DNA from: Patescibacteria group bacterium
GTDB lineage: Bacteria; Patescibacteriota; Patescibacteriia; Patescibacteriales; GWC2-42-12
NCBI GenBank assembly: GCA_041662965.1
Contig: JBAZRI010000001.1
Location: 227,680-291,679, forward strand
Direction: 5' to 3'
DNA: 64,000 nucleotides
In this document: piece by piece, positions 1 to 64,000 of the stretch
How positions within the stretch are numbered: position 1 is the first letter of the stretch
How the letters are laid out: each line of letters starts with the position of its first letter
Made by a program: the position numbers and the translations under genes
The notes under the pieces: generated by a model
What the model saw: the letters and a program-made list of their open reading frames with translations, nothing else
Databases searched by the model: none
Told to the model about the DNA's origin: nothing

Positions 1-791
1 TGGGATTTTTTAGCGGCGCCTGTTTTTTAATGATCGGCGGCTGGCTGGACGATAAATATAATTTAAAACCGGCTTGGCAGATTATTTGGCCGGCGCTGGC
101 GATCGTGAGCGTTATCGCCGGCGGCGTGCAGATTGAAAAAATTACCAATCCCTTCGGCGGTTTTATTTATTTGGGCGCTTTGTCGGCTGTTTTAATCGCT
201 TTGTGGCTCTTAGGCATGATGTATACGACTAAGCTTTTGGACGGGCTTGACGGCTTAGTCAGTGGCATGACGGCTATCGGCGCGCTAGTGATTTTTTTAT
301 TTACCATGAGCGAGAAATATTATCAGCCCGACATCGGTCTGGCCGCTTTGATTTTAGCGGCCGCGACGCTCGGCTTTTTATTTTTTAACTGGCATCCGGC
401 GAAAATATTTTTAGGCGAAGGCGGGTCGCTTTTTCTAGGCTACGCCCTAGGCGTGCTTTCAATCATCTCGGGCGGTAAAATCGCCATCGCCTTATTGGTT
501 ATGGGCATACCGGTATTAGACGTGGCCTGGACTATCATTAGGCGCTTGGTTGCCGGTAAAAATCCTTTTAGGTTCGCGGATAATAAGCATCTGCATTTTC
601 GCTTGTTAAATATGGGCCTAGGCGTTAAAAAATCAGTTTTACTTTTTTACGGCGTTTCCATTATTTTCGGCTTATCCGCCTTATTTTTGCAAAGCCAAGG
701 CAAGGCGCTGGCCTTAGCCGCGCTCTTGGCTATTATGATATCGGTTATTATGTTTTTCGCTTATCTTGACAGAAAGAATAAAGTAGTTTAA
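1..791 (+). CDS. Undecaprenyl-phosphate sugar-phosphate transferase (WecA/TagO/MraY-like GT4 family), 5'-truncated by window edge
   Basis: The frame stays open upstream of the tracked ATG to position 3. Motifs seen: WLDDKY, LDGLDGL, HPAKIFLGEGGS, RFADNKHLHFRLL. Multiple TM segments. Confidence 0.8.
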   Translation, partial: GFFSGACFLMIGGWLDDKYNLKPAWQIIWPALAIVSVIAGGVQIEKITNPFGGFIYLGALSAVLIALWLLGMMYTTKLLDGLDGLVSGMTAIGALVIFLFTMSEKYYQPDIGLAALILAAATLGFLFFNWHPAKIFLGEGGSLFLGYALGVLSIISGGKIAIALLVMGIPVLDVAWTIIRRLVAGKNPFRFADNKHLHFRLLNMGLGVKKSVLLFYGVSIIFGLSALFLQSQGKALALAALLAIMISVIMFFAYLDRKNKVV

Positions 792-805
792 TATTATCTC
801 ATAAC

Positions 806-831
806 GCCTCACTTTCGTGAGCTTTTATTTT
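806..831 (+). terminator. Weak rho-independent terminator after the transferase gene
   Basis: CTCAC-tttc-GTGAG stem followed by ttttattttt. Confidence 0.45.
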
Positions 832-846
832 TAAATAATGTTTTTA

Positions 847-951
847 TTCACCCCGTTAGATATAATTGATAATTATAATGTTATCAATATAACAATCGGG
901 GTTTATCAAATTATATGGCAATTAAAAAAGATGAGATATCTAACGGGGTAA
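847..951 (+). promoter_or_regulatory. Start-codon-enclosing inverted repeat, copy 1 (TTCACCCCGTTAGATAT ... ATATCTAACGGGGTAA)
   Basis: A 14-nt perfect complement (849-863 vs 936-950) flanks the rplU ATG at 915. An inner hairpin ATTGATAA..TTATCAAT lies within the loop. The same architecture occurs at 46265-46351 and 50252-50339. Confidence 0.55.
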
Positions 952-1253
952 AAATAGCAGTTATTAAAACCGGCGGCAAGCAATATAAAGTTAGCCAAGG
1001 GCAGAATTTGAAAATTGAGAAAATTGACGCCGAAGTCGGCGCGGTTTTAAAGTTTCCGGCTTTGCTTATAGCCGAAGAGGAAAATATTAACTTGGGCAAG
1101 CCTTTATTGGGCGAGATAGTTGAAGGCAAAATTTTAGAGCAGGGCAAGGGCAAGAAAGTCAGCGTGGTAAAGTTTAAAAACAAAACCAGATATAAAAGAA
1201 ACGTCGGCCATCGTCAGCCGTATACCAAAGTGGAAATAACCAAGATTGCATAA
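915..1253 (+). CDS. rplU: 50S ribosomal protein L21, with an unusual 12-aa N-terminal extension
   Basis: AVIKTGGKQYKVSQG ... KVSVVKFKNKTRYKRNVGHRQPYTKVEI are typical L21 motifs. Confidence 0.9.
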   Translation: MAIKKDEISNGVKIAVIKTGGKQYKVSQGQNLKIEKIDAEVGAVLKFPALLIAEEENINLGKPLLGEIVEGKILEQGKGKKVSVVKFKNKTRYKRNVGHRQPYTKVEITKIA

Positions 1254-1258
1254 CAAAA

Positions 1259-1282
1259 ATCCCGCGCTTAGCGGGATTTTTA
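1259..1282 (+). terminator. Rho-independent terminator of rplU
   Basis: CCCGC-gctta-GCGGG stem followed by a T run. Confidence 0.7.
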
Positions 1283-1290
1283 AATTTGTT

Positions 1291-1429
1291 TGTCATTGCG
1301 AGCGACTGCAAGGAGCGCGGCAATCTAACGAACTATTTTATTAAATTATAGATTTGTTTTTAACACAAAGGTTTATTATATTAAATTGTCCGTGAGATTG
1401 CTTCGTCGCTATCGCTCCTCGCAATGACA
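1291..1429. repeat. TGTCAT-hairpin palindromic element, ORF-less copy with a ~60-nt AT-rich core
   Basis: Ends are TGTCATTGCGAGCGACTGCAAGGAGCGCGGCAATCT ... GAGATTGCTTCGTCGCTATCGCTCCTCGCAATGACA. It lies in the convergent rplU/recR spacer. Confidence 0.85.
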
Positions 1430-1435
1430 AAAGTA

Positions 1436-2032
1436 TTACATCTCGTTCCTGTATTTCAGCGCGTTGGATAAAGTTATCTCGTCCGCGTATTCAAGGTCCG
1501 CGCCCATGGGCAGGCCTTTGGCCAGGCGGGTGATTTTTATTTTGTAAGGCTTTAATAATTTCACGATGTACATGGCCGTGGTTTCGCCTTCTAGATCCGG
1601 GTTAAAAGCCAGAATAATTTCTTTGGCGCTATTTTGCTTTAAGCGGTTTAACAGAGTTTTGATATTCAGCTGGTCCGGCTTTACGCCTTCAATGGTATTG
1701 ATGACTCCGCCTAAAATATGGTAAAGCCCGCTGTATTGCTTGGTGGCTTCAATGGCCAGCATATCCCGCGTATCCGCGACCAAGCAAATAACCGAGCGGT
1801 TTCTTTTCGCGTCAGAGCAGATTTGGCAAGGATTGGCTTCGGCGATAGACAAACAGGTTTGGCAGACCGCGGTTTTTTCTTTAACTTCGGCGATAGCCTG
1901 AGCAAATTGCTGCAGCCATTCCGGATGCTGGTTTAATAAATAAAAAACATAACGTTCGGCGGTTTTCGGGCCGACCGTCGGCAGTTTGGAAAAATATTCA
2001 ATTAAGTTTTGGATGGAAGAAGGGTAGCGCAT
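1436..2032 (-). CDS. recR: Recombination protein RecR
   Basis: TVGPKTAERYVFYLL HhH motif, CQTC..CQIC zinc finger, Toprim region (VICLVADTRDMLAIE), GLYHILGG. Start moved to MRYPSS because the upstream residues are repeat-encoded. Confidence 0.9.
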   Translation of the reverse strand: MRYPSSIQNLIEYFSKLPTVGPKTAERYVFYLLNQHPEWLQQFAQAIAEVKEKTAVCQTCLSIAEANPCQICSDAKRNRSVICLVADTRDMLAIEATKQYSGLYHILGGVINTIEGVKPDQLNIKTLLNRLKQNSAKEIILAFNPDLEGETTAMYIVKLLKPYKIKITRLAKGLPMGADLEYADEITLSNALKYRNEM

Positions 2033-2039
2033 ATAAATA

Positions 2040-2132
2040 ATAAATGACAAATGATTAATTTCTAATGACAAATTAATGCCAAAATACCAATGTCAAATAA
2101 TTATTTGTCATTTGTCATTGGAAATTTGACAT
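2040..2132. repeat. AATGACAAATG-type AT-rich palindromic repeat
   Basis: aaatgacaaatga..taatgacaaatt faces tttgtcatttgtcatt..tttgacatt. The same unit family occurs at 36886-37025. Confidence 0.6.
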
Positions 2133-2399
2133 TCCGCTTATGCCGCCCATGTCCTGCACTTTTTTGGCCATGAGCTTTTGCGCTCGCTTGATAATTTCGT
2201 TTATGACGTCGGTTAAAATATTTTCCAGCTTTTCTTTAGAAATCTCGGCGCTTAGGGAAAGGCTGGTAATTTCCATATTGCCGTTCATGGTTATTTTAAC
2301 GCCATTTTTTTCATACTCAACCGATTCTTGTGCTAAAGCATTCTGTAAAGTTTTGGCTTGGTTTCTTAGGTCTTTAAACTGTTTTAATTTGTTGAACAT
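2115..2399 (-). CDS. ybaB: YbaB/EbfC-family nucleoid-associated protein
   Basis: 94 aa, conserved position next to recR, and the central VKITMNGNMEITSLSL pattern typical of the family. Confidence 0.7.
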   Translation of the reverse strand: MFNKLKQFKDLRNQAKTLQNALAQESVEYEKNGVKITMNGNMEITSLSLSAEISKEKLENILTDVINEIIKRAQKLMAKKVQDMGGISGMSNFQ

Positions 2400-2417
2400 G
2401 TTTTTTAGTTTATTGAA

Positions 2418-3812
2418 TTAGTATTCCGGCGGAGCTTCTTGGCCGGTTTTTTCCATATTTTTAAAGCTGACCGTATCTTCGTCAAAGAATAAATTAACTT
2501 TGCCGGTCGGCCCGTTTCTATGCTTGGCAATATATATTTCAGCCAGATGTTTCTCGCTCTCGGACAGTTCATCGTAATTATAGCCTCGGTCGGCGGCTTT
2601 CCTATAAATAAACATAACTACGTCCGCGTCCTGCTCAATTGAGCCCGACTCCCTTAAATGGGATAGTTTCGGTATGGCCGGCCTGGATATTTCCGCGGCG
2701 CGCGATAATTGCGATAAAGCAAAGACCGGTATATTAAGTTCGCGGGCGATGCCTTTAAGCCCGCGGGTGATTTCCGAAACTTCCTGCACGCGGTTATCGC
2801 CGTATTTGCCCCGGCCTTCCATTAATTGCAAGTAGTCAATAATTAATAAGCCCAAGCCTTTTTCAACTTGCAGCCGGCGCGCTTTAGTTCTTATTTCCAT
2901 AATATTGGAGCTGGCTGAATCGTCAATATAAATCGGCGCTTCGGATAATCGGCCCATAGCGTCGCCGATGCGCGAAAAATCATTATCTTCTTCTTTGTCC
3001 GATAATTTTCCCGTGCGCATGCGCCATAAGCTGACGTTAGCCTGGGCGCAAAGCATGCGGTCGACTAATTGCTCTTTGCTCATTTCTAGAGAAAATATGC
3101 CGACCGGAACTTTGCTGATAAGGGCTGATTGTCTGGCGATATCAAGGGCTAAAGAAGTTTTTCCCACGCTCGGCCTGGCGGCTAAAATTATTAAATCCGA
3201 TTTTTGCAAACCGGCGAGCAAGTTATCAAGATCATGAAAACCCGTAGGCAAGCCGCGCAATTTTCCGCTTTGCTTATGCAGTTCGTCAATTCTGTCAAAA
3301 GCTTCGGTTAATAAGTTATCAATCGGCTGAAAAACATTTTTTAAATATTTTTGCGAAACGCCAAATAATTTCTGTTCGGCCTCATCAAGCAGTTTTTCAA
3401 TTTCCTCGTCTTCGCGGTAGCCAAGTTCGGTTATTTCGGCCGAAGCGGATAACAGGCGCCTTAAAGTGGCTTTGCGCTGGATAATGGCGGAGTAATGGAC
3501 TACGTGCGCCGAAGTGGCCACAGTATTGCCCAATTCGGCTATATAAGTCCGTCCGCCCACGTCTGCTAATTTGCTTTTTTCTTCAAGTTTTGAGGTTAAG
3601 GTTAAAATATCAATCGGCTCATGGCGGGCGTAAAGCTCCCGCATGGTTTCATAAACAATGCCGTGGCTGTCTTTATAAAAATCTTCCGGGCGCAAAGTAT
3701 CGGCGATTTTAAAAATCGCGTCTTTATCAATCATTAAACAGCCTAAAAGAGAGGCCTCGGCCTCAATATTTTGCGGCGGTAATTTTAAGATAGAAGTTTT
3801 ATTGTCTGCCAT
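2418..3812 (-). CDS. dnaB: Replicative DNA helicase DnaB
   Basis: N-terminal PPQNIEAEASLLGCL, Walker A ARPSVGKTS, IIDYLQLM, SQLSR, IEQDADVV. Confidence 0.95.
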   Translation of the reverse strand: MADNKTSILKLPPQNIEAEASLLGCLMIDKDAIFKIADTLRPEDFYKDSHGIVYETMRELYARHEPIDILTLTSKLEEKSKLADVGGRTYIAELGNTVATSAHVVHYSAIIQRKATLRRLLSASAEITELGYREDEEIEKLLDEAEQKLFGVSQKYLKNVFQPIDNLLTEAFDRIDELHKQSGKLRGLPTGFHDLDNLLAGLQKSDLIILAARPSVGKTSLALDIARQSALISKVPVGIFSLEMSKEQLVDRMLCAQANVSLWRMRTGKLSDKEEDNDFSRIGDAMGRLSEAPIYIDDSASSNIMEIRTKARRLQVEKGLGLLIIDYLQLMEGRGKYGDNRVQEVSEITRGLKGIARELNIPVFALSQLSRAAEISRPAIPKLSHLRESGSIEQDADVVMFIYRKAADRGYNYDELSESEKHLAEIYIAKHRNGPTGKVNLFFDEDTVSFKNMEKTGQEAPPEY

Positions 3813-3909
3813 ATTTTTATAATACCTTGCAGGGCCGGTTTAAGCAAGAGTAAAATTTGCCGTTTTTTAAACTTTTCATCCACGTTTTTTCCACTACTGC
3901 CCATAGCCT

Positions 3910-4001
3910 ATAACTCGCAACTCGTAACTAAAAATGCCGCAAAATAAGGAGTTGTGAGTTATGACCCGCCTGCCATACGGGCAGGGTTGCGAGTTGCGGG
4001 A
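3910..4001. repeat. ACTCGTAAC/GTTACGAGT-type short palindromic repeat cluster
   Basis: ataactcgcaactcgtaact ... gagttgtgagttatgac ... cctgcc-atac-gggcagg ... ttgcgagttgcggg. A related block lies at 25358-25426. Confidence 0.6.
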
Positions 4002-4079
4002 GTTTTTCTTGCTATTTTTAAAGATATATGTTATTTTAATAATAATTAAGACATCCGTCAGCACGGATTTTTTAATTTT

Positions 4080-4155
4080 GCGCTGTTAGCTCAGCTGGTA
4101 GAGCAGCTCCCTTTTAAGGAGAAGGTCACAGGTTCGAATCCTGTACGGCGCACCA
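4080..4155 (+). tRNA. tRNA-Lys (anticodon TTT), CCA encoded
   Basis: Hand-folded cloverleaf: acceptor GCGCTGT/ACGGCGC, anticodon loop CTTTTAA, T-arm ACAGG-TTCGAAT-CCTGT. Confidence 0.9.
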
Positions 4156-4187
4156 TTTTATTTCGTCCTAAATCAAAAGTTAAAATT

Positions 4188-4260
4188 GCCGTCTTAGCTC
4201 AGCTGGTAGAGCAACGGTTTTGTAAACCGTAGGTCGTCGGTTCGAATCCGACAGACGGCT
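4188..4260 (+). tRNA. tRNA-Thr (anticodon TGT), no encoded CCA
   Basis: Acceptor GCCGTCT/AGACGGC, anticodon stem ACGGT/ACCGT with loop TTTGTAA, T-arm GTCGG-TTCGAAT-CCGAC. Confidence 0.9.
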
Positions 4261-4320
4261 CTGAGAAAAATAAAAAATAAATATAAATATAAATCCAATT
4301 AAATAAGGGGGTGAGGAGAG

Positions 4321-4914
4321 ATGATGCGCTCATTAAATGAAATTTTAGAAAATGTAAACAGTACCGTAGCCAATAGAATAAGCGCTTCCCGCATTTTGAT
4401 GTTGCCATTCTATCTAATCTACCATTATATGGGCGAATATAGCATATCATTCGCTCTGGCTTTTTATATGGTAATCTCGGATTTTCTAGATGGGTATGTG
4501 GCGCGACTATACGGCGAGATTAGCGAATTCGGGAAAATTTTGGACCCGATAGCGGATAAGGCCGTTACTTTAACTTTGTTTGTCTCTTTATTGGCAGGCT
4601 CGTATGGTTTGATTGAACGGTCTCTTTGGCGCTCAATCATTATAACTTCGTTAGGTCTGTTGGCGTTGGAAGCAGTTCTTATTATTTTAGGGCATTGGGC
4701 GGCTAAGAAAAATTTGCATAATGGCTCTAATCTATTCGGGAAAGCTAAGATGATAACCGAGAGCTATATTTTTTTATTCGGTTATTATTTTTTCTTTCTC
4801 AACCCAGGCTTATCTCCATTGGCGGAAATCGGCAGATCAATTAATGATTTGCTCTATGTGGCCGTTGGACTAGCTTTTTTAAGCATAATAGGCCACATTA
4901 CAGAAAAAAGATAA
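4321..4914 (+). CDS. CDP-alcohol phosphatidyltransferase family protein (PgsA-like)
   Basis: Family signature DFLDGYVARLYGEISEFGKILDPIADK, plus TM segments. Strong SD GAGGAG just upstream; the start may be 4324. Confidence 0.8.
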   Translation: MMRSLNEILENVNSTVANRISASRILMLPFYLIYHYMGEYSISFALAFYMVISDFLDGYVARLYGEISEFGKILDPIADKAVTLTLFVSLLAGSYGLIERSLWRSIIITSLGLLALEAVLIILGHWAAKKNLHNGSNLFGKAKMITESYIFLFGYYFFFLNPGLSPLAEIGRSINDLLYVAVGLAFLSIIGHITEKR

Positions 4915-4936
4915 CCAGGGCTACATACAATAGCCT

Positions 4937-4963
4937 AGAGCTTTCGCGAGAGAGCTCTTTTTT
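4937..4963 (+). terminator. Hairpin plus T run between the phosphatidyltransferase gene and mtaB-like
   Basis: AGAGCT-ttcgcgagag-AGCTCT followed by tttttt directly before the ATG at 4964. Confidence 0.5.
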
Positions 4964-6301
4964 ATGAAAAATATTAAAATAAAAATTTATACCTTAGGCT
5001 GTAAAGTTAATCAGTATGATTCGGGTAAACTAGCCGGCGAGCTGGTTCGGGCCGGCTTTATAACCGCGGACAAAAACGCCGATATAGCCGTAATCAATAG
5101 CTGCGCCGTGACTAAAACTGCCATAATTAAAAGCGGCCGCATGGTTAAATTGGCTAAAAAAGAAAACCCCAAAGCTAAAATCGTTTTAGCCGGCTGCTGG
5201 CCGAAAACCTATGGAATAAAGAATATTGCCGCTGATTTTATTATTGCCAAAGGCGAGGTCGGCGAGGCTATTAAAAAAATTGCGAATCGCTTCTCTCTAT
5301 TTAAGGATAAGATCTTTACGCCGGCTATCGCCGAGCTCGCGCTAACCGGCCGGACAAGGTATTTTATAAAAATTCAGGACGGCTGCGAGCAGTATTGCAG
5401 TTATTGCGTTATCCCTTACGCGCGCGGCAAATTAATTAGCAGGGGAGAGAAAGAAATTATTCGCGAAATTGAACGGGCGGTAAAAGCCGGATATCGGGAG
5501 ATCGTGCTGTCCGGAATCCATTTAGGGTTGTATGGAAAAACGAGCCAATTGTCATTGCGAGCGACCGGAGGGAGCGAAGCAATCTCACGTACTCGGAGCT
5601 TAACCGGAGATTGCCGCGTCGCTGGCGCTCCTCGCAATGACAAGCTGACGGCATTATTAAAAAAATTAGTTAAAATAAAAGATCTCGGCCGGATCAGGTT
5701 AAGTTCAATTGAAATCACCGAAGTATCGAGCGAGCTGATAAATTTAATGGCCGGGTCAAATAAAATTTGTAAGCATCTGCATATACCATTGCAGTCCGGC
5801 TCGGATAAAATTTTAAAATTAATGAATCGGCCATATGATGTAAAATATTTTTCTGGCCGGATAAAAAAAATTAGGCAAATTATGCCGGATATTGCCATTA
5901 CTACCGACGTGATTACCGGCTTCCCGGGCGAGACCGAGAAAGATTTTAAAGACACGGAAAAATTTATTAAGCGGATAAAATTCAGCCGTCTGCATGTGTT
6001 TCCATATTCGGCTCACGAAAAAACGCCGGCCGCTAAATTCCCCGGCCAAGTTAAAGAAAAAAATAAAGCGCAACGGGCGGAAAAATTAAGGCGGCTTGGC
6101 CTTAAGCTGGCTGAAGATTATAAAAAGAAATTCAAGGGCAGGGAGCTGGAGATTACCGTGGAGCGGATAAAGCAAGATGAAATTATCGGTAAAACCGAGT
6201 TTTATTTTGATATTTTATTTAAAAAGCGACAGCTTATCGGCGGAGAAGCCAGCCAAAGTAAAAAATTAATAGGCACGATTGTTAAGGTAAAAAACAATTA
6301 A
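4964..6301 (+). CDS. mtaB: MiaB/MtaB-family radical-SAM tRNA methylthiotransferase carrying an in-frame repeat insertion
   Basis: MTTase N-domain (IYTLGCKVNQYDS), radical-SAM cluster (GCEQYCSYCVIPYARG) and a TRAM-like C-terminus. Residues LSLRATGGSEAISRTRSLTGDCRVAGAPRNDK are encoded by a palindromic repeat. Confidence 0.85.
   Translation: MKNIKIKIYTLGCKVNQYDSGKLAGELVRAGFITADKNADIAVINSCAVTKTAIIKSGRMVKLAKKENPKAKIVLAGCWPKTYGIKNIAADFIIAKGEVGEAIKKIANRFSLFKDKIFTPAIAELALTGRTRYFIKIQDGCEQYCSYCVIPYARGKLISRGEKEIIREIERAVKAGYREIVLSGIHLGLYGKTSQLSLRATGGSEAISRTRSLTGDCRVAGAPRNDKLTALLKKLVKIKDLGRIRLSSIEITEVSSELINLMAGSNKICKHLHIPLQSGSDKILKLMNRPYDVKYFSGRIKKIRQIMPDIAITTDVITGFPGETEKDFKDTEKFIKRIKFSRLHVFPYSAHEKTPAAKFPGQVKEKNKAQRAEKLRRLGLKLAEDYKKKFKGRELEITVERIKQDEIIGKTEFYFDILFKKRQLIGGEASQSKKLIGTIVKVKNN
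5550..5642. repeat. TGTCAT-hairpin palindromic element inserted in frame inside the mtaB-like CDS
   Basis: 93 bp (31 codons), TGTCATTGCGAGCGACCGGAGGGAGCGAAGCAATCTC ... GAGATTGCCGCGTCGCTGGCGCTCCTCGCAATGACA. Near-identical in layout to 58563-58654. Confidence 0.85.
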
Positions 6302-6330
6302 AATCTCCCGAAAAAACTCTATAAAACATT

Positions 6331-6359
6331 AACCGGCATAGTCCGGTTTTTTGTTTTTT
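6331..6359 (+). terminator. Rho-independent terminator of mtaB-like
   Basis: ACCGG-catagt-CCGGT followed by ttttttgtttttt. Confidence 0.65.
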
Positions 6360-6456
6360 CTGGTAAAATATGTTATAAAAATAGCTGTCTTGACAAAAAT
6401 TAGGAGAAATGTTAAGGTGTGCTGTTAAACTATAATTAATTTTTTATCTGAACTCT

Positions 6457-7371
6457 ATGGAATTTAAAGATTATTTAGGGCTAATAAGCAGGAAGAAAAT
6501 GACAATATTTTTAATTGTTATGTTTTTTTTAATATTAGCTTTAATTTTAACGTTCATTCAACCATTAAAATACGGTTCTACTTCCAGAATTATAGTAATT
6601 CAAAATTTTGACGTAGATACCGACCCTTATGCTATTTCCAAGTCTAATGAATATTTAAGCAATATATTAGCTAACGTGGTTACCTCTAGTTCATTTTTTG
6701 ATGATATTTTGGAATCCGGATATCATATTGATAAAAATTATTTTTCAAAGAATAATAATATTAATGGCGAGATGAAGAAATGGCGGGAAACTGTTCAGGC
6801 TAAAGTTGTCGGTGATACCGGTATTATTGAAATTAATGCGTATCATCCGGATAAAAGACAGCTAGACTTGATCGCCTCGGCGGTAAATTATGTTTTGCAA
6901 ACTAAAAACGGGCAATATCATGGCATGGCAAGCAATGTTGTGATTAGAATAATTGATAAGCCGATTATTTCTTTATGGCCGGTTAGACCAAATATTATAT
7001 TTAATCTGGCGCTGGCAATCGTTTTTGGTCTACTTATTTCTTTTTCTTACATTTATTTATTCCCGGAAGATAGGTATAACTTAAGATTATGGTCAAGATC
7101 GAATAGAAAAAAAATAGAAGAGCAAAAAATATCCAGCGTCCAGCCAGCTGATATAAAGAATCAATGGGAAGATTTAGGCGATGCAAAAAAATATACTGAA
7201 GAGAATCTGAATAGCGATGATTTAGAAATACCCGGCGAAGAAAGCGCTAGTTATAAATCTTTATCTTCTGATGATTTGGATAATAATTATGGCGGGAATG
7301 AACCTCAAGATATTTCCATAAAAGGAAGCATAAATAATATTTTCAGAAATCCAAACCGGGACGATTTTTAA
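6457..7371 (+). CDS. Wzz-like polysaccharide chain-length determinant protein with an acidic C-terminal tail
   Basis: N-terminal TM after LISRKKMTIF, a second TM near residue 200 (IIFNLALAIVFGLLISFSYIYLF), and a periplasmic-type middle domain. Low-GC gene. Confidence 0.55.
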   Translation: MEFKDYLGLISRKKMTIFLIVMFFLILALILTFIQPLKYGSTSRIIVIQNFDVDTDPYAISKSNEYLSNILANVVTSSSFFDDILESGYHIDKNYFSKNNNINGEMKKWRETVQAKVVGDTGIIEINAYHPDKRQLDLIASAVNYVLQTKNGQYHGMASNVVIRIIDKPIISLWPVRPNIIFNLALAIVFGLLISFSYIYLFPEDRYNLRLWSRSNRKKIEEQKISSVQPADIKNQWEDLGDAKKYTEENLNSDDLEIPGEESASYKSLSSDDLDNNYGGNEPQDISIKGSINNIFRNPNRDDF

Positions 7372-7548
7372 TAATCGTCTTATTTTGGGAGTCTGAATTT
7401 TTTCCGGTTATTGCCGGCCATTTTCTTCCGGGTGGAAGAAAGTTGGGATTCAAGCTTTGTTCTTTACATTTTTTTTGACTACTGAAGGCAGGCCTTTGAG
7501 CCGGAGCTGGACGAGTTGAAACCCCTAGAGGGAGAAAGGTAGGGAAAG

Positions 7549-8277
7549 ATGAAAAAACAGTTTTTAGTATTAGCGGTTATGGTTGCTATTGTCTTTGGTT
7601 TTACAGCCATAGTAATGGCGGAGAATAATCTCCAGCGTCATTTTGTCTATTTTCAAGTGGGCAAATCTGATGTCGACAAGCAAAAGGTTTTGGATAAGTT
7701 GGTCAATATTAAGTCGGATTCCATCGTAGAAATATACGGGTATACTGACGAGAGAGGGCGAGCGGATATTAATATTCCGTTGGCTCAAAAAAGATCTGAG
7801 ACTATCGCTGGCGTGGTTAAAGGGGTAATGCCTGAAGTTAAGATTCGGGTAGTGAAGGGCATGCCTTATACCGACGACAAGTCGGTTAATGCCACGAGCG
7901 GGGAGATCAGAATTTACACGCCTGTTAAGGTAGCTCCGGCAGTTGTGGTTGAGCAGAAAGATTATTTACTCAACAAGTATGGATTTTATTTTATAGTCGT
8001 GGGTATAATCGGTCTCTGCTCTATTCTTGGTTTACTGATATGGATTTTGCGTAAATTTTTCATAAAGGCTAAACTTGTTTGGCCCCGGGAACTTTCGGAG
8101 ATCGCGGAGATGTTTCTGGAAAAATTGAACGGAAAAGACGTGAAAAATTGCCCGTTCTGCGGAATGGAAGTAGGCGGGAAAAATTACGTCGGGCACCTTC
8201 GCAGGTGCGTTAAGTCTCCGCTTTTTGAGAAAGACGCAGATGAAACAAAAACAATACTAATGGAAGCGAGGAGGTAA
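7549..8277 (+). CDS. OmpA-like peptidoglycan-binding domain protein with a central TM and a C-terminal CCHC zinc-ribbon-like tail
   Basis: Signal/anchor MKKQFLVLAVMVAIVFGFTAIVMA. OmpA_C-like segment FVYFQVGKSDV..IVEIYGYTDERGRADINIPLAQKRSETI. TM FYFIVVGIIGLCSILGLLIWIL. Tail motif CPFCG..HLRRC. Confidence 0.6.
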   Translation: MKKQFLVLAVMVAIVFGFTAIVMAENNLQRHFVYFQVGKSDVDKQKVLDKLVNIKSDSIVEIYGYTDERGRADINIPLAQKRSETIAGVVKGVMPEVKIRVVKGMPYTDDKSVNATSGEIRIYTPVKVAPAVVVEQKDYLLNKYGFYFIVVGIIGLCSILGLLIWILRKFFIKAKLVWPRELSEIAEMFLEKLNGKDVKNCPFCGMEVGGKNYVGHLRRCVKSPLFEKDADETKTILMEARR

Positions 8278-8281
8278 CAAA

Positions 8282-9256
8282 ATGAAGAAGACACAGAAGA
8301 TTATAGGATTGTTGTTGGCGCTTCTGTTAGTTACAGGTTGCGCCGCGAAGAACATGACGGTAAAAGAGTCGTTTGAATTGCCCCCTAACCCGAATTCGGT
8401 GCTTATTCAGACCGAAAAGGGAAAACAGGCGATTGTTCCAGAAAAAAAGCCTTATGTGGCTTATTTGATTCCTGTGAATCCGATTCTGGAGTTTGCCAGT
8501 AGGTTCGGTATCCGCCAGGATTTGTACCTGGAAGAGAAGGGCAGCAAACCAGAGAAACTTTCCGGCGAGAACTATATTGGCACTAAGATTCCTTGGGGAA
8601 CGAAATTGCATATCCTGGTCACTGACTTCAATAATAAGATTAATATGGACAGAAAAGGGTATATCGGTTCCCGCGACCAAGCAGGCCAACTCCGTCAATA
8701 CGGCCTGGACGGCAAGACCGTCTATGGGCAGTACGAGGAACGCTTTAACTGGGGGAAGATCAAGTCCCTTAAGGAAAGTGGCGTTATCCGGCTGGAAGTT
8801 CAACCCGACGACGCGAATGATAAGTTGATCAGCGAGTCCTTGAATAAAATCGCAGCCCAGGTTGATAAGTTAAATATTCCTAATTTAACAGAGCGGGTGC
8901 TAAGAAAGATTGGTGTTATAACCAGCCAAGATCTGATCATTGGTTTAGGCTTGGTACCCAGAGTAGAGGGGCTAATATTTATGTTCGGAGTACGAATTTT
9001 CCCTGTAATCATGGAGATCGCCGGTGCAGGAGAGCCTAATGGTCCACATCTGGAGCAATCCGTGATCACGAACTACGACCTCGGAAAAACATTAGCCGAG
9101 GAGATTGCGCCGATAAAGAGCATGATGGCCGAGCGCGATGAGGTGCAGGTCAGGGAATATCTCAAGATTCTGGCCGAGCACAATCGTGTGCTTAAGGCTC
9201 AAGAGGCCCTTCAGCAGCAGTACCAGTTACGGCTGGAGGAAAATAAAAAACCTTAA
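8282..9256 (+). CDS. Lipoprotein of unknown function with a C-terminal hydrophobic segment and coiled coil
   Basis: Lipobox LLLVTGC, strong SD AGGAGG 7 nt upstream, 4-nt gap from the upstream gene. Confidence 0.6.
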   Translation: MKKTQKIIGLLLALLLVTGCAAKNMTVKESFELPPNPNSVLIQTEKGKQAIVPEKKPYVAYLIPVNPILEFASRFGIRQDLYLEEKGSKPEKLSGENYIGTKIPWGTKLHILVTDFNNKINMDRKGYIGSRDQAGQLRQYGLDGKTVYGQYEERFNWGKIKSLKESGVIRLEVQPDDANDKLISESLNKIAAQVDKLNIPNLTERVLRKIGVITSQDLIIGLGLVPRVEGLIFMFGVRIFPVIMEIAGAGEPNGPHLEQSVITNYDLGKTLAEEIAPIKSMMAERDEVQVREYLKILAEHNRVLKAQEALQQQYQLRLEENKKP

Positions 9257-9277
9257 TGAAAGATGAGAGGTGGACAG

Positions 9278-10993
9278 ATGAGACGATTGATTTTATTTTT
9301 TGCGGCTCTATTTCTCTGCGCGACCTCTCATCTTGCCCTTGCCGATGAAGGCAAGGTTCAATATGAGCTGGTTACGCCGGAAGTTAGAGCGACGGCTGAA
9401 CACCGAGTAAAATATGGCGAATCGTTATGGGGTATTTTTAAAAAATACTATGGCGAGAATCCATCGGTGAATAAATGCCGCCGTTTGGCAGAATTAAACG
9501 CGATAAAGGATCCGAACCGCATTCGTGCGGGGCAGGTAATCAAGATCTATAAACCCTTAATCATGTTGCAAACTTCGGTCGTGTCTAATCGAACGACTGT
9601 TTCATTGCCAAAAGCCGCGGACAATGCGGTAGCGGCTTTGAAAAAAAGCTTGCGACAAGCGGATATAAAAATGTCCATCCCGGACGACTTAGCTCAAAAG
9701 GTTGTTATAGGGCTAGAGTCTTCTGAAACAATTCATCAATTAAACGGTGAAATTGTGGCCGCGACGACTTATGGCAAGTCGGCCCAAGGATGGACAAAAA
9801 TTGTGGCAAAAGGCGAGGTATCGGGCAAAAGTACAATTACAAGCATTAATGAAAATTACGCTGCTTTAGCAACACTTGCTAAGCAGTGTAAGAACGTCAT
9901 TATCCAGCTTGTGAAAAAAGTGCTTCCGCCGCCGCCACCGCCTAAAGTGGAAATACCGCCGCCACCGCCTAAAGTGGAAATACCGCCGCCTCCGCCGATG
10001 CCGCCGATATTACCACCGCCAGAGTTGTACAGTAAGCCGTTGGAACGGTTTTTAACGGTCTTGTATCGGGAGGCGGTTTGCCCGAACTGCGAGTTTGATT
10101 TAGCAGTCGGCAAGGTGCATCAGGATTATACTGATGACGCGCAAGATTATTCAACCTGGTTATATGCCGCAGTTAGGTGCCAAGTTTGGACCGATAAGGA
10201 TGGCAATATCCACAAAGCCGGCGTATATATTAACGGCAGCAAGTGGGAAGGTGATTGGAAGAAAACGTTTGATTTTGAAGGGAAAATTGAAACCTTCGGG
10301 GTTGAGCATAGAATCCAAACACCGGACAACCAAGAGTATATTTTCCGTATCGGTTATCGCACGCGCCAAGATCTTGGCGCTTCAAGCGATATCTACGGCA
10401 GATATCAAACGGAGACTAACTATAAGGCCCTGGTGTTTGAATCCGAGATCGACGACAATTCCCGTATTAACGAATTGTTTTTCTCAAGATTTAAGGTCGG
10501 CGTAGCCCTGATTACCGAGCTGTCGTCAAGCAGGTATTCAACCTGGACCAATAGTCTAAATGGTCAGGTGATTAACCTTAATGAAAAGCCTGACATAACT
10601 TCCGGGCTGGAATTTAAAAGCGAAATAAGAATTTTTAGTGACAAGCGCAAGCTGGTCACGCTATCGCTTGAGAGTTGGGTTAATTTTCTGTTTGACGGTG
10701 ATTCGGTTTATAAGTTGACCCCATATTTCGGAATCTTGGGCGATTCCTTAAAAATCGGGTATCAAGCTACCGGCCGAAACACCAATGGCAGTCATGCCTT
10801 TGGCAGTGGGTTTGCTTGGCAGCTTAATCTGGGCCAGCTATATGATTATTTAAAGTATAAAGGCTGGGACAGCGGGATTCCCCAACCCGAAATGAACATT
10901 TTCATCAACCCTGATGCCGTGCTTTACGGATCTACATCGGTGGCTGGTGGAGGAGATGTTTTCACTGACCCTGGCGCGTTATTAGAAAATTAA
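9278..10993 (+). CDS. Secreted LysM-domain protein with a poly-proline linker and a beta-rich C-terminal domain
   Basis: Signal peptide MRRLILFFAALFLCATSHLALA. LysM-like HRVKYGESLWGIFKKYYG..LNAIKDPNRIRAGQVIKI. Linker PPPPPPKVEIPPPPPKVEIPPPPP. About 330 aa with alternating aromatic and polar residues. Confidence 0.6.
   Translation: MRRLILFFAALFLCATSHLALADEGKVQYELVTPEVRATAEHRVKYGESLWGIFKKYYGENPSVNKCRRLAELNAIKDPNRIRAGQVIKIYKPLIMLQTSVVSNRTTVSLPKAADNAVAALKKSLRQADIKMSIPDDLAQKVVIGLESSETIHQLNGEIVAATTYGKSAQGWTKIVAKGEVSGKSTITSINENYAALATLAKQCKNVIIQLVKKVLPPPPPPKVEIPPPPPKVEIPPPPPMPPILPPPELYSKPLERFLTVLYREAVCPNCEFDLAVGKVHQDYTDDAQDYSTWLYAAVRCQVWTDKDGNIHKAGVYINGSKWEGDWKKTFDFEGKIETFGVEHRIQTPDNQEYIFRIGYRTRQDLGASSDIYGRYQTETNYKALVFESEIDDNSRINELFFSRFKVGVALITELSSSRYSTWTNSLNGQVINLNEKPDITSGLEFKSEIRIFSDKRKLVTLSLESWVNFLFDGDSVYKLTPYFGILGDSLKIGYQATGRNTNGSHAFGSGFAWQLNLGQLYDYLKYKGWDSGIPQPEMNIFINPDAVLYGSTSVAGGGDVFTDPGALLEN
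9929..9982 (+). repeat. Perfect 2 x 27-bp tandem repeat encoding PPPPPKVEI
   Basis: ccgccgccaccgcctaaagtggaaata occurs twice in tandem inside the LysM protein CDS. Confidence 0.85.
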
Positions 10994-11394
10994 GGCGCAA
11001 GGGTCATAATTTCCGAAAATTATATTGTTGAGTTTCAGAGCTTAGCTGCGTAATTTAAATTACGTGGCGGCCGAGCCGAGTCATTGGTTTAAAATCAAGA
11101 GACGGAGCCGAAACAGTAGACAATATTGTTAAAGGAAATAGTAGCACATTACAATGCATAGAATCAGCTTAATACGCTGTTATAATATATGGTGGCGATT
11201 TCTTTAAAAAGAAATCGCCACCCACCCAATTTCTTTACAAATCAAGAAAAATTATATTTAATAATATAAGCTAGAAGAAAGATAAGTTTAGGTAAATAAT
11301 TTATCTAAAATTACGTTTCTTTTAACAAGCCTAAAAATATTCACGGATGTTCCGTGAAAAAAATAAAGGCAAAATATTCATTAGGGAGGTGCAC

Positions 11395-11982
11395 ATGAAA
11401 AGATTATTGATAATTGCAGTAATGTTGGCAGTCATCGCCGTTGGTGCAAACCTGGCAATGGCGGCCGAGTTAAGGGATCTTGACAAGGAAGGAAACGGTT
11501 TTATTATTGAGGCAACTGCGACGGGTTTTACCGTTACGGTTATTGACAGGTTTACAAAATTGTCAGCACCATTTACGGGGCCGGATGCTAGTAGTTGGAT
11601 CCAGGAAAAAGGGGGCGTATCGCTGATCTCCACGGCCGGTTGGGTCGTGGATGGTAAAAAGGGCAACGCCAAGAGTGCGTCCTATGATGTCAAGGCAGGG
11701 GAAGGCAAGGCGGTTTATGTTTTTGCGGTCAACCCTTCAGTGGTTGGTAAACCGGTTAATGTTGCCGTGAGCAACGGGTCGGTAAACGACCAGCGGTCAA
11801 TCTGGCTGTGTCCGCCCTGGACCAGCCAAGTATTCTTCGCACGGGCGAACAACGCCCACCCGGACGGCGAGCACATGATATTCTTCCAGCTGGAAGGGGA
11901 AATCGTGCGCTCCGTCGTTGATGAGGCAAAAAAGGGAGGTTGGATTCCGGCGGCCGTTTACCATGCCGCCAAAATGAAATAA
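11395..11982 (+). CDS. Secreted hypothetical protein
   Basis: SD GGGAGGT upstream of the ATG at 11395, signal peptide MKRLLIIAVMLAVIAVGANLAMA. No family recognised. Confidence 0.5.
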   Translation: MKRLLIIAVMLAVIAVGANLAMAAELRDLDKEGNGFIIEATATGFTVTVIDRFTKLSAPFTGPDASSWIQEKGGVSLISTAGWVVDGKKGNAKSASYDVKAGEGKAVYVFAVNPSVVGKPVNVAVSNGSVNDQRSIWLCPPWTSQVFFARANNAHPDGEHMIFFQLEGEIVRSVVDEAKKGGWIPAAVYHAAKMK

Positions 11983-12007
11983 ATCGCTTTGCGAAGCAAA
12001 GCCAAAT

Positions 12008-12044
12008 GGGTAACCTGCAGTCACGCGGGTTACCCTCTTTTTTT
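12008..12044. terminator. Bidirectional hairpin terminator between convergent genes
   Basis: GGGTAACC-tgcagtcacgcg-GGTTACCC followed by tcttttttt. Confidence 0.7.
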
Positions 12045-13428
12045 AGGAGACTTCTTTTAAATTCGCGTAAGCTATGACGGCGCCGGTGTAGCTCCAAATC
12101 AAAAATTGCAAAGGCATGGTGCGAAGAATATTGTCGCCTAATGATATAGCTAAGATGCCCAGCCAAAGAATAATTAAACTAAAGAGATAATTTCTAATAT
12201 ATTTGCTGTCCGTTTTATAAAGTTTATAGATTAAAATAAATAATGATATAAATATGCTTATATATATTGCCAGGCCGATAATGCCCAACTCTATCAGGAG
12301 GCGGAGGTAATCATTATGAGCCTGGAGCGATTCATAAGTTTTTGCTTCATCATTATATTTTAAATTTATATTTTTAAAACTGCCTAAACCGTAGCCGAGA
12401 ACCGGGGCGTTCGTAAAGGCCGGCAAGGTAGTCTCAATAATTTTAAGCCGGGTAATAAGGGAACTATTATATTTTGGGTTAAAAACGTCGTTGACGCGTT
12501 CATTTATCGCGGGAGTGAAAAGATAAGCTAGAAAAATTAAAGCAGTAATAGCGACTAGAAATTTACGGCTTTTAAATAAGCCGAAGACTAAAGACATTGC
12601 TAAAAGACCAATCCAGGCGCCGCGCGTTAAAGTTATAAGCGCAATAAATAAATTTAAAAGCAGTAAAACAGCCAAGGGAATTTTTTTGCTTTTATTAATT
12701 TTATTGGACAATAAAGCATAAATAATAGGCAGAGTAGATATGAGATAAAAGGCTAAAGTAGCCGGATGCGAGAAGGTGCCATCAACCCTGTAAGCCATTA
12801 TAGTTTTATCCCACCACCCGCTAACGGTAAAATATTGATAAAAAGAGATTAAGCAGGGAAATAGAGAGCCGAATAATATTGCCGCGATAAGTTGATAAAA
12901 ATTATTTTTATTTTTTACCGCCAATATGGAATAAATAAATAAAATAAAAATAATAATGATCCGGGATAATTCTATGGCGGATGATGTTTTATCTATTGAA
13001 TATATGACGCTTAGAGCGGAGGTTATTAAAAACAAAAAAAATAAAGTTATTACTTTGTATTTTTTTATTAACTCGATTGTTGGCTTAATGTTTCTTAATA
13101 AAAATATACCGCCGAAGGCTAAAACCATCAAATCTATAACAAAGTTAAAATTAAAGGAAATATTATTAAAATTGCCCACGATTATCGTTTCCGATATGTC
13201 TCTTAAACTCGGCGTGATTAAAAAAATGAAGAATAAAAAATATATTGGTTTATATAAAAAAAGAGGAGATAGGCCAAGCAGCAACCCAAGCATTAATTTC
13301 ATATAAATAGTTGCATCAAGCGAGAGAACGGCAAAAAACAATATTAAGGCTAATATTAAATAACTTATTGCTAGCACGCCTGGTTGCCCTTGACTTTTTT
13401 TATAAAATATATTATTATGTAAGGTCAT
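12043..13428 (-). CDS. O-antigen ligase / polymerase-like (Wzy_C family) membrane protein
   Basis: About 11 TM segments, the LTRGAWIGLLAMSL motif, and a large loop with SLQAHNDYLRLLIELG. Confidence 0.7.
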   Translation of the reverse strand: MTLHNNIFYKKSQGQPGVLAISYLILALILFFAVLSLDATIYMKLMLGLLLGLSPLFLYKPIYFLFFIFLITPSLRDISETIIVGNFNNISFNFNFVIDLMVLAFGGIFLLRNIKPTIELIKKYKVITLFFLFLITSALSVIYSIDKTSSAIELSRIIIIFILFIYSILAVKNKNNFYQLIAAILFGSLFPCLISFYQYFTVSGWWDKTIMAYRVDGTFSHPATLAFYLISTLPIIYALLSNKINKSKKIPLAVLLLLNLFIALITLTRGAWIGLLAMSLVFGLFKSRKFLVAITALIFLAYLFTPAINERVNDVFNPKYNSSLITRLKIIETTLPAFTNAPVLGYGLGSFKNINLKYNDEAKTYESLQAHNDYLRLLIELGIIGLAIYISIFISLFILIYKLYKTDSKYIRNYLFSLIILWLGILAISLGDNILRTMPLQFLIWSYTGAVIAYANLKEVS

Positions 13429-13433
13429 AAAAA

Positions 13434-13441
13434 TGTATAAT
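13434..13441 (+). promoter_or_regulatory. Extended -10 box (TGtTATAAT) 7 nt upstream of the ATG at 13449 (leaderless-type spacing)
   Basis: tgtataat then taaatag then ATG. An upstream TTGACT (13390) with a 17-nt spacer to TATTAT is also present. Confidence 0.4.
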
Positions 13442-13448
13442 TAAATAG

Positions 13449-14453
13449 ATGAAGAAACACCAATACAATCAATATTACTCCAAAATCTCGATTATTAGAA
13501 GGCATATTAAGACTAGTCTGCCATATTTAAATATTAGCAAATTTTTAAATATTTTGCTATCAAAAATAGGAGAGGCTATAGGTTTGGAAATAATCAGGCC
13601 CAAACCTTTTTTTATAAAGATTGAGCCGACAAATAAATGTAATCTACGTTGCCCCGGCTGCCGGCAAGCGCTTGGGGAAAAAGATCATATGCCAGGCGGC
13701 TATTTCGGCGATATGGATTTTTCCGCATTCGCTAAAATAATTGATGAGTTGAAAAAGTATTTGGTAAAAGTCTCTCTTTATTTTGAGGGCGAATCTCTAA
13801 TCAACGGGCAAATCAGTCAGATGGTTAAATATTTATCCGATAGAAATATTGGCAGTGTTATTAGCACTAATTTTAATTATCTGCCGGATAAATTAGCCGA
13901 AGAGCTGGTCGCCAATAGATTAACTCATTTGATAGTATGTCTTGACGGCTATAACGAAGAAACATATCAGAGATACAGGCGAGGAGGCAGTTTTCAAAAA
14001 GTTGTTGAGAATATAAAAAAAATTCAGATAGAAAAAAATAAACAAAAATCAAAATATCCGTTGGTTGAAATACAAACAATCAATTTTTCATATTATTCAA
14101 GCGAAGAGAAAGAGAAGATTAAATTACTGGCCGAAAAATTGGGCGCGGATTATTTCACTTTTAAAGATGATCTAAATTCTTATTATAATAATCCGCGGCC
14201 GGCGGGTAAAAGATGCTTTTGGTTGTATGGCCACCCGGCATTCCGTTGGGACGGCGAAGTCCAGCCATGCTGCTATTATTATAATAAGGAAGATAATAAT
14301 TTTGGGAATATTAAGGAGAGTAGCGTAAGACAAATATGGAATAATAAAAAATACCGCGCCGCCAGAAGGTATTTTAAGAACGGCGAGAAAGATAAATCAT
14401 TAAATATCCGTTGTTACTATTGCGATTTTTTTAAATATGAAAATAATAAATAA
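13449..14453 (+). CDS. Radical SAM protein with a Cys-rich SPASM/twitch-like C-terminus (paralog 1 of 3)
   Basis: CNLRCPGC (CX3CX2C) cluster motif. C-terminal GEVQPCCYYY ... NIRCYYCDFF. Confidence 0.75.
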   Translation: MKKHQYNQYYSKISIIRRHIKTSLPYLNISKFLNILLSKIGEAIGLEIIRPKPFFIKIEPTNKCNLRCPGCRQALGEKDHMPGGYFGDMDFSAFAKIIDELKKYLVKVSLYFEGESLINGQISQMVKYLSDRNIGSVISTNFNYLPDKLAEELVANRLTHLIVCLDGYNEETYQRYRRGGSFQKVVENIKKIQIEKNKQKSKYPLVEIQTINFSYYSSEEKEKIKLLAEKLGADYFTFKDDLNSYYNNPRPAGKRCFWLYGHPAFRWDGEVQPCCYYYNKEDNNFGNIKESSVRQIWNNKKYRAARRYFKNGEKDKSLNIRCYYCDFFKYENNK

Positions 14454-15426
14454 ACAACCTCGCACCGCGACTTTAGCCGTAACTTATAGATGCAATTCAC
14501 GTTGCCGGATGTGCAATATCTGGCGAAGTAAAATTGCCGACAGCCTAAAGCCGGCTGACTATTTAAAATTGCCGAAAAGTTTAAATGATATAAATATTAC
14601 CGGCGGCGAACCATTTTTAAGGGATGATTTATTAGAGATATTGGATAGTATTTTTAAAAGATGCAACCCTGAAAGATTGGTTATTTCATCCAACGGTTTT
14701 TTAACCGACCGGATAGTCGGTCTAGCTAAAATAATCTTAAAGCGTAGCTATGCCGACCGCGTTATTATCGCTTTGTCTCTGGACGCTCTAGGCAAAAAGC
14801 ATAATGAAATCCGGGGAGTCGTTAATGCTTTTGAACTGGTTATTAACACAATAACCGAATTAAAAAGAATCGGCTTTAATAATATCGGCCTAGGTTTTAC
14901 TTTTATCTCCGGGAATGAAGATCAGTATTTACCCGTCTATGAATTCGCCAAGAAGAATAACTTAAATTTCGGCGCGACTATCGCCCATAACGCGGAAAAT
15001 TATTTTTCTACGGACAATAATGAAAAACCTGATTATAAAATAATTAAAAAGCAGACTGATTATTATATTGGTGAAAAAATAGAATCGTTTAAAAAAAATG
15101 AGCTGGGCAAATGCTATTATATGCATGGCTTAGCTTATTATGCCAGGACGGGGAAAGCGTTAGTTAATTGTGACGCTATGCGCGGGTCATTTTTCATAGA
15201 TCCGCGGGGCAATATTTATCCCTGTAATATTTTAACCGATATCGCCGGCAATTTACTTGAGGCAGATTTTAAGAATATTTGGCAAAGCCGGGCGGCTGAT
15301 AAAATTAGATGTAAAACAAAAAATTGTCCGACTGCCTGCTGGATGGTCTGCACGGCCAAGCCGGGGATAAAAAAACACTGGCTAAAAACAGGGCTTTGGT
15401 TAATTAAACGTAAATTGAAGCAATAA
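14437..15426 (+). CDS. Radical SAM / SPASM-domain protein (paralog 2 of 3)
   Basis: CNSRCRMC cluster motif, GGEPFL. C-terminal IDPRGNIYPC ... CKTKNCPTACWMVC. Overlaps the upstream gene by 17 nt. Confidence 0.75.
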   Translation: MKIINKQPRTATLAVTYRCNSRCRMCNIWRSKIADSLKPADYLKLPKSLNDINITGGEPFLRDDLLEILDSIFKRCNPERLVISSNGFLTDRIVGLAKIILKRSYADRVIIALSLDALGKKHNEIRGVVNAFELVINTITELKRIGFNNIGLGFTFISGNEDQYLPVYEFAKKNNLNFGATIAHNAENYFSTDNNEKPDYKIIKKQTDYYIGEKIESFKKNELGKCYYMHGLAYYARTGKALVNCDAMRGSFFIDPRGNIYPCNILTDIAGNLLEADFKNIWQSRAADKIRCKTKNCPTACWMVCTAKPGIKKHWLKTGLWLIKRKLKQ

Positions 15427-15429
15427 AAT

Positions 15430-16533
15430 ATGTTTAATAAACATAAAACAATTAAATACGGTAAAATTGCTTTAGCCAAATTAAAGAATATATTTGTTGG
15501 CAATATTTATTTAAGGACAGGATTATTTATGCCCCGGCCGACTAAATTATATTATTTGATGTCAAATAAATGTAATTTTCGCTGTCAAATGTGCCCGCAA
15601 TGGAAAATCGGAGAAGGTGAAAATATTAGTGGTTATATTAGCGAAAACAGAATTAAAGAGATAATTAAAGAAATGGCAAAATTAAAAATTTTTGAATTTG
15701 GAATTTCCGGCGGCGAACCTTTAATTTTTAAAGACAAATTATTAAGGCTGTTAAAATATGCTAATGAGCAAGGTCTCTATACCCATTTCGCGACCAACGG
15801 CAGCTTATTAACCGAAGAATTTTTAGAAAAATATGATAACTTCGGCGGCGGCCATATTTCACTGTCTTTGGACGCGGGCGAAATTTTACATGACAGCTTG
15901 CGCGGATTCCCCGGCGCTTATAAAAACGCCATGGCAGTGATGAAAATATCCAGCGGTAATAAATATAAAAATATAAATTTAAAAATTAACATTACGTTGA
16001 CTAATGAAAATTTAGATGAAATAAGCCCCTTGCTCATGAAAGCAAAAGAAATTGGCGCGATGGTTTTTATCCAGCCTTATGATGCCTACGATTACGGCAA
16101 TAAAAATATAGATTATAAAGAAAATAATTATCCATTATGGGTTAAAAAAGAAAATTATTTTAAATTAAAAAAATTAATCAGTAAATTATTAGAATTTAAA
16201 AGAAAAAATCCGGAGATATTATTAAACGACGAAAAACACTTGAAAGTTTTTTATAGTTATTTTACCGATAGCAATTATTCAGCCAAGTGCTATGCCGCCA
16301 TAGACCAAGTAACTATAGATCCTTTCGGCAATGTGATATTATGTAAATTCGGAAAAATTGTTAATTTGCGTGACACCAGCTTAAAGGATTATATATATAG
16401 CAAAAAAAGAAAAGATATCGTTAAGGCCAGCCTGCAATGCGGTGAAGGTTGTTTGCTTGGTTGTATGTTTAAGCCAAGTCTTATAGATTTAATCAGACAC
16501 GGAAGCAAGCAGTTCTTTAAATTAATAAAATAA
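15430..16533 (+). CDS. Radical SAM / SPASM-like protein (paralog 3 of 3)
   Basis: CNFRCQMC cluster motif, SGGEPLI. C-terminal IDPFGNVILC ... LQCGEGCLLGC. 3-nt gap from the upstream gene. Confidence 0.75.
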   Translation: MFNKHKTIKYGKIALAKLKNIFVGNIYLRTGLFMPRPTKLYYLMSNKCNFRCQMCPQWKIGEGENISGYISENRIKEIIKEMAKLKIFEFGISGGEPLIFKDKLLRLLKYANEQGLYTHFATNGSLLTEEFLEKYDNFGGGHISLSLDAGEILHDSLRGFPGAYKNAMAVMKISSGNKYKNINLKINITLTNENLDEISPLLMKAKEIGAMVFIQPYDAYDYGNKNIDYKENNYPLWVKKENYFKLKKLISKLLEFKRKNPEILLNDEKHLKVFYSYFTDSNYSAKCYAAIDQVTIDPFGNVILCKFGKIVNLRDTSLKDYIYSKKRKDIVKASLQCGEGCLLGCMFKPSLIDLIRHGSKQFFKLIK

Positions 16534-16595
16534 AAAAAGCGGACAGGGACAAGAATTTTTCTTGTGTATCCGCAATTGAGTGCCTACTTGTTGGT

Positions 16596-17090
16596 TTATT
16601 CGTTTAAAAAACCAGTAGGATCAGTACAAACTTTATAGTTTTGGGGAGATTGCAGTTTCTTATTAAGTAAATAATTTTTGCCGCCTTCTTCTCCCCTGAG
16701 GATCACGATAGCATCTGTTACTTTGTAGCCTTGCCATTTATTCTCCGGTCGTGGCGAATAGTGTGTGTAGTATATAGCATCTACTATATCTGCTATATCT
16801 ACAAATTCAATTTCCTCTGTCTGCTGGCCCTGGTAGCGAACTATAGTATATTCGATGTCATGATATTTTTGCATACTGTCTGTTTTCCACTCAGCAGGTT
16901 CCTGGTCGCAGGCTACTCCACAAACAACGACATAATAGTCTGGTTTAGGGAAATAAGAAAGCATTTCTGAGGTACTGGCGCCCTTGTTAACTTTTTTTAT
17001 CTCTTCTGAAGCGTAGGAAATTGAGCACACAACACTTACAAAGAGAACAATCGCCAAAAAAATACTTACGTTACGGATTTTCTTAAACAT
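16596..17090 (-). CDS. Secreted hypothetical protein
   Basis: SD GGGAGG 7 nt upstream, signal peptide MFKKIRNVSIFLAIVLFVSVVCSISYA. Composition differs from the neighbouring low-GC genes. Confidence 0.5.
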   Translation of the reverse strand: MFKKIRNVSIFLAIVLFVSVVCSISYASEEIKKVNKGASTSEMLSYFPKPDYYVVVCGVACDQEPAEWKTDSMQKYHDIEYTIVRYQGQQTEEIEFVDIADIVDAIYYTHYSPRPENKWQGYKVTDAIVILRGEEGGKNYLLNKKLQSPQNYKVCTDPTGFLNE

Positions 17091-17187
17091 GGTTTTTCCT
17101 CCCTAGAATAGGTTAAATATGAATTTTAAAAAAGCAATGAATATTATTGCGAATTGCAATCTTAATTTATATCATATATTGAGTAAT

Positions 17188-18411
17188 ATGTCAAGAGTAT
17201 TAAAAATTCTACAAATAAATAAATTTTATTATTTAAAAGGCGGCAGCGAGCGGCATATGTTTGATATAACTCAAATATTAGAACAAAAAGGCCATGCCGT
17301 AATACCTTTTTCAATGCAAGATCCGAGAAATAAAACCTCTGAATACGATAAATATTTTATAAGCGAAGTAGATTTGAATAAATTCAGCCTGAAAAATATT
17401 GTAAAGTTTTTTTGGAATTACGACGCGGTTAGAAAGCTGGAAATATTAATTAGAAATGAGAAGCCCGATATCGCCCACTTGCATAATATCGCGCACCAGT
17501 TTAGCCCGGCGATTATATATGTTTTAAAAAAGCATAAAATACCCGTTGTCCAGACTTTGCATGATTATAAATTAATTTGCCCCAATTATAAGCTATTTAA
17601 TAAAAATAAGGCTTGCCTGAAATGTTTAAACGGAAAATATTATAATTGCTTTTTGGGCGAGTGCGTGAAAAATTCTTACTTAAAAAGTTTTTTGGCTATG
17701 CTCGAAGCGTATTTATATAAATGGTTAAGAACATATGCTTTGGTTGATTTATTTATCGCTCCCAGCCAGTTTATGAAAGATAAATGCGTTGAATCAGGAA
17801 TCAAGGAAGAAAAAATTAAAATATTAAGACATTTTGTAGATGATAAATATTTTAGTATTAATAGCGAGGTCGGAGATTATCTATTGTATTTCGGCCGCTT
17901 ATCTGATGAAAAAGGAGTTGATATTTTATTTAGGGCCATGCGGGAAACTAATAGCGGGCAGAGATTAAAAATTGTCGGCGCCGGCCCGGATTATGAAAAG
18001 TATAAATTAAAAATTTTGGATAGCCGACTCTCGGAAAAAGTTGAGTTATGCGGGCCTAAATATGATGATGAGCTTATTGGAATCGTTAAACAGGCTAAAG
18101 CCATTATTATGCCGTCAGTTTGGCCGGAGAATATGCCATATAGCCTTTTGGAAGCTATGGCTATGGGAAAAGTAGTTATCGCTTCACGGATCGGCGGCAT
18201 GGCAGAGGTTATAAATGATAAGGCCAACGGATTTTTATTCAGGGCGGGTGGCGAAAAAGAATTAGCCTCGATTATGAACAATTTGGGTAATTGCAATCTA
18301 GAGAAAATCGGTGAAATGGCGAGAGAATCAGCCAGTCGCAATAAAAAAGACGAATACTGCGAAAGTCTTTTGCGTATTTATCAAGGAGCGGAAAGGCAGG
18401 CGCGTTTATGA
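17188..18411 (+). CDS. Glycosyltransferase family 4 (GT-B fold)
   Basis: EAMAMGKVVIASRIGGMAEVINDKANGFLF motif. Start moved to MSRVLKILQINKFYY. TATATT box 7 nt upstream of that ATG. Confidence 0.8.
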   Translation: MSRVLKILQINKFYYLKGGSERHMFDITQILEQKGHAVIPFSMQDPRNKTSEYDKYFISEVDLNKFSLKNIVKFFWNYDAVRKLEILIRNEKPDIAHLHNIAHQFSPAIIYVLKKHKIPVVQTLHDYKLICPNYKLFNKNKACLKCLNGKYYNCFLGECVKNSYLKSFLAMLEAYLYKWLRTYALVDLFIAPSQFMKDKCVESGIKEEKIKILRHFVDDKYFSINSEVGDYLLYFGRLSDEKGVDILFRAMRETNSGQRLKIVGAGPDYEKYKLKILDSRLSEKVELCGPKYDDELIGIVKQAKAIIMPSVWPENMPYSLLEAMAMGKVVIASRIGGMAEVINDKANGFLFRAGGEKELASIMNNLGNCNLEKIGEMARESASRNKKDEYCESLLRIYQGAERQARL

Positions 18412-20441
18412 TAATTAACAATCATAAAAAAATATTAATTTTTTTTCTTAGTTTATTATTAAACCTTGGTTTGTTTAGCGATACGGCATCGGCGGAAATT
18501 AAAAGTGATTATCCCAAAATCGCCAATTATTATCTTCAGCCATGGATGCCGGCTGAAGACGCGGACGAATTATATAAATACGATTTAATTATTCTTGACG
18601 CGGACGTTGATACGGTAAATCCGGAGCTTATTCCCGGTATAAAAAAGAAAAACCCAAAAGCTATAATACTTGCTTATATTCCTGCCCAGGGAGTTAATAC
18701 CGAGGACTTAAATTCATGGGCAAAACTAAGAAGAGAAGAATATAAAATAATTAAAGACAATGATTGGTGGTTAAAAGACAGCCGGGGCGATATAATTAAT
18801 TTTTCAAATATTTGGCCGAATATTAAGTTTGTTGATCCGGGCAAAGGCTGGGCTGATTATTTATCCACGGCCGCGAAAAATGAATTATCCGACAACACTT
18901 ACTGGGATGGAATTTTTTATGACATGATGTTTGCTAATTTGGGATGGCTGAATAATGGAGATATAGATATAAATCAGGACGGTAAGAAGGATGATATAAG
19001 CTTGGTGAATCAGTATTGGCAAAAGCAGATGAATGATTTGCTTAAAAAAACCAAAGATAAGATCGGCGGCAAATTGCTTTTGGCGAATGTTGATATAGTC
19101 GATAAGTATGCCGGGTTGCTTAACGGCACGATGATGGAAAATTTTCCGGCTGCTTGGCTGGGTAAAAACGGCTGGTCGATATTAACTGATCAATATGTAA
19201 ATAATCTGCCTTTGATTAATCAATTTCCGAATATTTATATTATTAATTCAAATTTGAATAATGCCGAAGTGATGAGCGATTTTTCCGCCATGCGCTTCGG
19301 TTTAACCAGCACTCTGCTCGGCGGCGGTTATTATTCTTTTGATTACGGCGATCAGGATCATTCTCAAAATTGGTGGTACGATGAGTATGATGTAAATTTA
19401 GGCATATCGATGTCGAACCCCTACAACCTGCTGAACAGAAGCAGCCAGGCCGTGAAACTTGGGCTATGGCGCAGGGATTTTGAATTCGGTGTTTCAATAG
19501 TAAATTCAACCAGCGAGAAGCAAAGGTATATTTTTTTAAAAGAGGAATTTGAGAAAATTAACGGCGCCCAGGACAGAAGAGTAAATAATGGAACTAAAGT
19601 TAATTATATAGACCTAGAGCCTAAAGACGGCGTTGTATTATTGAAAATTGATAATATGATTAAGGAAAACAGCTTCAACAACGGCAGTTTTGTCCGTGTT
19701 TTTAACCAAGCCGGAGATCAGACAAGAAACGGTTTTTTTTCATATCTTGATAGTTATTCCGGCAGCGTTACTGTTTTAAATAGCGATATTGATAATGACG
19801 GCAGAATTGAGACCCTGGTCAACGGCCAAGGCGTGATTACAATATACAAAGACGGGAAAGCAGTTTCAAATTTTTGCGTTTATGATAGAAAATTTAATGG
19901 GGATGTTTCATTCGCCGTCGGCGATCTTAACGGCGACGGCACCAAAGAGATTATCACCGGAGCCGGACCGGGCGGCGGCCCTCAGGTGCGGATATTTTCA
20001 AAGGACGGCCGGCCTCTAACCGGCGGATTTTTCGCCTATGATAAAAATTTCCGCGGCGGAGTGAATGTGGCGGTTATAGATCTTAACGGCGACGGCACCA
20101 AAGAGATTATCACCGGAGCCGGACCGGGCGGCGGTCCTCAGGTGCGGGTATTTTCAAAGGACGGCCGGCCTCTAAACGGCGGATTTTTCGCTTATGATAA
20201 AAATTTCCGCGGCGGAGTAGATTTGGCAGTCGGTGATCTTGATGGCGACGGCACCAAAGAGATTATTGCCGGAGCCGGGCCGGGAGGCGCGCCTGAAGTA
20301 AAAATTTTTAGCAAAGACGGTAAATTATCAAGCGCTTTTATGGCTTATAACCACAACGATAAAAATGGTATAATGGTAATGTCTAATGATATCAATAGTG
20401 ATAAGGTGGATGAAATTTTGGTAAGTTTAAGAGGGAATTAA
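18408..20441 (+). CDS. Secreted protein: N-terminal putative glycoside-hydrolase-like domain plus C-terminal FG-GAP/VCBS-type repeats
   Basis: Signal peptide. YPKIANYYL..DLIILDADV region (weak GHL-type resemblance). Repeats GDLNGDGTKEIITGAGPGGGPQVR.FSKDGRPL.GGFFAYDKNFRGG. Confidence 0.6.
   Translation: MIINNHKKILIFFLSLLLNLGLFSDTASAEIKSDYPKIANYYLQPWMPAEDADELYKYDLIILDADVDTVNPELIPGIKKKNPKAIILAYIPAQGVNTEDLNSWAKLRREEYKIIKDNDWWLKDSRGDIINFSNIWPNIKFVDPGKGWADYLSTAAKNELSDNTYWDGIFYDMMFANLGWLNNGDIDINQDGKKDDISLVNQYWQKQMNDLLKKTKDKIGGKLLLANVDIVDKYAGLLNGTMMENFPAAWLGKNGWSILTDQYVNNLPLINQFPNIYIINSNLNNAEVMSDFSAMRFGLTSTLLGGGYYSFDYGDQDHSQNWWYDEYDVNLGISMSNPYNLLNRSSQAVKLGLWRRDFEFGVSIVNSTSEKQRYIFLKEEFEKINGAQDRRVNNGTKVNYIDLEPKDGVVLLKIDNMIKENSFNNGSFVRVFNQAGDQTRNGFFSYLDSYSGSVTVLNSDIDNDGRIETLVNGQGVITIYKDGKAVSNFCVYDRKFNGDVSFAVGDLNGDGTKEIITGAGPGGGPQVRIFSKDGRPLTGGFFAYDKNFRGGVNVAVIDLNGDGTKEIITGAGPGGGPQVRVFSKDGRPLNGGFFAYDKNFRGGVDLAVGDLDGDGTKEIIAGAGPGGAPEVKIFSKDGKLSSAFMAYNHNDKNGIMVMSNDINSDKVDEILVSLRGN
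19923..20390 (+). repeat. Three tandem 156-bp near-identical coding repeats (52-aa FG-GAP-like units)
   Basis: gatcttaacggcgacggcaccaaagagattatcaccggagcc recurs at 19923, 20079 and 20235. The first two copies are almost identical at the DNA level. Confidence 0.85.
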
Positions 20442-20460
20442 TTATATAAATTTTAAATAT

Positions 20461-22326
20461 ATGAATATGCCAAACAATGATAATAACAAAAAAGAATATA
20501 GCCAAGAAGAAGGCAACTTAGAGATAGTAAAGATTAATAAAAACAATAATGCTATCGCCGTAGATAACTGCGCTCCTGGCGTTAAAAGGAGCGGCAATAT
20601 AATTATCGGCACCCTTAATGTTTTTACGTGCCCATTTAAAAAAAGGCATGCTAAATATTATAAAGAAAGTACTTTTCATTTGGTAGCGGATATAATTTTA
20701 GCATTGATAATTTTTGGTTTGATTGGCATTTTGTGCTGGTTGGTATTTTTTGAGCCGGGGCAGAAGATGCTTTTAGAGTCTAAGTATTTAAGCGACAAGA
20801 TCACCAGCGGCCAGATGGAAACTTTCGAAATTAAATATATTAATAAATCCCAAGAAGAGTATCAAAACACTTCTTTGGCCGTTATTATGCCGGAAAATTT
20901 TATTTTAGATTCTGTGTCGCCGGAAAATGTATTTGATAATAATACAAATACTTTCCATCTCGGTAATTTAACGGCAGGCGGGAACGGCAAAGTAAAAATT
21001 AAGGGTATAATTTTGGGCGACCTTGGCAGCCAACAGACTTTAGCGTATATTTTTAATTATTATTATAAAGGCAGTCAGGAAAACGTGATAAATTCGTTAA
21101 TTTATAATATTGAAGATTCTGCCTTAGACGTTAAGCTGATTTTGCCTAATAGAATTTTTCAGGGCGTCGAATTCTTCGGGAACATAGATTTGTCCCTTAA
21201 TTCAGATATAAATTTTGAGGAAATTAAGTTAGAATTTAGTGATAATTTAGAAATTATCTCGGGAGAAGCGGTAAAAAAAGATAATGATATTTTAATCAAT
21301 GAAATAAAGCCCGGAGAAAAAAAACAAATAAGTTTTAAAGCTATGGCTAATCGGGGAGGCCCGCAGGATTTTGAATTAACGGCCAGCGCTTTATTTAATA
21401 ATAAGAATTTAAAGCAGAGTTTAATTAAAGAAAAAAGAGATATTCAAAAATCAAAATTTATAGTTTCAATTAATACTGATCAGGAGATTATCAAAGACAA
21501 AGAGGCGGTAAATTACGTAGTAAGTTTTATAAATGATGAAACGGAAAAGATTAGCAATGTAAATTTTTATTTTGTTTCCGGTAATAATAATTATCGCCTA
21601 GGTAATTTTAATATTACCTATCCCGGGAGTTGCGATATAACAGCCGAAAAATTTACGGCCAGTAAAACTGAATTATCTCCCGGGGAAAGTGAACGGATTG
21701 AGTTAAGCGCTAGCTTTATAAATTATAAAAGGGATTTTAATCAGGAAGTATATTTATCAGCGGTAGTAAGTTATGAAATTAACGGAGAAAAATTAAAAAA
21801 AGTTATTTATTCTCCTAAAGTTAAAATTTTATCAAATCTTAATGTTTCCGCGGCGGGTTATTATTATAGCCGGGAGGGGGACCAGCTGGGGGTAGGCCCT
21901 TTACCGCCTACCGTAGATATGCTGACAAATTATTGGATTTTCTTTGATATCGGTAATTTTGGCAATGACCTTGAAGATATTAATATTGTTGCCCAGCTCG
22001 GCAAGGATGTAATCTGGGGTGATGATAAAAGTCTCTTGGCCGGGGAATTATATTTTGGGCAAGAATCAGGCAGGATTGTTTGGAATATCAACACTTTTGG
22101 TAAAAACGAGAGTAATAAAAAGGCCGGTTTTAAAATCGGGATAATACCAAAATCCAATGATATCGGGAAAATATCAACTTTATTGGAAAATATTGAATAT
22201 AGCGCATATGATAAATTCTGCAATAAAAAAATTTCTGGCTCTTTGAGCGATATTACCACTGATTTGGTTATGGATAAATTGGCGTCAGGCAAGAGCAAGG
22301 TTATTAGCAGACCATTGACAGATTAA
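20461..22326 (+). CDS. Membrane-anchored surface protein with Ig-like (DUF11/CARDB-like) repeats, function unknown
   Basis: Single TM (ILALIIFGLIGILCWLVFF) after a ~75-aa N-terminal region. Beta-rich repeated segments follow. No family firmly recognised. Confidence 0.45.
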   Translation: MNMPNNDNNKKEYSQEEGNLEIVKINKNNNAIAVDNCAPGVKRSGNIIIGTLNVFTCPFKKRHAKYYKESTFHLVADIILALIIFGLIGILCWLVFFEPGQKMLLESKYLSDKITSGQMETFEIKYINKSQEEYQNTSLAVIMPENFILDSVSPENVFDNNTNTFHLGNLTAGGNGKVKIKGIILGDLGSQQTLAYIFNYYYKGSQENVINSLIYNIEDSALDVKLILPNRIFQGVEFFGNIDLSLNSDINFEEIKLEFSDNLEIISGEAVKKDNDILINEIKPGEKKQISFKAMANRGGPQDFELTASALFNNKNLKQSLIKEKRDIQKSKFIVSINTDQEIIKDKEAVNYVVSFINDETEKISNVNFYFVSGNNNYRLGNFNITYPGSCDITAEKFTASKTELSPGESERIELSASFINYKRDFNQEVYLSAVVSYEINGEKLKKVIYSPKVKILSNLNVSAAGYYYSREGDQLGVGPLPPTVDMLTNYWIFFDIGNFGNDLEDINIVAQLGKDVIWGDDKSLLAGELYFGQESGRIVWNINTFGKNESNKKAGFKIGIIPKSNDIGKISTLLENIEYSAYDKFCNKKISGSLSDITTDLVMDKLASGKSKVISRPLTD

Positions 22327-22498
22327 TTTTATTATGGTAAGTTCCTTAGTTAAAAGCATGAAACATTAACTTATATAAAAATACATTTTATTGTTGAATA
22401 TTAGTCAATAAATTAAGAAATCATAGAAAAAATAGAAATAATTTCTGCCAGCGGTCTATAATGTATCGCAACAAGTGAATAAACAATTATTTAATATT

Positions 22499-23806
22499 AT
22501 GAACACAAATATGAACATAAATAAGCTAAAAATTACATCAACAACGGTCATTATAATAATATCCATAGCCGCGATATTATTTTATGCTAATCTTTCTCTT
22601 GGCAAAGCTCGGCCATATTATTCCGGCCAAGCCATTCGTTTTCAGAATAAAATAGTATTCGCCACTGTGAACACAGGAGAGTTTGAATTATTCGTTTTAG
22701 ATAATAACAAAATAATTAAAACCGCTTCTATTTCTAACGCTTACGGATATGACTCGGGAAATAAAGCTTTTGATAGCCAAGTAATGAAACAGGAGGCCGA
22801 TAGGCTGTATGCTTATTTGGTTAACGGGGCATATTTATATAAATATGATATTACCGATCCTTTTTCGCCTAAGCTAGAAACAAGGGTTAAAGATAATTCC
22901 TGGGACTGGTTTACTAGTTTAAGCAAGGCGGGAAACTATATAATTTCCAAGGGCACTAAGGGTATTAAAGCTTGGAACAGCAATTTAGATATTATTAACG
23001 CGTATAATATAATCAATAGTGGTTATTCGGATAATTTGAGATTATCGGAGACAATGAAATATATTTATAATATTGACGGCGATAAATTGCAGATCTATTC
23101 ATCAGAAAAAAGAGATTTGTTAAAAGAGATAAAGTTTTTTTTAAACGAAGAGCATGTCAGAAAATTATATAATGACGAAAAGGCAGGCTTAGTTTATATG
23201 GTTGATGACCAAGCGTTAAGGGCTTATGATTTAGGCGGTGTTCTAAAGAAAGAATTTAAGCATATATCTAAACTAGGGTATGATGTCGCCGCTTTAGATA
23301 ATAGCAAATATTTATACTTTTCCGATGGCGTCGGAATCGTTAAGGCGAAAAAGAGCGATTTAAAACCGGTTGATTGGATTTTTACTACAAAACTGGAGAT
23401 TGAAAACGGCTGGGCCATGGGCCTGGATGTAGCCATGGATAAAGACGGAGAAAAAGTTTTTGTTTTTAACGAGTCAAGCATATTAGTTTTAGATGAGGAT
23501 CTAAAGTTAGTGGATTATTATTTGGCGAGTGGAGATAGCAGCAAGCCAATTGAATCTTTATATTTGAATTATGATAAAAAAAGCAGTTCGCCAGGGGAAT
23601 ATATTGCTTTATCCGGCGGCGGATATGGGCTGAATGAGCCGTTGCAGATAATATTTGCCGGAACCGAAATTAATGCCACGAGTAACAAAAATGGAAAATT
23701 TAAGGAAATAATTAAAGCGCCGTCAGTTTTACCTGGCAATGTGCAAATAACAGTGAATGGAGTTAATTCCGGCCGAACTTATAGCATCAGTTTTGTAATT
23801 AATTAA
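22499..23806 (+). CDS. Membrane-anchored beta-propeller-like surface protein with a C-terminal Ig/IPT-like domain
   Basis: N-terminal anchor TTVIIIISIAAILFY. The tracked ORF starts at a GTG (22475); the in-frame ATG at 22499 is preferred. No family firmly recognised. Confidence 0.4.
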   Translation: MNTNMNINKLKITSTTVIIIISIAAILFYANLSLGKARPYYSGQAIRFQNKIVFATVNTGEFELFVLDNNKIIKTASISNAYGYDSGNKAFDSQVMKQEADRLYAYLVNGAYLYKYDITDPFSPKLETRVKDNSWDWFTSLSKAGNYIISKGTKGIKAWNSNLDIINAYNIINSGYSDNLRLSETMKYIYNIDGDKLQIYSSEKRDLLKEIKFFLNEEHVRKLYNDEKAGLVYMVDDQALRAYDLGGVLKKEFKHISKLGYDVAALDNSKYLYFSDGVGIVKAKKSDLKPVDWIFTTKLEIENGWAMGLDVAMDKDGEKVFVFNESSILVLDEDLKLVDYYLASGDSSKPIESLYLNYDKKSSSPGEYIALSGGGYGLNEPLQIIFAGTEINATSNKNGKFKEIIKAPSVLPGNVQITVNGVNSGRTYSISFVIN

Positions 23807-23808
23807 TT

Positions 23809-24987
23809 ATGAAAATATATTTTATCGGTCAAAAAGGCATACCGTCAAAATTCGGCGGAGTGGAAAAGCACGTGGAAGAGCTGTCCTCGCGCCTGGTTAA
23901 GGCCGGGCATGAAGTTTTCGTTTATACTCGGCCCAACTATACCGATAAAAATTTGAAAAAATATCGGGGAGTTAATTTAATCAGTTTGCCTGCTATCGCG
24001 ACTAAACATCTGGACGCCATTACTCATACTTTCCGCGCTTGCTTGGATTTAACAAGGCGCGAGGCAGATATTATTCATTTTCATTCCATCGGCCCGTCAT
24101 CTTTAATTTGGCTGGCTAAATTATTAAAGCCGGGCGTGCCGGTTATTTTTACCTTTCATACAAAATGCTATGAGCATAAGAAATGGGGGGCATTAGCTAA
24201 GGCGTGCTTAAAAATAGGCGAGGCAATCGCCTGCCATTTAGCGGATAAGGTAATAGTGATTTCGCCGTCGCTGGCCGAATACACCTTGGCTAAATATAAA
24301 GTTAGCGCGGCTTACGCTCCTAATGGAGTCAGCCTGCCTAGAATAGTTAAAGCTGATAAAATAAAAAAATGGGGGTTGAGAGAAGGCAATTATATTTTAA
24401 CGGTCACTAGATTAGTCGGCCATAAGGGCGTGCAGTATTTAATCGGCGCTTATAAAAATTTGAAGACTAAAAAGAAATTAGTCATAGTGGGCGACGGCGC
24501 TTATACGGATAATTATGTTAAAGAATTAAAAGCGGCGGCTCAAGGCAACAAAAATATAATTTTTACCGGCAATCAAACCGGCCCGGAGCTGGCAGAGTTA
24601 TTTTCTAACGCTTATCTTTTCGTCCAGCCTTCCGAGTCGGAAGGTTTATCTATCGCTCTGCTTGAAGCTATGGCCTATAAAAATTGCGCGCTAGTCAGCG
24701 ATATTATAGAAAATAAATATGTGGTCGCGGATTGCGGGTTTATTTTTAAAAATAAAAATATAAAAAGCTTGCGACTGAAATTATCGTATTTGCTGAAACA
24801 GCCTAAGTTGGCGGATAAGTGCGGCCAATCAGCCAGAGCAAGAGTCAGCGGAAATTTTAATTGGTCTAAGATAGTTTTTTCCATAATAAAAATCTATCGT
24901 CAATCTTCAGCCGAAAAGAATAAGCAGCCGAAATATTTTTTTAAATTAAAGTTAGCCAGGAGAATAGCAACTATGTTTATGCTATAA
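23809..24987 (+). CDS. Glycosyltransferase family 4
   Basis: KFGGVEKHVEELS N-terminal motif and ESEGLSIALLEAMAYKNCALVSD motif. Confidence 0.8.
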   Translation: MKIYFIGQKGIPSKFGGVEKHVEELSSRLVKAGHEVFVYTRPNYTDKNLKKYRGVNLISLPAIATKHLDAITHTFRACLDLTRREADIIHFHSIGPSSLIWLAKLLKPGVPVIFTFHTKCYEHKKWGALAKACLKIGEAIACHLADKVIVISPSLAEYTLAKYKVSAAYAPNGVSLPRIVKADKIKKWGLREGNYILTVTRLVGHKGVQYLIGAYKNLKTKKKLVIVGDGAYTDNYVKELKAAAQGNKNIIFTGNQTGPELAELFSNAYLFVQPSESEGLSIALLEAMAYKNCALVSDIIENKYVVADCGFIFKNKNIKSLRLKLSYLLKQPKLADKCGQSARARVSGNFNWSKIVFSIIKIYRQSSAEKNKQPKYFFKLKLARRIATMFML

Positions 24988-24988
24988 T
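24980..24988 (+). promoter_or_regulatory. Extended -10 box (TGcTATAAT) 6 nt upstream of the tsaB-like ATG (leaderless-type spacing)
   Basis: tgctataat then tctagt then ATG at 24995. The box overlaps the stop codon of the upstream GT4 gene. Confidence 0.4.
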
Positions 24989-24994
24989 TCTAGT

Positions 24995-25369
24995 ATGACC
25001 CTATTAATCGACACCACGCAAAAAGATTTGATCGTGATCGGCTTAAAAGATAAAGATAAGCTTATCGCCGTTAAAAAATTCAAGTCGCACCGCACCCAGG
25101 CGGAAAAGCTTTTGCCGGCCATAGGCAGACTGCTTAAAGCCAATAAATTAAAATTAAGCGATCTTAAAAAGATAGAAGTGGAGAATAGGGGAGGCTCGTT
25201 TACTTCGCTGCGCATCGGCGTAGTGACGGCCAACGCTTTGGCTTACGCGCTCGGTATTCCGATATCTGGCGGCAAACAGCCGGAAAAAAGAAGCAAAAAG
25301 CTAGCCGCCGCCGAGCCGATATACGACAGGGAGCCGGAGATTACCAAGAAGAAATCCCGTAGCTCGTAA
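24995..25369 (+). CDS. tsaB: Short TsaB/YeaZ-like protein (N-terminal domain only)
   Basis: LLIDTT ... GGSFTSLRIGVVTANALAYALGIPI motif. The last codons and the stop lie inside a repeat block. Confidence 0.5.
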   Translation: MTLLIDTTQKDLIVIGLKDKDKLIAVKKFKSHRTQAEKLLPAIGRLLKANKLKLSDLKKIEVENRGGSFTSLRIGVVTANALAYALGIPISGGKQPEKRSKKLAAAEPIYDREPEITKKKSRSS

Positions 25370-25426
25370 CCCGCAACTCAAAACTTAAAATCGGGAGCTA
25401 CGAGTTATGGGTTACGAGTTATGAGA
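25358..25426. repeat. ACTCGTAAC/GTTACGAGT-type palindromic repeat cluster
   Basis: gtagctcgtaacccgcaactc ... gggagctacgagttatgggttacgagttatgag. Confidence 0.6.
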
Positions 25427-25484
25427 TTTGTGGATAAACTTGTTGATAACTGCCTGAGAAAAATTGTATAATATTTCAAATAAA

Positions 25485-25515
25485 ACATCCGCCGATAAAT
25501 GACGGATGTTTTTTA
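25485..25515 (+). terminator. Rho-independent terminator
   Basis: ACATCCG-ccgataaatga-CGGATGT followed by ttttt. Confidence 0.65.
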
Positions 25516-25561
25516 TTATTTTTAATTTAACTTTAGCTTAAATTTTAGTGGCGGCTTATCA

Positions 25562-25590
25562 TTGACAAATGGCAAATTGTGGTATATAAT
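25562..25590 (+). promoter_or_regulatory. Consensus sigma-70-type promoter of the dcw cluster (TTGACA, 17-nt spacer, TATAAT)
   Basis: ttgaca aatggcaaattgtggta tataat: both hexamers are perfect. Confidence 0.7.
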
Positions 25591-25625
25591 TATAGTATTA
25601 TGGTGAATGGTGGGGAATTGTGGCG
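25577..25625 (+). promoter_or_regulatory. Cluster of TGTGG/TGGTG repeats overlapping and following the promoter (candidate MraZ operator)
   Basis: tTGTGGt (25578), aTGGTGa (25601), aTGGTGGGG (25608), tTGTGGc (25619). Confidence 0.35.
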
Positions 25626-25853
25626 ATTCATCCGCGAAACTATCTTCAAGTTATTTAAAATAAAAACAAAAAACAAGCCCGCCTCGCTAAAGCTATGGCG
25701 GACAAGCCGGCCAAGACAATAACGCCGGCCAAACAAGGCCTGTTTCGTGCCTAACGAAACAAATTTTAATTAAGGCAAAGAAGGGGTCTTATCAGCGGCT
25801 TGCCGCTGGTCGGACTTCTCGTTAGCCTTAGTTCTAACTTCTTAATTTTTCAC

Positions 25854-26285
25854 ATGTTCATCGGCGAATACAACCATAATTTAGACGATAAAGGCCGAGT
25901 GGCCGTGCCGGTTAAATTCCGCTTTATGCTAAAAGGCGGAGCAGTCGTTACCAAGGGATTGGACAACTGCCTTTTTTTGTATACAAAAAATGAATGGCGG
26001 GAACTGGCCGTTAAGCTGTCTAAATTGCCGATCGGCCAAGCCAACACCCGCGCTTTCGCGCGTTTGATGCTGGCCGGCGCCATGGATGTGGATTTTGATA
26101 ATCAGGGGCGCATTATGCTACCCGAGTATTTAAGGAAGTTCGCCGGCTTAAAGAAAAAGCTGGTGATCGCCGGCCTTTACAGCCGATTGGAAATTTGGGA
26201 CCAAACCGCTTGGAATAAATATAAGCAAGGCACGGAAAAAAAGAGCGTGGATATCGCCGAAGCTTTAGGGGGATTAGGCGTGTAA
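25854..26285 (+). CDS. mraZ: Transcriptional regulator MraZ
   Basis: MFIGEYNHNLDDKGRVAVPVKFR and a second DxxGRxxLP repeat (DNQGRIMLPEYLR). Start moved to the ATG at 25854. Confidence 0.9.
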   Translation: MFIGEYNHNLDDKGRVAVPVKFRFMLKGGAVVTKGLDNCLFLYTKNEWRELAVKLSKLPIGQANTRAFARLMLAGAMDVDFDNQGRIMLPEYLRKFAGLKKKLVIAGLYSRLEIWDQTAWNKYKQGTEKKSVDIAEALGGLGV

Positions 26286-26323
26286 ACCGCCTGGTTAAAT
26301 AATTTTAAAATTAAAATAAAAAA

Positions 26324-27145
26324 ATGAAAAAAGTAATCGCGGGTCTCGCGGTGGTATTATCCGCCGCCGTCTTATTAGGCCAGGCCATGGCCACGGAAAA
26401 TAATGTGCCGTATGTTAATATGGAAACCGGCGCGACGGTCGTCGGCGACGAAGAAGGCGGAGTTATCGTTGACCCTGACAGCGAAGAAGTCGTCGTTACC
26501 AACGGCAACGAAACCATAGTCGTTGACGGGAAAAATAACAGCGTGCTGATTAATAACAGCGAGGGAACGCTAATCGTCGGCGGTTGCGCCGCCAATACTT
26601 TATGCGGCCGGATTCTAGGCAATATAGTTTTGCGAGTCCAAAAAAACGGCGAAGCTTATTATGTCAATCCGGTGAAAAAGAGCCTGCATTTTCTCGGCCG
26701 GCCCGACGACGCTTTGGGAGTAATGAAAAAAGAAGGCGTGGGCATCGCGACCAGCGATCTTAAAAAAATTCCTATCGGCTTAAGCCAGTCGTCAGGTCCG
26801 GATGCCGACGGAGACGGCTTGTCGGATTTGATGGAAGACGCGGTTAAGACGGATAAGAATAAAAACGATACTGATAATGACGGCTTTGACGATAAGTCGG
26901 AAATAGCCGGCGGGTATGACCCGGCTAAAGGCGGCGGCGCGAGAATGCAAGTGGAAGCCGGCTTCGCCAAAAAGCAAAAAGGCAAAATTTTTCTCCAAAT
27001 CCAGGACAACGGAGAAGCTTGGTATATTAATACTAAAGATGAAAAAAGATATTTCTTAGGCCGTCCGGCGGACGCTTTTAGCATCATGCGCTTTTTAGGC
27101 GTCGGCATAACCGAGGCGGATTTCGTGAAATTAAGCGTTAAATAA
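26324..27145 (+). CDS. Secreted protein with a duplicated ~50-aa domain and thrombospondin-type-3-like Ca-binding repeats
   Basis: Signal peptide. The duplicated domain is VQKNGEAYYVNP..HFLGRPDDALGVMKKEGVGI versus IQDNGEAWYINT..YFLGRPADAFSIMRFLGVGI. Ca-binding stretch DADGDGLSD..DTDNDGFDD. Confidence 0.55.
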   Translation: MKKVIAGLAVVLSAAVLLGQAMATENNVPYVNMETGATVVGDEEGGVIVDPDSEEVVVTNGNETIVVDGKNNSVLINNSEGTLIVGGCAANTLCGRILGNIVLRVQKNGEAYYVNPVKKSLHFLGRPDDALGVMKKEGVGIATSDLKKIPIGLSQSSGPDADGDGLSDLMEDAVKTDKNKNDTDNDGFDDKSEIAGGYDPAKGGGARMQVEAGFAKKQKGKIFLQIQDNGEAWYINTKDEKRYFLGRPADAFSIMRFLGVGITEADFVKLSVK

Positions 27146-27155
27146 AAATAAAAAT

Positions 27156-27317
27156 ATGGTGAAAAAAATAAAAGTGTCGGTGCCGTTTTTAAAAAACGCG
27201 GCCGGCGCGAATGCCGAAGCGGAAAAGGTGAGGGTAAAAATCATAAGAGCGCCGCTCGTAGACGGGAACGATTTGCGCAACGTTATGTTTTATCGCGCCC
27301 GAGCGGTTGTTCTTTAA
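27156..27317 (+). CDS. Possible small ORF (53 aa), not in the supplied track
   Basis: ATG at 27156 to TAA at 27315-27317, hand-translated with no internal stop (MVKKIKVSVPFLKNAAGANAEAEKVRV...). No family recognised. Confidence 0.2.
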   Translation: MVKKIKVSVPFLKNAAGANAEAEKVRVKIIRAPLVDGNDLRNVMFYRARAVVL

Positions 27318-27369
27318 AGAAACGGGCGGCGCGAGCAGCCGCCACCTTATTAAAATTAGCAGTACTTAA

Positions 27370-28311
27370 ATGCCATACCGACATACTCCAGTAATGTTAA
27401 AAGAAGTTTTAGAATATTTGCGGCCCAGGCCGGGCGGGAATTTTATTGATTGCACGCTCGGCGGCGGCGGCTATACTTTCGCCATAGCCAAAGCCGTAGC
27501 GCCCGGAGGCAAAGTTTTAGCCATAGACTTGGACGAAATGGCTATAAAAAATTGGCAGACGCCTGACCTTGGCCCAAGATTTAATAATATAATAATCGCC
27601 CATGACAATTTTAAAAATTTACAGAAAATTGTTGAAGAATACTTTGAAGCAGGCGCCAAATTTAATGGCATTGTATTTGATTTGGGGCTATCATCAGCTC
27701 AACTCGAAGATAGGGCTAGAGGATTTTCTTTCAGCTTGGCTGGCGCGCCGCTAAGCATGAACTTCGGCCAAACAGGGGAGACGGCTGAAAATATCATTAA
27801 TAGCCGGAGCGCGGAAGATTTAGCTAAAATATTCAAAGATTACGGCGAGGAAAAGTTCGCTTATAAAGTCGCCTTAGCCATAGCCGAAGAGCGCCGGACG
27901 GGGAGAATCACAACGACAGATCAGCTGGTTAAAATTATTTTAAGCGCCATACCAAAAAGGTTTCAATCAAAAATACATCCGGCCACAAAAATTTTTCAAG
28001 CCTTGCGCATCGCCGTTAACCGGGAACTAGAAAATTTGCGAGCGGTTTTGCCTCAGGCAGTCAGTTTATTAAAGCCGGGCGGGAAATTAATAGTTATTTC
28101 TTACCATAGCTTAGAGGATAGGATCGTTAAACAATATTTCAGGCAAGAGTCAAAAGATTGCCTCTGTCCGCCGGTGGCGCCGATCTGCCAATGCGGCCAT
28201 AAAGCCAGTTTAAAAATATTAACTCATCCGATTTTAAGGCCGACCGGGGAGGAGGTCTTAAAAAATCCTAAAGCCAGAAGCGCTAAGCTAAGAGCGATAA
28301 TAAAGATATAG
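27370..28311 (+). CDS. rsmH: 16S rRNA (cytosine1402-N4)-methyltransferase RsmH
   Basis: HTPVMLKEVLEYL, DCTLGGGGY, DLGLSS.Q, ISYHSLEDRIVK. Confidence 0.95.
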   Translation: MPYRHTPVMLKEVLEYLRPRPGGNFIDCTLGGGGYTFAIAKAVAPGGKVLAIDLDEMAIKNWQTPDLGPRFNNIIIAHDNFKNLQKIVEEYFEAGAKFNGIVFDLGLSSAQLEDRARGFSFSLAGAPLSMNFGQTGETAENIINSRSAEDLAKIFKDYGEEKFAYKVALAIAEERRTGRITTTDQLVKIILSAIPKRFQSKIHPATKIFQALRIAVNRELENLRAVLPQAVSLLKPGGKLIVISYHSLEDRIVKQYFRQESKDCLCPPVAPICQCGHKASLKILTHPILRPTGEEVLKNPKARSAKLRAIIKI

Positions 28312-28367
28312 AAAATTTCCTGAATTTAGTCCAAGCTGATAGTAAAATATAAAAATAAAAAATAAAT

Positions 28368-28685
28368 ATGGAAAAAACAAATAACAAAATCGGAAAAAAA
28401 ATATTCAATTTGAAAAATTTTAACAAAGCCATATTTTTTGCTATGATTGTTTTGTCGCTTTATTACATCGCCGGCGTTAATGATTTATCCATAAAAGGCT
28501 TTGCTTTAAGCGAATTAAAACAGCAAAAAAATAAATTAGTTGAAGCTAACAACAAGCTTGAGCTTAAGGCCTTAACTTCAAGCTCATATTCAAATATTAA
28601 AGAAAAAATCAGCGATTTAAAAATGGTGGCGGTCGGAGAAGTAAGCTATATAACCGCCGGAGCCGAGGTGGTGGCGAAAAAATAA
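28368..28685 (+). CDS. FtsL-like small membrane / coiled-coil division protein
   Basis: Position between rsmH and ftsI, a single TM (AIFFAMIVLSLYYIAGV), then a coiled coil. Confidence 0.45.
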   Translation: MEKTNNKIGKKIFNLKNFNKAIFFAMIVLSLYYIAGVNDLSIKGFALSELKQQKNKLVEANNKLELKALTSSSYSNIKEKISDLKMVAVGEVSYITAGAEVVAKK

Positions 28686-28708
28686 GAGAGATTGTAATTT
28701 AGCGATTT

Positions 28709-30790
28709 ATGTCGTTTTGGAAAAAAAGACAAAACAGCGGTGGTAAAATAAATAATAGTCGCATTAATTTAATAATTGCGATTGTTTTTTTATTGGCCGG
28801 AGTTATTATTTACAGATTAATTGATCTGCAGATATTAAATTATGATTTATATTACAGCTTAGCCTCGGATCAGCATCAAATCTATAATCTTTTAAGTCCG
28901 ACTCGCGGCCGGATTTTTATTCAAAATGACGTTAAGAGCGCCGATAACCGGCTTTATCCCATCGCCACCAATAAAAATTTCGCCTTGCTTTTCGCCGTGC
29001 CCAAAGACATAAAAGGCGTAAAAGAAGCCGAGAGGATCAGCGAACAGCTTTATGTGATTTTCAAAAAAGAGAAAATTGAGCAAGAAGTTGAGGAGATTTT
29101 CATAAAAGAAGACGCTGATAATCTAAGCGCCCAGCTTAAAGCTTTAGGCGATATAAAAGACGAAGCCGGCAAGATTAAAGAAGCGGAAATAATCGCTCGG
29201 CATCAAGCCATCCAATCCGATAAATCATTTCAAGATATAAGGCAAGTTAGGCGGGAAGCGGAAATTAATTTGAGGAAAAAAGAAATTATCGGCGCCTATT
29301 TAAAAAAGCTTGATAAGCCGGGCGATATTTATGAACCGCTTGAGCAAAAAGTTGACGAGGCGGTTTTAAAAAATTTCTATCTGGCCGCCGGCCGGCCGGT
29401 TGATGATGTAAAGATTGAAGATTTGGAAGTTGACGGCAATACGATGGTTATTTTAAACCATGAAGCAGAAAAAGAATTAAAAATAGACGGCATTGGTTTT
29501 TCCGAAAGTTCATTTCGTTTTTACCCCGAAGGCAATATCGGCTCTAACATCTTAGGCTTTGTCGGCTACGCGGGCGATAAGCTAGAGGGCCGGTATGGCC
29601 TTGAAGGATTTTTTGATCAAGAGCTTACCGGCTCTCCGGGCTCAATAAAGATTGAGCGCGACGCCAAAGGCTACCCGATAATTATTAATGACCGCGAATA
29701 CAATAAGGCGGACGACGGCAGCGATTTAATTTTAACCATTAACCGGTCTATCCAGTTTATGGCTTGCCAAAAATTAAATGAAGCGGTTAAGAGGCATGGC
29801 GCCGACGGCGGCAGCGTCATAATTTTAGAGCCTGATACCGGAGCGGTTTTGGCCATGTGCTCAAGCCCTGATTATGACGGCAATAATTTTCAAGAAACCA
29901 AAGATATTAAGGATTTTACCAATCCGGCGATTTTCTCCCAATACGAGCCCGGCTCAATTTTTAAAGTCATCACCATGGCTATGGCTTTAGACCGGGAAAA
30001 GATAACCCCGCAAACTACCTACGACGACACCGGGCAGGTTATAATTTCCAAATATAAAATAGAAAATTCCGACCATAAGGCCAACGGCGTGCAAACTATG
30101 TCCGAGGTGCTGGAAAAATCTTTAAATACCGGCGCTATTTTCGCTATGAGAGCCATCGGGCCTGATTTATTTTCCGAATACGTGAAAAAATTCGGTTTTG
30201 GCGAAAAAACCGGCATTGAGCTTGAAGGCGAAAGCAAAGGCGATATAAAAAATTTAATAAAAAAACCCGTGGGCGAGCTTTACGCGGCTACAGCTTCCTT
30301 CGGCCAAGGCATGGCGGTTACGCCAATACAAATAGCTGCGGCCTTTTTAGCTTTAGCTAATAATGGCATAATGATGCAGCCTTATATTGTTAAAGAAATA
30401 ATCAAGCCTGACGGCGCTAAAATTGAAACCAAGCCTAAAATAGTCGGCCGGGTAGTTTCGGAAAAGGCCACTGTTATTTTAGGCGGCATGATGGTTAATG
30501 TGGTAGAAAAGGGCCATGGTAAATTGGCCGGCGTTAAAGGCTATTACGTCGCCGGGAAAACCGGTACGGCCCAGGTTCCGGCGAAAAACGGCGGCTATCA
30601 GGCCGGCGCCCATATCGGCTCTTTCGCCGGTTATGCTCCGGTCGATAATCCGAAATTCGTCATGCTGGTCAGAATTGACCAGCCGCGAGACGTTGAATGG
30701 GCGGAAAGCTCGGCCGCGCCTTTATTTGGCGAATTGGCTGAATATATGCTAAATTATTGGCAGGTGCCTAAGGAAAGAAACATCAATTAA
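28709..30790 (+). CDS. ftsI: Penicillin-binding protein 2 / FtsI-type transpeptidase
   Basis: N-terminal TM. SxxK (GSIFK), SxN (SLN) and KTG (GKTGTA) motifs. Contains an extra ~120-aa charged, coiled-coil-like insertion in the N-terminal domain. Confidence 0.9.
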   Translation: MSFWKKRQNSGGKINNSRINLIIAIVFLLAGVIIYRLIDLQILNYDLYYSLASDQHQIYNLLSPTRGRIFIQNDVKSADNRLYPIATNKNFALLFAVPKDIKGVKEAERISEQLYVIFKKEKIEQEVEEIFIKEDADNLSAQLKALGDIKDEAGKIKEAEIIARHQAIQSDKSFQDIRQVRREAEINLRKKEIIGAYLKKLDKPGDIYEPLEQKVDEAVLKNFYLAAGRPVDDVKIEDLEVDGNTMVILNHEAEKELKIDGIGFSESSFRFYPEGNIGSNILGFVGYAGDKLEGRYGLEGFFDQELTGSPGSIKIERDAKGYPIIINDREYNKADDGSDLILTINRSIQFMACQKLNEAVKRHGADGGSVIILEPDTGAVLAMCSSPDYDGNNFQETKDIKDFTNPAIFSQYEPGSIFKVITMAMALDREKITPQTTYDDTGQVIISKYKIENSDHKANGVQTMSEVLEKSLNTGAIFAMRAIGPDLFSEYVKKFGFGEKTGIELEGESKGDIKNLIKKPVGELYAATASFGQGMAVTPIQIAAAFLALANNGIMMQPYIVKEIIKPDGAKIETKPKIVGRVVSEKATVILGGMMVNVVEKGHGKLAGVKGYYVAGKTGTAQVPAKNGGYQAGAHIGSFAGYAPVDNPKFVMLVRIDQPRDVEWAESSAAPLFGELAEYMLNYWQVPKERNIN

Positions 30791-30890
30791 AATAATGAAT
30801 AATCTTGAGATTTTAAAGAATAAAAATAAAAATTACATTCCCAAATTTTCAATTACCAATTACCAATTTTCAAATAAAATGCAAATACAT

Positions 30891-32186
30891 ATGAAATCAT
30901 TAACGCAAAAAATTTTAAAAATATTGGCCGGATTGATTTTAAAAAAATACCGGCCGGAAATTATCGGCATTACCGGCAGTGTCGGCAAGACCGGAGCTAA
31001 AGAAGCGATCTATGTAGTGCTCAATGCTAAGTTTAATGTGCGCCGCAGTTTAAAAAATTATAATAACGAAATCGGCGTGCCGCTTACTATTATCGGCGCG
31101 GCCTCGCCGGCTAAATCAATTTTCGGCTGGATGCAAGTTTTTTTCTTGGCAATTAAGCTATTAATAAAGCCGGATGAAAATTATCCTAAAATATTAATTT
31201 TAGAAATGGCCGCGGATAAGCCCGGCGATATGAGCTATTTAACCGGTATGGTTAAGCCGAATATCGGAGTTTTAACTTCAATCGGCGATTCTCATATTGA
31301 AAATTTTGGCAGCCAGGAAAGAATTAAGCAAGAAAAATCTGTTTTAATTAAAACGATTGACCGCCAAGGCTGGGCGGTTTTGAATATTGATGATCAGCGG
31401 ATCGCGCCTCTTGTTAAAGAGGCTAAGGCAAAAGTTTTAACTTATGCCATAGATAATCAAGCTGACTTTTCCGGCAAGGAAATAAGATTAGTGTTCGTTC
31501 CTTCGCTTAGCGAAAAAGACAAATTAGGTATGAATTTTAAATTGCTTAATAACGGTTCTTTCGCGCCGGTCTTTTTGCCCAATGTAATCAGCAAGGCCGG
31601 AGTCTATGCCGCGCTGGCTGCCGCGGCCGTTGGCGTGGCTAAAGGCCTGAATTTGGTAGAAATCAGCCAAGCGCTGAATAAATATTCACCGCCGAACGGC
31701 AGAATGAAATTGCTTTTAGGCGTAAAAGGCACTTATATAATTGACGATACTTATAATGCTTCTCCGGCCGCTTCTATTTTAGCCATTGAAACTTTGGCCG
31801 TCATCCCTAAAAAAGGTGGGGAAAATAAATACGCGGTTTTAGGCGATATGCTGGAGTTAGGTGAATTCACTAAAGCCAAGCACCAAGAAGTCGGCCGAGC
31901 GGTGGTAAAAAATAAAATTGATAAATTAATCGTCGTGGGGGAGAGATCGCGCGATATCGCCCGCGGCGCTTTAAATTCAGGCATGAGCCAAGATGATATT
32001 TTTCATTTTGCCGCCACCGATGAAGCCGGTAAATTTATCCAGGAAAGGATTAAAACCGGTGATCTGATTTTAGTCAAAGGCTCGCAGGGCGCTCGCATGG
32101 AAAAAGTAGTGAAAGAAATTATGGCCGAACCGTTGAGAGCGAAAGAATTATTAGTCAGGCAAGGTGAAGAATGGGAGAATAAATAG
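30891..32186 (+). CDS. murF: UDP-N-acetylmuramoyl-tripeptide--D-alanyl-D-alanine ligase MurF
   Basis: GITGSVGKTGAKE P-loop, NYNNEIGVPLT, DDTYNASP. The tracked start (30795) adds residues encoded by the low-complexity attaccaattaccaat repeat; the ATG at 30879 or 30891 is preferred. Confidence 0.9.
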   Translation: MKSLTQKILKILAGLILKKYRPEIIGITGSVGKTGAKEAIYVVLNAKFNVRRSLKNYNNEIGVPLTIIGAASPAKSIFGWMQVFFLAIKLLIKPDENYPKILILEMAADKPGDMSYLTGMVKPNIGVLTSIGDSHIENFGSQERIKQEKSVLIKTIDRQGWAVLNIDDQRIAPLVKEAKAKVLTYAIDNQADFSGKEIRLVFVPSLSEKDKLGMNFKLLNNGSFAPVFLPNVISKAGVYAALAAAAVGVAKGLNLVEISQALNKYSPPNGRMKLLLGVKGTYIIDDTYNASPAASILAIETLAVIPKKGGENKYAVLGDMLELGEFTKAKHQEVGRAVVKNKIDKLIVVGERSRDIARGALNSGMSQDDIFHFAATDEAGKFIQERIKTGDLILVKGSQGARMEKVVKEIMAEPLRAKELLVRQGEEWENK

Positions 32187-32220
32187 CATGGCGTGTTTTT
32201 TAAAATTAATATTATAAAAA

Positions 32221-32250
32221 CACCTCCGAAGAAACTCGGAGGTGTTTTTT
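32221..32250 (+). terminator. Rho-independent terminator of murF
   Basis: CACCTCCGA-agaaa-CTCGGAGGTG followed by tttttt. Confidence 0.8.
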
Positions 32251-32252
32251 AG

Positions 32253-32324
32253 TACCGCTACGGGGAATCGAACCCCGATTACCAGGATGAGAACCTGGCG
32301 TCCTAACCGTTAGACGATAGCGGC
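32253..32324 (-). tRNA. tRNA-Glu (anticodon CTC)
   Basis: The reverse complement folds as acceptor GCCGCTA/TAGCGGT, anticodon stem CCAGG/CCTGG with loop TTCTCAT, and T-arm CGGGG-TTCGATT-CCCCG. Confidence 0.85.
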
Positions 32325-32458
32325 ATATTTACTTCGTTAAATATATCAATAAAATTAAAAATTTAATTTGCCTTAGATTAAGCGTTTATTTAACGGAGTT
32401 AACTTATTATTAACACATTATACACATAAAATCAGCCAGTTATCAATAGTTTTTCCTC

Positions 32459-32620
32459 TTGACTGATTTAACTAAGCGCGCCTAAACTGAAATTAGAGTT
32501 AGAGTGCGGATCAGTCTGCATTTTAACAATGCCTGCCGTCATAAGTATTCATATACGAAAAACGGCAACGCATGGGGATTGAAGCGCCTGCATATGCATA
32601 ATGTGCTGGCGCTTTGTTTT
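32459..32620 (+). ncRNA. Candidate small RNA transcription unit (promoter-like TTGACT, 18-nt spacer, TAAACT; internal hairpins; terminator)
   Basis: GCCGT..ACGGC hairpin (32535-32565). AGCGCC-tgcatatgcataatgtgct-GGCGCT followed by ttgtttt. No plus-strand CDS downstream. No RNA family recognised. Confidence 0.3.
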
Positions 32621-32628
32621 ATAGGATT

Positions 32629-32670
32629 AAACGGCTAGCTTATAAAATTATTTTATAAGCTAGCCGTTTT
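32629..32670. terminator. Long perfect hairpin downstream of fmt; reads as hairpin plus TTTT on the plus strand
   Basis: AACGGCTAGCTTATAAAAT / ATTTTATAAGCTAGCCGTT followed by tttt. Confidence 0.65.
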
Positions 32671-32671
32671 A

Positions 32672-33607
32672 TTATCCCAATATATTGCCAATAAAATCTT
32701 TATGGCCTCGCAAGAATTCTTCGCTGGCTAGCGCGTTTTTTCCTTCAAGCTGCAAACTTTTTATAATTAAAGCGTCCCGGCCGCATTGCACGGCCAAGCC
32801 GCTGTTGTATTTAAAAGTTTTGCCCGGCTTATAAGAATTTATTTCTATAGGCTGATTTTGCGCGGAAATTATTTTAATTTGTTTGCCGTCCCACCAAGTC
32901 CAGGCCATGGGCCAGGGATTCATGGCTCTAATAAATTTTTCCAGATGCGCTGCCGGTTTTGACCAATTGATTAAACCGTCGCCCTTAGTTAAGGCTTTGG
33001 CGTAGCTGGCCTGGCTGGAATCTTGCGCTTTCGGCGTGATTTTTCCGGCTAAATATTTTTTGATCGCGGCAATCAGAAAATCCGCGCTTACTTCCGATAA
33101 TTTGTCATATAATGTTCCGGCCGTATCTTCATCGCTAATGTTAATCGCGGTTTGCGCTAAAATCGCTCCGGTATCTAAGCCTTTATCCATTTTTATTATG
33201 GTTAAACCGGTCTCTACGTCGCCGTTTAAGATAGCGGCCTGAATTATGGCCGCGCCCCGGTATTTAGGCAGAAGCGAAGCATGCAGATTTAGGCAGCCGT
33301 ATTTCGGCAGATTCAAAATTTCTTCAGGTATAAGCTGCGCGTAAGCCGCTACGATAATTAAATCGGGTTTTAGCAAAAGAATTTTATCTCTGATATCTAT
33401 AATATGCTCCGGCTGTAAAACCGTAATATTTTTTTTCTCGGCCGCGATTTTTATGGGCGAAGACGTTATTATTTGTTTTCTGCCCGTTGGCCTGTCCGGC
33501 TGGGTAATTGCTAAGACTATTTCAAAGTCGTTGTCTTTTATTAAAGCCTCAAACCCGGGTAAACCGAATTCGGCAGTGCCGATGAAGATTGTTTTAGTTT
33601 TATTCAT
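32672..33607 (-). CDS. fmt: Methionyl-tRNA formyltransferase
   Basis: IFIGTAEFG, ITQPDRPTGRKQ, NLHASLLPKYRGAAIIQAAI. Confidence 0.95.
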   Translation of the reverse strand: MNKTKTIFIGTAEFGLPGFEALIKDNDFEIVLAITQPDRPTGRKQIITSSPIKIAAEKKNITVLQPEHIIDIRDKILLLKPDLIIVAAYAQLIPEEILNLPKYGCLNLHASLLPKYRGAAIIQAAILNGDVETGLTIIKMDKGLDTGAILAQTAINISDEDTAGTLYDKLSEVSADFLIAAIKKYLAGKITPKAQDSSQASYAKALTKGDGLINWSKPAAHLEKFIRAMNPWPMAWTWWDGKQIKIISAQNQPIEINSYKPGKTFKYNSGLAVQCGRDALIIKSLQLEGKNALASEEFLRGHKDFIGNILG

Positions 33608-34085
33608 TTTTGTTTTTTAATTTTTCATTTTCTATCTCTACCGCCTTGTCAATAAAAAGTATTCCGTCAAGATGATCAATCTCATGCTGTATCACCCGAG
33701 CCATCATGCCGACGGCGGTAAGTTTGGTTTTTTTGCCGTCTTTATCCGTATAAGTTAAGCTGATTTTTTTGTGCCTTTTAACTTTGCCGAAAACTCCGGG
33801 TATGGATAAGCAGCCTTCTTGCCCTATTTCGCGCGCCCAGGATTTTTTAGTGAATTTGGGGTTTATCAAGCAGAAAACTCCGTCTTTGGAATTAATGACG
33901 GCCAATCTGATATTCTTCCCAATTTGCGGAGCGGCCAAGCCAACGCCGTCGGTTTTAAGCATGGTTTTATCCATGGCGGAAATAAGGTTTTTAAATTCGC
34001 GGCTTTTTATAGCTTCCGGGCTTATTTCAATTGATTTTTTCCTTAAAATCTGGTTGGGCTGAGTTATTATTTTTAGTATTGGCAT
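33600..34085 (-). CDS. def: Peptide deformylase
   Basis: GVGLAAPQIG, EGCLSIPG, QHEIDHLDG. Confidence 0.95.
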   Translation of the reverse strand: MPILKIITQPNQILRKKSIEISPEAIKSREFKNLISAMDKTMLKTDGVGLAAPQIGKNIRLAVINSKDGVFCLINPKFTKKSWAREIGQEGCLSIPGVFGKVKRHKKISLTYTDKDGKKTKLTAVGMMARVIQHEIDHLDGILFIDKAVEIENEKLKNKNE

Positions 34086-34116
34086 GTTATAAATGATAAA
34101 TTATTAATACTCTTTC

Positions 34117-34247
34117 TGTCATTGCGAGGAGACTTGTAATCAAGTCGACGAAGCAATCTCTGGTTAAGTTCAGAGTACGTGAGATTGTGAAGTTTATCCC
34201 GAGCGATAGCAAGGGACCTGCATTCCTTTCAGTCGCTCGCAATGACA
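34117..34247. repeat. TGTCAT-hairpin palindromic element, ORF-less copy in a divergent promoter region
   Basis: TGTCATTGCGAGGAGACTTGTAATCAAGTCGACGAAGCAATCTC ... GAGATTGTGAAG ... CAGTCGCTCGCAATGACA. Confidence 0.8.
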
Positions 34248-34291
34248 ATAATAGTTGATATTAACAAATAGATGAAATTTTAGCAATAGTT

Positions 34292-34300
34292 TGTTATACT
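34292..34300 (+). promoter_or_regulatory. Extended -10 box (TGtTATACT) 6 nt upstream of the ATG at 34307 (leaderless-type spacing)
   Basis: tgttatact then taatat then ATG. Confidence 0.4.
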
Positions 34301-34306
34301 TAATAT

Positions 34307-34603
34307 ATGCAAACAAACAAAGGCATGGAAAAATTAGGCGATTTATTTATGGAAGGGTCAAAAAACCAGCGCTTGCGGCCTAAAGCGCCGGCTTATGCTT
34401 GGCAGGATTTGGCTTTAGAGGTAATTAAAGAATTAAACATTCCGGATTTTAAAAGAAGCGCGGTTTTTAGAGTATGTAAACTAAAGCCAAGAGTTTATAT
34501 TGAAAAATGTTTAAATGACACTAAAGAATTATGCCATACCGGCGAGAAGTGGAAATATTTTTTTAAAGTCGCGGCCGGCGGAGCTAAAAGTAAAAAGTTA
34601 TAA
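34307..34603 (+). CDS. Hypothetical protein (98 aa)
   Basis: ORF with a plausible promoter; no family recognised. Confidence 0.4.
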   Translation: MQTNKGMEKLGDLFMEGSKNQRLRPKAPAYAWQDLALEVIKELNIPDFKRSAVFRVCKLKPRVYIEKCLNDTKELCHTGEKWKYFFKVAAGGAKSKKL

Positions 34604-35386
34604 TTTAAAATTCATCGTTAAATAACCGACGCCGAAAGGCGCTTCGTATGATAAAAGCTGGGGTTCATATTTTATAACCTCTATAATGCCAAGCAAGATA
34701 ACGATTGATTTTAAGCCGCATTCGCCCGCGTCAGCGATTAATTCCGGTTTGAATTTTATTATTTCATTGGTTTGTTTTTTAAGCAAACAATCAATTAGCT
34801 TTTTATCAAATTTTTTTCCTTTAGGGCTAAAGCCGGCCGGGGCGTTTTTGCTTAACCTATGCGAAAGGTCGCCGGAAGCGATTAGGGCGATACGGGTGCT
34901 TGAGCTTAATAGTTCATTTTTTAATATCTGGCCGAAATTATAATGAGCGGCTAAACTCAATCCCGAATAATAAAGCGGGATTATTTTTATTTTTGGCAAG
35001 TGCCGGGTTAAATGATAGAGGGGGATTGAGGCGCCGTGGTCAAGCTTGGTTTCGCTAATAAGCTGGAGCGGGGCCTTAGTCTCTAATTTTTCTCTGATTT
35101 TATGGGCTAAGCCGATATCGCCGTTTAGATTAAATTTAGTCGTTAAATCGCCGAAGTCTTTAAAATCACCCGTGAATTCAGGGCTTAAGTTAATAGTGAA
35201 AGCTTCTTCCTGCAGATGGCCGTGCGGAGAAATGATAATGATAGTTTCCGCCTGCGAAGCATATAAATCTTGCTCTAATTCCAAATATGAATCAGAAGTG
35301 GCTTTAAGCTGATTGATATTTTCTTTGCCGATGGTCGGTATAAGAATGGGCGGGTGAGGGACAATAGCGGAAAAGACAATAGACAT
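34598..35386 (-). CDS. Class III extradiol dioxygenase (LigB) / Memo-related family protein
   Basis: N-terminal AIVPHPPILIP, IIIISPHGH, DHGASIPLY, SGDLSHRL. Confidence 0.6.
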   Translation of the reverse strand: MSIVFSAIVPHPPILIPTIGKENINQLKATSDSYLELEQDLYASQAETIIIISPHGHLQEEAFTINLSPEFTGDFKDFGDLTTKFNLNGDIGLAHKIREKLETKAPLQLISETKLDHGASIPLYHLTRHLPKIKIIPLYYSGLSLAAHYNFGQILKNELLSSSTRIALIASGDLSHRLSKNAPAGFSPKGKKFDKKLIDCLLKKQTNEIIKFKPELIADAGECGLKSIVILLGIIEVIKYEPQLLSYEAPFGVGYLTMNFKL

Positions 35387-35406
35387 ATAGTTAATGATTA
35401 AAATAT

Positions 35407-36879
35407 TTATTCTTGCGCATTTTCCGCTAGCACTTCGGTTATTGGCGCGCCGGCTTCGTATAAATATAAGACGCTTGACGGCACGATGATGATATTTTCC
35501 GCTTTATAGCCTAGGCCGCTGAAGACTTTGTCTGAAGCTATGAGGATTTTTTTGCCGCCGGAAATTACGTAGGCGTAAGGGGAGTCTTTGGTTTTTAGAA
35601 GTTCTCCGTCGCCGAATAAATAAGGTTTTAAGGTTAGGTATTGGTCAAGCTCCTCCGGCGCGACTTTTATGATTTTTTTACTGCTGAATTTCGCGGTTAA
35701 GAAAATTTTATCAATCAGCGGCGCTTTAGTGCCGTCAATCACGTAATAAACGCCGCCGGTTTTGTTATTCTGCAAGAGCGCTCCGGTCGGATAAGTCGAA
35801 GTGGCGGTGATATTGGCCCCATCGGCGTAATAATTTATGTCTTCCCAGCTGGCGTTAACGACTTCGTCCGGGTTAAAGCCCATTTTGCGGAAAGCTTCCA
35901 TGGATGTAAAGCCGCGCTTTTTATCGTCAACCAATAAGAAAATCGTGCCGCGCGGCGATTTGATTAGGGAATATTGGGGGAATTTAATCGGCGCGCCTTT
36001 CTCATATTTATCCAAGTCGGATTTGTTTATTTTTATGATTTTATTGGCGTCAAAGCGCGTAGCCAAGGCGGCCATGGATAAGAACGGCCGTTTTAAGCCG
36101 TTTTGCAGAAGCCAGACTCCGGGTTCGCCTTGGGCTTGCAGGAGAGAGCCGTCCGGATAGATTTTAGTGAACCAGCGCTGCCAGATTTTATAAAAATTAA
36201 AATTGCCGTTATAGACGTGCGGCGTGTAATTATACAGCGCGGCCGTAGCCTGGTTAACCGGCGTTACGGTTATCGGATCGGTGCTGATAGTTCCGTAAGG
36301 GTTGGTGAAAGTATAAGTATTGCCGGCACGGTAAGTATAAAATTGGGGATTATCCATATAGTCTCTGAACTGCAAAGCCGCGGAATTAACCTGTTTGCCA
36401 AAACCTTGCCAGCGGGTATTGCAGCCGCCTGAATCCGGACAACCGTAACCGGTGGCCCAATCAAGATTACGTTGGCCGGGCGAAGAATTTTCAATCAGAC
36501 TTTGCTCTTTCTGCAGAAGCACTAAAAGGAATTTTGGGCTGATGGTAATTTTCCGGCATTTTAATTTTCTTTCTTCTTCGGTCGGGTTATCGCTTAAAAT
36601 AGCGCTACTGCAGTCATAATTTTTTGCGGCCGCGTTATAAATTATTTCCGAAGCTTTTCTAGTTACGCCGTAATAATCCGGGCAGGAGTAATTAGCCAAA
36701 TAGCTATTTTTATTTTCTAAAAATTTTTGAATATCGGCTAAATCCATGGAAGTATAATCCATGATTTCCAAGTCGCTAATAATATTATTAGGATCAAAGC
36801 CTTCGGCGCTGGCGGTAAGACCGAATGCCAAACTTAATGGTATAATTATAAAAATTAATAAATATTTTAGGTTTGTCAT
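35407..36879 (-). CDS. Secreted hypothetical protein (490 aa), possible cell-wall-associated
   Basis: Signal peptide MTNLKYLLIFIIIPLSLAFGLTASA. ISPKFLLVLLQKEQSLI region. No family firmly recognised. Confidence 0.4.
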   Translation of the reverse strand: MTNLKYLLIFIIIPLSLAFGLTASAEGFDPNNIISDLEIMDYTSMDLADIQKFLENKNSYLANYSCPDYYGVTRKASEIIYNAAAKNYDCSSAILSDNPTEEERKLKCRKITISPKFLLVLLQKEQSLIENSSPGQRNLDWATGYGCPDSGGCNTRWQGFGKQVNSAALQFRDYMDNPQFYTYRAGNTYTFTNPYGTISTDPITVTPVNQATAALYNYTPHVYNGNFNFYKIWQRWFTKIYPDGSLLQAQGEPGVWLLQNGLKRPFLSMAALATRFDANKIIKINKSDLDKYEKGAPIKFPQYSLIKSPRGTIFLLVDDKKRGFTSMEAFRKMGFNPDEVVNASWEDINYYADGANITATSTYPTGALLQNNKTGGVYYVIDGTKAPLIDKIFLTAKFSSKKIIKVAPEELDQYLTLKPYLFGDGELLKTKDSPYAYVISGGKKILIASDKVFSGLGYKAENIIIVPSSVLYLYEAGAPITEVLAENAQE

Positions 36880-36885
36880 GAAAAA

Positions 36886-37025
36886 ATGTAAAATGTAAAT
36901 TTCAAAATGAAAAATGACAATGTAAAGTTACTTGTCCCGCCTCGCTTACGGGGTCGGGGAAAATTATAAAATTAGGCAATTTTACATTTTGAATTGTCAT
37001 TTTAAACTTTGATCTTTAAATTTTT
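36886..37025. repeat. AATGACAATG/TGTAAA-type AT-rich inverted repeat flanking a GC-rich core
   Basis: tgtaaaatgtaaatttcaaaatgaaaaatgacaatgtaaag ... cccgcctcgcttacggggtcgggg ... caattttacattttgaattgtcattttaaac. Confidence 0.6.
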
Positions 37026-37217
37026 AATTAGTTATACTATACATTATAGTATACGAGGGGTAATAGGGCAAATTATACTAGTCTGTTTACTAAAATTAGC
37101 CAATATATTTATTATTAGTTGATTTTTTTAGTGAATTGTGTTAAGATATAATTTAAATATTTAGTGTGGATAGGGGGAAGGGGATAGTTTTTTCAAAATT
37201 TAATTATGGAGGGGAAA

Positions 37218-37805
37218 ATGAAAAAACGAGTTCGAGGGGAAAAATTAATGGCGGATCATGTCGCTCTTGGAATTGACAATTGGTCGAGGGATGTGCGCGA
37301 TGATCTGGAAAGGTTAAACGACAGAAAACAGGTGCCGATTGGAGAAAGATTATTTTGTACAATTGACGGTACTGCTGTCGCGTCTTTTGGAGAGGTCGTC
37401 AGCGGATGTTCTAATATCTCATTCTGTCAGCTTCAAGATTGTCTTACAGGAAATGAGGAAAAGGTTTGTACTATTTGCGGCTATGAATTTGCTGAAGAAA
37501 GAAAAATCGGCGGCGCTTATCCCTGCCAGCCTATTAACGAAGATGATTATGAGGATAGGCTTGATACGCCGGAAAAGATAAAAGCATATTATCGTTTTAT
37601 GTACCCCTGGCTGTTTATTGACAAAGCGCCAGCCGTTAAGAAAAGAAAAAAAATAAAGCTGGAGAAAATCGGTTGCCCAAAATTTCATGGCGCGACGCGC
37701 CAAAGCCATCCTAAACCAAAAGTTTTGCGTTTGCATAGTAAATCAAACGCGAAAAGAAGACCCTGCAAATGCCGTTGTAGAAAAACTATACGGCAGATAG
37801 AATAA
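37218..37805 (+). CDS. Cys-rich basic-tailed orphan protein
   Basis: SD GGAGGGG directly upstream of the ATG at 37218. Contains VCTICGYEF and a C-terminal RRPCKCRCRK. No family recognised. Confidence 0.45.
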   Translation: MKKRVRGEKLMADHVALGIDNWSRDVRDDLERLNDRKQVPIGERLFCTIDGTAVASFGEVVSGCSNISFCQLQDCLTGNEEKVCTICGYEFAEERKIGGAYPCQPINEDDYEDRLDTPEKIKAYYRFMYPWLFIDKAPAVKKRKKIKLEKIGCPKFHGATRQSHPKPKVLRLHSKSNAKRRPCKCRCRKTIRQIE

Positions 37806-37817
37806 AATGAATTAAAA

Positions 37818-37855
37818 AAGGACCGCCGATTAAATCAGGCGGTCCTTCTTCTTTT
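37818..37855. terminator. Bidirectional terminator between the orphan gene and clpB
   Basis: AAGGACCGCC-gattaaatca-GGCGGTCCTT followed by cttctttt. Confidence 0.75.
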
Positions 37856-37867
37856 ATCTGTTATTTT

Positions 37868-40495
37868 TTATTTTACGGTCATCAAAATTTTATCTTTTAC
37901 GCCCAAATCAATTTCCACTTTGTTGCCTTGCTTGATTTTACCTTCAATTATTTCCAAAGCCAGTTCGTCTAAAATCATATTTTGGATGACCCGCTTAAGC
38001 GGCCGGGCGCCGTAAGTCGTATCAAAGCCTTTTTCCGCCAGCATCTTTTTAACCTTAAGCCCGATTTTAATATTAATTTCTTTATTTTTCAGCCTGGTCT
38101 CAACTTTAGCCAGTTCCAAGTCAACGATTTTAGATAAAACTTCTTTGTTCAGGCTTTTGAATATGACGATTTCATCAATGCGGTTTAAGAATTCCAGCTT
38201 AAAATGGTCTTTTAAGATGTTGTCAATTTTTTCCTTCATTTCATCCGAGCGCAGGCTGGCCGCGGTTTTTACGTCCGTAGTATCGGCGAAACCGATGGAA
38301 TATTCTTTAATCACTTCATTGCCTAGATTTGAGGTCATGATAATGATGGCATTTTTAAAGTTAACCGCCCGCCCTTTAGAATCGGTCAGGCGGCCGTCGT
38401 CTAAAATTTGCAGGAGTATATTAAAGACTTCGGGATGAGCTTTTTCAATTTCGTCAAACAGCACCACGCTATACGGCCGGCGCCTGATTTTATCGGTTAA
38501 TTGCCCGCCTTCGTCATGGCCGACATAGCCGGGCGGCGCGCCGATTATTTTAGCTACCGAATGTTTTTCCATAAATTCGCTCATATCCAATCTAACTAAA
38601 GCGTTTTCATCGTTAAACATGAATTCGGCTAAAGCTTTAGCCAGTTCGGTTTTACCCACGCCGGTCGGGCCGACAAACATAAAAGAGCCGATAGGTTTTT
38701 TTTCTTCATTAATGCCGGCTCGCGAGCGCCTGATGGCGTTAGCCACGGATTTAATGGCCTCGTCTTGGCCGATAACTCTTTTATTTAAAACCTCTTCGGC
38801 TTTGGCTAATTTTTTTATTTCCGATTCCAGCATTTTAGAAACCGGGATGCCGGTCCAGCGCGCCACGACTTTAGCAATATCTTCTTCGTCAACCTCTTCT
38901 TTTAAAATTCTTTGGCCCGCCGATTGGATTTTTACGAGTTCGGCTTCTTGTTTTTTTACTTCTTCCATAAGCGCGGGAATTTTTGAATATAATATTTCCG
39001 CCACTTTGGTTAAATCGTCGCCGCGCCGCTCAATAATCTCGGCTTGAATTTTCAGTTCGTCAATTTGTTTTTTAGACAGCCTGATTTTAGCGATGATATT
39101 TTTTTCATTAAGCCAATGCAGTTCCAGCTGATTGGCTTTTTCTTTGAGAGCCGCTAATTTTTTGTTTATTTCTTTTAATTTGGCGGTTTGCTTGTTTTCT
39201 TTCATTAAGCCGGCCTTTTCAATCTCCAGCCGTTTTATTTCCCGCTTTAAAGCGTCCAATTCGTCCGGCGAAGAATCTATTTCCATGCGCAAAGCCGAAG
39301 TGGCTTCGTCAACCAAATCCACGGCTTTATCCGGCAGAAACCGATCGGTAATATAGCGGGAAGATAATTTGGCCGCGGCGATTAAAGCATCGTCGGTAAT
39401 CCGCACGCCATGGTGCACTTCATATTTTTCTTTAATGCCGCGCAGAATAGCGATGGTATCTTCAATTGAAGGTTCGCTGACATAAATCGGCTGAAAGCGC
39501 CTTTCTAAAGCCGCGTCCTTTTCAATATATTTTTGGTATTCGCGGGTAGTAGTAGCGCCCACGGCTTTTAATTCTCCCCGCGCCAAAGCCGGTTTTAGCA
39601 TGTTAGAGGCGTCCATAGAGCCTTCAGAGGCCCCGGCGCCCACCAAGGTGTGCAGTTCGTCTATAAAGAGGATAATGTTGCCGCCCTGGGCCTTAATCTC
39701 TTTTAAAACGGCTTTTAGGCGGTCTTCAAATTCGCCTCTGAATTTTGAGCCGGCCACTAAAGCGCCGAGGTCCAGCGAAATCAATTCTTTGCCTTTTAAG
39801 GTTTCCGGCACATCACCGGAAACAATTCTTTGCGCCAGGCCTTCAATGATAGCGGTTTTGCCCGTGCCGGCTTCGCCGATTAAGACCGGGTTATTTTTAG
39901 TGCGCCGGGACAAGACTTGCATAATGCGCCTGATTTCTTCGTCGCGGCCGATGACCGGGTCAAGCTTTTCATTTCGCGCCAGCTCGGTTAAGTTAATGGC
40001 GTATTTTTCCAAAACTCTGAATTTTGACTCCGGCTCCGGATCGGTGATAGTTTGCGCCCCCCTTAGCTTGCCCAGTATTTTTAGAACTTCCATATATTCA
40101 ACCCCGGCGCTAATCAATATTTCCTGGGCTCTTGATTTTATGCCGATTAAAGATAAAAACAAATGCTCGGTGGAAATGTATTCATCGCCGATTTTATCCG
40201 CTTCTTTTTTAGCGCGCTCTAAAATCATGGCCACTTCGGCCGTGCCTTGGACCGTGCCGACGCTGGCGGAAATTAAAATTTTCGGCAGTTTTTCTATAAT
40301 TTCCTTGGTTTGTTTTTCTATTTGGCGAAAATTAATGCCTAATTTTTCAAGGATCGGCTTAATTAAGCTCTCGCTTTGAGCGAGTAGGGAAGCGAGTAAA
40401 TGCAAAGCTTCAATTTGCTGCTGGCCGTTGTCCTGGGCGATAATTTGCGCGTTGATAATGGCTTCTTGGGATTTATGGGTGAATTTATCAAACAT
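37868..40495 (-). CDS. clpB: Chaperone ClpB (AAA+ disaggregase)
   Basis: 875 aa. Two Walker A motifs (GEAGTGKTA, GPTGVGKTE), the long middle coiled-coil domain, and a Clp N-domain. Confidence 0.95.
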   Translation of the reverse strand: MFDKFTHKSQEAIINAQIIAQDNGQQQIEALHLLASLLAQSESLIKPILEKLGINFRQIEKQTKEIIEKLPKILISASVGTVQGTAEVAMILERAKKEADKIGDEYISTEHLFLSLIGIKSRAQEILISAGVEYMEVLKILGKLRGAQTITDPEPESKFRVLEKYAINLTELARNEKLDPVIGRDEEIRRIMQVLSRRTKNNPVLIGEAGTGKTAIIEGLAQRIVSGDVPETLKGKELISLDLGALVAGSKFRGEFEDRLKAVLKEIKAQGGNIILFIDELHTLVGAGASEGSMDASNMLKPALARGELKAVGATTTREYQKYIEKDAALERRFQPIYVSEPSIEDTIAILRGIKEKYEVHHGVRITDDALIAAAKLSSRYITDRFLPDKAVDLVDEATSALRMEIDSSPDELDALKREIKRLEIEKAGLMKENKQTAKLKEINKKLAALKEKANQLELHWLNEKNIIAKIRLSKKQIDELKIQAEIIERRGDDLTKVAEILYSKIPALMEEVKKQEAELVKIQSAGQRILKEEVDEEDIAKVVARWTGIPVSKMLESEIKKLAKAEEVLNKRVIGQDEAIKSVANAIRRSRAGINEEKKPIGSFMFVGPTGVGKTELAKALAEFMFNDENALVRLDMSEFMEKHSVAKIIGAPPGYVGHDEGGQLTDKIRRRPYSVVLFDEIEKAHPEVFNILLQILDDGRLTDSKGRAVNFKNAIIIMTSNLGNEVIKEYSIGFADTTDVKTAASLRSDEMKEKIDNILKDHFKLEFLNRIDEIVIFKSLNKEVLSKIVDLELAKVETRLKNKEINIKIGLKVKKMLAEKGFDTTYGARPLKRVIQNMILDELALEIIEGKIKQGNKVEIDLGVKDKILMTVK

Positions 40496-40511
40496 ATGTT
40501 TAAAATTTTTC

Positions 40512-40593
40512 TGTCATTGCGGGCTTGACCCGCAATCCAGAAACTTGTTAATTGCGATTAAACATGGATTCCGGCTCGTAGGCCGGAATGACA
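40512..40593. repeat. TGTCAT-hairpin palindromic element (variant stems) in the clpB 5' leader
   Basis: TGTCATTGCGGGCTTGACCCGCAATCC ... GGATTCCGGCTCGTAGGCCGGAATGACA. Confidence 0.75.
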
Positions 40594-40602
40594 ATACACT
40601 TT

Positions 40603-40629
40603 TTAGCACTCTTTAGCGTTGAGTGCTAA
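40603..40629. promoter_or_regulatory. CIRCE element (HrcA operator) upstream of clpB
   Basis: TTAGCACTC-tttagcgtt-GAGTGCTAA is a perfect match to the TTAGCACTC-N9-GAGTGCTAA consensus. Confidence 0.85.
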
Positions 40630-40633
40630 TTTC

Positions 40634-40662
40634 AATATAGTATAGCCGTTTAGCCTTGTCAA
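40634..40662 (-). promoter_or_regulatory. clpB promoter (minus strand: TTGACA, 17-nt spacer, TATATT)
   Basis: The reverse complement reads ttgaca aggctaaacggctatac tatatt, immediately upstream of CIRCE. Confidence 0.6.
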
Positions 40663-40742
40663 TAGTTTCTCGGGTTAAAAGATTATTTTAAATATGCTAT
40701 AATGTGGATAAGCAGAAATCTCAAAAAATAAAGGAGGGGACC

Positions 40743-40937
40743 ATGATGGAGAAAAATTGTTTTAACTGCGCATTTAGACAAGCGTGTTTTTGCCAAATAT
40801 TTAGACATCTGATTGAAAATTGTAAAAACGAAGGCAAGGATTGCGTTGCCTTTATGGAAAATTCGCCTAAACAATGTTTTTCCGAATCTGTCTATTTTTC
40901 TCTACAAAGAAAAATAGCCGAAGGTTATTTTGATTAA
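40743..40937 (+). CDS. Small Cys-rich protein (64 aa)
   Basis: SD AAGGAGGGG 3 nt upstream. Sequence MMEKNCFNCAFRQACFCQIF..C..C. An extended -10 TGcTATAAT lies at 40695-40703. Confidence 0.4.
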   Translation: MMEKNCFNCAFRQACFCQIFRHLIENCKNEGKDCVAFMENSPKQCFSESVYFSLQRKIAEGYFD

Positions 40938-40962
40938 AGGCGCTATCTAAAATAGCGCCTTT
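40936..40962. terminator. Bidirectional terminator
   Basis: AAAGGCGCTAT-ctaaa-ATAGCGCCTTT. Confidence 0.75.
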
Positions 40963-40963
40963 C

Positions 40964-41980
40964 TCATTCCAAAATATCTAAACTCTTATCGCAATAAAGG
41001 CAGCGGCCGTGATGGTCCAGGCGTTCAATCTCGTAGCCAAAGCGGCGAATGGCTAGCTGGCCGCAGACCGGGCAATAAGTATTTTCCCTTTCATCGCCCG
41101 GGATGTTGCCGGTATAAACATATTTAAGGCCGGCTGATTTGCCGATTTCATAAGCTCCTAAAATTATTTTTTCCGGCGTGGCCGGAGTATTTTTTAATTT
41201 CCAGGCAACGTCCGGGGAAAATTTGGAAACATGCCAAGGCGTGTCGGCGCCTAATTCTTCGGTGATGAATTCGGCGGTTTTTTTAAGCATCTCGTAATCG
41301 TCGGATAATTCCGGAATAATCAAAGTGGTTATTTCCAGGTGCAGGCCGGCTTTTTTTATGGCGATTAAATTATCTAATACCGGTTCAAGCTTGGCCGCGC
41401 AGTTTGTTTTATAAAATTCGCTATCCATGGATTTTAAATCAACGTTGATGGCGTCAAGGTAGGGGGAAATTGCTTCCAGGCATAAGCCGCTCATGTAGCC
41501 GTTAGAAACCCAGATATTTTTTAAATCATTCTGCCTGGCCAGCTTCATAATCTCTAGGGCGTATTCGGTAAAGATGGTCGGCTCATTATAGGTATAAGAA
41601 ATTGACGAGCAGGCGTTGTCCAGCGCACCGCTGACGATTTTTTCCGGCTCTATAAAATCAATATTTTTAATTTTTTTCTCAATATCAGCGGCTTGGCTGA
41701 TATGCCAATTTTGGCAGTTCAGGCATTTAAAATTACAGCCCAGCGTGCCGAGAGAATAACTTAAACTGCCGGGTAGAAAATGAAATAAGGGTTTTTTTTC
41801 AATCGGGTCAACGTTTAAGGCCGCCGGATAGCCGTAGGTCAAAGAGAAGAGCTGGCCGTTGATATTTTTTCTAACTCCGCATACTCCGGCCGAATTATTT
41901 TTTATCAAGCAAGCCTGATGGCAAAGCAGGCAAGCCGCGGTTAGATTATCTGATTTTTTGTAGAATTCGGCTTCGTGCAT
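40964..41980 (-). CDS. AmmeMemoRadiSam-system-type radical SAM enzyme (PflA-like activase family)
   Basis: N-terminal Cys cluster CLLCHQAC..GVCGVR, radical-SAM CNFKCLNCQNW, and a C-terminal CPVCG..C..C. Confidence 0.75.
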   Translation of the reverse strand: MHEAEFYKKSDNLTAACLLCHQACLIKNNSAGVCGVRKNINGQLFSLTYGYPAALNVDPIEKKPLFHFLPGSLSYSLGTLGCNFKCLNCQNWHISQAADIEKKIKNIDFIEPEKIVSGALDNACSSISYTYNEPTIFTEYALEIMKLARQNDLKNIWVSNGYMSGLCLEAISPYLDAINVDLKSMDSEFYKTNCAAKLEPVLDNLIAIKKAGLHLEITTLIIPELSDDYEMLKKTAEFITEELGADTPWHVSKFSPDVAWKLKNTPATPEKIILGAYEIGKSAGLKYVYTGNIPGDERENTYCPVCGQLAIRRFGYEIERLDHHGRCLYCDKSLDILE

Positions 41981-42039
41981 ATTTATTTCTTACGCCTGTA
42001 TATTAGCATAAAATTTCCTTTTTGTCATGCGGAATGCGT

Positions 42040-42068
42040 TTGCTAAAGCTAGCTTTTTTTAGTATAAT
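42040..42068 (+). promoter_or_regulatory. tagA promoter (TTGCTA, 17-nt spacer, TATAAT) with the -10 box only 6 nt from the ATG
   Basis: ttgcta aagctagctttttttag tataat tcagtt ATG. Confidence 0.55.
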
Positions 42069-42074
42069 TCAGTT

Positions 42075-42815
42075 ATGGGTTTAATCAATATATTAGGCGT
42101 AAATATTAACACCTTCAGCAAGAAACAGGCTCTGGCTAAAATCCAGGAGTTTTTAATTGACGGCCGGCGGCATTTTATTATTACGCCCAACCCGGAGATT
42201 ATTCTAGCGGCCGGCGAAGATAAGGAATTTTTTGATATATTGAATAAAGCTGATTTGTCTTTGCCTGACGGCGTTGGCTTAAAAATCACGGCTTGGCTGA
42301 TGGGCGTTAATTTTCAGAGAATTACCGGAGCTGATTTATTGAAAGATATTTTGGCGATAGCGGAGGCGCAGGGCAGGCGAGTGGCGGTTTTTAACTGGCG
42401 AGGCGGGCTATCAAGCTATCAAGATATATCGCAGGCGTTGGCCGTTTACTATCCAAAATTGCAAGCCATAGCCATTGACTTGGATCGGCAAACTGATGTG
42501 TCGGAGGGCATACTAGCGCCAGTGCGCGAATTCAAGCCGGGAATAATTTTTTTAACTTTAGGCGCGCCTTATCAGGAAAAATTTATTTTTCATAATTTGG
42601 CCAAGCTGCCGTCCGTTAAAATCGGGCTGGGCGTTGGCGGAGCGTTTGATTTTTTAACCGGCAAGCTGCCACGCGCGCCTTTTTGGCTTAGAAAAATAGG
42701 CTTAGAATGGCTCTGGCGATTGATTAAACAGCCGGCCAGATGGAAAAGGATTTATAACGCGGTCATAGTTTTCCCGGTTAAATTTTTAATTTGGTTGATT
42801 AAAAGAAAAATTTAA
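42075..42815 (+). CDS. tagA: WecG/TagA/CpsF-family glycosyltransferase (GT26)
   Basis: ILGVNIN.F, IITPNPEII, LPDGVGL, GAPYQEKF, GVGGAFDF..G...RAP.W....GLEWLWRL..QP.R. Confidence 0.85.
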   Translation: MGLINILGVNINTFSKKQALAKIQEFLIDGRRHFIITPNPEIILAAGEDKEFFDILNKADLSLPDGVGLKITAWLMGVNFQRITGADLLKDILAIAEAQGRRVAVFNWRGGLSSYQDISQALAVYYPKLQAIAIDLDRQTDVSEGILAPVREFKPGIIFLTLGAPYQEKFIFHNLAKLPSVKIGLGVGGAFDFLTGKLPRAPFWLRKIGLEWLWRLIKQPARWKRIYNAVIVFPVKFLIWLIKRKI

Positions 42816-42832
42816 AAATAAATTTTAAACAT

Positions 42833-43603
42833 ATGTTAAAATATACGCCGTCAAAAAACGCGTTAATCATCGCTAAGCAATATTTAAAGCAAGAATTCAG
42901 GAAAATTTTTGCCGATATTAAAGATGATAAATTTTATAAAAGAATTGATAAATCAATTGATAATTTTAACGCCAGGGAAGGGGAGGCGTCGTTTTGGAAT
43001 TTATTAGCCGCGATTTCCGAAGGCTGGAAGCTAAAGCAGGTTTTCGCCGTTATGTCGGATGATAAATATCAATGGAAGCTGAAAAATATCCCGTTGGAAA
43101 AAATTTATTTAACCGGCATGTCGCCGATAATTGATAAGTATGTTATAAAAAAATTCAACCGCAATCCGGCGGCTTTTGCCAAAGCCTGGAAGATAAACAA
43201 GGCTATGCGGGAGGAAATTATTAAAACCGGATTTTGCGCCCATAAAGAAAGGGATTATTTCCCGATTTTAGTTTATAAAACAGGGGATAGTTACCGAGTT
43301 TTTGACGGCATGAGGCGCGTTTTACTAGCCTTAACTAAAAATCAAAAAAATATTAAAGCTTGGGCAGGCTATAAAGTTAACGCTAAAGGCCGGCCGCTCA
43401 TTAGCGCCAACCGTTGCTATTTTTTGTCAAACTTATATAATCAAGCCAAGAGCAAAGATAAAACTCTGGAAAAATCAATTATTAGAATTGGCAAAGAAAT
43501 CAATAAAAATTATCGTAACGGCCGCGAAGTGCTTTTAAAAAGAATTATCGGCTGGTCGCATGACCAAAAAATAAAAAGTATTTTCGCGGAAATGATAAAA
43601 TAA
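42833..43603 (+). CDS. Hypothetical protein with a ParB/Srx-like nuclease-fold motif in the C-terminal half
   Basis: YFPILVYKTGDSYRVFDGMRRVLLAL resembles the ParB-like DGxHR core (weak). The N-terminal half is unrecognised. Confidence 0.35.
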   Translation: MLKYTPSKNALIIAKQYLKQEFRKIFADIKDDKFYKRIDKSIDNFNAREGEASFWNLLAAISEGWKLKQVFAVMSDDKYQWKLKNIPLEKIYLTGMSPIIDKYVIKKFNRNPAAFAKAWKINKAMREEIIKTGFCAHKERDYFPILVYKTGDSYRVFDGMRRVLLALTKNQKNIKAWAGYKVNAKGRPLISANRCYFLSNLYNQAKSKDKTLEKSIIRIGKEINKNYRNGREVLLKRIIGWSHDQKIKSIFAEMIK

Positions 43604-43620
43604 AAAGTTCATCTTATCTT

Positions 43621-44089
43621 TGTCATTTCGACCGAAGGGAGAAATCTATAATACAAGGAAAGCGCTTTATTATGCGAAAAGAATACCAATTTTTTGTTTA
43701 TATTTTAAGCAATTACGAAAGAACAACTTTATATGTAGGTTTTACTAATAATATAATAAGGAGAATGATTGAACATAAAAACGGCCTAGGCTCTAAGTTT
43801 ACTAAATTATACAAGTTAACAGATTTACTTTATTACGAACAACACCAATATGTTAACGATGCCATTTCCAGAGAAAAAGAAATAAAAAAATGGCGTCGCG
43901 AAAAAAAGATTAATTTGATAAAATCAAAAAATAAAATGATGAATGATTTAAGCGATAAGTTATTTTCAGAATATGATATTTCCGAAAAAGAAATTAAAGA
44001 TTATGTAGGTAGTTTAAAAAATAATTGATATATTAGTTTAAGTATTAACCTATTATAGATCTCTCCTCCCTGTGGTCGTCGAGATGACA
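43621..44089 (+). mobile_element. GIY-YIG gene bracketed by inverted TGTCAT-hairpin termini (candidate autonomous element, copy 2)
   Basis: Left end TGTCATTTCGACCGAAGGGAGAAATCTAT (43621-43649). Right end ATAGATCTCTCCTCCCTGTGGTCGTCGAGATGACA (44055-44089). Confidence 0.6.
43672..44028 (+). CDS. GIY-YIG nuclease family protein (118 aa)
   Basis: FFVYILSN..TLYVGFTNNIIRRMIEHKNG ... AISREKEIKKWRREKKINLIKS. Paralog of 53371-53667. Confidence 0.8.
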   Translation: MRKEYQFFVYILSNYERTTLYVGFTNNIIRRMIEHKNGLGSKFTKLYKLTDLLYYEQHQYVNDAISREKEIKKWRREKKINLIKSKNKMMNDLSDKLFSEYDISEKEIKDYVGSLKNN

Positions 44090-44121
44090 AAAAGGTCAGG
44101 CTAGAGATGATAATAATATTT

Positions 44122-45603
44122 ATGAGCAATATCAGAGTTCGTTTCGCTCCATCGCCGACCGGTTTCCTGCATATCGGCAGCTTAAGGCCGGTTTTGTTTA
44201 ATTATCTGATAGCGAAAACTTTAAACGGTGAATTGATTTTAAGGATTGAGGACACGGACCAAAAAAGGGAAGTTCAAGGCGCGGTTAAAGGCTTAATTGA
44301 TATTTTAGACTGGGTGGGCATAAAATTTGACGAAGGGCCGCATGTTGGCGGCGGATTCGGGCCATATACCCAATCGCAAAGGCTGGAAATTTATAAAGAG
44401 CATATTGAAGCGCTTTTAAAAAAGGGCGAGGCTTATTATTGTTTTTGCACTTCTGAAAGATTAACCGAGATGCGCGAGCGCCAGCAGGCGGAAAAAAAAC
44501 CGCCGCGCTATGACCGCGCCTGCCGCGAGCTCGCCAAAGAAGAAGTTGAGAAAAAAATTAAAGCCGGAGAAAAATTCGTTATCAGGCAAAAAATGCCTGT
44601 GGGCGGAGAAATTATTGTCCATGATGAACTGCGCGGCGATATAAAATTCGCGGCCCGCGATCTGGAAGACCAAGTTTTAATAAAATCAGACGGCATGCCG
44701 ACTTATCAATTCGCTAGTGTAGTTGATGATCATCTTATGGCCATCAGCCATGTCTTAAGAGGCGATGAATGGCTTTCCAGTTTCCCCAAAAATATTTTAT
44801 TATATAACGCCTTCGGCTGGCCAGCGCCGAAATTTATTCACCTAACCTTAACTTTAAATAAAGAAGGCGGTAAATTAAGCAAGCGCCAGGGCGACGTAGC
44901 GGTTGAGGATTACCGCTCTAAAGGCTATCTGCCCGAAGCTCTATTGAATTTTTGCGTCTTGCAGGGCTGGCATCCTTCGGCGTCGGCTAAAGCGCCAAAA
45001 GAAAAAACCGATGAAATTTTAAATTTGGATGAAATGATTGAATATTTTGATTACAAAGATATGGGGATCAGCCCGGCGGTTTTTGACATAGAAAAATTAG
45101 ACTATTTCAACGGTTATTATATCAGGCGGATGTCATTGGAAAAATTAACTAAATTATGCCTGCCGTTTATGGGCGAAAATTTGAAATTAACTCGCGATAC
45201 AAGAAAACAAGCCAATGATTTTATGGAAAAAGTTATCGGGCTGGAGCAGGAAAGGCTTAAGAAATTATCCGAGATAGGGGAGTTGACAAAGTTCTTTTTT
45301 TTGGATAATCTTGAATATCCGGAAGAAATGCTGATCTGGAAAAATTTAACTCTTAAGCAGGCGAAAGCGAACCTTAAAGAGCTGGCCGCTTTGCTTGAAA
45401 AAATTCCCGAAGCCGACTGGTTGAAAGAAACGATTGAAAAAACTCTGCTTGATTACATTAAAGACAAAGGCGCTAAAAACGGCGATTATCTCTGGCCTTT
45501 GCGCGTAGCGCTTTCCGGCCAAAAATTCAGCCCGCCGCCTTTCGCCATCGCCGCGATTCTAGGCAAAAAAGAAAGTTTAGATAAAATTAATAAAAATAAA
45601 TAA
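44122..45603 (+). CDS. gltX: Glutamyl-tRNA synthetase
   Basis: RVRFAPSPTGFLHIGSLR (HIGH-type motif), KLSKR motif. Start moved to MSNIRV. Confidence 0.95.
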   Translation: MSNIRVRFAPSPTGFLHIGSLRPVLFNYLIAKTLNGELILRIEDTDQKREVQGAVKGLIDILDWVGIKFDEGPHVGGGFGPYTQSQRLEIYKEHIEALLKKGEAYYCFCTSERLTEMRERQQAEKKPPRYDRACRELAKEEVEKKIKAGEKFVIRQKMPVGGEIIVHDELRGDIKFAARDLEDQVLIKSDGMPTYQFASVVDDHLMAISHVLRGDEWLSSFPKNILLYNAFGWPAPKFIHLTLTLNKEGGKLSKRQGDVAVEDYRSKGYLPEALLNFCVLQGWHPSASAKAPKEKTDEILNLDEMIEYFDYKDMGISPAVFDIEKLDYFNGYYIRRMSLEKLTKLCLPFMGENLKLTRDTRKQANDFMEKVIGLEQERLKKLSEIGELTKFFFLDNLEYPEEMLIWKNLTLKQAKANLKELAALLEKIPEADWLKETIEKTLLDYIKDKGAKNGDYLWPLRVALSGQKFSPPPFAIAAILGKKESLDKINKNK

Positions 45604-45632
45604 AAAAATCCCGAAAGGGGAAGGGGGATGAC

Positions 45633-45893
45633 ATGAATTACGAGGAGTATTTGTTCTTTTTATTTTCAATTTTTTTTGGCATTTACTTGATGGGCAGAGG
45701 ATTTTCTTCTGAAACGCTCTCTCTAACGTGTGCAATATTTGGATTATTTATTTTCTTTTTTGCCTTCATGAATTTATTATTTTTAGGGCCAGGAAGCAAA
45801 GTGGCTACCATGCCGGCGGATATATTTTTCGCGGTGGTAGCTGGAATGTTAATAGCGTGGGCCTTTGGAAAGACAATCGAAAGGAGGACATGA
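45633..45893 (+). CDS. Small membrane protein (86 aa, 3 TM)
   Basis: G-rich SD GGGGAAGGGGGA upstream. Hydrophobic segments. The stop overlaps the next start (ATGA). Confidence 0.45.
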   Translation: MNYEEYLFFLFSIFFGIYLMGRGFSSETLSLTCAIFGLFIFFFAFMNLLFLGPGSKVATMPADIFFAVVAGMLIAWAFGKTIERRT

Positions 45894-46186
45894 TGAATTT
45901 ATGGGAAGCTTTTATTTTTATAATGTTAGTTTTTGTATTTATTCTGATAACCGAAAGGAAAAATGTTAATAACCCGGGGCGGATAGGAGAATATGCGATT
46001 TTTATGTTTTTCGTTGTAATATTGACATCAGGAATAATAATGTTATTTATTTCTTTCTTTTCTTTTTATTGCCACTGGCCATCTTTTTATTGCCGCTGGC
46101 CATTCGTAGTGGTACTTGATAGTATGGTAATATCATATTCTGGCTTGCTGTTGGGCTATACTGTAAAGCAATTGTTTTTTAAATAA
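45890..46186 (+). CDS. Small membrane protein (98 aa) with an FYCHWPSFYCRWP duplication
   Basis: SD AGGAGG 3 nt upstream of the ATG at 45890. The tracked ORF start (45728) overlaps the previous gene out of frame and is rejected. Confidence 0.45.
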   Translation: MMNLWEAFIFIMLVFVFILITERKNVNNPGRIGEYAIFMFFVVILTSGIIMLFISFFSFYCHWPSFYCRWPFVVVLDSMVISYSGLLLGYTVKQLFFK

Positions 46187-46264
46187 GATAATCTATGTAG
46201 TTAAGGGGCTTGGATAAAATCCGGCTCCTTTTTTTATTGTTTAAAAAATGTTATAATTAAATTA

Positions 46265-46351
46265 TTCACCCTGTTAGAAGTCTTAAATAAACAAGATATC
46301 TGGCAGGGCAAATTATAATTGCAGTTTCTATGGGAACTTCTAACAGGGTAA
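46265..46351 (+). promoter_or_regulatory. Start-codon-enclosing inverted repeat, copy 2 (TTCACCCTGTTAGAAGT ... ACTTCTAACAGGGTAA)
   Basis: A 14-nt perfect complement flanks the ATG at 46330. Base changes relative to copy 1 are compensated in both arms. Confidence 0.55.
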
Positions 46352-47571
46352 AAAAAATTATTAAGTTAATCATACCTATATTATTTTTAGGCCTGTTTTT
46401 AACCGCGCCTGATTTTAGCTATGGCCAGGCTGAAGCCGGGCAAAACGAAGAAGTCAGGCAGATAAACAAAGATATTCAGGAAAAAAAAGACAGGATTAAA
46501 AAAATCCAGGATCAGCAGGCGGTCTATGAAGCGCTGATTAAGAAAAAACAGAGCGAAAAAGCCAGCCTGAATAACCAGCTGGCGATTTTAGAAAACCGTT
46601 TGGCTAAAGCCGCTTTGGATATTGAAAGCGCGCAGACCGAGATTGACCGGACGAATTTAGAGATAGACAAAGTCAACCTGGAAATTAAGGCTAAAGATGA
46701 GCAGATTTTAAATCAAAAAGAGCATATCGCGTCAGTCGTTAGATTGATGCAAAAGCAAGACGATAAATCAACTTTGGAAATATTGCTTCTGAACGGCACT
46801 TTGAATGATTTTGTCAGCCAGGTTAAATATTTGGAAGATATAAATAAAGAAATCGGCCAGAGTTTGGAAACTTTAAAGCAATACAAAAAAGATTTGGAAG
46901 CCCAGCAGAAAGATTTGAACGGAAAAAAGCGGGAATTATCCGGCTTGAAGGTAGAGCTGGAAAACAGAAAAAGCGGCCTGGCTACGGAGCAGCAAAACAA
47001 GGCGTATGTTTTAGACCAGACTAAATCTTCGGAAAGAGAATACCAAAGGTTATTGGCATTAGCTAAACAAGAACAACAGCGGGCTGAGTCCGATATCGTC
47101 AGCCTGGAAAAAACCGTCAGGGCAAAATTATCTAAAATTTCCGGCCAAGCCTTGGAATTCAATGACGCGGGTTTTATCTGGCCGGTGACGAAAAATATGG
47201 TTATGGCGACTTTCCATGATCCGGACTATCCGTTCCGCTATATTTTTGAGCATCCGGCCATAGATATCAGGGCCGGTCAAGGCAGCGCCTTAAGGGCCGC
47301 GGCTTCAGGCTACGTGGCCATAGCTAAAAACGCGGGTAAAGGCTATAGCTATATTATGATAGTGCATGGCAACGGGCTGGCTACGGTTTACGGGCATGTG
47401 TCAAAAATCTATGTCCAAGCCGATGAATACGTAGTCCAGGGGCAGGCGATCGGCCTTTCGGGCGGCATGCCGGGCACTAACGGAGCCGGCTCGTTAACCA
47501 CCGGGCCGCATCTGCATTTTGAAGTCCGCTTAAACGGAATTCCGGTTAATCCTTTGGAATATCTGCCGTAA
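46330..47571 (+). CDS. M23-family peptidase with an N-terminal coiled coil (EnvC-like)
   Basis: A long coiled coil followed by HPAIDIRAG..G..V.A..SG.V, GNGLATVYGHVS and GPHLHFEVRLNG. Confidence 0.85.
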   Translation: MGTSNRVKKIIKLIIPILFLGLFLTAPDFSYGQAEAGQNEEVRQINKDIQEKKDRIKKIQDQQAVYEALIKKKQSEKASLNNQLAILENRLAKAALDIESAQTEIDRTNLEIDKVNLEIKAKDEQILNQKEHIASVVRLMQKQDDKSTLEILLLNGTLNDFVSQVKYLEDINKEIGQSLETLKQYKKDLEAQQKDLNGKKRELSGLKVELENRKSGLATEQQNKAYVLDQTKSSEREYQRLLALAKQEQQRAESDIVSLEKTVRAKLSKISGQALEFNDAGFIWPVTKNMVMATFHDPDYPFRYIFEHPAIDIRAGQGSALRAAASGYVAIAKNAGKGYSYIMIVHGNGLATVYGHVSKIYVQADEYVVQGQAIGLSGGMPGTNGAGSLTTGPHLHFEVRLNGIPVNPLEYLP

Positions 47572-47579
47572 AAATTGAT

Positions 47580-48023
47580 ATGGATTTAATAGAACATTAT
47601 AAAAAAGTCCAAACAGCTTGCGACTGCGCTTTAAAAATAATTGGCATTACCAAGCTTAAATTCAGGCCCATGCGCCGCCAAGACGACCACGTTAATACCA
47701 AGCGTGGTTTTGTTATCGGCCGGACGAATTTAAAAACCGGCCTGATTACGATTGATATTTTTACGCCGAAGTTCAGAAAGCCAAAAAAAATTTCTTCAAT
47801 TTTAAGGACGCTAGCCCATGAAGCCGCGCATCATCAAAAACCGCCTTACCGCTCGCGGTTCAGGGGGCGGATAATAACCAGAATTCATTACCCGATATTT
47901 TATCGGCAGGTAACGAGAAATATTAAGAAGTTGAAAAAAGACAAAACGCTGGGGGAGTATTTTTCCTTGAATAGGGGATATAGGCATTTATTTTTAAAGC
48001 GGTATGCGCGTATTACTTTATAG
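47580..48023 (+). CDS. Putative zinc metallopeptidase-like protein (HExxH; SprT/DUF45-like)
   Basis: The LAHEAAHH motif in a small basic protein; weak assignment. Confidence 0.35.
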   Translation: MDLIEHYKKVQTACDCALKIIGITKLKFRPMRRQDDHVNTKRGFVIGRTNLKTGLITIDIFTPKFRKPKKISSILRTLAHEAAHHQKPPYRSRFRGRIITRIHYPIFYRQVTRNIKKLKKDKTLGEYFSLNRGYRHLFLKRYARITL

Positions 48024-48062
48024 TCATTTCAATAAATCTAAATTTCTACGGGCTTAACCTAG

Positions 48063-48107
48063 ATTCCCGCCCGCCTAGCGGACTGGTAAACCTGCGCGGG
48101 AATGACA
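48063..48107. repeat. Solo TGTCAT-hairpin unit just 3' of the metallopeptidase-like gene
   Basis: ATTCCCGC-ccgcctagcggactggtaaacct-GCGGGAATGACA. A degenerate partner aGTCATTTC lies at 48022. Confidence 0.6.
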
Positions 48108-48613
48108 ATAAAAAATTAGTCGCTTACAGCGGTAGTTATTTAAAGGGGGAATTACTATAACGGCTATACTTTTCTAATATAATAGCGTCGCACAATATAA
48201 CTTATGCGACGCCAGACTAACCTTTGATATAATCTATTTGCTTGAGTTTATGCCCGGCCTATTGAATTAACATGCCGAACAGGCTGATTTGCGGGTAAAA
48301 TAATAATATGAATTTCAATAAAAGTAAAAATAAGCCGACAATCAAAAAACAAAATACTATTACCCCTAAAATAAACAATGTTTTAAAAATTCCTTCCATA
48401 AGCTTATTGGCGCATTAAAATTTAAATGCCCGCCTGGTACCTATGTACCTTTTTAGGTTTAAATTTTAATAGGTTTATTAACATAAATTTAATTTTTTTC
48501 AATAGCCGGGTTATTTTTTCTGAAATTATGCTGTTATATAATCTCGCCTGCCTGCTTGCTACCAGTATATAACATTTTTTAATATTATGTAATTAGTTAT
48601 GTGTCGCAAAATA

Positions 48614-49492
48614 TTATTTCAGGTAAACATTATTGGCGTATCTTAAATCAATATACTCCCTAGCGGCTTTAAAATCGTTTTTTAATTTTTCTCTAATGAT
48701 TAAATCAAGTTTGGCCGCTTGCTCGGCTACGGGCGCTTTTATGTTAAAATAAACTTTTGGCCCGGATAAAATCGCCATTTTAACGGTGTTAATGTCTTTA
48801 TCAACAATAAATCTTTCAATCGCGAAATTATGTTTTTTCTCCTTGAATTCATTAAACAAATTCAGGATATAGCCTATCGCCTCTTTATTTATATTGGCTT
48901 GCCGCCCGTCTATCTTAACGGCGGTCAGGTTTTCTATTAAAGGGTAGCTTCCGTCGTTAATATTTAAAGGATCGGTTTGGTTTATGACGTTGCCGTCGCC
49001 GTCCAGATAATAGTATTGCTCATCTTCGCGCCAAACCGCGGCTTGTTGTTTTTCGCGCAAATTTATGGTTAAAGTATGAAATAATTTTCTTTTAACGGTT
49101 AAATCGTCTAAATAATATTTTTCGTTTAAAATTTTTATCAAATCGCTTTTATTATAAAGCAATAGATTATTTTTTCCCGCCAACCTGTCCCGCGCGAGAT
49201 CCCAAGCGATTGATTCTATCTCGCCGGTTAGGCTTTCACGAACGCCGTTGACTTCTATTTTTTGGATTTTAAACAGAGTTGAAAAAAATAACAGCCAAAC
49301 TAGGATTAAAATTATAATAGCGGCGGCGAAAATAGCCAGCTTGCTTTTATTTTTCAGCCAGCCCGGCTTTATATCCGCGGTTCTTTTATTTTGAAAAAAA
49401 GGATTTTTATAAGCTTTGGCCGAATAAACGTATTTTCTTCTATTTGAGCCGAACCGATTTATTTTTTTAAGGCTATTCCTCCTGAATAACAT
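48614..49492 (-). CDS. ftsQ: FtsQ/DivIB-like cell division protein (POTRA)
   Basis: Basic N-terminus, a single TM (LAIFAAAIIILILVWLLFF), then the POTRA-like segment KIQKIEVNGV. Confidence 0.65.
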   Translation of the reverse strand: MLFRRNSLKKINRFGSNRRKYVYSAKAYKNPFFQNKRTADIKPGWLKNKSKLAIFAAAIIILILVWLLFFSTLFKIQKIEVNGVRESLTGEIESIAWDLARDRLAGKNNLLLYNKSDLIKILNEKYYLDDLTVKRKLFHTLTINLREKQQAAVWREDEQYYYLDGDGNVINQTDPLNINDGSYPLIENLTAVKIDGRQANINKEAIGYILNLFNEFKEKKHNFAIERFIVDKDINTVKMAILSGPKVYFNIKAPVAEQAAKLDLIIREKLKNDFKAAREYIDLRYANNVYLK

Positions 49493-49494
49493 AA

Positions 49495-50277
49495 TTATTT
49501 TAAATTTATTATAATTTTTTTGACTATTAAGCCGATCAGCAGGGCGTAAGCGTGGTGCTCGCCGAAGCGGTTTATTGAATAATTTTTTGTTTCATTGCCG
49601 TCGGTAACCGCTACGGTTTGCCCGCTTGAGGTTTTTTCCGTTATCTCGCCCAGCCAATGATTATTAAGGCTAGGCGTGTTTTTTTCTAAACCGAAAAAAA
49701 TAACTTTGGCTTTTGTAAATCCGGAAAGTTTTTTAATCCGCCGGTTGTCGTAATTTAAAATTAAATAACCGTTTTCGTTAATTGACTCAACAAAATGCTT
49801 ATACTCCCCTACTAGGTCGTCCATATCGGAAAAACTTTCAATATAGCGCTGGGTAATATCGGTGACAATGGCGATTTTCGGCTTAACTAATGACATTAAA
49901 TATTTCATGTCGCCGCGCTTGTCTATGCCCAGGCCTAATACTAAAATTTTAGGGAAAGTTGGCTTAAATAACGATATAAAAGCCCGCCAAATAATCGGCA
50001 GCCAATTTTTATAAGAATTATAGCCGCTGGATAAATTCAGAATGGCTAGCGGCAGTCCGATTTCGGTATTGAAATTTTTAGGATTTGATCTAACGTCATA
50101 TCCGGCTTGTTCCAGTCGGCGCTTAATTTCGCTTTTAACGAAAAATTCATTGGTGCTGCCGGTGACGCTGATAATCAGCGGCCGATGAATCAATAAAACT
50201 ATTTTGGTAATAAATTTCAAATAGTATTTTAAGATTTGCTTGAAAATTATTTTCACCCCGTTAGAAATATCATTCAT
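49495..50277 (-). CDS. Truncated MurF paralog lacking the P-loop lysine and the C-terminal domain
   Basis: Aligns by eye to MurF residues ~50-300 (NFNTEIGLPLAIL, KILVLGLGIDKRGDMKYL), but GSVGKT is replaced by GSTNEF. 2-nt gap to ftsQ-like. Confidence 0.6.
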   Translation of the reverse strand: MNDISNGVKIIFKQILKYYLKFITKIVLLIHRPLIISVTGSTNEFFVKSEIKRRLEQAGYDVRSNPKNFNTEIGLPLAILNLSSGYNSYKNWLPIIWRAFISLFKPTFPKILVLGLGIDKRGDMKYLMSLVKPKIAIVTDITQRYIESFSDMDDLVGEYKHFVESINENGYLILNYDNRRIKKLSGFTKAKVIFFGLEKNTPSLNNHWLGEITEKTSSGQTVAVTDGNETKNYSINRFGEHHAYALLIGLIVKKIIINLK

Positions 50278-50339
50278 AGAGTTATATAGGTAAGATTAAT
50301 TATGGCCCGTTAATATAAATTAATTTCTAACGGGGTTCA
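50252..50339 (-). promoter_or_regulatory. Start-codon-enclosing inverted repeat, copy 3 (minus strand: GAACCCCGTTAGAAAT ... ATTTCTAACGGGGTGAA)
   Basis: A 14-nt perfect complement flanks the ATG at 50277. The upstream arm abuts the aminotransferase stop codon. Confidence 0.55.
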
Positions 50340-51488
50340 TAAGCTAAAAAATTTTTCCAGCCGGTCAAAAGCCGTATTGATATGCGCCTCGGTCCGGCCG
50401 AAGCTTAACCGGATATGCCCTTCGCCGTTAGGCCCGAAGGCTATGCCGGGCACAACCGCGACCTGGACTTTATCCAAAAGTTCTAAAGCCAAAGCCAGAG
50501 AATCGCTGTTATTCAATATTTTAGGGAAAACAAAATAAGCGCTGTTAGGCTTTATGTAGCGCAAGTATTTATTAAGCCGATCAAGCCTTGAGCAAATTAA
50601 ATCTCGGCGGCGGTCATATTGTTTTTTAAAATTAATTACATCGCCCTCCCCCATTTCCAAAGCTCCCATGGCCGCGTATTGGGAAATTACCGGCGCGCAG
50701 GTTACCAGGCAGTCATGCACTTTTAAAATTTCTTTAATAACCGATTCGTCGCTATGGATAAAGCCGATGCGCCAGCCGGTCATGGCGTGGGATTTGGAAA
50801 AACTGAAAACCCTGATAACGCGCTCTCTTATTTCCGGCAGTTCGGCCAGGGAAAATATTTTTCCCGAACCGCCATAAATAAAATCTTTATAAACCTCGTC
50901 GCTGATTATAAAAAGGTTGTGTTTTTTCGCCAATTCGGCCAAACCGGTTAATTGCTCCCGGCCATAAATCGTTCCGGTCGGGTTATTCGGGTTGCAGAAT
51001 AAGATGGCTTTGGTTTTCGGCGTGATGGCCTGCTCAAATTCAGCCAATTCAAAAGACCAGCCTTGGTCCTCGTTTAAAGGCACGAAAATCGGCGTACAGC
51101 CGGCTAAATTTATTACTTCTTTGTACGAGACATAAGTCGGCGTAGGCAGAATTATTTCGTCGCCCGGGTCGCTGACGGCTAAAACGGCCGCGGTTAGGCC
51201 CTCAATTGATCCGGCCGTTACTATGATTTCTTTCTGCCAGTCATAAAACATGTTTTCTTTAGCCAAAGAAATTTCTATCATTTCCCTAAGTTCCGGCAGG
51301 CCGGGCGATAATGAATATTTAGCCACGGCGCCGGCGCGCAAAGCTCTTTCCACGCGCCGTTTAATGCAGGCCGGAGTATCAAAACTGGGAATGCCTTGGG
51401 CTAAGGAAATAACGTCCGGGTATTTAGCCGCCCGGATTTCCATCTGCTTAATAACGCTTAATTGCAAATTTTTAACTCGGTTGAACAT
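50337..51488 (-). CDS. Class I/II PLP-dependent aminotransferase
   Basis: SFSKSHAMTGWRIG (PLP-lysine motif), NPNNPTG, and the expected length. Confidence 0.85.
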   Translation of the reverse strand: MFNRVKNLQLSVIKQMEIRAAKYPDVISLAQGIPSFDTPACIKRRVERALRAGAVAKYSLSPGLPELREMIEISLAKENMFYDWQKEIIVTAGSIEGLTAAVLAVSDPGDEIILPTPTYVSYKEVINLAGCTPIFVPLNEDQGWSFELAEFEQAITPKTKAILFCNPNNPTGTIYGREQLTGLAELAKKHNLFIISDEVYKDFIYGGSGKIFSLAELPEIRERVIRVFSFSKSHAMTGWRIGFIHSDESVIKEILKVHDCLVTCAPVISQYAAMGALEMGEGDVINFKKQYDRRRDLICSRLDRLNKYLRYIKPNSAYFVFPKILNNSDSLALALELLDKVQVAVVPGIAFGPNGEGHIRLSFGRTEAHINTAFDRLEKFFSL

Positions 51489-51497
51489 GGTTATTGG

Positions 51498-52805
51498 TTA
51501 AGCCGCCTTTTTGCTTTTTATCAATTTAATTTTTCCCGGCAGATACTTGCGCAGAACTTTGGGAATTTCTATTGAGCCGTCGGCTCGCTGATAATTTTCC
51601 ATAATGGCGATTAAGGCGCGGCTGACCGCTATGGCCGTGCCGTTAAGCATATGCACGAAATGCTTTTCGCCGGCTAGGTCTTTATATTTGATGTTTAAGC
51701 CTCTGGCCTGGTAATCCGTGCAGTTAGAGGTTGAAGTAATTTCTGCCCAATCGCCGGCCGTGCCGTTTTTATTGGGTTTGCCCGGCAGCCAAGCTTCTAA
51801 ATCGTAAGTCCGGTATGACGGCCCGCCCAAGTCGGCCGTTGAGTGGTCAATAACCCTGAACGGCAGGCCCAGGCCTTTAAATATTTCTATTTCAATATTC
51901 AGCATTTCCTGATGGGCCGCTTCGCTGTTTTCCGGCAAAGTATATTGGAACATTTCTATTTTAGTAAATTGGTGGACGCGGAAAATGCCTTTGGAAAATT
52001 TTGAATAGCTGCCGGCTTCGGTGCGAAAACAATGGGAGACGGCCACGTATTTTTTCGGCAAATCTTTTTCGTCAATAATTTCATTCATATGGTAGCCGCC
52101 CATGGTTATTTCCGCCGTGCCGATTAAGCTAAGGCCTGTCCCGAGTTTAGCCGAGGGATCGGTTTGCTCAATATTATATATTTGCGTTGCTTCGCCTCTC
52201 GGATTAAAGCCCAAGCCTTCTAAAACTTCTTGCTTGGCCATGTCCGGAGTTATAAACGGCGTGAATTTATGCTTGATAACGGTTTCTAAAGCGTATTGGA
52301 TTAAAGCGAATTCCAATAAAACCGCCTGGTTTTTTAGGTAATAAAATTTCGCGGCGCTGACTTTAGCCGCGCGGTCAAAGTCAATTAAATCCAGATTTTC
52401 CGCCAGCTGAACATGGTCAAGCGGCGTGAATTTAAATTTAGGCGGCTTACCGTAAGTTTTTAATATCGGATTGTCGTCTTCATTAGCGCTTACCCGCACC
52501 TCGGGATGGGTTAAATTCGGAACCTGAAAAAGCAATTTTTTATATCCGGCATAAACTGAATTATATTTTTCTTCCAGGCTTTTTACGGTTTCGCCCAATT
52601 TTTTCATCGCGGATATTTCTTCGGCCGTGGGCTTAGTTTTGGAAACCGTATTTCTTTTCGCCCTAAGCTCGTCAATCTCGGCTTCCAGGGCGCGGCGCTC
52701 CTCGTCGGCTTTTATTAATTCGCCGATATCAACTTTGGCTAGCCGGTTTTTGCAGTTGGTTTTTATTAAATCAACGTTCTCCCTGATGAATTTTATGTTT
52801 AGCAT
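51498..52805 (-). CDS. serS: Seryl-tRNA synthetase
   Basis: MLNIKFIREN start, an N-terminal coiled coil, and class II motifs (FRTEAG, GTAIAVSRALIAIMENYQ). The tracked start at 52814 is a TTG; the ATG at 52805 is preferred. Confidence 0.95.
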   Translation of the reverse strand: MLNIKFIRENVDLIKTNCKNRLAKVDIGELIKADEERRALEAEIDELRAKRNTVSKTKPTAEEISAMKKLGETVKSLEEKYNSVYAGYKKLLFQVPNLTHPEVRVSANEDDNPILKTYGKPPKFKFTPLDHVQLAENLDLIDFDRAAKVSAAKFYYLKNQAVLLEFALIQYALETVIKHKFTPFITPDMAKQEVLEGLGFNPRGEATQIYNIEQTDPSAKLGTGLSLIGTAEITMGGYHMNEIIDEKDLPKKYVAVSHCFRTEAGSYSKFSKGIFRVHQFTKIEMFQYTLPENSEAAHQEMLNIEIEIFKGLGLPFRVIDHSTADLGGPSYRTYDLEAWLPGKPNKNGTAGDWAEITSTSNCTDYQARGLNIKYKDLAGEKHFVHMLNGTAIAVSRALIAIMENYQRADGSIEIPKVLRKYLPGKIKLIKSKKAA

Positions 52806-52885
52806 ATAAATCAATTAAAAATTAATAATTACGAATTACGAAATTTTTCGCGAAGCTAACGCTGCCGCAAAGAGTTATTCTCATA

Positions 52886-53290
52886 TTAGTTTTTTAAAAT
52901 AATAGATGTTTTGTATTTATGCGGCATAAAAGGCCTTAATCTTACAATTTTAGTTTTTAATTTTAATCTTTTTAATTCGTTTTTAAGCCGGTCAACAAAA
53001 TTAGTTTGGTCATAGCCCAGGCAGATTATATTCGGCCGGTATTTTTTAATGGCGCTGTATTTATCGGTTAGACTGCCTAATACCGCTTTAGACGCCAATT
53101 TTAGGCCTTTAATCGCCTCTAGGCGCTGTTTTTCGCTATGCTCGGGCAATTTGCCTTTAACCTTTAAAACCGTGCTGTTGCGGGCAATAACAACGATTAG
53201 ACAATCGCCATATTTTTTAGCCTGTTTTATAAAGTTGATATGCCCGGGATGCAAAATATCAAATGTGCCGAAAATCATAACAATTTTCAT
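52886..53290 (-). CDS. Cytidylyltransferase-like nucleotidyltransferase (RibL/FAD-synthase-like)
   Basis: FGTFDILHPGHINFI (HxGH). Start moved to MKIVMIFG because the upstream residues are repeat-encoded. Confidence 0.65.
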   Translation of the reverse strand: MKIVMIFGTFDILHPGHINFIKQAKKYGDCLIVVIARNSTVLKVKGKLPEHSEKQRLEAIKGLKLASKAVLGSLTDKYSAIKKYRPNIICLGYDQTNFVDRLKNELKRLKLKTKIVRLRPFMPHKYKTSIILKN

Positions 53291-53296
53291 TTTTAT

Positions 53297-53740
53297 TGTC
53301 ATCCCGAGTGAGCGCATCTGCCAATCGGCAGATGAGCGACGAGGGATCTCGTTAAATGCAATAATGTAAATTATAAAAAATCTATTATTAAGTCTTTAAA
53401 TATTAAGTTGTTACTTTTTATTAAGTTTATTTTCTTTTCTCTGCGCCAGCCTTTTAATTCTTTTTCTCTGGAGATGGCGTAGCTAATATCATTAAATATT
53501 TCATAATAAACTAATTTATTGATATTGTACTTCGCGGTAAAACTTTTTGGAAATTTTTTATTTTTATGTTCATAGCAGCGGTTCAATAGATTATTGGTAA
53601 CTCCGATATAAAATCGTTTATTATTGATGTTAGTTAAAATATAAATATAGTAAGTATATTCTTTCATCTTTAAATTATATTATCATTTTATCGCGCTTTG
53701 CCGAGATCCCTCTGCCGCTGAAGCGGCATTCGGGATGACA
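53297..53740 (-). mobile_element. GIY-YIG gene bracketed by inverted TGTCAT-hairpin termini (candidate autonomous element, copy 1)
   Basis: TGTCATCCCGAGTGAGCGCATCTGCCAATCGGCAGATGAGCGACGAGGGATCTCG (53297-53351) and CGAGATCCCTCTGCCGCTGAAGCGGCATTCGGGATGACA (53702-53740). Confidence 0.65.
53371..53667 (-). CDS. GIY-YIG nuclease family protein (98 aa)
   Basis: YYIYILTN..RFYIGVTNNLLNRCYEHKN ... AISREKELKGWRREKKINLIKS. Confidence 0.8.
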   Translation of the reverse strand: MKEYTYYIYILTNINNKRFYIGVTNNLLNRCYEHKNKKFPKSFTAKYNINKLVYYEIFNDISYAISREKELKGWRREKKINLIKSNNLIFKDLIIDFL

Positions 53741-53743
53741 TTA

Positions 53744-55201
53744 TTATTTCGGCCGCATCAGCGGGAAAATTTGGCATTCTCTCATGGATCTGTCCATTAA
53801 AAAAGCAAAGACGCGCTCCGACATGCCAAAGCCGCAAGCCGGCGGCATGCCGTATTCTAAAGCTTCCACAAATTCAGCATCAAACATCTGGGCTTCTTCG
53901 TCCCCTGCTTCCCTTAATTTAGCCTGCTCTTTAAATCTTTCAACCTGGTCTAAAGGATCATTAAGCTCGCTATAGCCGTTGCCTAGTTCCGAGCCGGCGA
54001 TAATCACCTGAAATCTCTGGCTTAATTCCGGATGTTTCTCATCGCGCTTAGCCAAAGGCGAGACTTCAATCGGCACGCCGGTTAAAAAGCCCGGGCCGGT
54101 GATTTGCTTACGGCAATATTTCCATAAATTATCAATGGCGCGAGTTTTATTAAAGCCTTTTTTATCATATTCCACGCCCAGTTCTTTTAGTTTTTTTTCA
54201 ATCTGTTTTATATCCGTAGCTAAAATATCAACGCCCGTATATTTTTTTACGGTTTCGCGGTAATCATAGCGCTCCCAGGTTTTCCCCAAATCAACTGCAA
54301 AATTTTTAATTTTAAATTTAAGCGCGCCGAAAGTTTCCTCGGCCGCGTATTTAAACAGCTCTTCAACCAGTTTCATGCCGGCTTCATAATCGGCGTAGGC
54401 CCAATAAAATTCCATATGCGTGTAATCCTGCAGATGCTCGGCGTCCATGCCTTCATTGCGAAAAACTCGCCCAATCTCAAAAGTTTTTTCAAAACCCGCG
54501 ATCATCAGCCGTTTTTGCCATAATTCGCCGGCGCAAATACGCAGATAAACATTCATATCCAAAGCGTTATGATGAGTTAAAAAAGGCCTGGCGTCGGCGC
54601 CGCCGGCGGTATTCTCCAGGACCGGAGTTTCAACTTCCAAAAAATTTTTCTTAATTAAAAAATCCCGGATAGACTGCCAAAATTTCGCGCGTTTTATAAA
54701 TATGTCTTTTACCTCGCTGTTAAATAAAATATCCAAATAGCGTTTTCTCAATAGCTCTTCTTCGTCCGATAAACCGTGCCATTTTTCCGGCAGGGGCCGG
54801 ACGGCTTTGGCTAAGAGCCGCCAATCTTTAACCATAACGCTTTTTTCACCGTTATGGGTTAAAAAGGCCGTGCCGGAGATTTGCGCGAAATCGCCGATGT
54901 CAACGTATTTTGAAAATATTTTATAGCTCGAGTCGCCAATTTCTTTTTTAGAAAAAGCCAGCTGGATTTTACCGCTACCGTCTTCCAGATGGGCGAAAGT
55001 AAGATTGCCGTGGGCGCGCAGGCTTCTTAGCCGGCCGGCTAATTTCAATTCAACTTCGCCTGATTGCAATTTTTCAAAATCAGCCAGAACGTTATTCACA
55101 AAGATATTCTTTTCCGCTTTGGCCGGGTAAGGGTTGACGCCTAATTTTTTTAATTCCGCTAATTTTTTAAGCCGGTCCTCGCGCTCGCTTGTTTTTATCA
55201 T
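53744..55201 (-). CDS. lysS: Lysyl-tRNA synthetase, class II
   Basis: OB-fold N-domain. FLEVETPVL, FRNEGMD, and GGFGMSERVFAFL-type motif 3 (ACGFGMSERV). Confidence 0.95.
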   Translation of the reverse strand: MIKTSEREDRLKKLAELKKLGVNPYPAKAEKNIFVNNVLADFEKLQSGEVELKLAGRLRSLRAHGNLTFAHLEDGSGKIQLAFSKKEIGDSSYKIFSKYVDIGDFAQISGTAFLTHNGEKSVMVKDWRLLAKAVRPLPEKWHGLSDEEELLRKRYLDILFNSEVKDIFIKRAKFWQSIRDFLIKKNFLEVETPVLENTAGGADARPFLTHHNALDMNVYLRICAGELWQKRLMIAGFEKTFEIGRVFRNEGMDAEHLQDYTHMEFYWAYADYEAGMKLVEELFKYAAEETFGALKFKIKNFAVDLGKTWERYDYRETVKKYTGVDILATDIKQIEKKLKELGVEYDKKGFNKTRAIDNLWKYCRKQITGPGFLTGVPIEVSPLAKRDEKHPELSQRFQVIIAGSELGNGYSELNDPLDQVERFKEQAKLREAGDEEAQMFDAEFVEALEYGMPPACGFGMSERVFAFLMDRSMRECQIFPLMRPK

Positions 55202-55270
55202 ACGAATTAACTTATAAATTAATGTTGATATTTTACCCTAATTTAACCTAAAAGTCAAAATAAAAGCCAA

Positions 55271-55304
55271 ATAAAAAATAAGCTTCTCACAAAGCTTATT
55301 TTTA
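55271..55304 (-). terminator. Terminator of greA
   Basis: AATAAGCTT-ctcaca-AAGCTTATT with a T run on the minus strand. Confidence 0.65.
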
Positions 55305-55319
55305 GAATACCGCTGATAT

Positions 55320-55778
55320 TTATTCAACTTTTAAAATTTCATAAATTACATTGCCCCGAGGCGTGTTAACCGTTATTTTTTCACCCTTCTTTTTTCCGAG
55401 CAAAGCTACGCCCAAAGGCGATTCATTGGAAATTTTGCCTTCGCCTGGGTTAGCTTCGTTAAAGCTGACGATAGCAAACTCTTTGGTTTTGCCTTCGCTT
55501 AAGGCGGTTACTTTTGAGCCCATGCCGACCTTATGCTTATCGCCGTTATTCTGCACGATGGTAACGTTTTTTAATAAAGCCATCAGCTCGCCGATCCGCC
55601 CGTCGTTAAAAGCTTGCTCATCTTTAGCTTCGGCATATTCGGCGTTTTCGCTTAAATCTCCAAGTTCTTTAGCCGTTTCAATCCGGCCGGCGATTTCCAG
55701 CCTTTTAGGGCCAAGCCTTTCGTCAAGCTCTTTCTTTAATTTATCATAGCCTTCTTGGGAAATGATTTGGTCGGGCAT
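55320..55778 (-). CDS. greA: Transcription elongation factor GreA
   Basis: GDLSENAEY.AAK.EQ, plus the C-terminal ISNESPLGVALLGKKKGE. Confidence 0.9.
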   Translation of the reverse strand: MPDQIISQEGYDKLKKELDERLGPKRLEIAGRIETAKELGDLSENAEYAEAKDEQAFNDGRIGELMALLKNVTIVQNNGDKHKVGMGSKVTALSEGKTKEFAIVSFNEANPGEGKISNESPLGVALLGKKKGEKITVNTPRGNVIYEILKVE

Positions 55779-55859
55779 AATGTTTATTAAATTAGAAGTA
55801 AAATTATATAATCTACAATATACAGGAAGTTTAAAATTTGCGCAAGAGCGTTGTTCGCG

Positions 55860-57362
55860 CTAAAAATTATTTTTTAATTTTAAATTTTCCAGCATAACCG
55901 CGGCGATGATTAGGCAGCCGATGCCTAAAGGATGGTTAACGTACGGGCTGAAGATATTAACCGCCAAGACGACTATTAAGCCGGCGGCTAATGACAAGGA
56001 ATAATATGAGCCTATTTTAAAGCCGTCAAAAATAAGCTTGGCAAATAAAGCTAAATAAGCCAATAAGCCGAAAATTCCCAATTTCAGCCAAACATCAAGC
56101 CAGCCCCATTCAAAAGCATAAGTCGTGTATTCACCTTTTAAATTAGCGCTTAAAACGCGGGGATCGCTGCTGATATAAGTTACCGTGGCGCCAAAGCCTT
56201 GGCCTAAAATCGGCGCGGCTTTAATTTTCTGCCATAACGGCGGCAAAAGCTGCCACCTTGAAGAAGCGCCGGCCTCATCAGTAATTTGCGTGGCTCGGTC
56301 GCTTAATAAATTCGTGGCGTTAAAATCTCCGGCCGGCGCCGGGTAAGGAAATTTTATAATAAAAAAAGTTAAGGCCAGGCTTAAAATTATAACAGCTAGA
56401 GCCAGCAGGTTAAAAACGATAAATTCTTTTAACTTGGTTTTTAATTTAAAAATCATGGCCAGCCAAACGGATAAGCCGCCGGCCGCTAGCCCCAGCCAAA
56501 AGCTTCGCGAAAAACTGACTATGATGATTGATAATAATAAAGAGGCCAAGCCGATTAATTTAAGACTTTGTTTATTTAAGGCGGTATGTTTTTCCGCTAA
56601 ATTTTTCAATAAATAAAACAGCAGAATAAAAAAGCCGATTAAAACAAAAATATGCGATTGCATAAATATCCGGTTGAACCCGGGAACGACTTGGGTTATC
56701 TCCCCGACTCCGCTGCGGCGCACCCAAAGGTAAAGATCCGGAATAAAAAAATTAAAACTATGGGAAAAAATATAAGCTAAAATAATCGTTTTTACGCTAA
56801 GCCAGCTTATGGACGCTAAAAATATTTGCTTAACAATGTTTAAATTATCGTCAGATCGCAAAAGGGAAAATACCGGAAAAACCAATAAAAAATACAGCCA
56901 ATTGTTAAAATCAAAAAAGATATTGTTTAACGAATTATTTTTTAAAAAGCCGCTTACTGCGCCTAGAGCGATGAAAATAAATAAAGCTGAAAAATAAAAT
57001 AAATAAGGCGAACGGAAAAAATTTAATTCCAGCTTTTTTGTTTTTACCGATTTAATTACGGTTCCGGCCAGCCAAACCGACATAACAATCAGCCAGAGCG
57101 CGATGCGGATGGAAATTTTAAAACCGCCGGTTTCAAAATAGAATAAATAACCGAAAGAGCTGATTAACAGTTCGGCTAATAATATATATAAGCCATATTC
57201 CAGCCGGTATAATGATAAGATTAAAACCAGAGCTATTATAATAAAAAACGCGGTAAAATTAACCGCCGGATAATAATAGCCTAAAAATGATAATATTTCG
57301 GCTAAGATTATCAGTAAAAAAATTAACCGTAAATTTTTATTTAAAATACCATTTATTGACAT
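55860..57362 (-). CDS. O-antigen-ligase-like polytopic membrane protein
   Basis: At least 10 TM segments, an SFSRSFWLGLAAGG motif, and a large outward loop near the C-terminus. Confidence 0.5.
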   Translation of the reverse strand: MSINGILNKNLRLIFLLIILAEILSFLGYYYPAVNFTAFFIIIALVLILSLYRLEYGLYILLAELLISSFGYLFYFETGGFKISIRIALWLIVMSVWLAGTVIKSVKTKKLELNFFRSPYLFYFSALFIFIALGAVSGFLKNNSLNNIFFDFNNWLYFLLVFPVFSLLRSDDNLNIVKQIFLASISWLSVKTIILAYIFSHSFNFFIPDLYLWVRRSGVGEITQVVPGFNRIFMQSHIFVLIGFFILLFYLLKNLAEKHTALNKQSLKLIGLASLLLSIIIVSFSRSFWLGLAAGGLSVWLAMIFKLKTKLKEFIVFNLLALAVIILSLALTFFIIKFPYPAPAGDFNATNLLSDRATQITDEAGASSRWQLLPPLWQKIKAAPILGQGFGATVTYISSDPRVLSANLKGEYTTYAFEWGWLDVWLKLGIFGLLAYLALFAKLIFDGFKIGSYYSLSLAAGLIVVLAVNIFSPYVNHPLGIGCLIIAAVMLENLKLKNNF

Positions 57363-57421
57363 TCTGTTTAATATTAGTTAAAGTTATTTTAAATAACCGA
57401 TGGAAATAAGGAGGGTAATTT

Positions 57422-57478
57422 ATGAGGATATGGCGGCTCTTTTCAATCGTAGTTATTATTTCTTGGCTAATAGGCTAA
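57422..57478 (+). CDS. Possible 18-aa hydrophobic micro-ORF (MRIWRLFSIVVIISWLIG)
   Basis: Strong SD AAGGAGGG 6 nt upstream. Not in the supplied track. Hand-translated. Confidence 0.2.
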   Translation: MRIWRLFSIVVIISWLIG

Positions 57479-57540
57479 TTATATAATTTATTTTATTTAA
57501 ATTCATCTAAAAATTTTTACCCAAACAGAAGGAGGGGCTA

Positions 57541-57801
57541 ATGGAAAAAAGAAAAAGTATTATAGAATCGATTATTGACACTGCGTGTGAAAATTTCATA
57601 AGACGGATAGAACTCATGGCTGAATTTGAATCTCAGGCAGAGCGATCTTCAAAAAAAATTATGCCTGAGCCTTGCGCAGCATGCGGCTGTAATTTCTATG
57701 TTATTAGCGAATCATGCTTAATAACTGATATTTTTTGTTCTCAAGATCCACAAAATAATCAGAAAATCATGGTATGCGCTGACTGTGGCGAGCCAATTTA
57801 A
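57541..57801 (+). CDS. Small Cys-rich (zinc-ribbon-like) orphan protein (86 aa)
   Basis: SD AAGGAGGGG 3 nt upstream. Contains CAACGC ... CADCGEPI. Confidence 0.45.
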   Translation: MEKRKSIIESIIDTACENFIRRIELMAEFESQAERSSKKIMPEPCAACGCNFYVISESCLITDIFCSQDPQNNQKIMVCADCGEPI

Positions 57802-57833
57802 ATGGCTCTTAAATTGTTTATTTATCCTCCGGT

Positions 57834-57860
57834 TTATTTTAAAAATTGGAGGATTTTTTA
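57834..57860. terminator. Bidirectional terminator
   Basis: ATCCTCC-ggtttattttaaaaatt-GGAGGAT followed by ttttt. Confidence 0.65.
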
Positions 57861-58553
57861 TTATAGGTTATGCTTTTGCTTGATTATGGCCATGGCTTGA
57901 TTGTATTTTTTAACCCGGGGCAGCCAGGGAAATAGTTTATAAGCGCAGGACGGCAGCCAGCCGCTCATAGTCTGCGTGCCGCCTAAGGCAAGCTTAAAAA
58001 GAATTTGGTCGGCGAAAACTCCCGTATGGCCCTGTTCCAGCATAGTCAGCCAAAGATCCCAGTCTTGGAATTTTTTTATAGCTTCGTCAAAGCCGGGAAA
58101 ATGCTCGCGCTTGATTAATGAAGTTGTAGTGATGTAAGGCATCTCTTTAAGCTTCTCGGCGTCAAACGGCCAAAGCTTGAATTTTTTACGGCCCCAGATA
58201 AAAGACGAATAGCAGAAGCTGGCGCTTAGGTTATTTTTTAAAGTTTTCAGCATCACTTCAAGCATAAACGGCTTCATGACAGCGTCGGCGTCGCAAAAAA
58301 TTATATATTCTCCGCCGGCTAATTTAGCGCCTTTATTCCTGGCCGCGGCCGCTCCCCTGTTTTCCTGCTCGGTGTAAGATAATTTCAAGCCGAAAATTTG
58401 CTTGAATTTTTCAATCACTTTAATTATATTATCCGTTGAGCCGTCGTCAACCACGATAATTTCATAATTACCGTAAGTTTGTTTTTTAATGCCGGCTAAG
58501 CAATTAGCCAGATGTTCGGCCTGATTATAAACCGGGATAATAATGCTTATCAT
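57861..58553 (-). CDS. Glycosyltransferase family 2
   Basis: ISIIIPVYNQAEHL, VVDDGSTD, CDADA. Start moved to MISIII because the tracked N-terminus (to 58649) is repeat-encoded. Confidence 0.85.
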   Translation of the reverse strand: MISIIIPVYNQAEHLANCLAGIKKQTYGNYEIIVVDDGSTDNIIKVIEKFKQIFGLKLSYTEQENRGAAAARNKGAKLAGGEYIIFCDADAVMKPFMLEVMLKTLKNNLSASFCYSSFIWGRKKFKLWPFDAEKLKEMPYITTTSLIKREHFPGFDEAIKKFQDWDLWLTMLEQGHTGVFADQILFKLALGGTQTMSGWLPSCAYKLFPWLPRVKKYNQAMAIIKQKHNL

Positions 58554-58562
58554 ATTGTTATT

Positions 58563-58654
58563 TGTCATTGCGAGCGACCGCAGGGAGCGCGGCAATCTCA
58601 CATACGTGGGATTTAACCAGAGATTGCTTCGTCGCTGCGCTTCTCGCAATGACA
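58563..58654. repeat. TGTCAT-hairpin palindromic element, ORF-less copy between GT4 and GT2
   Basis: TGTCATTGCGAGCGACCGCAGGGAGCGCGGCAATCTCACATACGTGGGATTTAACCAGAGATTGCTTCGTCGCTGCGCTTCTCGCAATGACA. Confidence 0.85.
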
Positions 58655-59803
58655 GTGAGAGAATGTTATTGCTTTATATATTTTTTTAATCTGTTTTTCC
58701 CAATTAAATTCTTTGATCGCTCGCTCTCTCCCCTGCTCGCCTAATTTTTTTCGCAGTCCGGGATCCCGGGCTAATTTAATGATAGCCGAAGCGATTTGCT
58801 CCGTATCTTCGGGATCAACTAAGAGGCCGTTTAAGCCGGCTATTACGGCGTCGCCGACTCCGCCGCTTTTGCCGGCTATTACCGGCTTGCCGGCCAGATT
58901 AGCTTCCAGATAAACTAGGCCAAAGCCCTCAAAATCGCCGTTAATATTTCGGCTAGGCATAATAAAGATGTCGCTGGCATTATACCAATTATCGCGCTCC
59001 TTGTCCGTAGCTTGATTTATTATTATAACTTGTTTTTCCAATCCCAAATTTGAAATTTGAAATTTTAAATTTTTTAATTCGGCTCCGCCGCCTAAAATAA
59101 TATAAATTAAATTCGGCGCTTGTCTTAGCGCTTCCGGCAGAGCTTCTATGACTTTATCAAAACCTTTGCGTTTTACCAGCCTGCCGACCGATAATAAAAT
59201 TATTTTATCGGTTAAATTATATTGTTTTTTTAAAGCAGAAATTTTTTCCGGCGCCGCCGGCCGCGCCGGCTCAATCGCCGGGTTAACGACGGCTATTTTA
59301 TCCGCGCTTAACGGGAAAAATTGTTTGGTTAAATTCGCCGTGTAGCCGTTTAAGCAAATTATTTTATGGGTATTAGATAAAATTTTTTTAGCCAGCCATT
59401 TTTTTCTGGGTTTCTTCAAGGCGTAAGTTAAATCCATGCCGTGTAAAAATACCGAATATTTTATTTTAAAAAATTTGGCGCAAATCAACGCGGCCGCGCC
59501 TAAGGGCAAAATTTGGCCGACTAAAATATGCTCGATTTTTTCTTGTTTTATTTCCCGCCGCAAAGCGAAATAAGCCGGCAGCCATTTTAACAGCGGCAGT
59601 TTATTATTAATCAAGCGCCCATCCTTGTTATCAAGCACGGAAATTTCGTCCGGCTTGGGCTTGCCCTCCGACTTGTCCGCCAAAGCTTTAGCGTCGGTGG
59701 AAGCTTTAGCGAAGGAGGGCCAGTATTTTACCAGATTACCGTAATAATTGGCCACGCCGCCATGAAACGGCGGATATTCTAATGTAAATAATAGAGTTTT
59801 CAT
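58613..59803 (-). CDS. Glycosyltransferase family 4 whose last ~14 codons and stop lie inside a palindromic repeat; also carries an internal repeat-encoded insert
   Basis: GFGLVYLEANLAGKPVIAGKSGGVGDAV motif. The C-terminus ...FSHCHCEKRSDEAISG is repeat-encoded. The FAKASTDAKALADKSEGKPKP insert lies near the N-terminus. Confidence 0.8.
   Translation of the reverse strand: MKTLLFTLEYPPFHGGVANYYGNLVKYWPSFAKASTDAKALADKSEGKPKPDEISVLDNKDGRLINNKLPLLKWLPAYFALRREIKQEKIEHILVGQILPLGAAALICAKFFKIKYSVFLHGMDLTYALKKPRKKWLAKKILSNTHKIICLNGYTANLTKQFFPLSADKIAVVNPAIEPARPAAPEKISALKKQYNLTDKIILLSVGRLVKRKGFDKVIEALPEALRQAPNLIYIILGGGAELKNLKFQISNLGLEKQVIIINQATDKERDNWYNASDIFIMPSRNINGDFEGFGLVYLEANLAGKPVIAGKSGGVGDAVIAGLNGLLVDPEDTEQIASAIIKLARDPGLRKKLGEQGRERAIKEFNWEKQIKKIYKAITFSHCHCEKRSDEAISG
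59663..59720. repeat. GCCCTCC...GGAGGGC palindromic repeat inside the GT4 CDS
   Basis: gccctccgacttgtccgccaaagctttagcgtcggtggaagctttagcgaaggagggc. A related sequence (gcccgcctcgctaaagctatggcggacaagccggc) lies at 25675-25712. Confidence 0.65.
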
Positions 59804-59816
59804 TTTAGATTGCCTG

Positions 59817-59847
59817 GACGTCCGACGTCCCCGGGACGTCGGACGTC
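59817..59847. repeat. 31-nt perfect GC-rich palindrome between wzx-like and GT4
   Basis: GACGTCCGACGTCCCCGGGACGTCGGACGTC. Confidence 0.8.
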
Positions 59848-59848
59848 T

Positions 59849-61291
59849 TTATGATTTTTTACTGAAAGATTGATAAATGCTTATCACGTCTTCCTTTTTA
59901 AAGCCTTTAAAGATATATAAAGCGATAAAGTAGCTTAAGCCGGCTAAGATAACGGTTAAAATAAGATTGACTTGATTTTTTAAATAATAGCCGACCGCGC
60001 CCATGACCGCTACGGCCAAAAGCGACTTTACTGATATGGCGATTATTTTTTTATAATCATATTTAGTGATTCGCGGAACTATCCACATGCTCAAAATAAA
60101 CATCAGTAAATTAGTCAGCAAGGCGGTTAAACTGGCGCCGGCCGCCTCTAAGCGGGGTATTAAAATTAAATTTAAAATAACGCTCGCCGTTAAGACAATG
60201 CCCATATTGATAGTATTGGTTTTTTGCCGGTCGCAGGCGTTTAAAAGCGATCCGGCCGGAAAGTTTAAAAACATAAAAACGACCGCGCCCATGGTAATTT
60301 GCAATGGTAAAATCGCGTCGTTAAAGCCGCTTTTAAAAATTATCATTATTTTATCGGCTAAAATTATTCCGCCGACGGAAACCGGCAAAGAAATGATTAT
60401 TAAATAATTCATGGCGCGCTCAAAAGTAATGGCCAGCTGTTCGCGGTTATTATGCCAATAATGGCTTAAGGCGGGGAAAAGCGAAGCCACGAAAGCCATG
60501 GGCAGAAACTGTAAAGCGAAAATAATTTTAAAAGGAATTTGGTAGATGCCTACTTGATGGTCGCCCGAGAGAAGCGAGAGCATGACCGAATCAAGATACA
60601 TGTAAAGCCGCTGGAAAATAGCGTAAACCGCGAAAGGCAGGGAAATCATTAAGATGCTTTTAATTAAAATTTTATCCGGCCGCCAATTAATTTTAAGCTT
60701 CCATCTGGTTTTTAAAATATAAAATGAAAAAATTAAATTATACAGGCTGGCTAAAACCAAGGACATCATCAGCCAGACAAGCCCCAGATTGAATTTTAAG
60801 ACGGTTAAAATTACGGCCAGAACGATTAGCTGGAAGATAACCGAAGAGATGCTTTCGTATTTTAAGTTATGGAAACCGCGGCTAACCGCGAAAAAGGTTA
60901 AAGTAAAAGAATCTAGGGCCATGCAAAACATGGAAAGATAAACCAGCTGGCGGGTTATCTCGGGATAAGCCGAAAAATTTATTAGGCTGAAAGCCGCCAG
61001 CATAGCTAGTAGAGCCAAAGGCAGCTTAATTAAAAAAACCGAGCTGAAGAATTTCTCGGCATTGTCCGGGCGCTTGGCCACTTCGCGCGTCAGGACGCTG
61101 GATTGGCCGATATCAATAAAAATTCCGAAGATGGAAGTGAAAGAAATGGCAAAGTAATATTTGCCTAAATCGGCCGGGCCGATGGCGCGGGCGATTAAAA
61201 CAAAATAAGTGAAAGAAATTATTTTTTGCAGTATTAAAGCCAAGGTGAAGTAAGACGTATTCTTGGCGATATTAGTAATTTTTTCGGCCAT
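59849..61291 (-). CDS. Wzx-like oligosaccharide flippase (MOP superfamily)
   Basis: 480 aa, about 12-14 TM segments, and the N-terminal IAKNTSYFTLALILQKIISFTYFVLIARAIGPADLGKY pattern. Confidence 0.75.
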   Translation of the reverse strand: MAEKITNIAKNTSYFTLALILQKIISFTYFVLIARAIGPADLGKYYFAISFTSIFGIFIDIGQSSVLTREVAKRPDNAEKFFSSVFLIKLPLALLAMLAAFSLINFSAYPEITRQLVYLSMFCMALDSFTLTFFAVSRGFHNLKYESISSVIFQLIVLAVILTVLKFNLGLVWLMMSLVLASLYNLIFSFYILKTRWKLKINWRPDKILIKSILMISLPFAVYAIFQRLYMYLDSVMLSLLSGDHQVGIYQIPFKIIFALQFLPMAFVASLFPALSHYWHNNREQLAITFERAMNYLIIISLPVSVGGIILADKIMIIFKSGFNDAILPLQITMGAVVFMFLNFPAGSLLNACDRQKTNTINMGIVLTASVILNLILIPRLEAAGASLTALLTNLLMFILSMWIVPRITKYDYKKIIAISVKSLLAVAVMGAVGYYLKNQVNLILTVILAGLSYFIALYIFKGFKKEDVISIYQSFSKKS

Positions 61292-61392
61292 AAAATATGT
61301 TAATATTATAGCTTATTTTTAATAAAAATAAAACCCCGTTTTTTAAACAAGGTTTTATTGTATATTTGATATTTGTATATTATAAATTCTGG

Positions 61393-61416
61393 ATTCCCGC
61401 CTACGCGGGAATGACA
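61393..61416. repeat. Solo TGTCAT-hairpin unit immediately 3' of rpsI
   Basis: ATTCCCGC-ctac-GCGGGAATGACA, 5 nt after the rpsI stop. Confidence 0.6.
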
Positions 61417-61420
61417 TGCC

Positions 61421-61840
61421 TTAACGTTTAGCCCATTGCGGAGCGCGCCTGGCTTTCTTTAGGCCCGGTTTCTTTCTTTCTTTCTTGCGCGCGTCGCGCA
61501 TAATCCAGCCTTTTACCTTAAACGATGCCCTTAATTCCGGATTGATCGCGAGTAGGGCGCGGGCGATGCCGTGCCGTACGGCTTCGGCTTGGCCTTTTTT
61601 ACCGCCGCCGGCGAGATTAACCGATATGTTAAAATCTTTAGCCAAACCGGCTAATTTCAGGGGCTGGCTGATAATTAAAAATAATTCTTCTTCCGGGAAA
61701 TATTTTTTAGCCTCAACGCCGTTAATAACAAATAAACCCTCGCTACCTTTATAGACTCTAACCCGGGCGGTTGAAGTTTTTCGGCGGCCTAAACCGACCG
61801 TATATCTGCCTTTAAATTTTATAGCTTCTGTTTCGGTCAT
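61421..61840 (-). CDS. rpsI: 30S ribosomal protein S9
   Basis: GRRKTSTARVRV, GGGKKGQAEAVRHGIARAL, and the C-terminal RRAPQWAKR. Confidence 0.95.
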   Translation of the reverse strand: MTETEAIKFKGRYTVGLGRRKTSTARVRVYKGSEGLFVINGVEAKKYFPEEELFLIISQPLKLAGLAKDFNISVNLAGGGKKGQAEAVRHGIARALLAINPELRASFKVKGWIMRDARKKERKKPGLKKARRAPQWAKR

Positions 61841-61841
61841 A

Positions 61842-62180
61842 TTAATTTATAATTAATCTTTTTAGCATATTTACTCTATGCTTGGTCGGCGGCAGCATGT
61901 CTCTAACCGCCCTTTTTAAAATGTCGGCCGGCTTCAAGTCGGCTATTTTTTTGGTTTTTAAGCCGCCCGGATAACCGGAATATTTATAATATTTTTTTTG
62001 TTCAATCTTTTTGCCGCTGAATTTAAGCTTGGCTATGTTTATAACCTGAACTATGCCGCCCATATCTAAATGAGGCAGATATTCGGCCTTATTTTTACCG
62101 CGCAAGATTAAGGCTATTTCCGTAGCCAATCGGCCGGCCGCTTTGCCTTCAGCGTCAATTTTATAAATTTTTCTTTCCAT
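61842..62180 (-). CDS. rplM: 50S ribosomal protein L13 (short, 112 aa)
   Basis: IDAEGKAAGRLATEIALILRGKNK, YSGYPGGLK, AVRDMLP. Lacks the usual ~25-aa C-terminal tail. Confidence 0.9.
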   Translation of the reverse strand: MERKIYKIDAEGKAAGRLATEIALILRGKNKAEYLPHLDMGGIVQVINIAKLKFSGKKIEQKKYYKYSGYPGGLKTKKIADLKPADILKRAVRDMLPPTKHRVNMLKRLIIN

Positions 62181-62215
62181 ATTATTTAATGCAGTATATT
62201 TTTTTAAATATTTTT

Positions 62216-62566
62216 TTAAACCAATTCAATTTGCACCATCTCCGCGCTATCGCCGGCTCTTTTGCCCAGCTTAATGATCCTTAAATAACCGCCTTGTCTG
62301 CCTTTGTATTTAACCGCTAAAATTTCCATGGCTTTTTTTACGGCCATCGGCTGGGGCAATAATCTGATTAATTCCCGGCGGCTGGCCAAATCGCCCTTGA
62401 TTGACGCGGTAATGATTTTTTCCAAAAGCGGTTTTACCGTTTTGGCTTTAGCCTCGGTAGTCTTAACTTTTTCATAAATAATAATGCTGGACGCTAAATT
62501 TTTCAGCATCGCAACCCTGGGCGCTTTGGTTCTGTCTAGTTTTTTCCCTTTTACTCTATGTCTCAT
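62216..62566 (-). CDS. rplQ: 50S ribosomal protein L17
   Basis: MRHRVKGKKLDRTKAPRVAML.NLA, TTEAKAK, GGYLRIIKLG.R.GD. Confidence 0.95.
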   Translation of the reverse strand: MRHRVKGKKLDRTKAPRVAMLKNLASSIIIYEKVKTTEAKAKTVKPLLEKIITASIKGDLASRRELIRLLPQPMAVKKAMEILAVKYKGRQGGYLRIIKLGKRAGDSAEMVQIELV

Positions 62567-62579
62567 ATAAAAATATTAT

Positions 62580-63398
62580 TTAACTTTTTTTCGGCCGGCC
62601 GCGTTTTTTAGTTTTTTTGTCTTCGCCGGCTTCTTCCGGTATTCCTTCTTTCTTTTCCGCTTCTTTAGTTTCCGCGGCTTCAGTTTTTATTTCTTCGGCC
62701 TCTTCTTTAACGGTTTTTCCGATTAAAGCGTTAAATTGATTTATTAAAATATCCACGGATTTATTAAAGGCGTCTTCCGGAGTTATCGTGCCGTCGGTGG
62801 TTAAATCCAAAATCAGTTTATCCCAGTTGGTCATTTTGCCGATGCGGACGTTTTCAATGTTGACGCCGACCGACATTACCGGAGAAAAAATAGAATCCAT
62901 TTCAATGTAGCCGATTTCATTTTTAGCGCTTTCACGGCTTTCAACCGTTATATAACCCGACCCTCGAGAAACGGAAATTTCCATGCTTAGGCTCCCTGCC
63001 ATATCGGTAACATGGCCTAAAACCAAGTCAGGATTGGCTATTTCCACCAAGCTGTTCTTTTTTATATCAGAAGCTTTAACTTCTTTCTCGCCGCGGGCAT
63101 CAAGCTCAAGCTTCACAACCTCGTCAGTGAAAACTTTTAAGCGCAGTTTCTTTAAATTCAAAATAAGCTCTAAAACATCTTCTTTAACATGGGGTAAAGA
63201 CATAAATTCATGGTCAGCGCCTTTAATTTTTACGCCGATAGGGGCGGCTCCGGGCAAAGAAGACAATAATACCCTTCTTAAAGCATTGCCGATAGTAGCG
63301 CCATAGCCCGGGTAGCATGGCTCAATGATAATTTGCTTGTTGTTCGCGCTTGAACCTTTAACAAATTCTATTTTTTGCGGCAAAGCTATTTTTTCCAT
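62580..63398 (-). CDS. rpoA: DNA-directed RNA polymerase alpha subunit, N-terminal domain only, with an acidic tail ending in an AT-hook-like KKRGRPKKS
   Basis: GYGATIGNALRRVLLSSLPGAAP, HEF..L..V.EDV.E.ILNLK. No HhH C-terminal-domain sequence after residue ~228. Confidence 0.9.
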   Translation of the reverse strand: MEKIALPQKIEFVKGSSANNKQIIIEPCYPGYGATIGNALRRVLLSSLPGAAPIGVKIKGADHEFMSLPHVKEDVLELILNLKKLRLKVFTDEVVKLELDARGEKEVKASDIKKNSLVEIANPDLVLGHVTDMAGSLSMEISVSRGSGYITVESRESAKNEIGYIEMDSIFSPVMSVGVNIENVRIGKMTNWDKLILDLTTDGTITPEDAFNKSVDILINQFNALIGKTVKEEAEEIKTEAAETKEAEKKEGIPEEAGEDKKTKKRGRPKKS

Positions 63399-63441
63399 AT
63401 AATTCTTGTTTATTTATAATAATTGTTTGTAAATTCGCGGG

Positions 63442-64000
63442 TTATTTAGAATAGAACTCAACGATCATCTGGCTGTTGATTTTTGATTCAAAATCTTCTT
63501 TAGCCGGCTGATGCAAAACTTTGGCGCTTAAATCTTTAATCTCAAGATTAAGCCAGCTCGGGGTTTCTATTTTTTTAAGTTTTTCCGATAAATTAGCGAA
63601 GTGCTTATTTTTTCGGCTTGACTGCCTAACCTTTATAATATCGCCGGTTTTGACGTTAAATGACGGAATATTAACTTTTTTATCATTAACTCGGAAATGG
63701 CCGTGGTTGGCTAGAACTCTGGCCTGGGCCCTTGACGGGGCGAAGCCTAAGCGGTAAATAACATTATCAAGCCTGGTTTCCAATATTTTCATTAAATTTT
63801 CGCCAGCCTCGCCTTTTTGCTTAATGGCCCTTAAAAAACTTAATTTGAATTGTTTTTCCATCAAATTATAAATTCTTTTGGCTTTCTGTTTTTCTCGTAA
63901 CTGCATGTTGTAGCCGCTCTGTCTGGCTCGGCCTTTCGGGCCATGCAGGCCCGGCGGATAGTTTCTTTTAACTATCGCGCATTTAGCCGTAAAGCATCTC
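63442..64000 (-). CDS. rpsD: 30S ribosomal protein S4, 5' end beyond the window edge
   Basis: The frame stays open upstream of the tracked Met: ...CFTAKCAIVKRNYPPGLHGPKGRARQSGYNMQLREKQK. S4 RNA-binding domain (LDNVIYRLGFA.SR.QAR). Confidence 0.9.
   Translation of the reverse strand, partial: RCFTAKCAIVKRNYPPGLHGPKGRARQSGYNMQLREKQKAKRIYNLMEKQFKLSFLRAIKQKGEAGENLMKILETRLDNVIYRLGFAPSRAQARVLANHGHFRVNDKKVNIPSFNVKTGDIIKVRQSSRKNKHFANLSEKLKKIETPSWLNLEIKDLSAKVLHQPAKEDFESKINSQMIVEFYSK

Follow-up and report, generated by a model that had tools for sequence, protein, structure and literature searches.

The 64,000-nt stretch of a Patescibacteria group bacterium genome that we analysed (GCA_041662965.1, JBAZRI010000001.1:227,680-291,679; hereafter the window, whose coordinates are used throughout) contains three consecutive radical SAM genes on the forward strand, designated rSAM-A, rSAM-B and rSAM-C (Table 1). 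As the initial annotation of this DNA described, each encodes a CX3CX2C motif and a Cys-rich C-terminus, and all of the coordinates given there agreed with the sequence. The same is true of the 17-nt overlap between the rSAM-A and rSAM-B ORFs and the 3-nt gap between rSAM-B and rSAM-C, both of which are evident in the sequence itself. Homolog alignments back the long N-terminal forms of rSAM-A and rSAM-B used here; the public gene models, of 289 and 305 aa, are truncated. On one side the trio is flanked by a divergent Wzy_C-family gene, with a spacer of 20 nt, and on the other, past a convergent ORF with a signal-peptide-like N-terminus, by a GT4 glycosyltransferase gene, and Pfam bore out the Wzy_C and GT4 assignments.

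Table 1. Features of the radical SAM locus, in window coordinates.
Feature	Position	Strand	Description
Wzz-like chain-length determinant (PCP)	6457..7371	+	Wzz (30 bits) and GNVR by Pfam; marks the upstream border of the conserved glycan locus
Wzy_C-family membrane protein (O-antigen polymerase/ligase-like)	12043..13428	-	PF04932, 83 bits
Promoter-like site TTGACT-17-TATTAT	13390..13418	+	Consensus scan, 10/12 matches; pattern match only
rSAM-A	13449..14453	+	334 aa, CNLRCPGC; radical SAM core and BtrN-like twitch domain
rSAM-B	14437..15426	+	329 aa, CNSRCRMC; radical SAM and abbreviated SPASM domain, 5 conserved Cys
rSAM-C	15430..16533	+	367 aa, CNFRCQMC; radical SAM and abbreviated SPASM-like domain
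164-aa secreted ORF	16596..17090	-	Signal-peptide-like N-terminus; convergent to the trio
GT4a glycosyltransferase	17119..18411	+	Pfam Glycos_transf_1 and Glyco_transf_4; conserved partner of rSAM-B
Secreted GHL15 glycosyl-hydrolase-like + FG-GAP repeat protein	18408..20441	+	PF14885, 101 bits; FG-GAP repeats
Conserved 443-aa membrane-anchored extracytoplasmic protein	22475..23806	+	N-terminal hydrophobic anchor; homologs in 9 syntenic loci
GT4b glycosyltransferase	23809..24987	+	GT4 with N-terminal DUF1972 domain; Glycos_transf_1 108 bits, DUF1972 31.8 bits

The genes around the trio bring together the hallmarks of a Wzy-dependent glycan locus, namely Wzy_C, a Wzz-like gene and two GT4 genes in one cluster. 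Homologs of the Wzz-like gene occupy the equivalent relative position in related loci L002-L008, L049 and L064. GT4a has homologs in 54 related loci, flanking rSAM-B upstream in 16 and downstream in 14, and GT4b, which has a GacB-like architecture, has homologs in 70 loci and lies directly downstream of rSAM-B in 17. The DUF1972 domain of GacB has been proposed to bind GlcNAc-PP-Und (PMC6802508). The start of the GHL15 gene overlaps the stop of GT4a by 4 nt, and the GHL15 protein recurs next to rSAM-B or a GT4 in 12 loci; the 443-aa protein had no Pfam match. Between 6457 and 24987, Pfam detected neither a Polysacc_synt (Wzx) gene nor a Bac_transf (initiating phosphoglycosyl transferase) gene; a Wzx gene is found in a second locus (59849-61291, reverse strand) and a partial MraY/WecA-family gene at 30-791. 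The promoter-like site falls within the Wzy_C gene, at its 5' end, and precedes the start codon of rSAM-A by 30 nt.

The three radical SAM proteins were initially taken to be paralogs with SPASM-like domains, and both descriptions hold in part. They are related at the superfamily level, but with pairwise identities of 21-26% they are not recent paralogs; judged by sequence, they are three separate old subfamilies. The Cys residues of the CX3CX2C motif are invariant or at least 90% conserved in homolog alignments of each protein, and a GGE-type motif is present in all three (EGE in rSAM-A, GGE in rSAM-B and rSAM-C). The Cys-rich domains are indeed of the SPASM/twitch type, but the alignments show that the full seven-Cys SPASM motif (CX9-15GX4C-gap-CX2CX5CX3C-gap-C) is absent from rSAM-A, rSAM-B and rSAM-C, which instead carry twitch-like or abbreviated sets. 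The CX12GX4C half is common to the three, and the second half is reduced to CX2C in rSAM-A and CX3CX3C in rSAM-B and rSAM-C.

rSAM-A scored above threshold for both Radical_SAM (PF04055; 50.7 bits, threshold 29.5) and SPASM (53.3 bits, threshold 21.5), and in homolog alignments its invariant Cys residues are C64/C68/C71 together with C256, C274(/C275), C322 and C325. The resulting C-terminal pattern, CX12GX4C(C)...CX2C, resembles the twitch domain of BtrN, and with its four invariant Cys residues rSAM-A can be assigned to the twitch type, with a single predicted auxiliary [4Fe-4S] cluster. BtrN was the sole sequence match when the auxiliary-cluster region was compared with the PDB by phmmer (1e-6) and the top Foldseek match to the predicted structure (AF2, pLDDT 89); BlsE and DesII were in the top 20. 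BtrN, a 2-deoxy-scyllo-inosamine dehydrogenase and the founding twitch radical SAM enzyme, acts on a carbohydrate-type aminocyclitol and, like rSAM-A, combines a radical SAM core with a short C-terminal CX(n)C...CX2C domain for one auxiliary cluster. However, rSAM-A is only about 19% identical to BtrN, has an extra conserved Cys (C275) and bears a conserved two-helix N-terminal extension of about 55 residues (helices within residues 12-44); moreover, it is encoded in a polysaccharide locus, whereas BtrN belongs to an aminoglycoside cluster. We found about 28 orthologs of rSAM-A (48-74% identity) within an A-like family of about 390 clusters at 50% identity.

In rSAM-B, Radical_SAM (56.9 bits, threshold 29.5) and SPASM (35.2 bits, threshold 21.5) were again both above threshold; 18 residues precede the first Cys, and the invariant residues in the alignment are C19/C23/C26 plus C245, C263, C297, C301 and C305. 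Its predicted fold gave the best TM-score to BlsE (0.66). In rSAM-C, Radical_SAM reached 74.9 bits (threshold 29.5) and SPASM fell below threshold (16.8 bits against 21.5). The conserved residues in its alignment are C48/C52/C55 plus C287, C305, C337, C341 and C345, an N-terminal extension of about 40 residues precedes the core, and it too matched BlsE, at the sequence level (2e-5). The count of five auxiliary Cys residues in rSAM-B and in rSAM-C is ambiguous for twitch assignment. DesII and BlsE, which ranked high in the rSAM-A and rSAM-B fold searches, act on nucleotide- or nucleoside-linked sugars and demonstrate that the fold is able to handle NDP-sugar-type substrates. They do, however, belong to antibiotic pathways and share only 13-17% identity with the trio, with matches under any family threshold. 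Furthermore, the fold searches also returned SuiB, SkfB, CteB and anSME at similar scores, so structure does not discriminate between substrate classes.

The initial annotation called for the co-occurrence of the trio with the neighboring ligase and glycosyltransferase genes to be followed across genomes, and the arrangement turned out to be conserved elsewhere. rSAM-A adjoins Wzy_C and rSAM-B in about 10 other Patescibacteria and metagenome loci, and all three genes, A-B-C, occur together in at least four other loci. The order Wzy_C(-), A-B-(C)-GT4-...-GT4(DUF1972) recurs at 48-63% identity in L002-L008, L088-L098 and a JGI contig, and the divergent Wzy_C/A pair is kept in L002-L008, L088, L090, L092, L097 and L098. 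rSAM-C has about 60 homologs, mostly in Patescibacteria, and behaves as an optional third member of the module, found together with rSAM-B in L006/L008, L049, L064, L092, L096 and the JGI contig (6473 bp). Across many genomes the radical SAM genes travel with Wzy_C, the Wzz-like gene, the two GT4 types and the GHL15 protein.

The family to which rSAM-B belongs is far larger. We collected 2210 homologs, and a scan of GTDB species-representative genomes gave 524 confirmed matches from more than 15 phyla as well as archaea; these genes are nearly always within polysaccharide loci. GT4 genes were present in 72 of 88 family-B loci; in the genome-scan loci a GT4 was the immediate neighbor in 38 of 63 and no more than four genes away in 48. 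Where the GT4 is downstream, the gap is 20 nt or less, or the genes overlap, in 23 of 31 cases, and the pair is often translationally coupled. Other neighbors include Bac_transf, DegT, GFO/IDH, hexapeptide acetyltransferase, RmlC/D, NAD-epimerase, Wzx, Wzy_C and GT2 genes. In Segatella copri DSM 18205 and on Pseudobutyrivibrio xylanivorans pNP95, the B orthologs (35-36% identity, 97% coverage) sit inside annotated polysaccharide loci.

Fusions and related arrays point in the same direction. We found a fusion of GT2 with an A-like radical SAM domain, followed by another radical SAM gene, and three cases in which Methyltransf_11 is fused to such a domain; in L002 a stand-alone methyltransferase gene is located between A and B. 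These fusions to A-like proteins point to sugar tailoring. The nearest described tandem arrangement of radical SAM genes in a glycan locus is on plasmid pBHWA1 of Brachyspira hyodysenteriae, the genes of which correlate with colonisation and virulence in Brachyspira (PMC4267127). It includes five tandem, same-strand radical SAM/SPASM genes, all full-length and A-like (25-29% identity, E-values 1e-17 to 1e-30), plus two more, lying among glycosyltransferase, RfbC, RfbF, NAD-epimerase and rhamnan-synthesis (rhamnose/LOS) genes. Unlike the trio, this array is plasmid-borne, belongs to a spirochaete and lacks members of families B and C.

One could argue that the trio are housekeeping cofactor enzymes (heme/AhbD-NirJ, Moco/MoaA, PQQ, mycofactocin or tungsten-cofactor maturase) or viperin-like antiviral proteins that merely happen to lie beside a glycan locus, since the top-named NCBIfam and PADLOC matches were of this kind (W_rSAM_matur, 98 bits; AhbD, 86 bits; pVip, 72 bits). 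The profile-HMM classification proposed in the initial annotation placed none of the three in a characterised housekeeping family: no NCBIfam curated cut-off was reached, the best scores being 97.9 against 380 for rSAM-A (W_rSAM_matur) and 82.1 and 96.8 against 306 for rSAM-B and rSAM-C (TIGR03961). AhbD, NirJ, MoaA, PqqE, MftC, HpnH, Tes, the W-cofactor maturase, the PTO1314 family and viperin were all rejected as identities on sub-cut-off scores. The housekeeping matches are three- to eight-fold under their curated cut-offs or, as for pVip, cover the shared radical SAM core only; partner genes of these pathways were not found nearby, and the association with GT4 and Wzy_C genes holds across phyla. 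Taken together, these results make a housekeeping or antiviral role highly improbable. An anaerobic sulfatase-maturating enzyme was likewise rejected, as no sulfatase was present among the 59 window ORFs scanned against Pfam and the seven-Cys motif is missing.

A more serious contender, though still one we regard as quite improbable, is that the trio cross-links or epimerises a peptide or a secreted or surface protein (the 164-aa ORF, a DUF11 protein or a pilin), the product then being glycosylated by the GTs. Characterised SPASM enzymes are mostly peptide maturases, SkfB, SuiB and CteB are among the top fold matches, and the trio shares with these, with PqqE and MftC and with anSME a radical SAM plus SPASM/twitch-clan fold. 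In addition, protein O-oligosaccharyltransferases occur in the Wzy_C family, and the Wzy_C gene has its best NCBIfam match in a putative O-glycosylation ligase, albeit at 66 bits against a cut-off of 188. However, the features expected of a peptide maturation system were not detected: (i) consistent with the initial annotation, a small-ORF scan of the flanks revealed no precursor-peptide gene next to the trio, where the intergenic gaps are 20, 62 and 28 nt, ORFs of at least 20 aa being shadow frames within genes or lying past two genes and a terminator-like hairpin, and no conserved small gene was called in syntenic loci; (ii) Pfam found no RRE/PqqD domain in rSAM-A, rSAM-B or rSAM-C, where the Cys motif starts at residue 19 (B) or only about 40-55 residues precede the core (A and C), and no PqqD-like gene in the locus; (iii) peptidase and ABC exporter genes were also absent from the locus by Pfam; and (iv) family-B neighborhoods across phyla consist of nucleotide-sugar and GT genes. 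Nor did the comparison support the proposal that the 164-aa secreted protein is the substrate. This ORF had no Pfam, NCBIfam or PADLOC match and no homolog among the 87 related loci checked, from which the DUF11 protein was also absent, and in L006, the closest syntenic locus, rSAM-C is followed directly by the GT4. The ORF is probably a lineage-specific insertion and not part of the system.

The initial annotation had also offered radical chemistry on a surface glycan or lipid, and this option gains support from the comparative context, that is, Wzy_C, the Wzz-like gene, the GT4s, GHL15 and the GT2 and methyltransferase fusions. Based on gene context and remote homology, we lean toward the view that the trio are glycan-tailoring radical SAM enzymes of a Wzy-dependent surface-glycan pathway, analogous to BtrN, DesII, Cds and HpnJ; the conserved module encodes no peptide substrate and, apart from the trio, no sugar-modifying enzyme. 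Each enzyme would reductively cleave SAM to generate a 5'-deoxyadenosyl radical that abstracts hydrogen from an unactivated sugar C-H, either on an Und-PP-linked oligosaccharide under assembly by the GT4s or on a nucleotide-sugar donor. The sugar radical might then resolve in one of several ways, giving a keto, deoxy, branched or ring-contracted sugar or an epimer, with the auxiliary [4Fe-4S] cluster accepting or donating an electron, as happens in BtrN and anSME. After modification, the residue would be extended by the coupled GT4, flipped and then polymerised or ligated by Wzy_C. The substrate stage (NDP-sugar versus lipid-linked) and the type of reaction are guesses on our part, and three distinct enzymes would imply as many modifications or sites.

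The gene context is also compatible with other targets, namely the polyprenyl carrier or a glycosylated protein whose gene lies elsewhere. With regard to the former, the trio could, for example, cross-link, saturate or adenosylate a polyprenyl-phosphate carrier or a membrane glycolipid, in the manner of Tes, Gms or HpnH. In line with such a role there are weak NCBIfam matches to HpnH (rSAM-A, 40 bits) and Tes (rSAM-B, 34 bits), GDGT-MAS is among the rSAM-B fold matches, rSAM-A and rSAM-C have conserved N-terminal helical extensions and one GT2-A fusion carries a hydrophobic linker. It is also relevant that Patescibacteria have unusual lipid needs. We nevertheless consider a lipid target unlikely, if less so than peptide maturation. 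The HpnH and Tes scores are far under the family cut-offs, GT4 and nucleotide-sugar genes, not lipid-synthesis genes, show the closest and most extensive linkage, and the fusions favor sugar tailoring. Moreover, the terminal helices of rSAM-A and rSAM-B are not notably amphipathic: in a hydrophobic-moment scan for membrane-binding segments, only the C-terminus of rSAM-C stood out.

There is precedent for the sugar-tailoring scheme we prefer. Cds, HpnJ and PtmC are radical SAM enzymes with a putative role in remodelling a sugar that a glycosyltransferase has already put in place (PMC13459092, PMC9092360). The coupling of rSAM-B to GT4 fits the logic of calditol synthase Cds, HpnJ and PtmC, in which a radical SAM enzyme partners a glycosyltransferase and targets the installed hexose of a membrane-bound intermediate, although the likeness is one of pathway logic only: the acceptors there are GDGT lipids, hopanoids and an ACP-bound intermediate, not a Wzy-pathway glycan. 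Extending this logic, we tentatively raise the possibility that GT4a-rSAM-B-GT4b(DUF1972) is an ancient module, shared by many phyla and some archaea, that places a radical-made non-canonical residue close to the reducing end of lipid-linked surface glycans. Such a residue might be a ring-contracted or carbocyclic, C-branched, keto or epimerised sugar. In genome-reduced Patescibacteria, up to three of these enzymes (rSAM-A, rSAM-B and rSAM-C) might then replace missing nucleotide-sugar tailoring, diversifying sugars after glycosyl transfer.

Many rare surface-polysaccharide sugars lack a known biosynthesis, an example being the carbocyclic caryose in LPS (PMC9092360). Our literature searches found no functional study of radical SAM genes from capsule, EPS or LOS loci, though such genes are annotated there. 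The trio is best viewed as a good enzymology lead rather than as a novel type of system. Characterising one member would give a function to a large class of genes annotated simply as radical SAM protein and could reveal new glycan chemistry, and cultured entry points are available in Segatella copri DSM 18205, Pseudobutyrivibrio xylanivorans MA3014 and Brachyspira hyodysenteriae WA1. If our reading of the GT4a-rSAM-B-GT4b module is true, its radical SAM component would represent a new class of post-glycosylation glycan-editing enzymes. For the Patescibacteria themselves, such enzymes could explain how surface variation is achieved with very few sugar-nucleotide enzymes.

The three radical SAM genes, rSAM-A, rSAM-B and rSAM-C (A, B and C below), lie in a surface-glycan locus whose layout agrees, in the ORF list and the sequence, with what the initial annotation had described: three same-strand genes with their motifs, the first two overlapping by 17 nt and the last two 3 nt apart, next to a divergent ligase-like gene, a convergent secreted ORF and a GT4 gene. 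Farther 3' of this GT4 gene are genes for a GHL15/FG-GAP protein, a DUF11 protein, a conserved unknown protein and then a GT4 with DUF1972, and the mraZ-rsmH-PBP-mur division cluster is directly downstream of the glycan locus; a Wzz-like gene lies upstream of the trio region, as do genes for several secreted proteins. GC content is 0.33-0.35 over the Wzy_C, radical SAM and GT4 genes (12001-18000) versus 0.45-0.46 just upstream (8001-12000), a low-GC island that fits with horizontally exchanged glycan loci. Public gene calls of A (record P0001, 289 aa) and B (P0087, 305 aa) are N-terminally truncated, that of B beginning at Met25, inside CNSRCRMC, with the loss of two of three cluster cysteines; the longer A and B ORFs are backed by homolog alignments.

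Features of the trio locus and of other glycan and radical SAM genes in the window
Feature	Position	Strand	Remarks
MraY/WecA-family transferase	30-791		partial, at window edge
CDP-alcohol phosphatidyltransferase	4321-4914
UPF0004 + Radical_SAM methylthiotransferase	4964-6301		MiaB/RimO type
Wzy_C gene	12043-13428	-	divergent from A
rSAM-A	13449-14453	+	334 aa, CNLRCPGC; Pfam Radical_SAM and SPASM both above threshold
rSAM-B	14437-15426	+	329 aa, CNSRCRMC; Pfam Radical_SAM and SPASM both above threshold
rSAM-C	15430-16533	+	367 aa, CNFRCQMC; Radical_SAM above threshold, SPASM below (16.8 vs 21.5 bits)
164-aa ORF	16596-17090	-	signal-like N-terminus; convergent to trio
GT4 gene	17119-18411	+	downstream of trio
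LigB/Memo-family gene	34598-35386	-	5.6 kb from radical SAM gene 40964-41980
Radical SAM protein	40964-41980	-	338 aa
WecG/TagA-family GT	42075-42815
Second-locus Wzy_C	55860-57362	-
Second-locus GT2	57861-58649	-
Second-locus GT4	58613-59803	-
Second-locus Wzx/Polysacc_synt flippase	59849-61291	-

Because pairwise identity among A, B and C is 21-26% (BLASTP), we regard them as three old subfamilies. The earlier description of SPASM-like paralogs is thus retained in part: they are neither recent paralogs nor canonical SPASM proteins, the seven-cysteine SPASM motif being absent from all three family alignments, but by sequence they are predicted to be intact radical SAM enzymes, each with an auxiliary-cluster domain. 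Auxiliary cysteines conserved in those alignments are: (i) in A, C256, C274 (and C275), C322 and C325, in a CX12GX4C(C)...CX2C pattern that is the twitch pattern of BtrN; (ii) in B, C245, C263, C297, C301 and C305; and (iii) in C, C287, C305, C337, C341 and C345. Profile-HMM classification, which the initial annotation had suggested, placed the trio outside all curated NCBIfam families, as no model was reached at its curated cut-off (best score/cut-off 98/380 for A, 82/306 for B and 97/306 for C). Sequence searches of the PDB gave weak matches only, of A to the auxiliary region of BtrN, of B to SkfB and of C to SkfB, CteB, MoaA, BlsE, PqqE and viperins. AlphaFold models were confident (pLDDT 89 for A, 93 for B); the predicted fold of A ranked BtrN top, followed by SuiB, BlsE, SkfB and DesII, and that of B resembled SkfB, SuiB, CteB, anSME, MoaA and BlsE, with the highest TM-score (0.66) to BlsE. 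These mixed fold matches place A and B in the SPASM/twitch clan while leaving the substrate class unfixed. A PLSDB plasmid search with C returned just PqqE and MftC (23-28% identity), which leaves C without close cultured relatives in that database. We make no claim of membrane association, since the terminal helices of A and B were not ranked highly in an Eisenberg hydrophobic-moment scan, in which the C-terminus of C was the sole region to stand out.

The arrangement is conserved in other genomes. Close orthologs of A form ~28 clusters at 48-74% identity, and an alignment of these orthologs only was used for the metagenome scan. Among related loci (L-numbers) with visible flanks, A is divergent from Wzy_C in L002-L008, L088, L090, L092, L097 and L098, and a B ortholog follows A in L002, L006-L008, L088-L090, L092, L093 and L096; in L004 the B-family gene is one GT4 gene farther on, and in L002 a separate Methyltransf_11 gene sits between A and B. 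The full trio recurs in L006/L008/L092, which are one 275-kb Patescibacteria contig whose downstream order matches the window as far as mraZ, and also in L096 and a JGI contig of 6473 bp. L049 and L064 carry B-C without A, behind a GT2 gene, and in L001, a single locus of a 4-Mb genome, A and B are accompanied by Wzx, Wzy_C, three GT4 genes and the gene for a Bac_transf initiating transferase. Co-occurrence with ligase and GT neighbours in other genomes, a check put forward at the outset, is borne out: linkage to Wzy_C and GT4 genes recurs across loci. The trio is part of a conserved module comprising Wzy_C, a Wzz-like gene, two GT4 types and the GHL15 protein.

Several observations concern the surroundings of these loci. 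A 576-aa secreted LysM protein with proline-rich repeats (PPPPPKVEIPPPPPKVEIPPPPP), encoded at 9263-10993, has weak homologs that occupy this position in L006, L008, L088 and L092. The 353 nt between the LysM gene and that of a 211-aa secreted protein contain a perfect hairpin (11191-11222; 14-bp stem, T-runs flanking on both strands) that resembles a bidirectional terminator. The 124-aa ORF at 24995-25369 has a TsaD profile match confined to positions 26-85 and may encode a truncated protein or one of TsaB type; related Patescibacteria loci L002, L006, L046, L069 and L087 retain a comparable short ORF upstream of mraZ. Several MAG records (L034, L041, L042, L046, L049, L074 and L078), one of them a complete chromosome of 886 kb (OZ246416.1), are titled 'uncultured Gammaproteobacteria' yet have a Patescibacteria-type locus, and these labels look wrong.

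Family B is widespread in glycan loci. A protein search found 2210 homologs, and a scan of GTDB genomes, one for each species, gave at least 524 confirmed matches, the best 80 of which come from Krumholzibacteriota, Patescibacteria, Chloroflexota, Planctomycetota, Actinomycetota, Gemmatimonadota, Nitrospirota, Acidobacteriota, Latescibacterota, Sumerlaeota, Verrucomicrobiota, Ignavibacteria, Gastranaerophilales, Thermoplasmata and other Euryarchaeota. For neighbourhoods, ORFs were called in all loci, proteins were clustered with strict coverage and cluster representatives were annotated with Pfam. GT4 genes are present in 72/88 loci. In the family-B genome-scan loci a GT4 directly adjoins B in 38/63 and lies within four genes in 48/63, about 17 loci being left out of these counts as their B ORF fell outside the cluster at the threshold used. 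Of 31 downstream GT4 genes, 23 begin no more than 20 nt after the B stop codon or overlap it, with a 4-nt overlap in eight. Both GT4 types of the window flank B in these loci, the 17119-like type mostly upstream and the DUF1972-like type mostly downstream. Also recurring in these neighbourhoods are Bac_transf, DegT aminotransferase, GFO/IDH oxidoreductase, hexapeptide acetyltransferase, RmlC, RmlD, NAD-epimerase/dehydratase, nucleotidyltransferase, Wzx, Wzy_C, GT2, Methyltransf_11 and B12-radical SAM genes. Four small-genome MAGs (L034, L041, L042 and L078) have a minimal arrangement of Wzy_C(-), rSAM-B and GHL15/FG-GAP with no adjacent GT4, so B can also occur without a neighbouring GT4. Up to three B12-binding radical SAM genes (putative methylases) stand beside rSAM-B in L009, L013, L016, L053, L068 and L086; this co-occurrence is in glycan loci of other phyla and suggests wider radical chemistry in such loci.

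Cultured bacteria carry relatives in similar settings. B orthologs (35-36% identity, 97% coverage; tblastn against plasmids) occur in Segatella copri DSM 18205, in the order glycosyltransferase, radical SAM, GT4, nucleotidyltransferase, and on Pseudobutyrivibrio xylanivorans pNP95, where the EPS locus that holds it also encodes pyruvyl transferases, an O-antigen ligase, GT4 and GT2. Brachyspira hyodysenteriae pBHWA1 has five tandem radical SAM/SPASM genes, each 25-29% identical to A over the full length, with two more radical SAM genes nearby, among rhamnan-synthesis, GT, RfbC, RfbF and NAD-epimerase genes; virulent strains carry a part of this block that is missing from strains with reduced pathogenic potential (PMC4267127). 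In an exhaustive HMMER search, relatives of A (E <= 1e-30) formed 393 clusters at 50% identity, among which the A-like domain is fused three times to Methyltransf_11 and once to GT2, the latter followed by another radical SAM gene. An Azospirillum match (H38) has curli/unknown surroundings rather than a glycan locus and, at 26% identity, was rejected as an A ortholog.

A peptide substrate would call for a precursor. Intergenic spacers of 20, 62 and 28 nt surround the trio, and a scan for ORFs of 20-60 aa found only in-gene shadow frames or ORFs past two genes and a terminator-like hairpin, in agreement with the earlier impression that no precursor ORF was evident. No PqqD or RRE domain was found (18 residues precede the first Cys in B, two helices the core in A and ~40 residues that in C), nor was there a peptidase or ABC exporter at the locus. 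The initial annotation had also proposed the 164-aa secreted protein as substrate. This idea is not supported: neither that ORF nor the DUF11 protein has a homolog in any of 87 related loci checked, and in L006 a GT4 gene directly follows C with no such ORF between, so the 164-aa gene is a local insertion and not a conserved substrate. A defence role was rejected, as PADLOC returned partial viperin (pVip) core matches only. With no precursor, RRE, peptidase or exporter and only partial viperin-core matches, the case for a RiPP, a protein substrate or a defence role is weak.

We lean, by a little, toward the trio being glycan-tailoring enzymes, any single reaction type being much less likely; no other sugar-tailoring enzyme or peptide substrate is present in the trio locus. 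Each enzyme would form a 5'-deoxyadenosyl radical that takes a hydrogen from a sugar carbon of a lipid-linked oligosaccharide or nucleotide-sugar donor, leading to oxidation, epimerisation, deoxygenation or rearrangement, with the electron perhaps handled by the auxiliary cluster, as in BtrN. The product would then be extended by the coupled GT4 and polymerised or ligated by Wzy_C. Speculatively, the fusions to methyltransferase domains would be in keeping with methylation of a keto- or hydroxy-sugar intermediate. In the characterised DUF1972 GT4 GacB, which adds rhamnose to GlcNAc-PP-undecaprenol, the DUF1972 domain is proposed to bind this lipid-linked acceptor (PMC6802508); by analogy, we infer that the radical SAM/GT4 module may act early, on a lipid-linked intermediate. 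There is precedent for radical SAM enzymes acting on a GT-installed sugar in Cds, HpnJ and PtmC: Cds is described as converting glucose to calditol on GDGT lipids and HpnJ as turning the glucosamine of hopanoids into a cyclitol ether (PMC13459092, PMC9092360); the likeness to the trio is one of pathway logic only. The main rival, action on a glycolipid or the carrier lipid, we consider improbable. The original proposal of radical chemistry on a surface glycan or lipid is supported by the comparative gene context, the glycan being the likelier target.

The window also holds a second Wzy-type glycan locus (55860-61291, minus strand) without radical SAM genes; no flippase gene is found in the trio locus. 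Wall-polymer linkage-unit genes lie elsewhere (WecG/TagA-family, MraY/WecA-family and CDP-alcohol phosphatidyltransferase genes; see table), and the 338-aa radical SAM protein and the LigB/Memo-family gene may be a split AmmeMemoRadiSam-like set.

Neither the radical SAM superfamily nor the notion that such enzymes act on sugars is new, and radical SAM genes in glycan loci have been noticed before, for example in Brachyspira. Our literature search for functional studies of radical SAM/SPASM proteins in a polysaccharide, O-antigen, glycosyltransferase, CPR or cell-envelope context found none, the sole relevant item being the Brachyspira microarray study, and no member of family A, B or C matches a curated family or characterised protein. 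Rather than a categorically new system, the trio families are a well-supported, widespread and testable lead.

Follow-up and report, generated by a model that had tools for sequence, protein, structure and literature searches.

Upstream of gltX, a small GIY-YIG open reading frame lies between two inverted hairpin units, and the question is whether this segment is a mobile element that inserted itself there or a resident nuclease gene accompanied by its own repeats. The segment (element 2; 469 bases, 43621–44089) was studied within a 64-kb stretch of Patescibacteria DNA, hereafter the window. Sequence comparison indicates that element 2 is very probably an Ssn locus, in which a gene of the site-specific ssDNase family, encoding a small single-domain GIY-YIG nuclease, has a cognate variant of the Ssn-related motif on each side. 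The Ssn nuclease/hairpin-repeat system was first reported in Neisseria in 2025, with SsnA as the founding site-specific ssDNA nuclease (Chenal et al., 2025, Nat Commun 16:2388, PMC11893778), and that paper already contains the IS-like NTS–ssnA–NTS layout and co-evolving nuclease/hairpin pairs. The system is thus published and no new category is proposed; what is new is a hairpin variant that escapes the published pattern, ends that are asymmetric in a clade-specific manner, and a Patescibacteria host.

Element 2 begins with TGTCATTTCGACCGAAGGGAGAAATCTAT at 43621 and terminates with ATAGATCTCTCCTCCCTGTGGTCGTCGAGATGACA at 44089. Its inverted ends comprise outer arms (43619–43632/44078–44091) that are 93% complementary and inner arms (43638–43653/44051–44066) that are 94% complementary, and the 118-aa ORF sits between the two inverted units (Table 1), as the original prediction had stated. 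The same prediction held that TGTCAT and the inner ATCT are retained, and the sequence reading agreed for element 2 and for the other gene-carrying element of the window, element 1 (53297–53740). Its claim that both termini had changed to ATTTC/GAAAT, with four altered arms, was correct for the left end and incorrect for the right, which reads ATCTC/GAGAT; each hairpin is compensated by itself and the two ends are unlike each other. This asymmetry speaks against the Ssn reading, since altering the palindrome while keeping the hairpin abolished SsnA activity (PMC11893778), so that a single enzyme might not serve both ends. Mutagenesis in PMC11893778 traced the function of the repeat to three conserved nucleotides that precede the palindrome on its 5′ side and to a C that directly follows it; element 2 keeps them at both ends, as GTC and C.

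The DNA folds of the element 2 hairpins are weak (−2.6 and −2.1 kcal/mol with nearest-neighbour DNA parameters; z of −0.3 and +0.1 relative to shuffles), which is a second point against the Ssn reading. The unit 5′ of the element 1 gene gave −10.2 kcal/mol (z −2.6). Because the hairpins of element 2 are no stabler than shuffles, covariation was used as the evidence for stems instead, and the support for them is comparative, not energetic.

A structured RNA or ribozyme at element 2 was ruled out, as an Rfam search of the window returned only tRNAs at gathering thresholds and 43560–44150 had no match even at E up to 1. An intrinsic terminator was also rejected, neither unit having a terminator-like call or a T-run.

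The kinship of the encoded protein with SsnA was assessed by domain, pairwise and profile comparisons. Pfam assigned GIY-YIG to the element 2 protein (E 8.7e-14) and to the 98-aa element 1 protein (E 1.1e-16); the only other match was a borderline, overlapping T5orf172 hit on the same stretch (E ~1e-3), and no HUH/Y1 transposase domain was found. The two proteins are 51% identical (47/92) and have in common the blocks quoted in the original prediction, which had put them at roughly half identical. Both are single-domain GIY-YIG proteins of at most 150 aa, the size and architecture that define Ssn proteins. The SsnA reference, used in place of N. meningitidis CAX49033.1, was a 94-aa N. gonorrhoeae ortholog recovered from N. 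gonorrhoeae chromosomes mislabelled as plasmids in PLSDB; its ORF contains Y6, Y17 and E64 and its flanks match the published NTS consensus. Identity to this ortholog was 40% for the element 2 protein (SsnA residues 2–89, pairwise E 5e-23) and 41% for the element 1 protein (residues 5–94, pairwise E 1e-26), and against it both lie within the Ssn blastp limits (E below 1e-10, at least 75% of SsnA). In addition, hhalign aligned the gonococcal ortholog with the family profile at a probability of 99.7%. Residues Y10, Y21 and E68 of the element 2 protein are invariant in an alignment of 16 family members and align, with equal Tyr/Tyr/Glu spacing, with Y6, Y17 and E64 of SsnA, the residues mutated in PMC11893778. 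Ssn proteins as published have cd10448 (GIY-YIG_unchar_3) as their top conserved domain; among solved structures, the UPF0213 proteins 1zg2 and 1ywl come nearest.

Since the GIY-YIG fold is common among homing endonucleases, a homing gene might have invaded the centre of an unrelated palindromic repeat and then spread among copies by cleavage and gap repair. A weak similarity to TIGR01453, the position of the gene in the spacer between units and the existence of "empty" doublets would fit this scenario, which we nevertheless regard as highly improbable. This group I intron endonuclease model has a cut-off of 56 bits and gave scores of 16.3 and 21.3, and I-TevI-type GIY-YIG homing endonucleases join the nuclease to a DNA-binding domain, whereas the element 2 protein has none, with only ~25 aa beyond its nuclease domain. 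Furthermore, the homolog SsnA leaves dsDNA uncut (PMC11893778), long-term purifying selection at a fixed locus (below) is unlike the usual cycle of invasion and decay, and at many loci the gene lies beside complete doublets, not inside one.

To define the hairpins of an Ssn locus, a generic scan (GTC, 5 nt, loop, complement, C) was too noisy, with 35 matches in the window versus 21 in shuffles; therefore, anchor-based tests and a GTCA[TC] requirement were used. Around 165 GIY-YIG loci, 366 of 2229 GTCA-anchored 5-nt arms were followed within 70 nt by a perfect complement and then C, compared with 46 in a mismatched-stem control. In each of the stem types ATTTC, ATCCC, ATTCC, ATTGC, ATCCT, ATCTC and ACCCC, the arm is matched by its own complement. 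A set of 301 distinct units adjoining dereplicated genes, each required to have the GTCA anchor, the trailing C and a perfectly paired 5-bp stem, yielded the consensus T-GTC-AT(Y)(Y)C-GA...GA-G(R)(R)AT-C-T. Among these units, positions outside the search requirements were also conserved, namely both GA dinucleotides (92–97%), the T before GTC (85%) and the T after C (77%).

The units cluster around the gene. Their density was 0.43–0.58 per locus in the 50 nt adjoining it and ~0.01–0.03 beyond 500 nt, a 20- to 40-fold enrichment within the same loci; a unit was present within 500 nt of 155 of the 165 genes and on both sides of 127, with a bias toward the + orientation upstream and the − orientation downstream of ssn-like genes. 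The published SRM pattern, HGTCWYN(0-2)YYVSBRHN(0-5)WNVSBRGN(0-2)RNCYNB, which is its authors' operational search pattern and not a definition of the repeat, matched within 500 nt of only 3 of the 165 genes of the element 2 branch and beside neither gene of the window. That it misses both element 2 hairpins is a third point against the Ssn reading.

These data also bear on a further reading, in which the hairpins have nothing to do with the nuclease and adjoin it by coincidence, being generic palindromes of a regulatory or terminator-like kind or RNA structures. Similar hairpins do occur at about nine other sites of the window that are not beside GIY-YIG genes, and several directly follow stop codons. 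We give this explanation almost no credence, considering the enrichment beside the gene family, the presence of one unit upstream of the gene in every case, the tracking of protein clade by stem type, the lack of terminator features and of any Rfam family at element 2, and the finding that SsnA binds no RNA (PMC11893778). Generic terminators, which the original prediction had named as the outcome that would overturn it, do not describe the two units of element 2, which are not terminator-like, and unit density peaks beside GIY-YIG genes.

Across 180 related loci, hairpins are concentrated beside the gene and stem type tracks nuclease clade. In the element 2 clade, left ATTTC and right ATCTC were found in every relative down to ~58% amino acid identity, including copies with different genomic surroundings, for example L008, which follows serS, and L094. 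Orthologs of element 1 retain ATCCC, and a third clade, located between pheS and pheT, retains ATTGC. Among 82 dereplicated bracketed genes, same-type pairs had a mean identity of 62.5% versus 54.6% for different-type pairs, a difference reached by 0 of 5000 label permutations. Stem type thus tracks protein lineage, not host genome. The correlation between nuclease clade and stem type was the check proposed originally, and its outcome supports the view that nuclease and hairpins are cognate pairs that have probably diverged together. In published experiments, homologs cleaved the hairpin that belongs to them, and cross-specificity was only partial (Chenal et al., 2025, PMC11893778).

The age of element 2 was evaluated from two related loci, L001 and L005, in which the gene and both hairpins occupy the identical syntenic position. 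Synonymous sites differ at 51–70% and are at or near saturation, and dN/dS of the gene is 0.06–0.11, a constraint equal to that on gltX. The left unit is identical in L001 and changed at 1 of 27 positions in L005; the stem and flanks of the right unit are invariant in both, with a variable loop. The element 2 gene is therefore an old conserved resident, inherited vertically with both hairpins, and not a recent insertion. The predicted location just upstream of gltX (44107–45603) was right, but the mobile insertion event that accompanied it is not supported, given the synteny and constraint. Differences in presence and absence involve ORF-less hairpin doublets only.

Table 1. Window positions of the genes and hairpin units of elements 1 and 2 and of the remaining doublets and solo unit
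Feature	Position	Strand	Details
Left hairpin unit of element 2, Ssn-related motif variant	43621..43647	+	T-GTC-ATTTC-GA-CCGAAGG-GA-GAAAT-C-T
ssnA-like gene of element 2	43672..44028	+	118-aa single-domain GIY-YIG nuclease, C-terminal extension ~25 aa
Right hairpin unit of element 2	44057..44089	-	minus-strand reading T-GTC-ATCTC-GA-CGACCACAGGGAG-GA-GAGAT-C-T
Hairpin unit of element 1, 3′ of its gene	53297..53349	+	stem ATCCC/GGGAT, long distal stem-loop; orthologous units in L088, L089
Second ssnA-like gene of the window (element 1)	53371..53667	-	98 aa; syntenic in L088 and L089
Hairpin unit of element 1, 5′ of its gene	53704..53740	-	stem ATCCC/GGGAT
ORF-less doublet	1291..1429		ATTGC stems
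ORF-less doublet	5550..5642		ATTGC, 93 nt, in frame within mtaB
ORF-less doublet	34117..34247		ATTGC, right unit degenerate
ORF-less doublet	40512..40593		stems ATTGCGGG and ATTCCGGC; missing at orthologous site in L005
Degenerate doublet	48023..48107		right unit with ATTCCCGC stem
ORF-less doublet	58563..58654		ATTGC, at gene junction
Solo canonical Ssn-related motif	61389..61416	-	TGTCATTCCCGCGTAGGCGGGAATCCAG

The other hairpin units of the window are mostly such doublets (Table 1). With 1 mismatch or none, TGTCATYYCGA was counted 13 times across the window, where 2.0 occurrences were expected. The solo unit is the sole window match to the published SRM search pattern (shuffle mean 0.08), with a DNA fold of −8.9 kcal/mol (z −3.7). 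Orthologs of mtaB include forms that lack the 31-codon insert, forms that carry it and forms that have nested inserts. The doublet with ATTGCGGG and ATTCCGGC stems differs in presence between the window and L005, where the flanks have diverged, and at the 3′ end of coaD, where an empty doublet site was sought by comparison with L088 and L089, divergence is too great to define boundaries. Inner junctions are shared with ATTGC-type ssn elements, on the left in the doublet with the degenerate right unit and on the right in two others. A fourth point against the Ssn reading concerns the partners of these repeats: the 64 kb contain no ORF-less copy with the stem type of either gene-carrying element, and no ATTGC-type gene for the ATTGC doublets. 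None of the best 120 relatives of the L001 ATTGC-type protein is on the 294-kb contig of the window.

The doublets provide most of the case for the reading first proposed, in which element 2 is an autonomous mobile element whose GIY-YIG protein acts as a transposase on hairpin-forming terminal inverted repeats and which inserted itself upstream of gltX. The repeat–gene–inverted repeat layout is IS-like, an analogy likewise raised in PMC11893778; ORF-less doublets have the ends and inner junctions of gene-carrying copies (L005; ATTGC type), as deletion derivatives would; doublets vary in presence between relatives, with nested insertions known; and at deeper divergence the same clade of gene and ends is found in different genomic contexts. 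We nonetheless consider the reading unlikely, because both gene-carrying elements are single-copy syntenic orthologs between genomes whose synonymous sites are saturated or nearly so, with the low dN/dS given above, and the window holds no second copy of either. No target-site duplication was found at any end read (element 2, element 1, the window doublets and L005), unlike in classical TIR transposons and MITEs. Gene-carrying Ssn units are not known to be autonomously mobile. Moreover, the characterised homologs are hydrolytic ssDNA nucleases for which strand transfer is not reported (PMC11893778).

Within the Ssn reading, a working model can be drawn from the characterised homologs. Wherever replication, repair or DNA uptake leaves DNA single-stranded, the hairpin would fold on only one of the two strands; the nuclease would bind it, reading both stem sequence and structure, and make its cut a few nucleotides away, on the 5′ side of GTC. 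Given the inverted arrangement of the two units, both cuts are predicted to lie outside the element but on opposite strands, immediately beyond the left end for the top strand and immediately beyond the right end for the bottom strand. By analogy with transformation in Neisseria, the most likely role in the Patescibacteria genome would be control of recombination or ssDNA processing at repeat-marked sites; by analogy with REPIN/RAYT, the nuclease might also help to spread or maintain the doublets.

The locus resembles the published Ssn/NTS–SRM system in its single-domain GIY-YIG protein (~94–120 aa, 40–41% identical to the gonococcal ortholog), in GTC directly 5′ and C directly 3′ of the palindrome, and in the repeat–gene–inverted repeat layout with further dispersed copies and covarying nuclease and hairpin. 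It differs in having a 5-bp stem followed by GA/GA and a variable distal stem-loop, whereas the published form is a continuous 8-bp stem; in the clade-wide left/right asymmetry of element 2; in the C-terminal extension; and in its host, Patescibacteria being absent from the main text of PMC11893778. A doublet lies in frame inside mtaB here, whereas only 2% of N. meningitidis NTS lie inside genes. Searches of the literature on GIY-YIG proteins (transposons, MITEs, Patescibacteria, UPF0213/Slx1) gave nothing on the association with repeats that PMC11893778 describes; a 2006 phylogenomics paper on GIY-YIG proteins classed such proteins as stand-alone Slx1-like and does not mention flanking repeats.

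REPIN/RAYT systems are parallel in organisation: the nuclease gene is single-copy, inherited vertically, subject to purifying selection and flanked by its own hairpin repeats, doublets of two inverted hairpins are dispersed, a short conserved motif lies 5′ of the hairpin and the repeat type matches the gene. However, the enzyme that accompanies the REP hairpin doublets is a domesticated tyrosine transposase of the IS200/IS605 type, whereas here it is a GIY-YIG hydrolase and not HUH/Y1; neither a covalent intermediate nor strand transfer is known for the GIY-YIG enzyme, and the two systems belong to unrelated sequence families. Neisserial dRS3 repeats and intergenic mosaic elements are similar as short units bounded by inverted ATTCCC-N8-GGGAAT-type palindromes, of which the solo unit is a near-canonical window copy, but most window units have other stems and longer loops, and dRS3 repeats are described without flanking GTC and C orientation marks. 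The mtaB doublet may also be comparable with Rickettsia palindromic elements, short palindromic repeats that sit in frame in protein-coding genes and are translated through. Rickettsia is listed among the SRM-rich genera (PMC11893778).

Taken further, the doublets might be active non-autonomous elements that are propagated or maintained by the cognate Ssn nuclease via ssDNA. They would then form a GIY-YIG counterpart of REPIN/RAYT with clade-specific, left/right-asymmetric ends, occurring in Patescibacteria, Bacteroidota, Chloroflexota, Acidobacteriota and further phyla with hairpins of a form missed by the published pattern, and could enter essential genes, mtaB for example, in frame. We put this forward tentatively, as a possibility on the doubtful side.

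The Ssn/hairpin partnership extends to Patescibacteria and several other phyla, and current repeat counts are probably large underestimates because the published pattern misses nearly all of these hairpins. The ATCCC, ATTGC and asymmetric ATTTC/ATCTC types, each with its matching nuclease, are natural specificity pairs that would be useful for a toolbox of sequence-specific ssDNA cutters. Moreover, the nuclease gene is conserved in the manner of a host gene. The ORF-less doublets, in contrast, turn over and can be located in frame within genes, and this difference provides comparative evidence that bears on repeat mobility and on the role of the nuclease outside Neisseria.

The ORF at 43672-44028 (+; 118 aa) lies between the two inverted hairpin ends of element 2 and matched Pfam GIY-YIG with an E value of 8.7e-14. 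Both the outer arms (43619-43632/44078-44091) and the inner arms (43638-43653/44051-44066) are inverted repeats, with 93% and 94% complementarity, respectively. Sequence, arms and Pfam match thus agreed with the original prediction of two ends bracketing a GIY-YIG ORF. The identity to the 98-aa ORF of element 1 (53371-53667, -), estimated by eye at about half, was 51%, and the residue blocks quoted for the pair are common to both. Both termini had been read as ATTTC/GAAAT, which held for the left end, whereas the right end is ATCTC/GAGAT; each end is internally compensated, and the two are unlike. The DNA folds of the two hairpins (-2.6 and -2.1 kcal/mol) were on par with shuffled sequences, and the case for the stems was therefore built on comparison rather than on energy.

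Element 2 and hairpin units in the window
Feature	Position	Strand	Sequence	Remark
Element 2, left end	from 43621		TGTCATTTCGACCGAAGGGAGAAATCTAT	
Element 2, right end	to 44089		ATAGATCTCTCCTCCCTGTGGTCGTCGAGATGACA	
Class I Glu/Gln tRNA synthetase gene (gltX)	44107-45603			gene after element 2
ORF-less doublet	1291-1429			
ORF-less ATTGC doublet	5550-5642			93 nt, in frame inside mtaB
ORF-less ATTGC doublet	34117-34247			
ORF-less doublet	40512-40593			
Degenerate doublet	48023-48107			
ORF-less ATTGC doublet	58563-58654			at gene junction
Solo unit	61389-61416	-	TGTCATTCCCGCGTAGGCGGGAATCCAG	

The window belongs to a metagenome-assembled genome of Patescibacteria, and scans of genome and metagenome collections gave at least 180 relatives of the protein. 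Among the matches listed, 180 GIY-YIG genes with their flanks were analysed, from Patescibacteria, Bacteroidota, Chloroflexota, Acidobacteriota, Verrucomicrobiota, Ignavibacteria, Proteobacteria and Planctomycetota. Anchors were all occurrences of GTCA with the next four bases, taken without regard to the 3' side. Within 70 nt, 366 of 2229 anchors had a perfect 5-bp complement with C after it, against 46 when the complement of another anchor was sought. The stems were ATTTC (143), ATCCC (71), ATTCC (43), ATTGC (14), ATCCT (13), ATCTC (10) and ACCCC (4). As judged from sequence, this is compensated variation upon a fixed scaffold. The 301 distinct units, whose loops span 7-75 nt, had the consensus T-GTC-AT(Y)(Y)C-GA...GA-G(R)(R)AT-C-T, and the two GA dinucleotides in it were 92-97% conserved although the search left them free. 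Moreover, unit density per locus was 0.43-0.58 in the 50 nt adjoining the gene vs. 0.01-0.03 past 500 nt, with a bias toward plus units upstream and minus units downstream. A unit lay within 500 nt of 155/165 genes and on both sides of 127/165. A simple repeat-gene-inverted-repeat bracket, leniently defined, enclosed 115/180 genes; in other loci, complete doublets (two inverted units) lay to one or both sides of the gene.

Just outside complete units, truncated tandem copies covering a unit's outermost 10-20 nt were frequent, for example TGTCATTGCGA and the repeated CGAAATGACA. They were seen at 3651-3663 of the related locus L001 and in the flanks of L008, L013, L014, L025 and L054; the duplicated piece in L025 takes in a few flanking bases. 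In addition, one hairpin of element 1 has a replaced distal stem-loop, GCATCTGCCAATCGGCAGATG in the window (53298-53348) and CCCCGCATCTGCGGGG in L088 (3320-3362), where the DNA is about 93% identical and the proximal stem and flanks are unaltered.

The proposal that nuclease and hairpins diverge as cognate pairs was upheld, since stem type follows nuclease clade. All close relatives of element 2 had a left ATTTC and a right ATCTC stem (L090, 92%; L001; L005/L091/L092; L008, 60%; L094, 58%), and this pair was rare outside the clade. The asymmetry persists across the 118-aa protein's clade and its ORF-less doublets, and other clades are fixed for different asymmetric pairs, e.g. ATTCC/ATCCC (L077) and ATTTC/ATATC (L017). 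Orthologs of element 1 carry ATCCC stems. A third clade, with ATTGC stems and the inner junction GCAATCTC(C/T)GGTTAA...AACC(G/A)GAGATTGC, is located between pheS and pheT in L170-L177 and, in L001, on the upstream side of WecG. Among 82 dereplicated bracketed genes, mean identity was 62.5% for same-type and 54.6% for different-type pairs, a difference reached by none of 5000 label permutations, with shared ancestry still in the statistic. The within-genome contrast is the cleaner argument: paralogs differ in stem, and each matches its own orthologs elsewhere.

Element 2 had been described as inserted just upstream of gltX, a claim that found no support; its gene is an old, constrained resident. 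The gene and both hairpins are syntenic in L001 (83% aa identity), in the order WecG, 256-aa gene, GIY-YIG, gltX and M23 peptidase, and also in L005 (77%), without a separate 256-aa gene. Synonymous difference (pS) of the nuclease gene was 0.51 to L001 and 0.70 to L005. The corresponding dN/dS values were 0.11 and 0.06, compared with 0.14 and 0.13 for gltX, indicating constraint at least equal to that on gltX. L001 has the same 27-nt left unit base for base, and L005 departs from it at a single loop position; in the right unit, stem and flanks are preserved in both and the loop varies. Similarly, in L088 and L089 element 1 is flanked by coaD and a gene for a class II Asp/Asn-type tRNA synthetase, with ATCCC stems kept. 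At deeper divergence, genes and ends belonging to the same clade occupied other contexts (L008, after serS; L094; L037), which shows that the unit moved or was transferred over long timescales.

Among the loci seen, Patescibacteria ssn-like genes adjoin aminoacyl-tRNA synthetase genes in 4 of 7 independent contexts: gltX (window 43672-45603), class II Asp/Asn-type (53371-55201), serS (L008 93-1866) and between pheS and pheT (L170-L177). The window spacer between gltX and the M23 peptidase gene (45603-46330) is about 500 nt longer than that of L001 (5660-5881); it contains two small overlapping ORFs (45633-45893 and 45728-46186) and no apparent hairpin unit.

TGTCATYYCGA (at most 1 mismatch) occurred 13 times in the window vs. 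2.0 expected, almost always as inverted pairs. Stems of the gene-less units were ATTGC, ATTGCGGG/ATTCCGGC and ATTCCCGC; none of the window's ORF-less doublets or its solo unit matched the stem types of elements 1 and 2. Of the four ATTGC doublets in the window, three have one inner junction in common with gene-carrying ATTGC elements, on the left in 34117-34247 and on the right in 5550-5642 and 58563-58654. Furthermore, L005 carries an ORF-less doublet with the ATTTC/ATCTC asymmetry immediately upstream of its gene-carrying element. The shared junctions and this asymmetry suggest that doublets arise through gene deletion. L005 lacks doublet 40512-40593 in its orthologous intergenic region near ClpB, and L089 has, at the 3' end of coaD, an ATTGC doublet that is missing from L088 and the window. 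Within ORF 4964-6301, encoding the radical-SAM methylthiotransferase MtaB, the doublet is stop-free and directly follows GIHLGLYGK. The MtaB orthologs P0132, P0133, P0211 and P0214 have no insert there; further orthologs have the same insert type, and in P0122, P0127 and P0151 a second type of unit is nested inside this insert or next to it. ORF 58613-59803 (-) terminates within doublet 58563-58654, its final codons being repeat-derived, and the listed start of the neighbouring ORF is also inside this doublet. No target-site duplication was seen at any end examined; mobilisation of doublets by the nuclease is one possible reading.

Literature keyword searches for an association of GIY-YIG proteins with hairpin repeats gave no match, and the work of Chenal et al. 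(PMC11893778) was found via hairpin strings. The Neisseria meningitidis protein SsnA, 94 aa long with GIY-YIG as its single domain (cd10448), binds its repeat, NTS (CGTCATTCCCGCGMAVGCGGGAATCYRG), solely as single-stranded DNA in one orientation and cleaves a few nucleotides upstream (PMC11893778). Binding depends critically on the C directly after the palindrome, and cleavage on the three bases ahead of it; activity was lost when the palindrome was altered with the hairpin preserved (PMC11893778). Partial cross-specificity was seen among homologs of three further species, each of which cut its own motif, and Ssn-related motifs (SRM) lie near 71% of homolog genes, on both sides in 42% (PMC11893778). 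The authors called NTS-ssnA-NTS IS-like and drew a comparison to IS200/IS605 and REP-associated transposases; SsnA reduces transformation by NTS-bearing DNA in Neisseria (PMC11893778).

PLSDB lists two 2.17-Mb, barely annotated chromosomes of Neisseria gonorrhoeae as plasmids (NZ_CP119140.1 and NZ_CP119142.1; L178), and an SsnA ortholog sequence was therefore readable. A 94-aa ORF with Y6, Y17 and E64 and exact NTS consensus matches on its flanks was taken as the putative ortholog. It shared 40% identity with element 2 (88 residues, E 5e-23) and 41% with element 1 (91 residues, E 1e-26), and matched the family profile at 99.7% probability. The catalytic residues mutated in SsnA have their counterparts in Y10, Y21 and E68 of element 2, whose hairpins likewise have a palindrome preceded by GTC and followed by C. 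The published degenerate SRM pattern had one match in the window, the solo unit (shuffles 0.08), and matched flanks of just 3/165 genes of this branch. It misses these hairpins because a 5-bp stem, GA/GA and a variable distal stem-loop replace the continuous 8-bp stem. The solo unit agrees with the Neisseria NTS consensus at 26/28 positions in a Patescibacteria host, and no cognate nuclease gene for its type was found within the window.

By these comparisons, the element 2 locus is a new member, with a predicted nuclease, of the Ssn system published in 2025. The co-divergence idea was right, but the system it describes was already published. What is new here is a conserved left/right asymmetry, a hairpin variant missed by the published pattern, and a phylum beyond the main text of that paper.

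Follow-up and report, generated by a model that had tools for sequence, protein, structure and literature searches.

Two hairpin-bracketed GIY-YIG nuclease genes of an uncultured Patescibacteria genome are probable members of the Ssn/SRM system

Introduction

Single-domain GIY-YIG nucleases flanked by hairpin repeats were described in 2025 as the "Ssn" family, with the repeats termed NTS or SRM (Chenal et al., 2025, Nat Commun 16:2388, PMC11893778). Ssn nucleases bind their repeats only as single-stranded DNA (ssDNA) and cut a few nucleotides upstream of the unit; in four homologs cleavage was specific for ssDNA, affected one strand upstream of the unit, and did not occur on double-stranded DNA (dsDNA) or RNA (PMC11893778). 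SsnA of Neisseria meningitidis (NMV_0044/NMB0047; CDD cd10448, GIY-YIG_unchar_3) fails to bind its site when this is offered as RNA, and mutation of its residues Y6, Y17 and E64 abolishes cleavage; in the same organism Ssn was shown to restrict transformation (PMC11893778). The study found Ssn-related hairpin motifs on both sides of 42% of Ssn homologs, compared the system in its Discussion with the transposases of IS200/IS605 and REP/BIME elements, and raised the hypothesis that Ssn is part of a mobile element (PMC11893778). Its main text does not mention Patescibacteria, a group considered naturally competent through ComEC and pili (PMC12455944). Our literature searches found no follow-up on Ssn mobility or structure after PMC11893778, returned only eukaryotic transposons for GIY-YIG nucleases combined with miniature inverted elements, and gave nothing relevant for UPF0213/COG2827/YhbQ.

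Here we analyzed 64 kb of DNA from an uncultured Patescibacteria genome (the whole stretch is called the window below). An earlier note on this DNA had described a GIY-YIG gene bracketed by inverted hairpin termini and had taken the arrangement for an undescribed type of element. This was wrong: the element type is not new, and the arrangement is the NTS-ssnA-NTS/SRM architecture of the Ssn family published in 2025 (PMC11893778). We conclude that two loci of the window very probably belong to the Ssn/SRM system, with a biochemistry assigned by homology, and that inverted doublets of the repeat turn over whilst the nuclease genes stay resident.

Results

The 98-aa open reading frame on the minus strand, which the earlier note had read as a GIY-YIG gene, matched PF01541 over residues 6-81, and its 118-aa paralog, with 49% protein identity to it, did so over residues 7-81 (Table 1). 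The only other Pfam match to both proteins was a weak, overlapping one to T5orf172, at or below the cut-off. A search of PDB sequences gave no relatives of the window Ssn protein, and no match to the HUH family was returned for the associated gene, which is a GIY-YIG gene. With a window protein as query, tblastn against the 7.3 Gb of PLSDB led to a N. gonorrhoeae chromosome at E 1e-12, a value below the homology threshold of the Ssn paper (E < 1e-10). The open reading frame matched there encodes 94 aa and carries Y6, Y17, and E64 like the published SsnA. We used this N. gonorrhoeae ortholog, from two chromosomes filed as plasmids in PLSDB, as the SsnA comparator instead of the N. meningitidis protein itself. 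Both window proteins could be aligned with it end to end (pairwise BLASTP; 41% identity over 91 aa, E 1e-26, for the 98-aa protein and 40% over 88 aa, E 5e-23, for the 118-aa protein). In the pairwise alignment, Y9, Y20, and E68 of the 98-aa protein are the partners of SsnA Y6, Y17, and E64.

Table 1. Nuclease genes and SRM hairpin units of the 64-kb window
Feature	Position	Strand	Details
ORF-less inverted doublet, ATTGC type	1291..1429	.	
ORF-less inverted doublet, ATTGC type	5550..5642	.	retains subterminal TTAACCGGAGATTGC of full-length ATTGC-type ssn module in L084; single long hairpin, -28.4 kcal/mol, z -5.1
ORF-less inverted doublet, ATTGC type	34117..34247	.	degenerate right unit
ORF-less inverted doublet, ATTGC + ATTCC stems	40512..40593	.	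site empty in L087 and L088
SRM unit upstream of paralog	43621..43648	+	ATTTC/GAAAT stem
Second ssn gene (paralog), 118 aa	43672..44028	+	PF01541 E 8.7e-14
SRM unit downstream of paralog	44056..44089	-	ATCTC/GAGAT stem
Solo SRM unit	48060..48107	-	ATTCCCGC stem, branched interior; surrounding stretch different in every relative compared
SRM unit, 3' side of 98-aa gene, TGTCAT outward	53297..53350	+	ATCCC/GGGAT stem around 8-bp GC hairpin; TGTCATCCCGAG-[8-bp GC hairpin]-GAGGGATCTCG at 53297-53351
ssn gene, 98-aa single-domain GIY-YIG nuclease (Ssn family)	53371..53667	-	PF01541 E 1.1e-16
SRM unit, 5' side of 98-aa gene, TGTCAT outward	53703..53740	-	ATCCC/GGGAT stem around 6-bp GC hairpin; reverse complement of 53702-53740: TGTCATCCCGAA-TGCCGC-TTCA-GCGGCA-GAGGGATCTCG
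ORF-less inverted doublet, ATTGC type	58563..58654	.	missing from L081 and L082; fold -28.4 kcal/mol, z -5.5
Solo SRM unit	61390..61416	-	TGTCATTCCCGCGTAGGCGGGAATCCA, near-identical to Neisseria NTS consensus

Each of the two ssn genes has one hairpin unit on either side, and all four units face outward. The termini of the 98-aa gene read as the earlier note had described them (inverted copies of TGTCAT, stem, hairpin, stem, and CTC), and a repeat search gave 88% complementarity both for the outer arms (53294-53310 and 53727-53743) and for the inner arms (53341-53356 and 53697-53712). The same plan had been claimed for 43621-44089, around the paralog, and equivalent inverted arms were indeed found there. 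Folded as DNA, the left unit of the 98-aa gene (53297) had an energy of -15.4 kcal/mol (z -4.1), with the inner hairpin paired and the ATCCC/GGGAT outer stem unpaired in the minimum-energy fold; the right unit (to 53740) had -10.2 kcal/mol (z -2.6) and a formed outer stem. In the relatives L081 and L082 the left unit combines the same outer stem with a different inner hairpin. In ATTGC and ATTTC units the outer stem of 5 bp is weak alone, with no more stability than shuffled sequence (-2 to -5 kcal/mol, z around 0). Doublets fold into long hairpins (-28 kcal/mol, z about -5), and this long inter-unit hairpin would compete with the fold of the unit.

We counted 17 occurrences of the motif TGTCATNNC in the window, where 2.0 would be expected; none of 100 shuffles reached 17, and seven inverted pairs account for 14 of the 17 occurrences. 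The window holds about 17 units, which beyond the gene modules form five ORF-less inverted doublets and two solo units, so that the ORF-less copies mentioned in the earlier note are real. All 17 units are intergenic or lie at gene ends, as judged from unit coordinates and the ORF lists of the stretches examined, and they run in both directions relative to the neighboring genes. The stems vary by copy (ATCCC, ATTGC, ATTTC, ATCTC, and ATTCC) and are complementary in every case; neither ssn gene of the window has units of the ATTGC type, though this is the type of most doublets.

The features that are critical according to the Ssn paper, GTCAT before the stem and a C right after it, are present in the units of the window. 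The published SRM search string, HGTCWYN(0-2)YYVSBRHN(0-5)WNVSBRGN(0-2)RNCYNB, is a search device and not a definition. Its sole match in the window, among about 17 units, is 61389-61416 (1 found, 0.04 expected), where by reading 26 of 28 positions agree with the Neisseria NTS consensus. All others, among them the four beside the genes, retain the YGTCAT flank, a paired stem, and the C behind it, with interiors exceeding the length that the string permits. A loose structural scan (GTC, any 5-bp stem, and C) was noisy, with 33 matches against 13.7 expected, and we retained only matches starting with YGTCAY. The hairpin at 45594-45633 contains TGTCAT and was left out of the unit count because it is terminator-like, with a T-run after it. 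An outward promoter-like site arising from the terminal ATGACA was dropped because it was not above shuffled expectation.

We compared 80 homologous loci from Patescibacteria, Gammaproteobacteria, Clostridia, Bacteroidota, Acidobacteriota, Verrucomicrobiota, and others. Unit density was 4.20 per kb at up to 300 bp from the ssn gene and 0.32 farther out, a 13-fold difference, and outward-facing units were present on both sides of the gene in 46 of the 80 loci; both results support the link between nuclease and repeat family proposed in the earlier note. Its remark that stems vary yet remain self-complementary also held across these many phyla. We anchored the 3' side solely on the first ATC and compared the triplet preceding it with the triplet that follows TGTCAT: the two were perfectly complementary at 81 of 98 sites (8 different triplet pairs), whereas partner-shuffled controls averaged 16.7 such sites and never exceeded 30. 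Ssn proteins of the same stem type were 54.4% identical, versus 52.4% between types (reached in 0 of 2000 permutations), a likeness that we do not use as evidence of co-evolving specificity because it is confounded by taxonomy.

The window loci share with the described Ssn/SRM loci the single-domain GIY-YIG protein of 94-118 aa, the bracketing by hairpin repeats in which a YGTCAT 5' flank precedes a palindromic stem and a C follows it, and the dispersal of many further copies in intergenic DNA. They differ in the host, a Patescibacteria MAG; in that most units consist of 5-bp outer stems around long variable inner hairpins, those beside the genes having much longer interiors than any tested substrate; in the presence of at least two paralogs with different stem sequences within 10 kb; and in that ORF-less copies are mainly inverted doublets. 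The gene of the N. gonorrhoeae SsnA ortholog is itself flanked by CGTCATTCCCGC...GCGGGAATC repeats. The nearest units at the Neisseria locus face inward, whereas the flanking units of the window modules face outward, and the geometry is therefore not uniform across the Ssn family.

The insertion polymorphism between relatives that the earlier note had in mind was found for the ORF-less copies but not for the gene-containing modules. Five ORF-less units or doublets showed presence/absence polymorphism among close relatives. Both ssn modules are at the same loci in all relatives examined, in a stable, syntenic arrangement beside housekeeping aminoacyl-tRNA synthetase genes, and no polymorphic gene-carrying module was found in these relatives; those sharing both modules at orthologous loci differ by about 7-30% in nucleotide sequence. 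With the insertion of the doublet at 58563-58654, the neighboring glycosyltransferase gene lost its stop codon. L081 has the solo unit of 61390-61416, in which a C-G pair is replaced by T-A (a compensatory change), and L082 lacks it. Target-site signatures, also envisaged in the earlier note, did not appear: none of the five polymorphic sites had a clean target-site duplication or constant junction signature. A few extra non-homologous nucleotides flank TGTCA...TGACA at some of these sites, and the AT-rich intergenic alignments are too ambiguous for defining the cut offset.

The doublets have the subterminal CCGGTTAA in common with the full-length ATTGC-type module of the relative L084, and they look like internal-deletion derivatives of an ssn module. 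L084 also carries a copy of the 40512-type doublet at a different locus. Genomes carry several paralogous modules: the window has two, L084 has two within 2 kb, and L002 and L003 come from one MAG. Nucleotide similarity of the window module at 53297-53740 to L003 spans 53335-53740, taking in one terminal unit up to its outer end and the inner part of its partner, with no match in the flanks.

Discussion

Judging by the characterized Neisseria and Wolbachia enzymes, to which they are homologous, the Ssn proteins of the window would bind their cognate hairpin unit only as ssDNA. The cognate unit would consist of a short stem, important in its sequence, that encloses a variable interior, with the YGTCAT flank on its 5' side and the C directly behind it. 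The enzyme would nick a few nucleotides 5' of the unit, in the non-conserved flank. Given the outward orientation of the flanking units, one nick is predicted on each strand, immediately outside the module. Transiently single-stranded DNA would then be cut at the units, with incoming transforming strands and lagging-strand templates as candidate substrates. By the Neisseria precedent such cutting would limit the recombination of repeat-bearing DNA, and the ends that it creates may also drive repeat gain and loss.

Ssn could be purely host-serving, that is, a domesticated nuclease that restricts or shapes the recombination of incoming ssDNA at SRM, with the repeats spreading and decaying through ordinary recombination or transformation, unaided by the nuclease. 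We see this as a real possibility, somewhat short of an even chance. It agrees with the transformation phenotype in N. meningitidis (PMC11893778), with the stable, syntenic position of the ssn genes beside aminoacyl-tRNA synthetase genes, with the presumed competence of Patescibacteria (PMC12455944), and with the intergenic or gene-end location of all 17 window units. However, the functional data come from Neisseria only, and a host function explains neither the regular bracketing of the gene by its own target (46/80 loci) nor why the doublets retain subterminal sequence of a full-length module.

It is rather doubtful that the loci are autonomous mobile elements in which the GIY-YIG nuclease acts as the transposase of the 444-bp module and the doublets, in the manner of RAYT/REPIN or TnpA/IS200/IS605. 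The authors of the Ssn paper raised the same hypothesis (PMC11893778), and it would fit the IS-like architecture with inverted ends, the deletion-derivative-like doublets that are polymorphic among relatives, the second location of the 40512-type doublet, the several paralogous modules per genome, and the similarity to L003 that ends near the module ends without a flank match. Against it, both gene-carrying modules are fixed at orthologous loci of the relatives, and insertions left no target-site duplication or constant junction. GIY-YIG hydrolases are not known to form a covalent DNA intermediate, and a GIY-YIG enzyme alone would therefore be unable to cut and rejoin DNA as HUH enzymes do; rejoining would need host repair or recombination. 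Moreover, a given strand presents just one of the two inverted units in the orientation that is cleaved (PMC11893778), so that single-strand excision as in IS200/IS605 is unavailable. Ssn is no more than a candidate for the mobilizing enzyme of the repeats that the earlier note suggested.

Tentatively, Ssn and the doublets might instead form a mobile-element system without a covalent transposase, a GIY-YIG analogue of REPIN/RAYT. Nicks 5' of the outward units on ssDNA would create recombinogenic ends by which doublets are copied or deleted; the ssn gene would act as a long-resident helper, and the ORF-less doublets would represent non-autonomous derivatives. Beyond the published hypothesis, our data contribute five gain/loss polymorphisms among close relatives and a full-length module to which the doublets visibly relate as derivatives to a parent.

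The likeness to REP/REPIN-RAYT systems and BIMEs extends to a nuclease gene present in single copy between inverted hairpin repeats, inverted doublets that are non-autonomous and fold into long hairpins, vertical stability of the gene with turnover of the repeats, and recognition of the repeats as ssDNA, the last by homology on the Ssn side. The difference lies in the enzyme, here a GIY-YIG hydrolase and not an HUH Y1 transposase, for which no covalent tyrosine intermediate and hence no intrinsic rejoining are expected. IS200/IS605 elements likewise have subterminal hairpins recognized on ssDNA with cleavage a short distance away (for Ssn again by homology) and lack an evident target-site duplication. 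However, their ends are not inverted and both hairpins are read on the same strand by the HUH transposase TnpA, whereas the window module has inverted ends and one cleavable unit per strand. The core of the Neisseria dRS3 repeat, ATTCCC-N8-GGGAAT, is the NTS stem and is also found in the window units at 48060-48107 and 61390-61416; dRS3 is described as a bare 20-bp palindrome, whereas the window units add the oriented GTCAT and C flanks that define NTS/SRM.

The units are intergenic and hairpin-forming, and a T-run follows the TGTCAT-containing hairpin at 45594-45633, as would be expected if the hairpins acted as RNA (terminators, mRNA stabilizers, or small RNAs) and lay near GIY-YIG genes by coincidence. 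This is very improbable: Rfam at gathering thresholds reported three tRNAs only and nothing at the units, 53200-53850 contains no terminator-like site, the units take both orientations relative to neighboring genes, a 13-fold association with ssn across phyla is not incidental, and SsnA does not bind its site as RNA (PMC11893778). Least credible of all is a free-standing homing endonuclease of the I-TevI type, with the inverted units as remnants of a double-stranded target: the catalytic fold (PF01541) is the same and the N-terminal 35 residues weakly resemble the group I intron endonuclease model TIGR01453 (E 2e-4), but this sole NCBIfam match (there is no specific model) scores 21.3 and 16.3 bits against a cut-off of 56.05 and covers the first 35-40 residues only, the window proteins are bare catalytic domains whereas I-TevI-type enzymes have DNA-binding domains and a dsDNA substrate, a collection of 50,697 phage records contains no ssn homolog, units are dispersed far from any ssn gene, and the characterized Ssn members do not cut dsDNA (PMC11893778).

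As a discovery, the Ssn/SRM loci of the window have small value: their architecture and the activity of the enzyme were already in the 2025 paper. They are an extension of modest value, placing Ssn/SRM in reduced Patescibacteria genomes at high density (about 17 units in 64 kb, and two paralogs). Because the published string misses most units of the window type, it yields SRM counts that are too low for such genomes. For applications, each paralog offers a candidate new ssDNA-cutting specificity, tied to its own stem sequence. Finally, the comparative evidence that ORF-less doublets turn over within short evolutionary times, with the nuclease genes remaining in place, bears directly on the question of the original paper, whether Ssn is a domesticated tool or a mobile element.

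Gene-carrying modules in the window

The earlier note placed a GIY-YIG ORF at 53371-53667 between inverted TGTCAT-hairpin termini, with the same plan around a paralogous gene at 43621-44089. Our sequence reading agrees, as does a repeat finder (both outer and inner arms of the 53297-53740 units 88% complementary), and Pfam searches returned the expected GIY-YIG match for both genes. The 118-aa paralog is 49% identical to the 98-aa protein, and its module (ssn gene plus both flanking units) has the same layout, with stems ATTTC/GAAAT and ATCTC/GAGAT.

Positions of ssn genes and hairpin units in the window
Feature	Position	Strand or orientation	Basis
ssn gene, 98 aa	53371-53667	minus	Pfam GIY-YIG, E 1.1e-16
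Flanking unit, TGTCATCCCGAG-(hairpin)-GAGGGATCTC	53297-53350	TGTCAT outward	sequence reading
Flanking unit, TGTCATCCCGAA-TGCCGC-TTCA-GCGGCA-GAGGGATCTC	53703-53740	read on minus, TGTCAT outward	sequence reading
Second ssn paralog, 118 aa	43672-44028		GIY-YIG, E 8.7e-14
ORF-less doublet	1291-1429		
ORF-less doublet	5550-5642		
ORF-less doublet	34117-34247		
ORF-less doublet	40512-40593		
ORF-less doublet	58563-58654		
Solo unit	48060-48107		
Solo unit	61390-61416		

The longest ORF of a cytidylyltransferase-like gene (52886-53317, minus) begins inside the left hairpin unit and has 143 aa, against 129 aa called in one relative. Its translation probably begins at the methionine of MKIVMIFG near 53290, which makes it likely that the overlap is an artefact of ORF calling. 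At 53302-53274 (minus), the unit's terminal ATGACA, a 17-nt spacer and TATGAT form an outward promoter-like site toward the neighbouring gene (10/12 matches, TG extension); such sites are no commoner here than in shuffled sequence.

By sequence, the window loci belong to the Ssn/SRM system

The element type, which the earlier note did not recognise as a described one, was published in 2025 as the Ssn/SRM system (Chenal et al., 2025, Nat Commun 16:2388; PMC11893778). The Neisseria repeat NTS, CGTCATTCCCGCGMAVGCGGGAATCYRG, is an oriented extension of the dRS3 palindrome; in different phyla its generalised form, SRM, accompanies a single gene, ssnA, encoding a 94-aa single-domain GIY-YIG protein (CDD family cd10448), with at least one SRM near 71% of ssnA homologs and SRMs on both sides in 42%. 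Purified SsnA binds NTS as ssDNA only, with no binding of dsDNA, RNA or the reverse strand. For binding, the C right after the palindrome matters most, and for cutting, the three bases 5' of the palindrome; the loop is dispensable, and swapping the stem sequence with pairing kept abolishes activity. [quoted passage not shown] The Discussion of that paper, whose main text does not mention Patescibacteria, describes NTS-ssnA-NTS as an insertion-sequence architecture, likens Ssn to IS200/IS605 and REP/BIME-associated transposases, and proposes domestication (PMC11893778).

N. meningitidis SsnA has no PDB entry; our comparator was the N. gonorrhoeae ortholog, from two complete chromosomes (2.17 Mb) that PLSDB catalogues as plasmids. 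The 98-aa protein matched these in PLSDB at E 1e-12; the ORF concerned has 94 aa, carries Y6, Y17 and E64 (the three residues mutated in PMC11893778) and is surrounded by CGTCATTCCCGC...GCGGGAATC repeats. By BLASTP, the 98-aa protein is 41% identical to this ortholog over 91 aa (E 1e-26), its Y9, Y20 and E68 aligning with the three catalytic residues, and the 118-aa paralog 40% over 88 aa (E 5e-23). Of the window's units, the published SRM string picks out 61389-61416 alone (0.04 expected); on our reading that unit agrees with the Neisseria NTS consensus at 26/28 positions. The remaining units retain the features critical for function, with interiors of up to ~40 nt that the SRM string does not accommodate; we read these misses as a shortcoming of the search pattern and not as evidence against membership. 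Judged by sequence, the window loci are Ssn family members, and both membership and motif features have direct support. In N. gonorrhoeae (NZ_CP119140.1, locus L083, 1250-1950) the NTS units nearest ssnA face inward, whereas those of the window face outward.

ORF-less doublets and a third paralog

The window has 17 copies of TGTCATNNC where 2.0 are expected, and none of 100 shuffles has as many. Fourteen copies form seven inverted pairs: the two modules plus five doublets of 82-139 bp with no ORF. The anatomy proposed in the earlier note, a bracketed nuclease gene with ORF-less copies, was right. A TGTCATCCCC...GGGA hairpin at 45594-45633 (minus) was not counted as a unit; it lies just past the gltX end, is followed by a T-run and is terminator-like.

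The ATTGC doublets (1291-1429, 5550-5642, 58563-58654, and ~7000-7100 in the relative L082) are asymmetric: the left interior is always GAGCGAC...GGAGCG and the right always GAGGAGCG...AGCGACG, the same short blocks in permuted order, recalling distinct REP types within BIMEs. In another relative, L084 (JGI Ga0247841_10000344), a third Ssn paralog of 86 aa (1730-2095) lies 2 kb upstream of the gltX-linked one, with ATTGC-type termini TGTCATTGCGAG...GCAATCTCCGGTTAA and TAAACCGGAGATTGC...CTCGCAATGACA; the window has no gene at this position. Because the subterminal CCGGTTAA / TTAACCGG is common to this module and the window's ATTGC doublets, the doublets appear to have arisen from such a module by internal deletion.

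Unit-gene association and stem covariation across 80 loci

Scanning species-representative genomes with the 98-aa protein gave 80 loci encoding relatives, from Patescibacteria, Gammaproteobacteria, Clostridia, Bacteroidota, Acidobacteriota, Verrucomicrobiota, Chloroflexota, Melainabacteria, Fibrobacter and others. In 45 of the 80, the gene is flanked by a TGTCA no more than 250 bp away on one side and a TGACA no more than 300 bp away on the opposite side, almost all with the consensus TGTCAT-YCYGA-(variable)-GARGRATCT. Under a stricter definition, unit density was 4.20/kb within 300 bp of the ORF versus 0.32/kb beyond, and outward-facing units lay on both sides in 46/80 loci, which directly supports the nuclease-repeat partnership suspected in the earlier note.

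To avoid circularity, covariation sites were picked by TGTCAY alone. A 5-bp stem then C followed at 90 of 105 sites (86%), against 2.2% of random positions. With the 3' side anchored on the first ATC only, the three variable stem bases were exactly complementary at 81/98 sites, with eight different triplet pairs (partner-shuffled controls: mean 16.7, maximum 30); stems indeed vary yet remain self-complementary, as had been noted, and their covariation is directly supported. Upstream of GTCAT, constraint was confined to -1 and -2 (T or C), with no conservation beyond -2.

Folded as ssDNA, NTS-like and ATCCC units exceeded shuffled sequence in stability (z -2.6 to -4.1); ATTGC and ATTTC units did not (z about 0). 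In the minimum-energy fold of 53297-53350 the inner hairpin forms and the ATCCC/GGGAT outer stem does not. Whole doublets adopted long hairpins in the manner of REPINs (-28 kcal/mol, z about -5), and these would compete with the unit fold. Support for the short outer stem thus comes from covariation and not from thermodynamics.

Genes are fixed and ORF-less units turn over

We compared four syntenic contig sets (nucleotide identity: L081, 90-97%; L082, 82-92%; L001, 81-85%; L084 and L087/L088, 66-88%). The presence/absence check proposed in the earlier note gave a divided answer: gene-carrying modules are fixed across these relatives, and ORF-less units are not, each observed directly. The 53297-53740 module lies between lysS and the cytidylyltransferase gene in L001, L081 and L082, with outer stems kept and one unit's inner hairpin swapped for a different one; in L084 and L087, gltX is immediately preceded by the 43621-44089 module.

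Five ORF-less polymorphisms were found. Doublet 58563-58654 is missing from L081 and L082; L081 has solo unit 61390-61416, carrying a C-G to T-A compensatory change, and L082 lacks it; the L082 doublet (~7000-7100) is missing from the window and L081; an L001 doublet (2767-2937) is missing from the window, L081 and L082; and doublet 40512-40593 is missing from L087/L088, its left two-thirds (65 nt, 88% identical) matching a different locus in L084. No target duplication was seen at any junction of these five sites. At some junctions a few surplus bases without homology lie outside TGTCA...TGACA, which a cut 5' of the unit could account for, but the AT-rich alignments are too ambiguous to claim this.

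The glycosyltransferase (GT4) gene upstream of doublet 58563-58654 lost its stop codon when the doublet inserted (58610-58662, minus, versus L081 3854-3892): the protein ends in ...KAITFSHCHCEKRSDEAISG in the window versus ...KAIT in the relative, 16 residues now coming from 9 junction nucleotides and the repeat unit. The surroundings of solo unit 48060-48107 (47965-48255) are a variable spot, where L082 (15292-16961) holds 1.67 kb including a phage-integrase-family gene and L084 (7555-7618) a doublet related to 40512-40593.

Proposed mechanism and mobility

By homology, each Ssn would bind its cognate unit while the DNA is transiently single-stranded, nicking a few nucleotides 5' of the unit. 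Outward-facing units would then give two nicks outside the module, one per strand, only one of the two units being cleavable on each strand. GIY-YIG enzymes are hydrolases that are not known to form a covalent intermediate and, unlike HUH transposases, cannot reseal DNA, so any propagation would have to pass through the repair or recombination machinery of the host. Most probably, single strands bearing the repeats would be fragmented, and the recombinogenic ends left at repeats would favour their gain and loss. Such fragmentation has been demonstrated to limit transformation in Neisseria (PMC11893778), and fragmentation of this kind is plausible in the present lineage, since natural competence is attributed to Patescibacteria (PMC12455944). 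The stronger reading, Ssn as the mobilising enzyme of a mobile element, we consider doubtful. The window loci place a system described in 2025 in a new host group, with variant repeat units.
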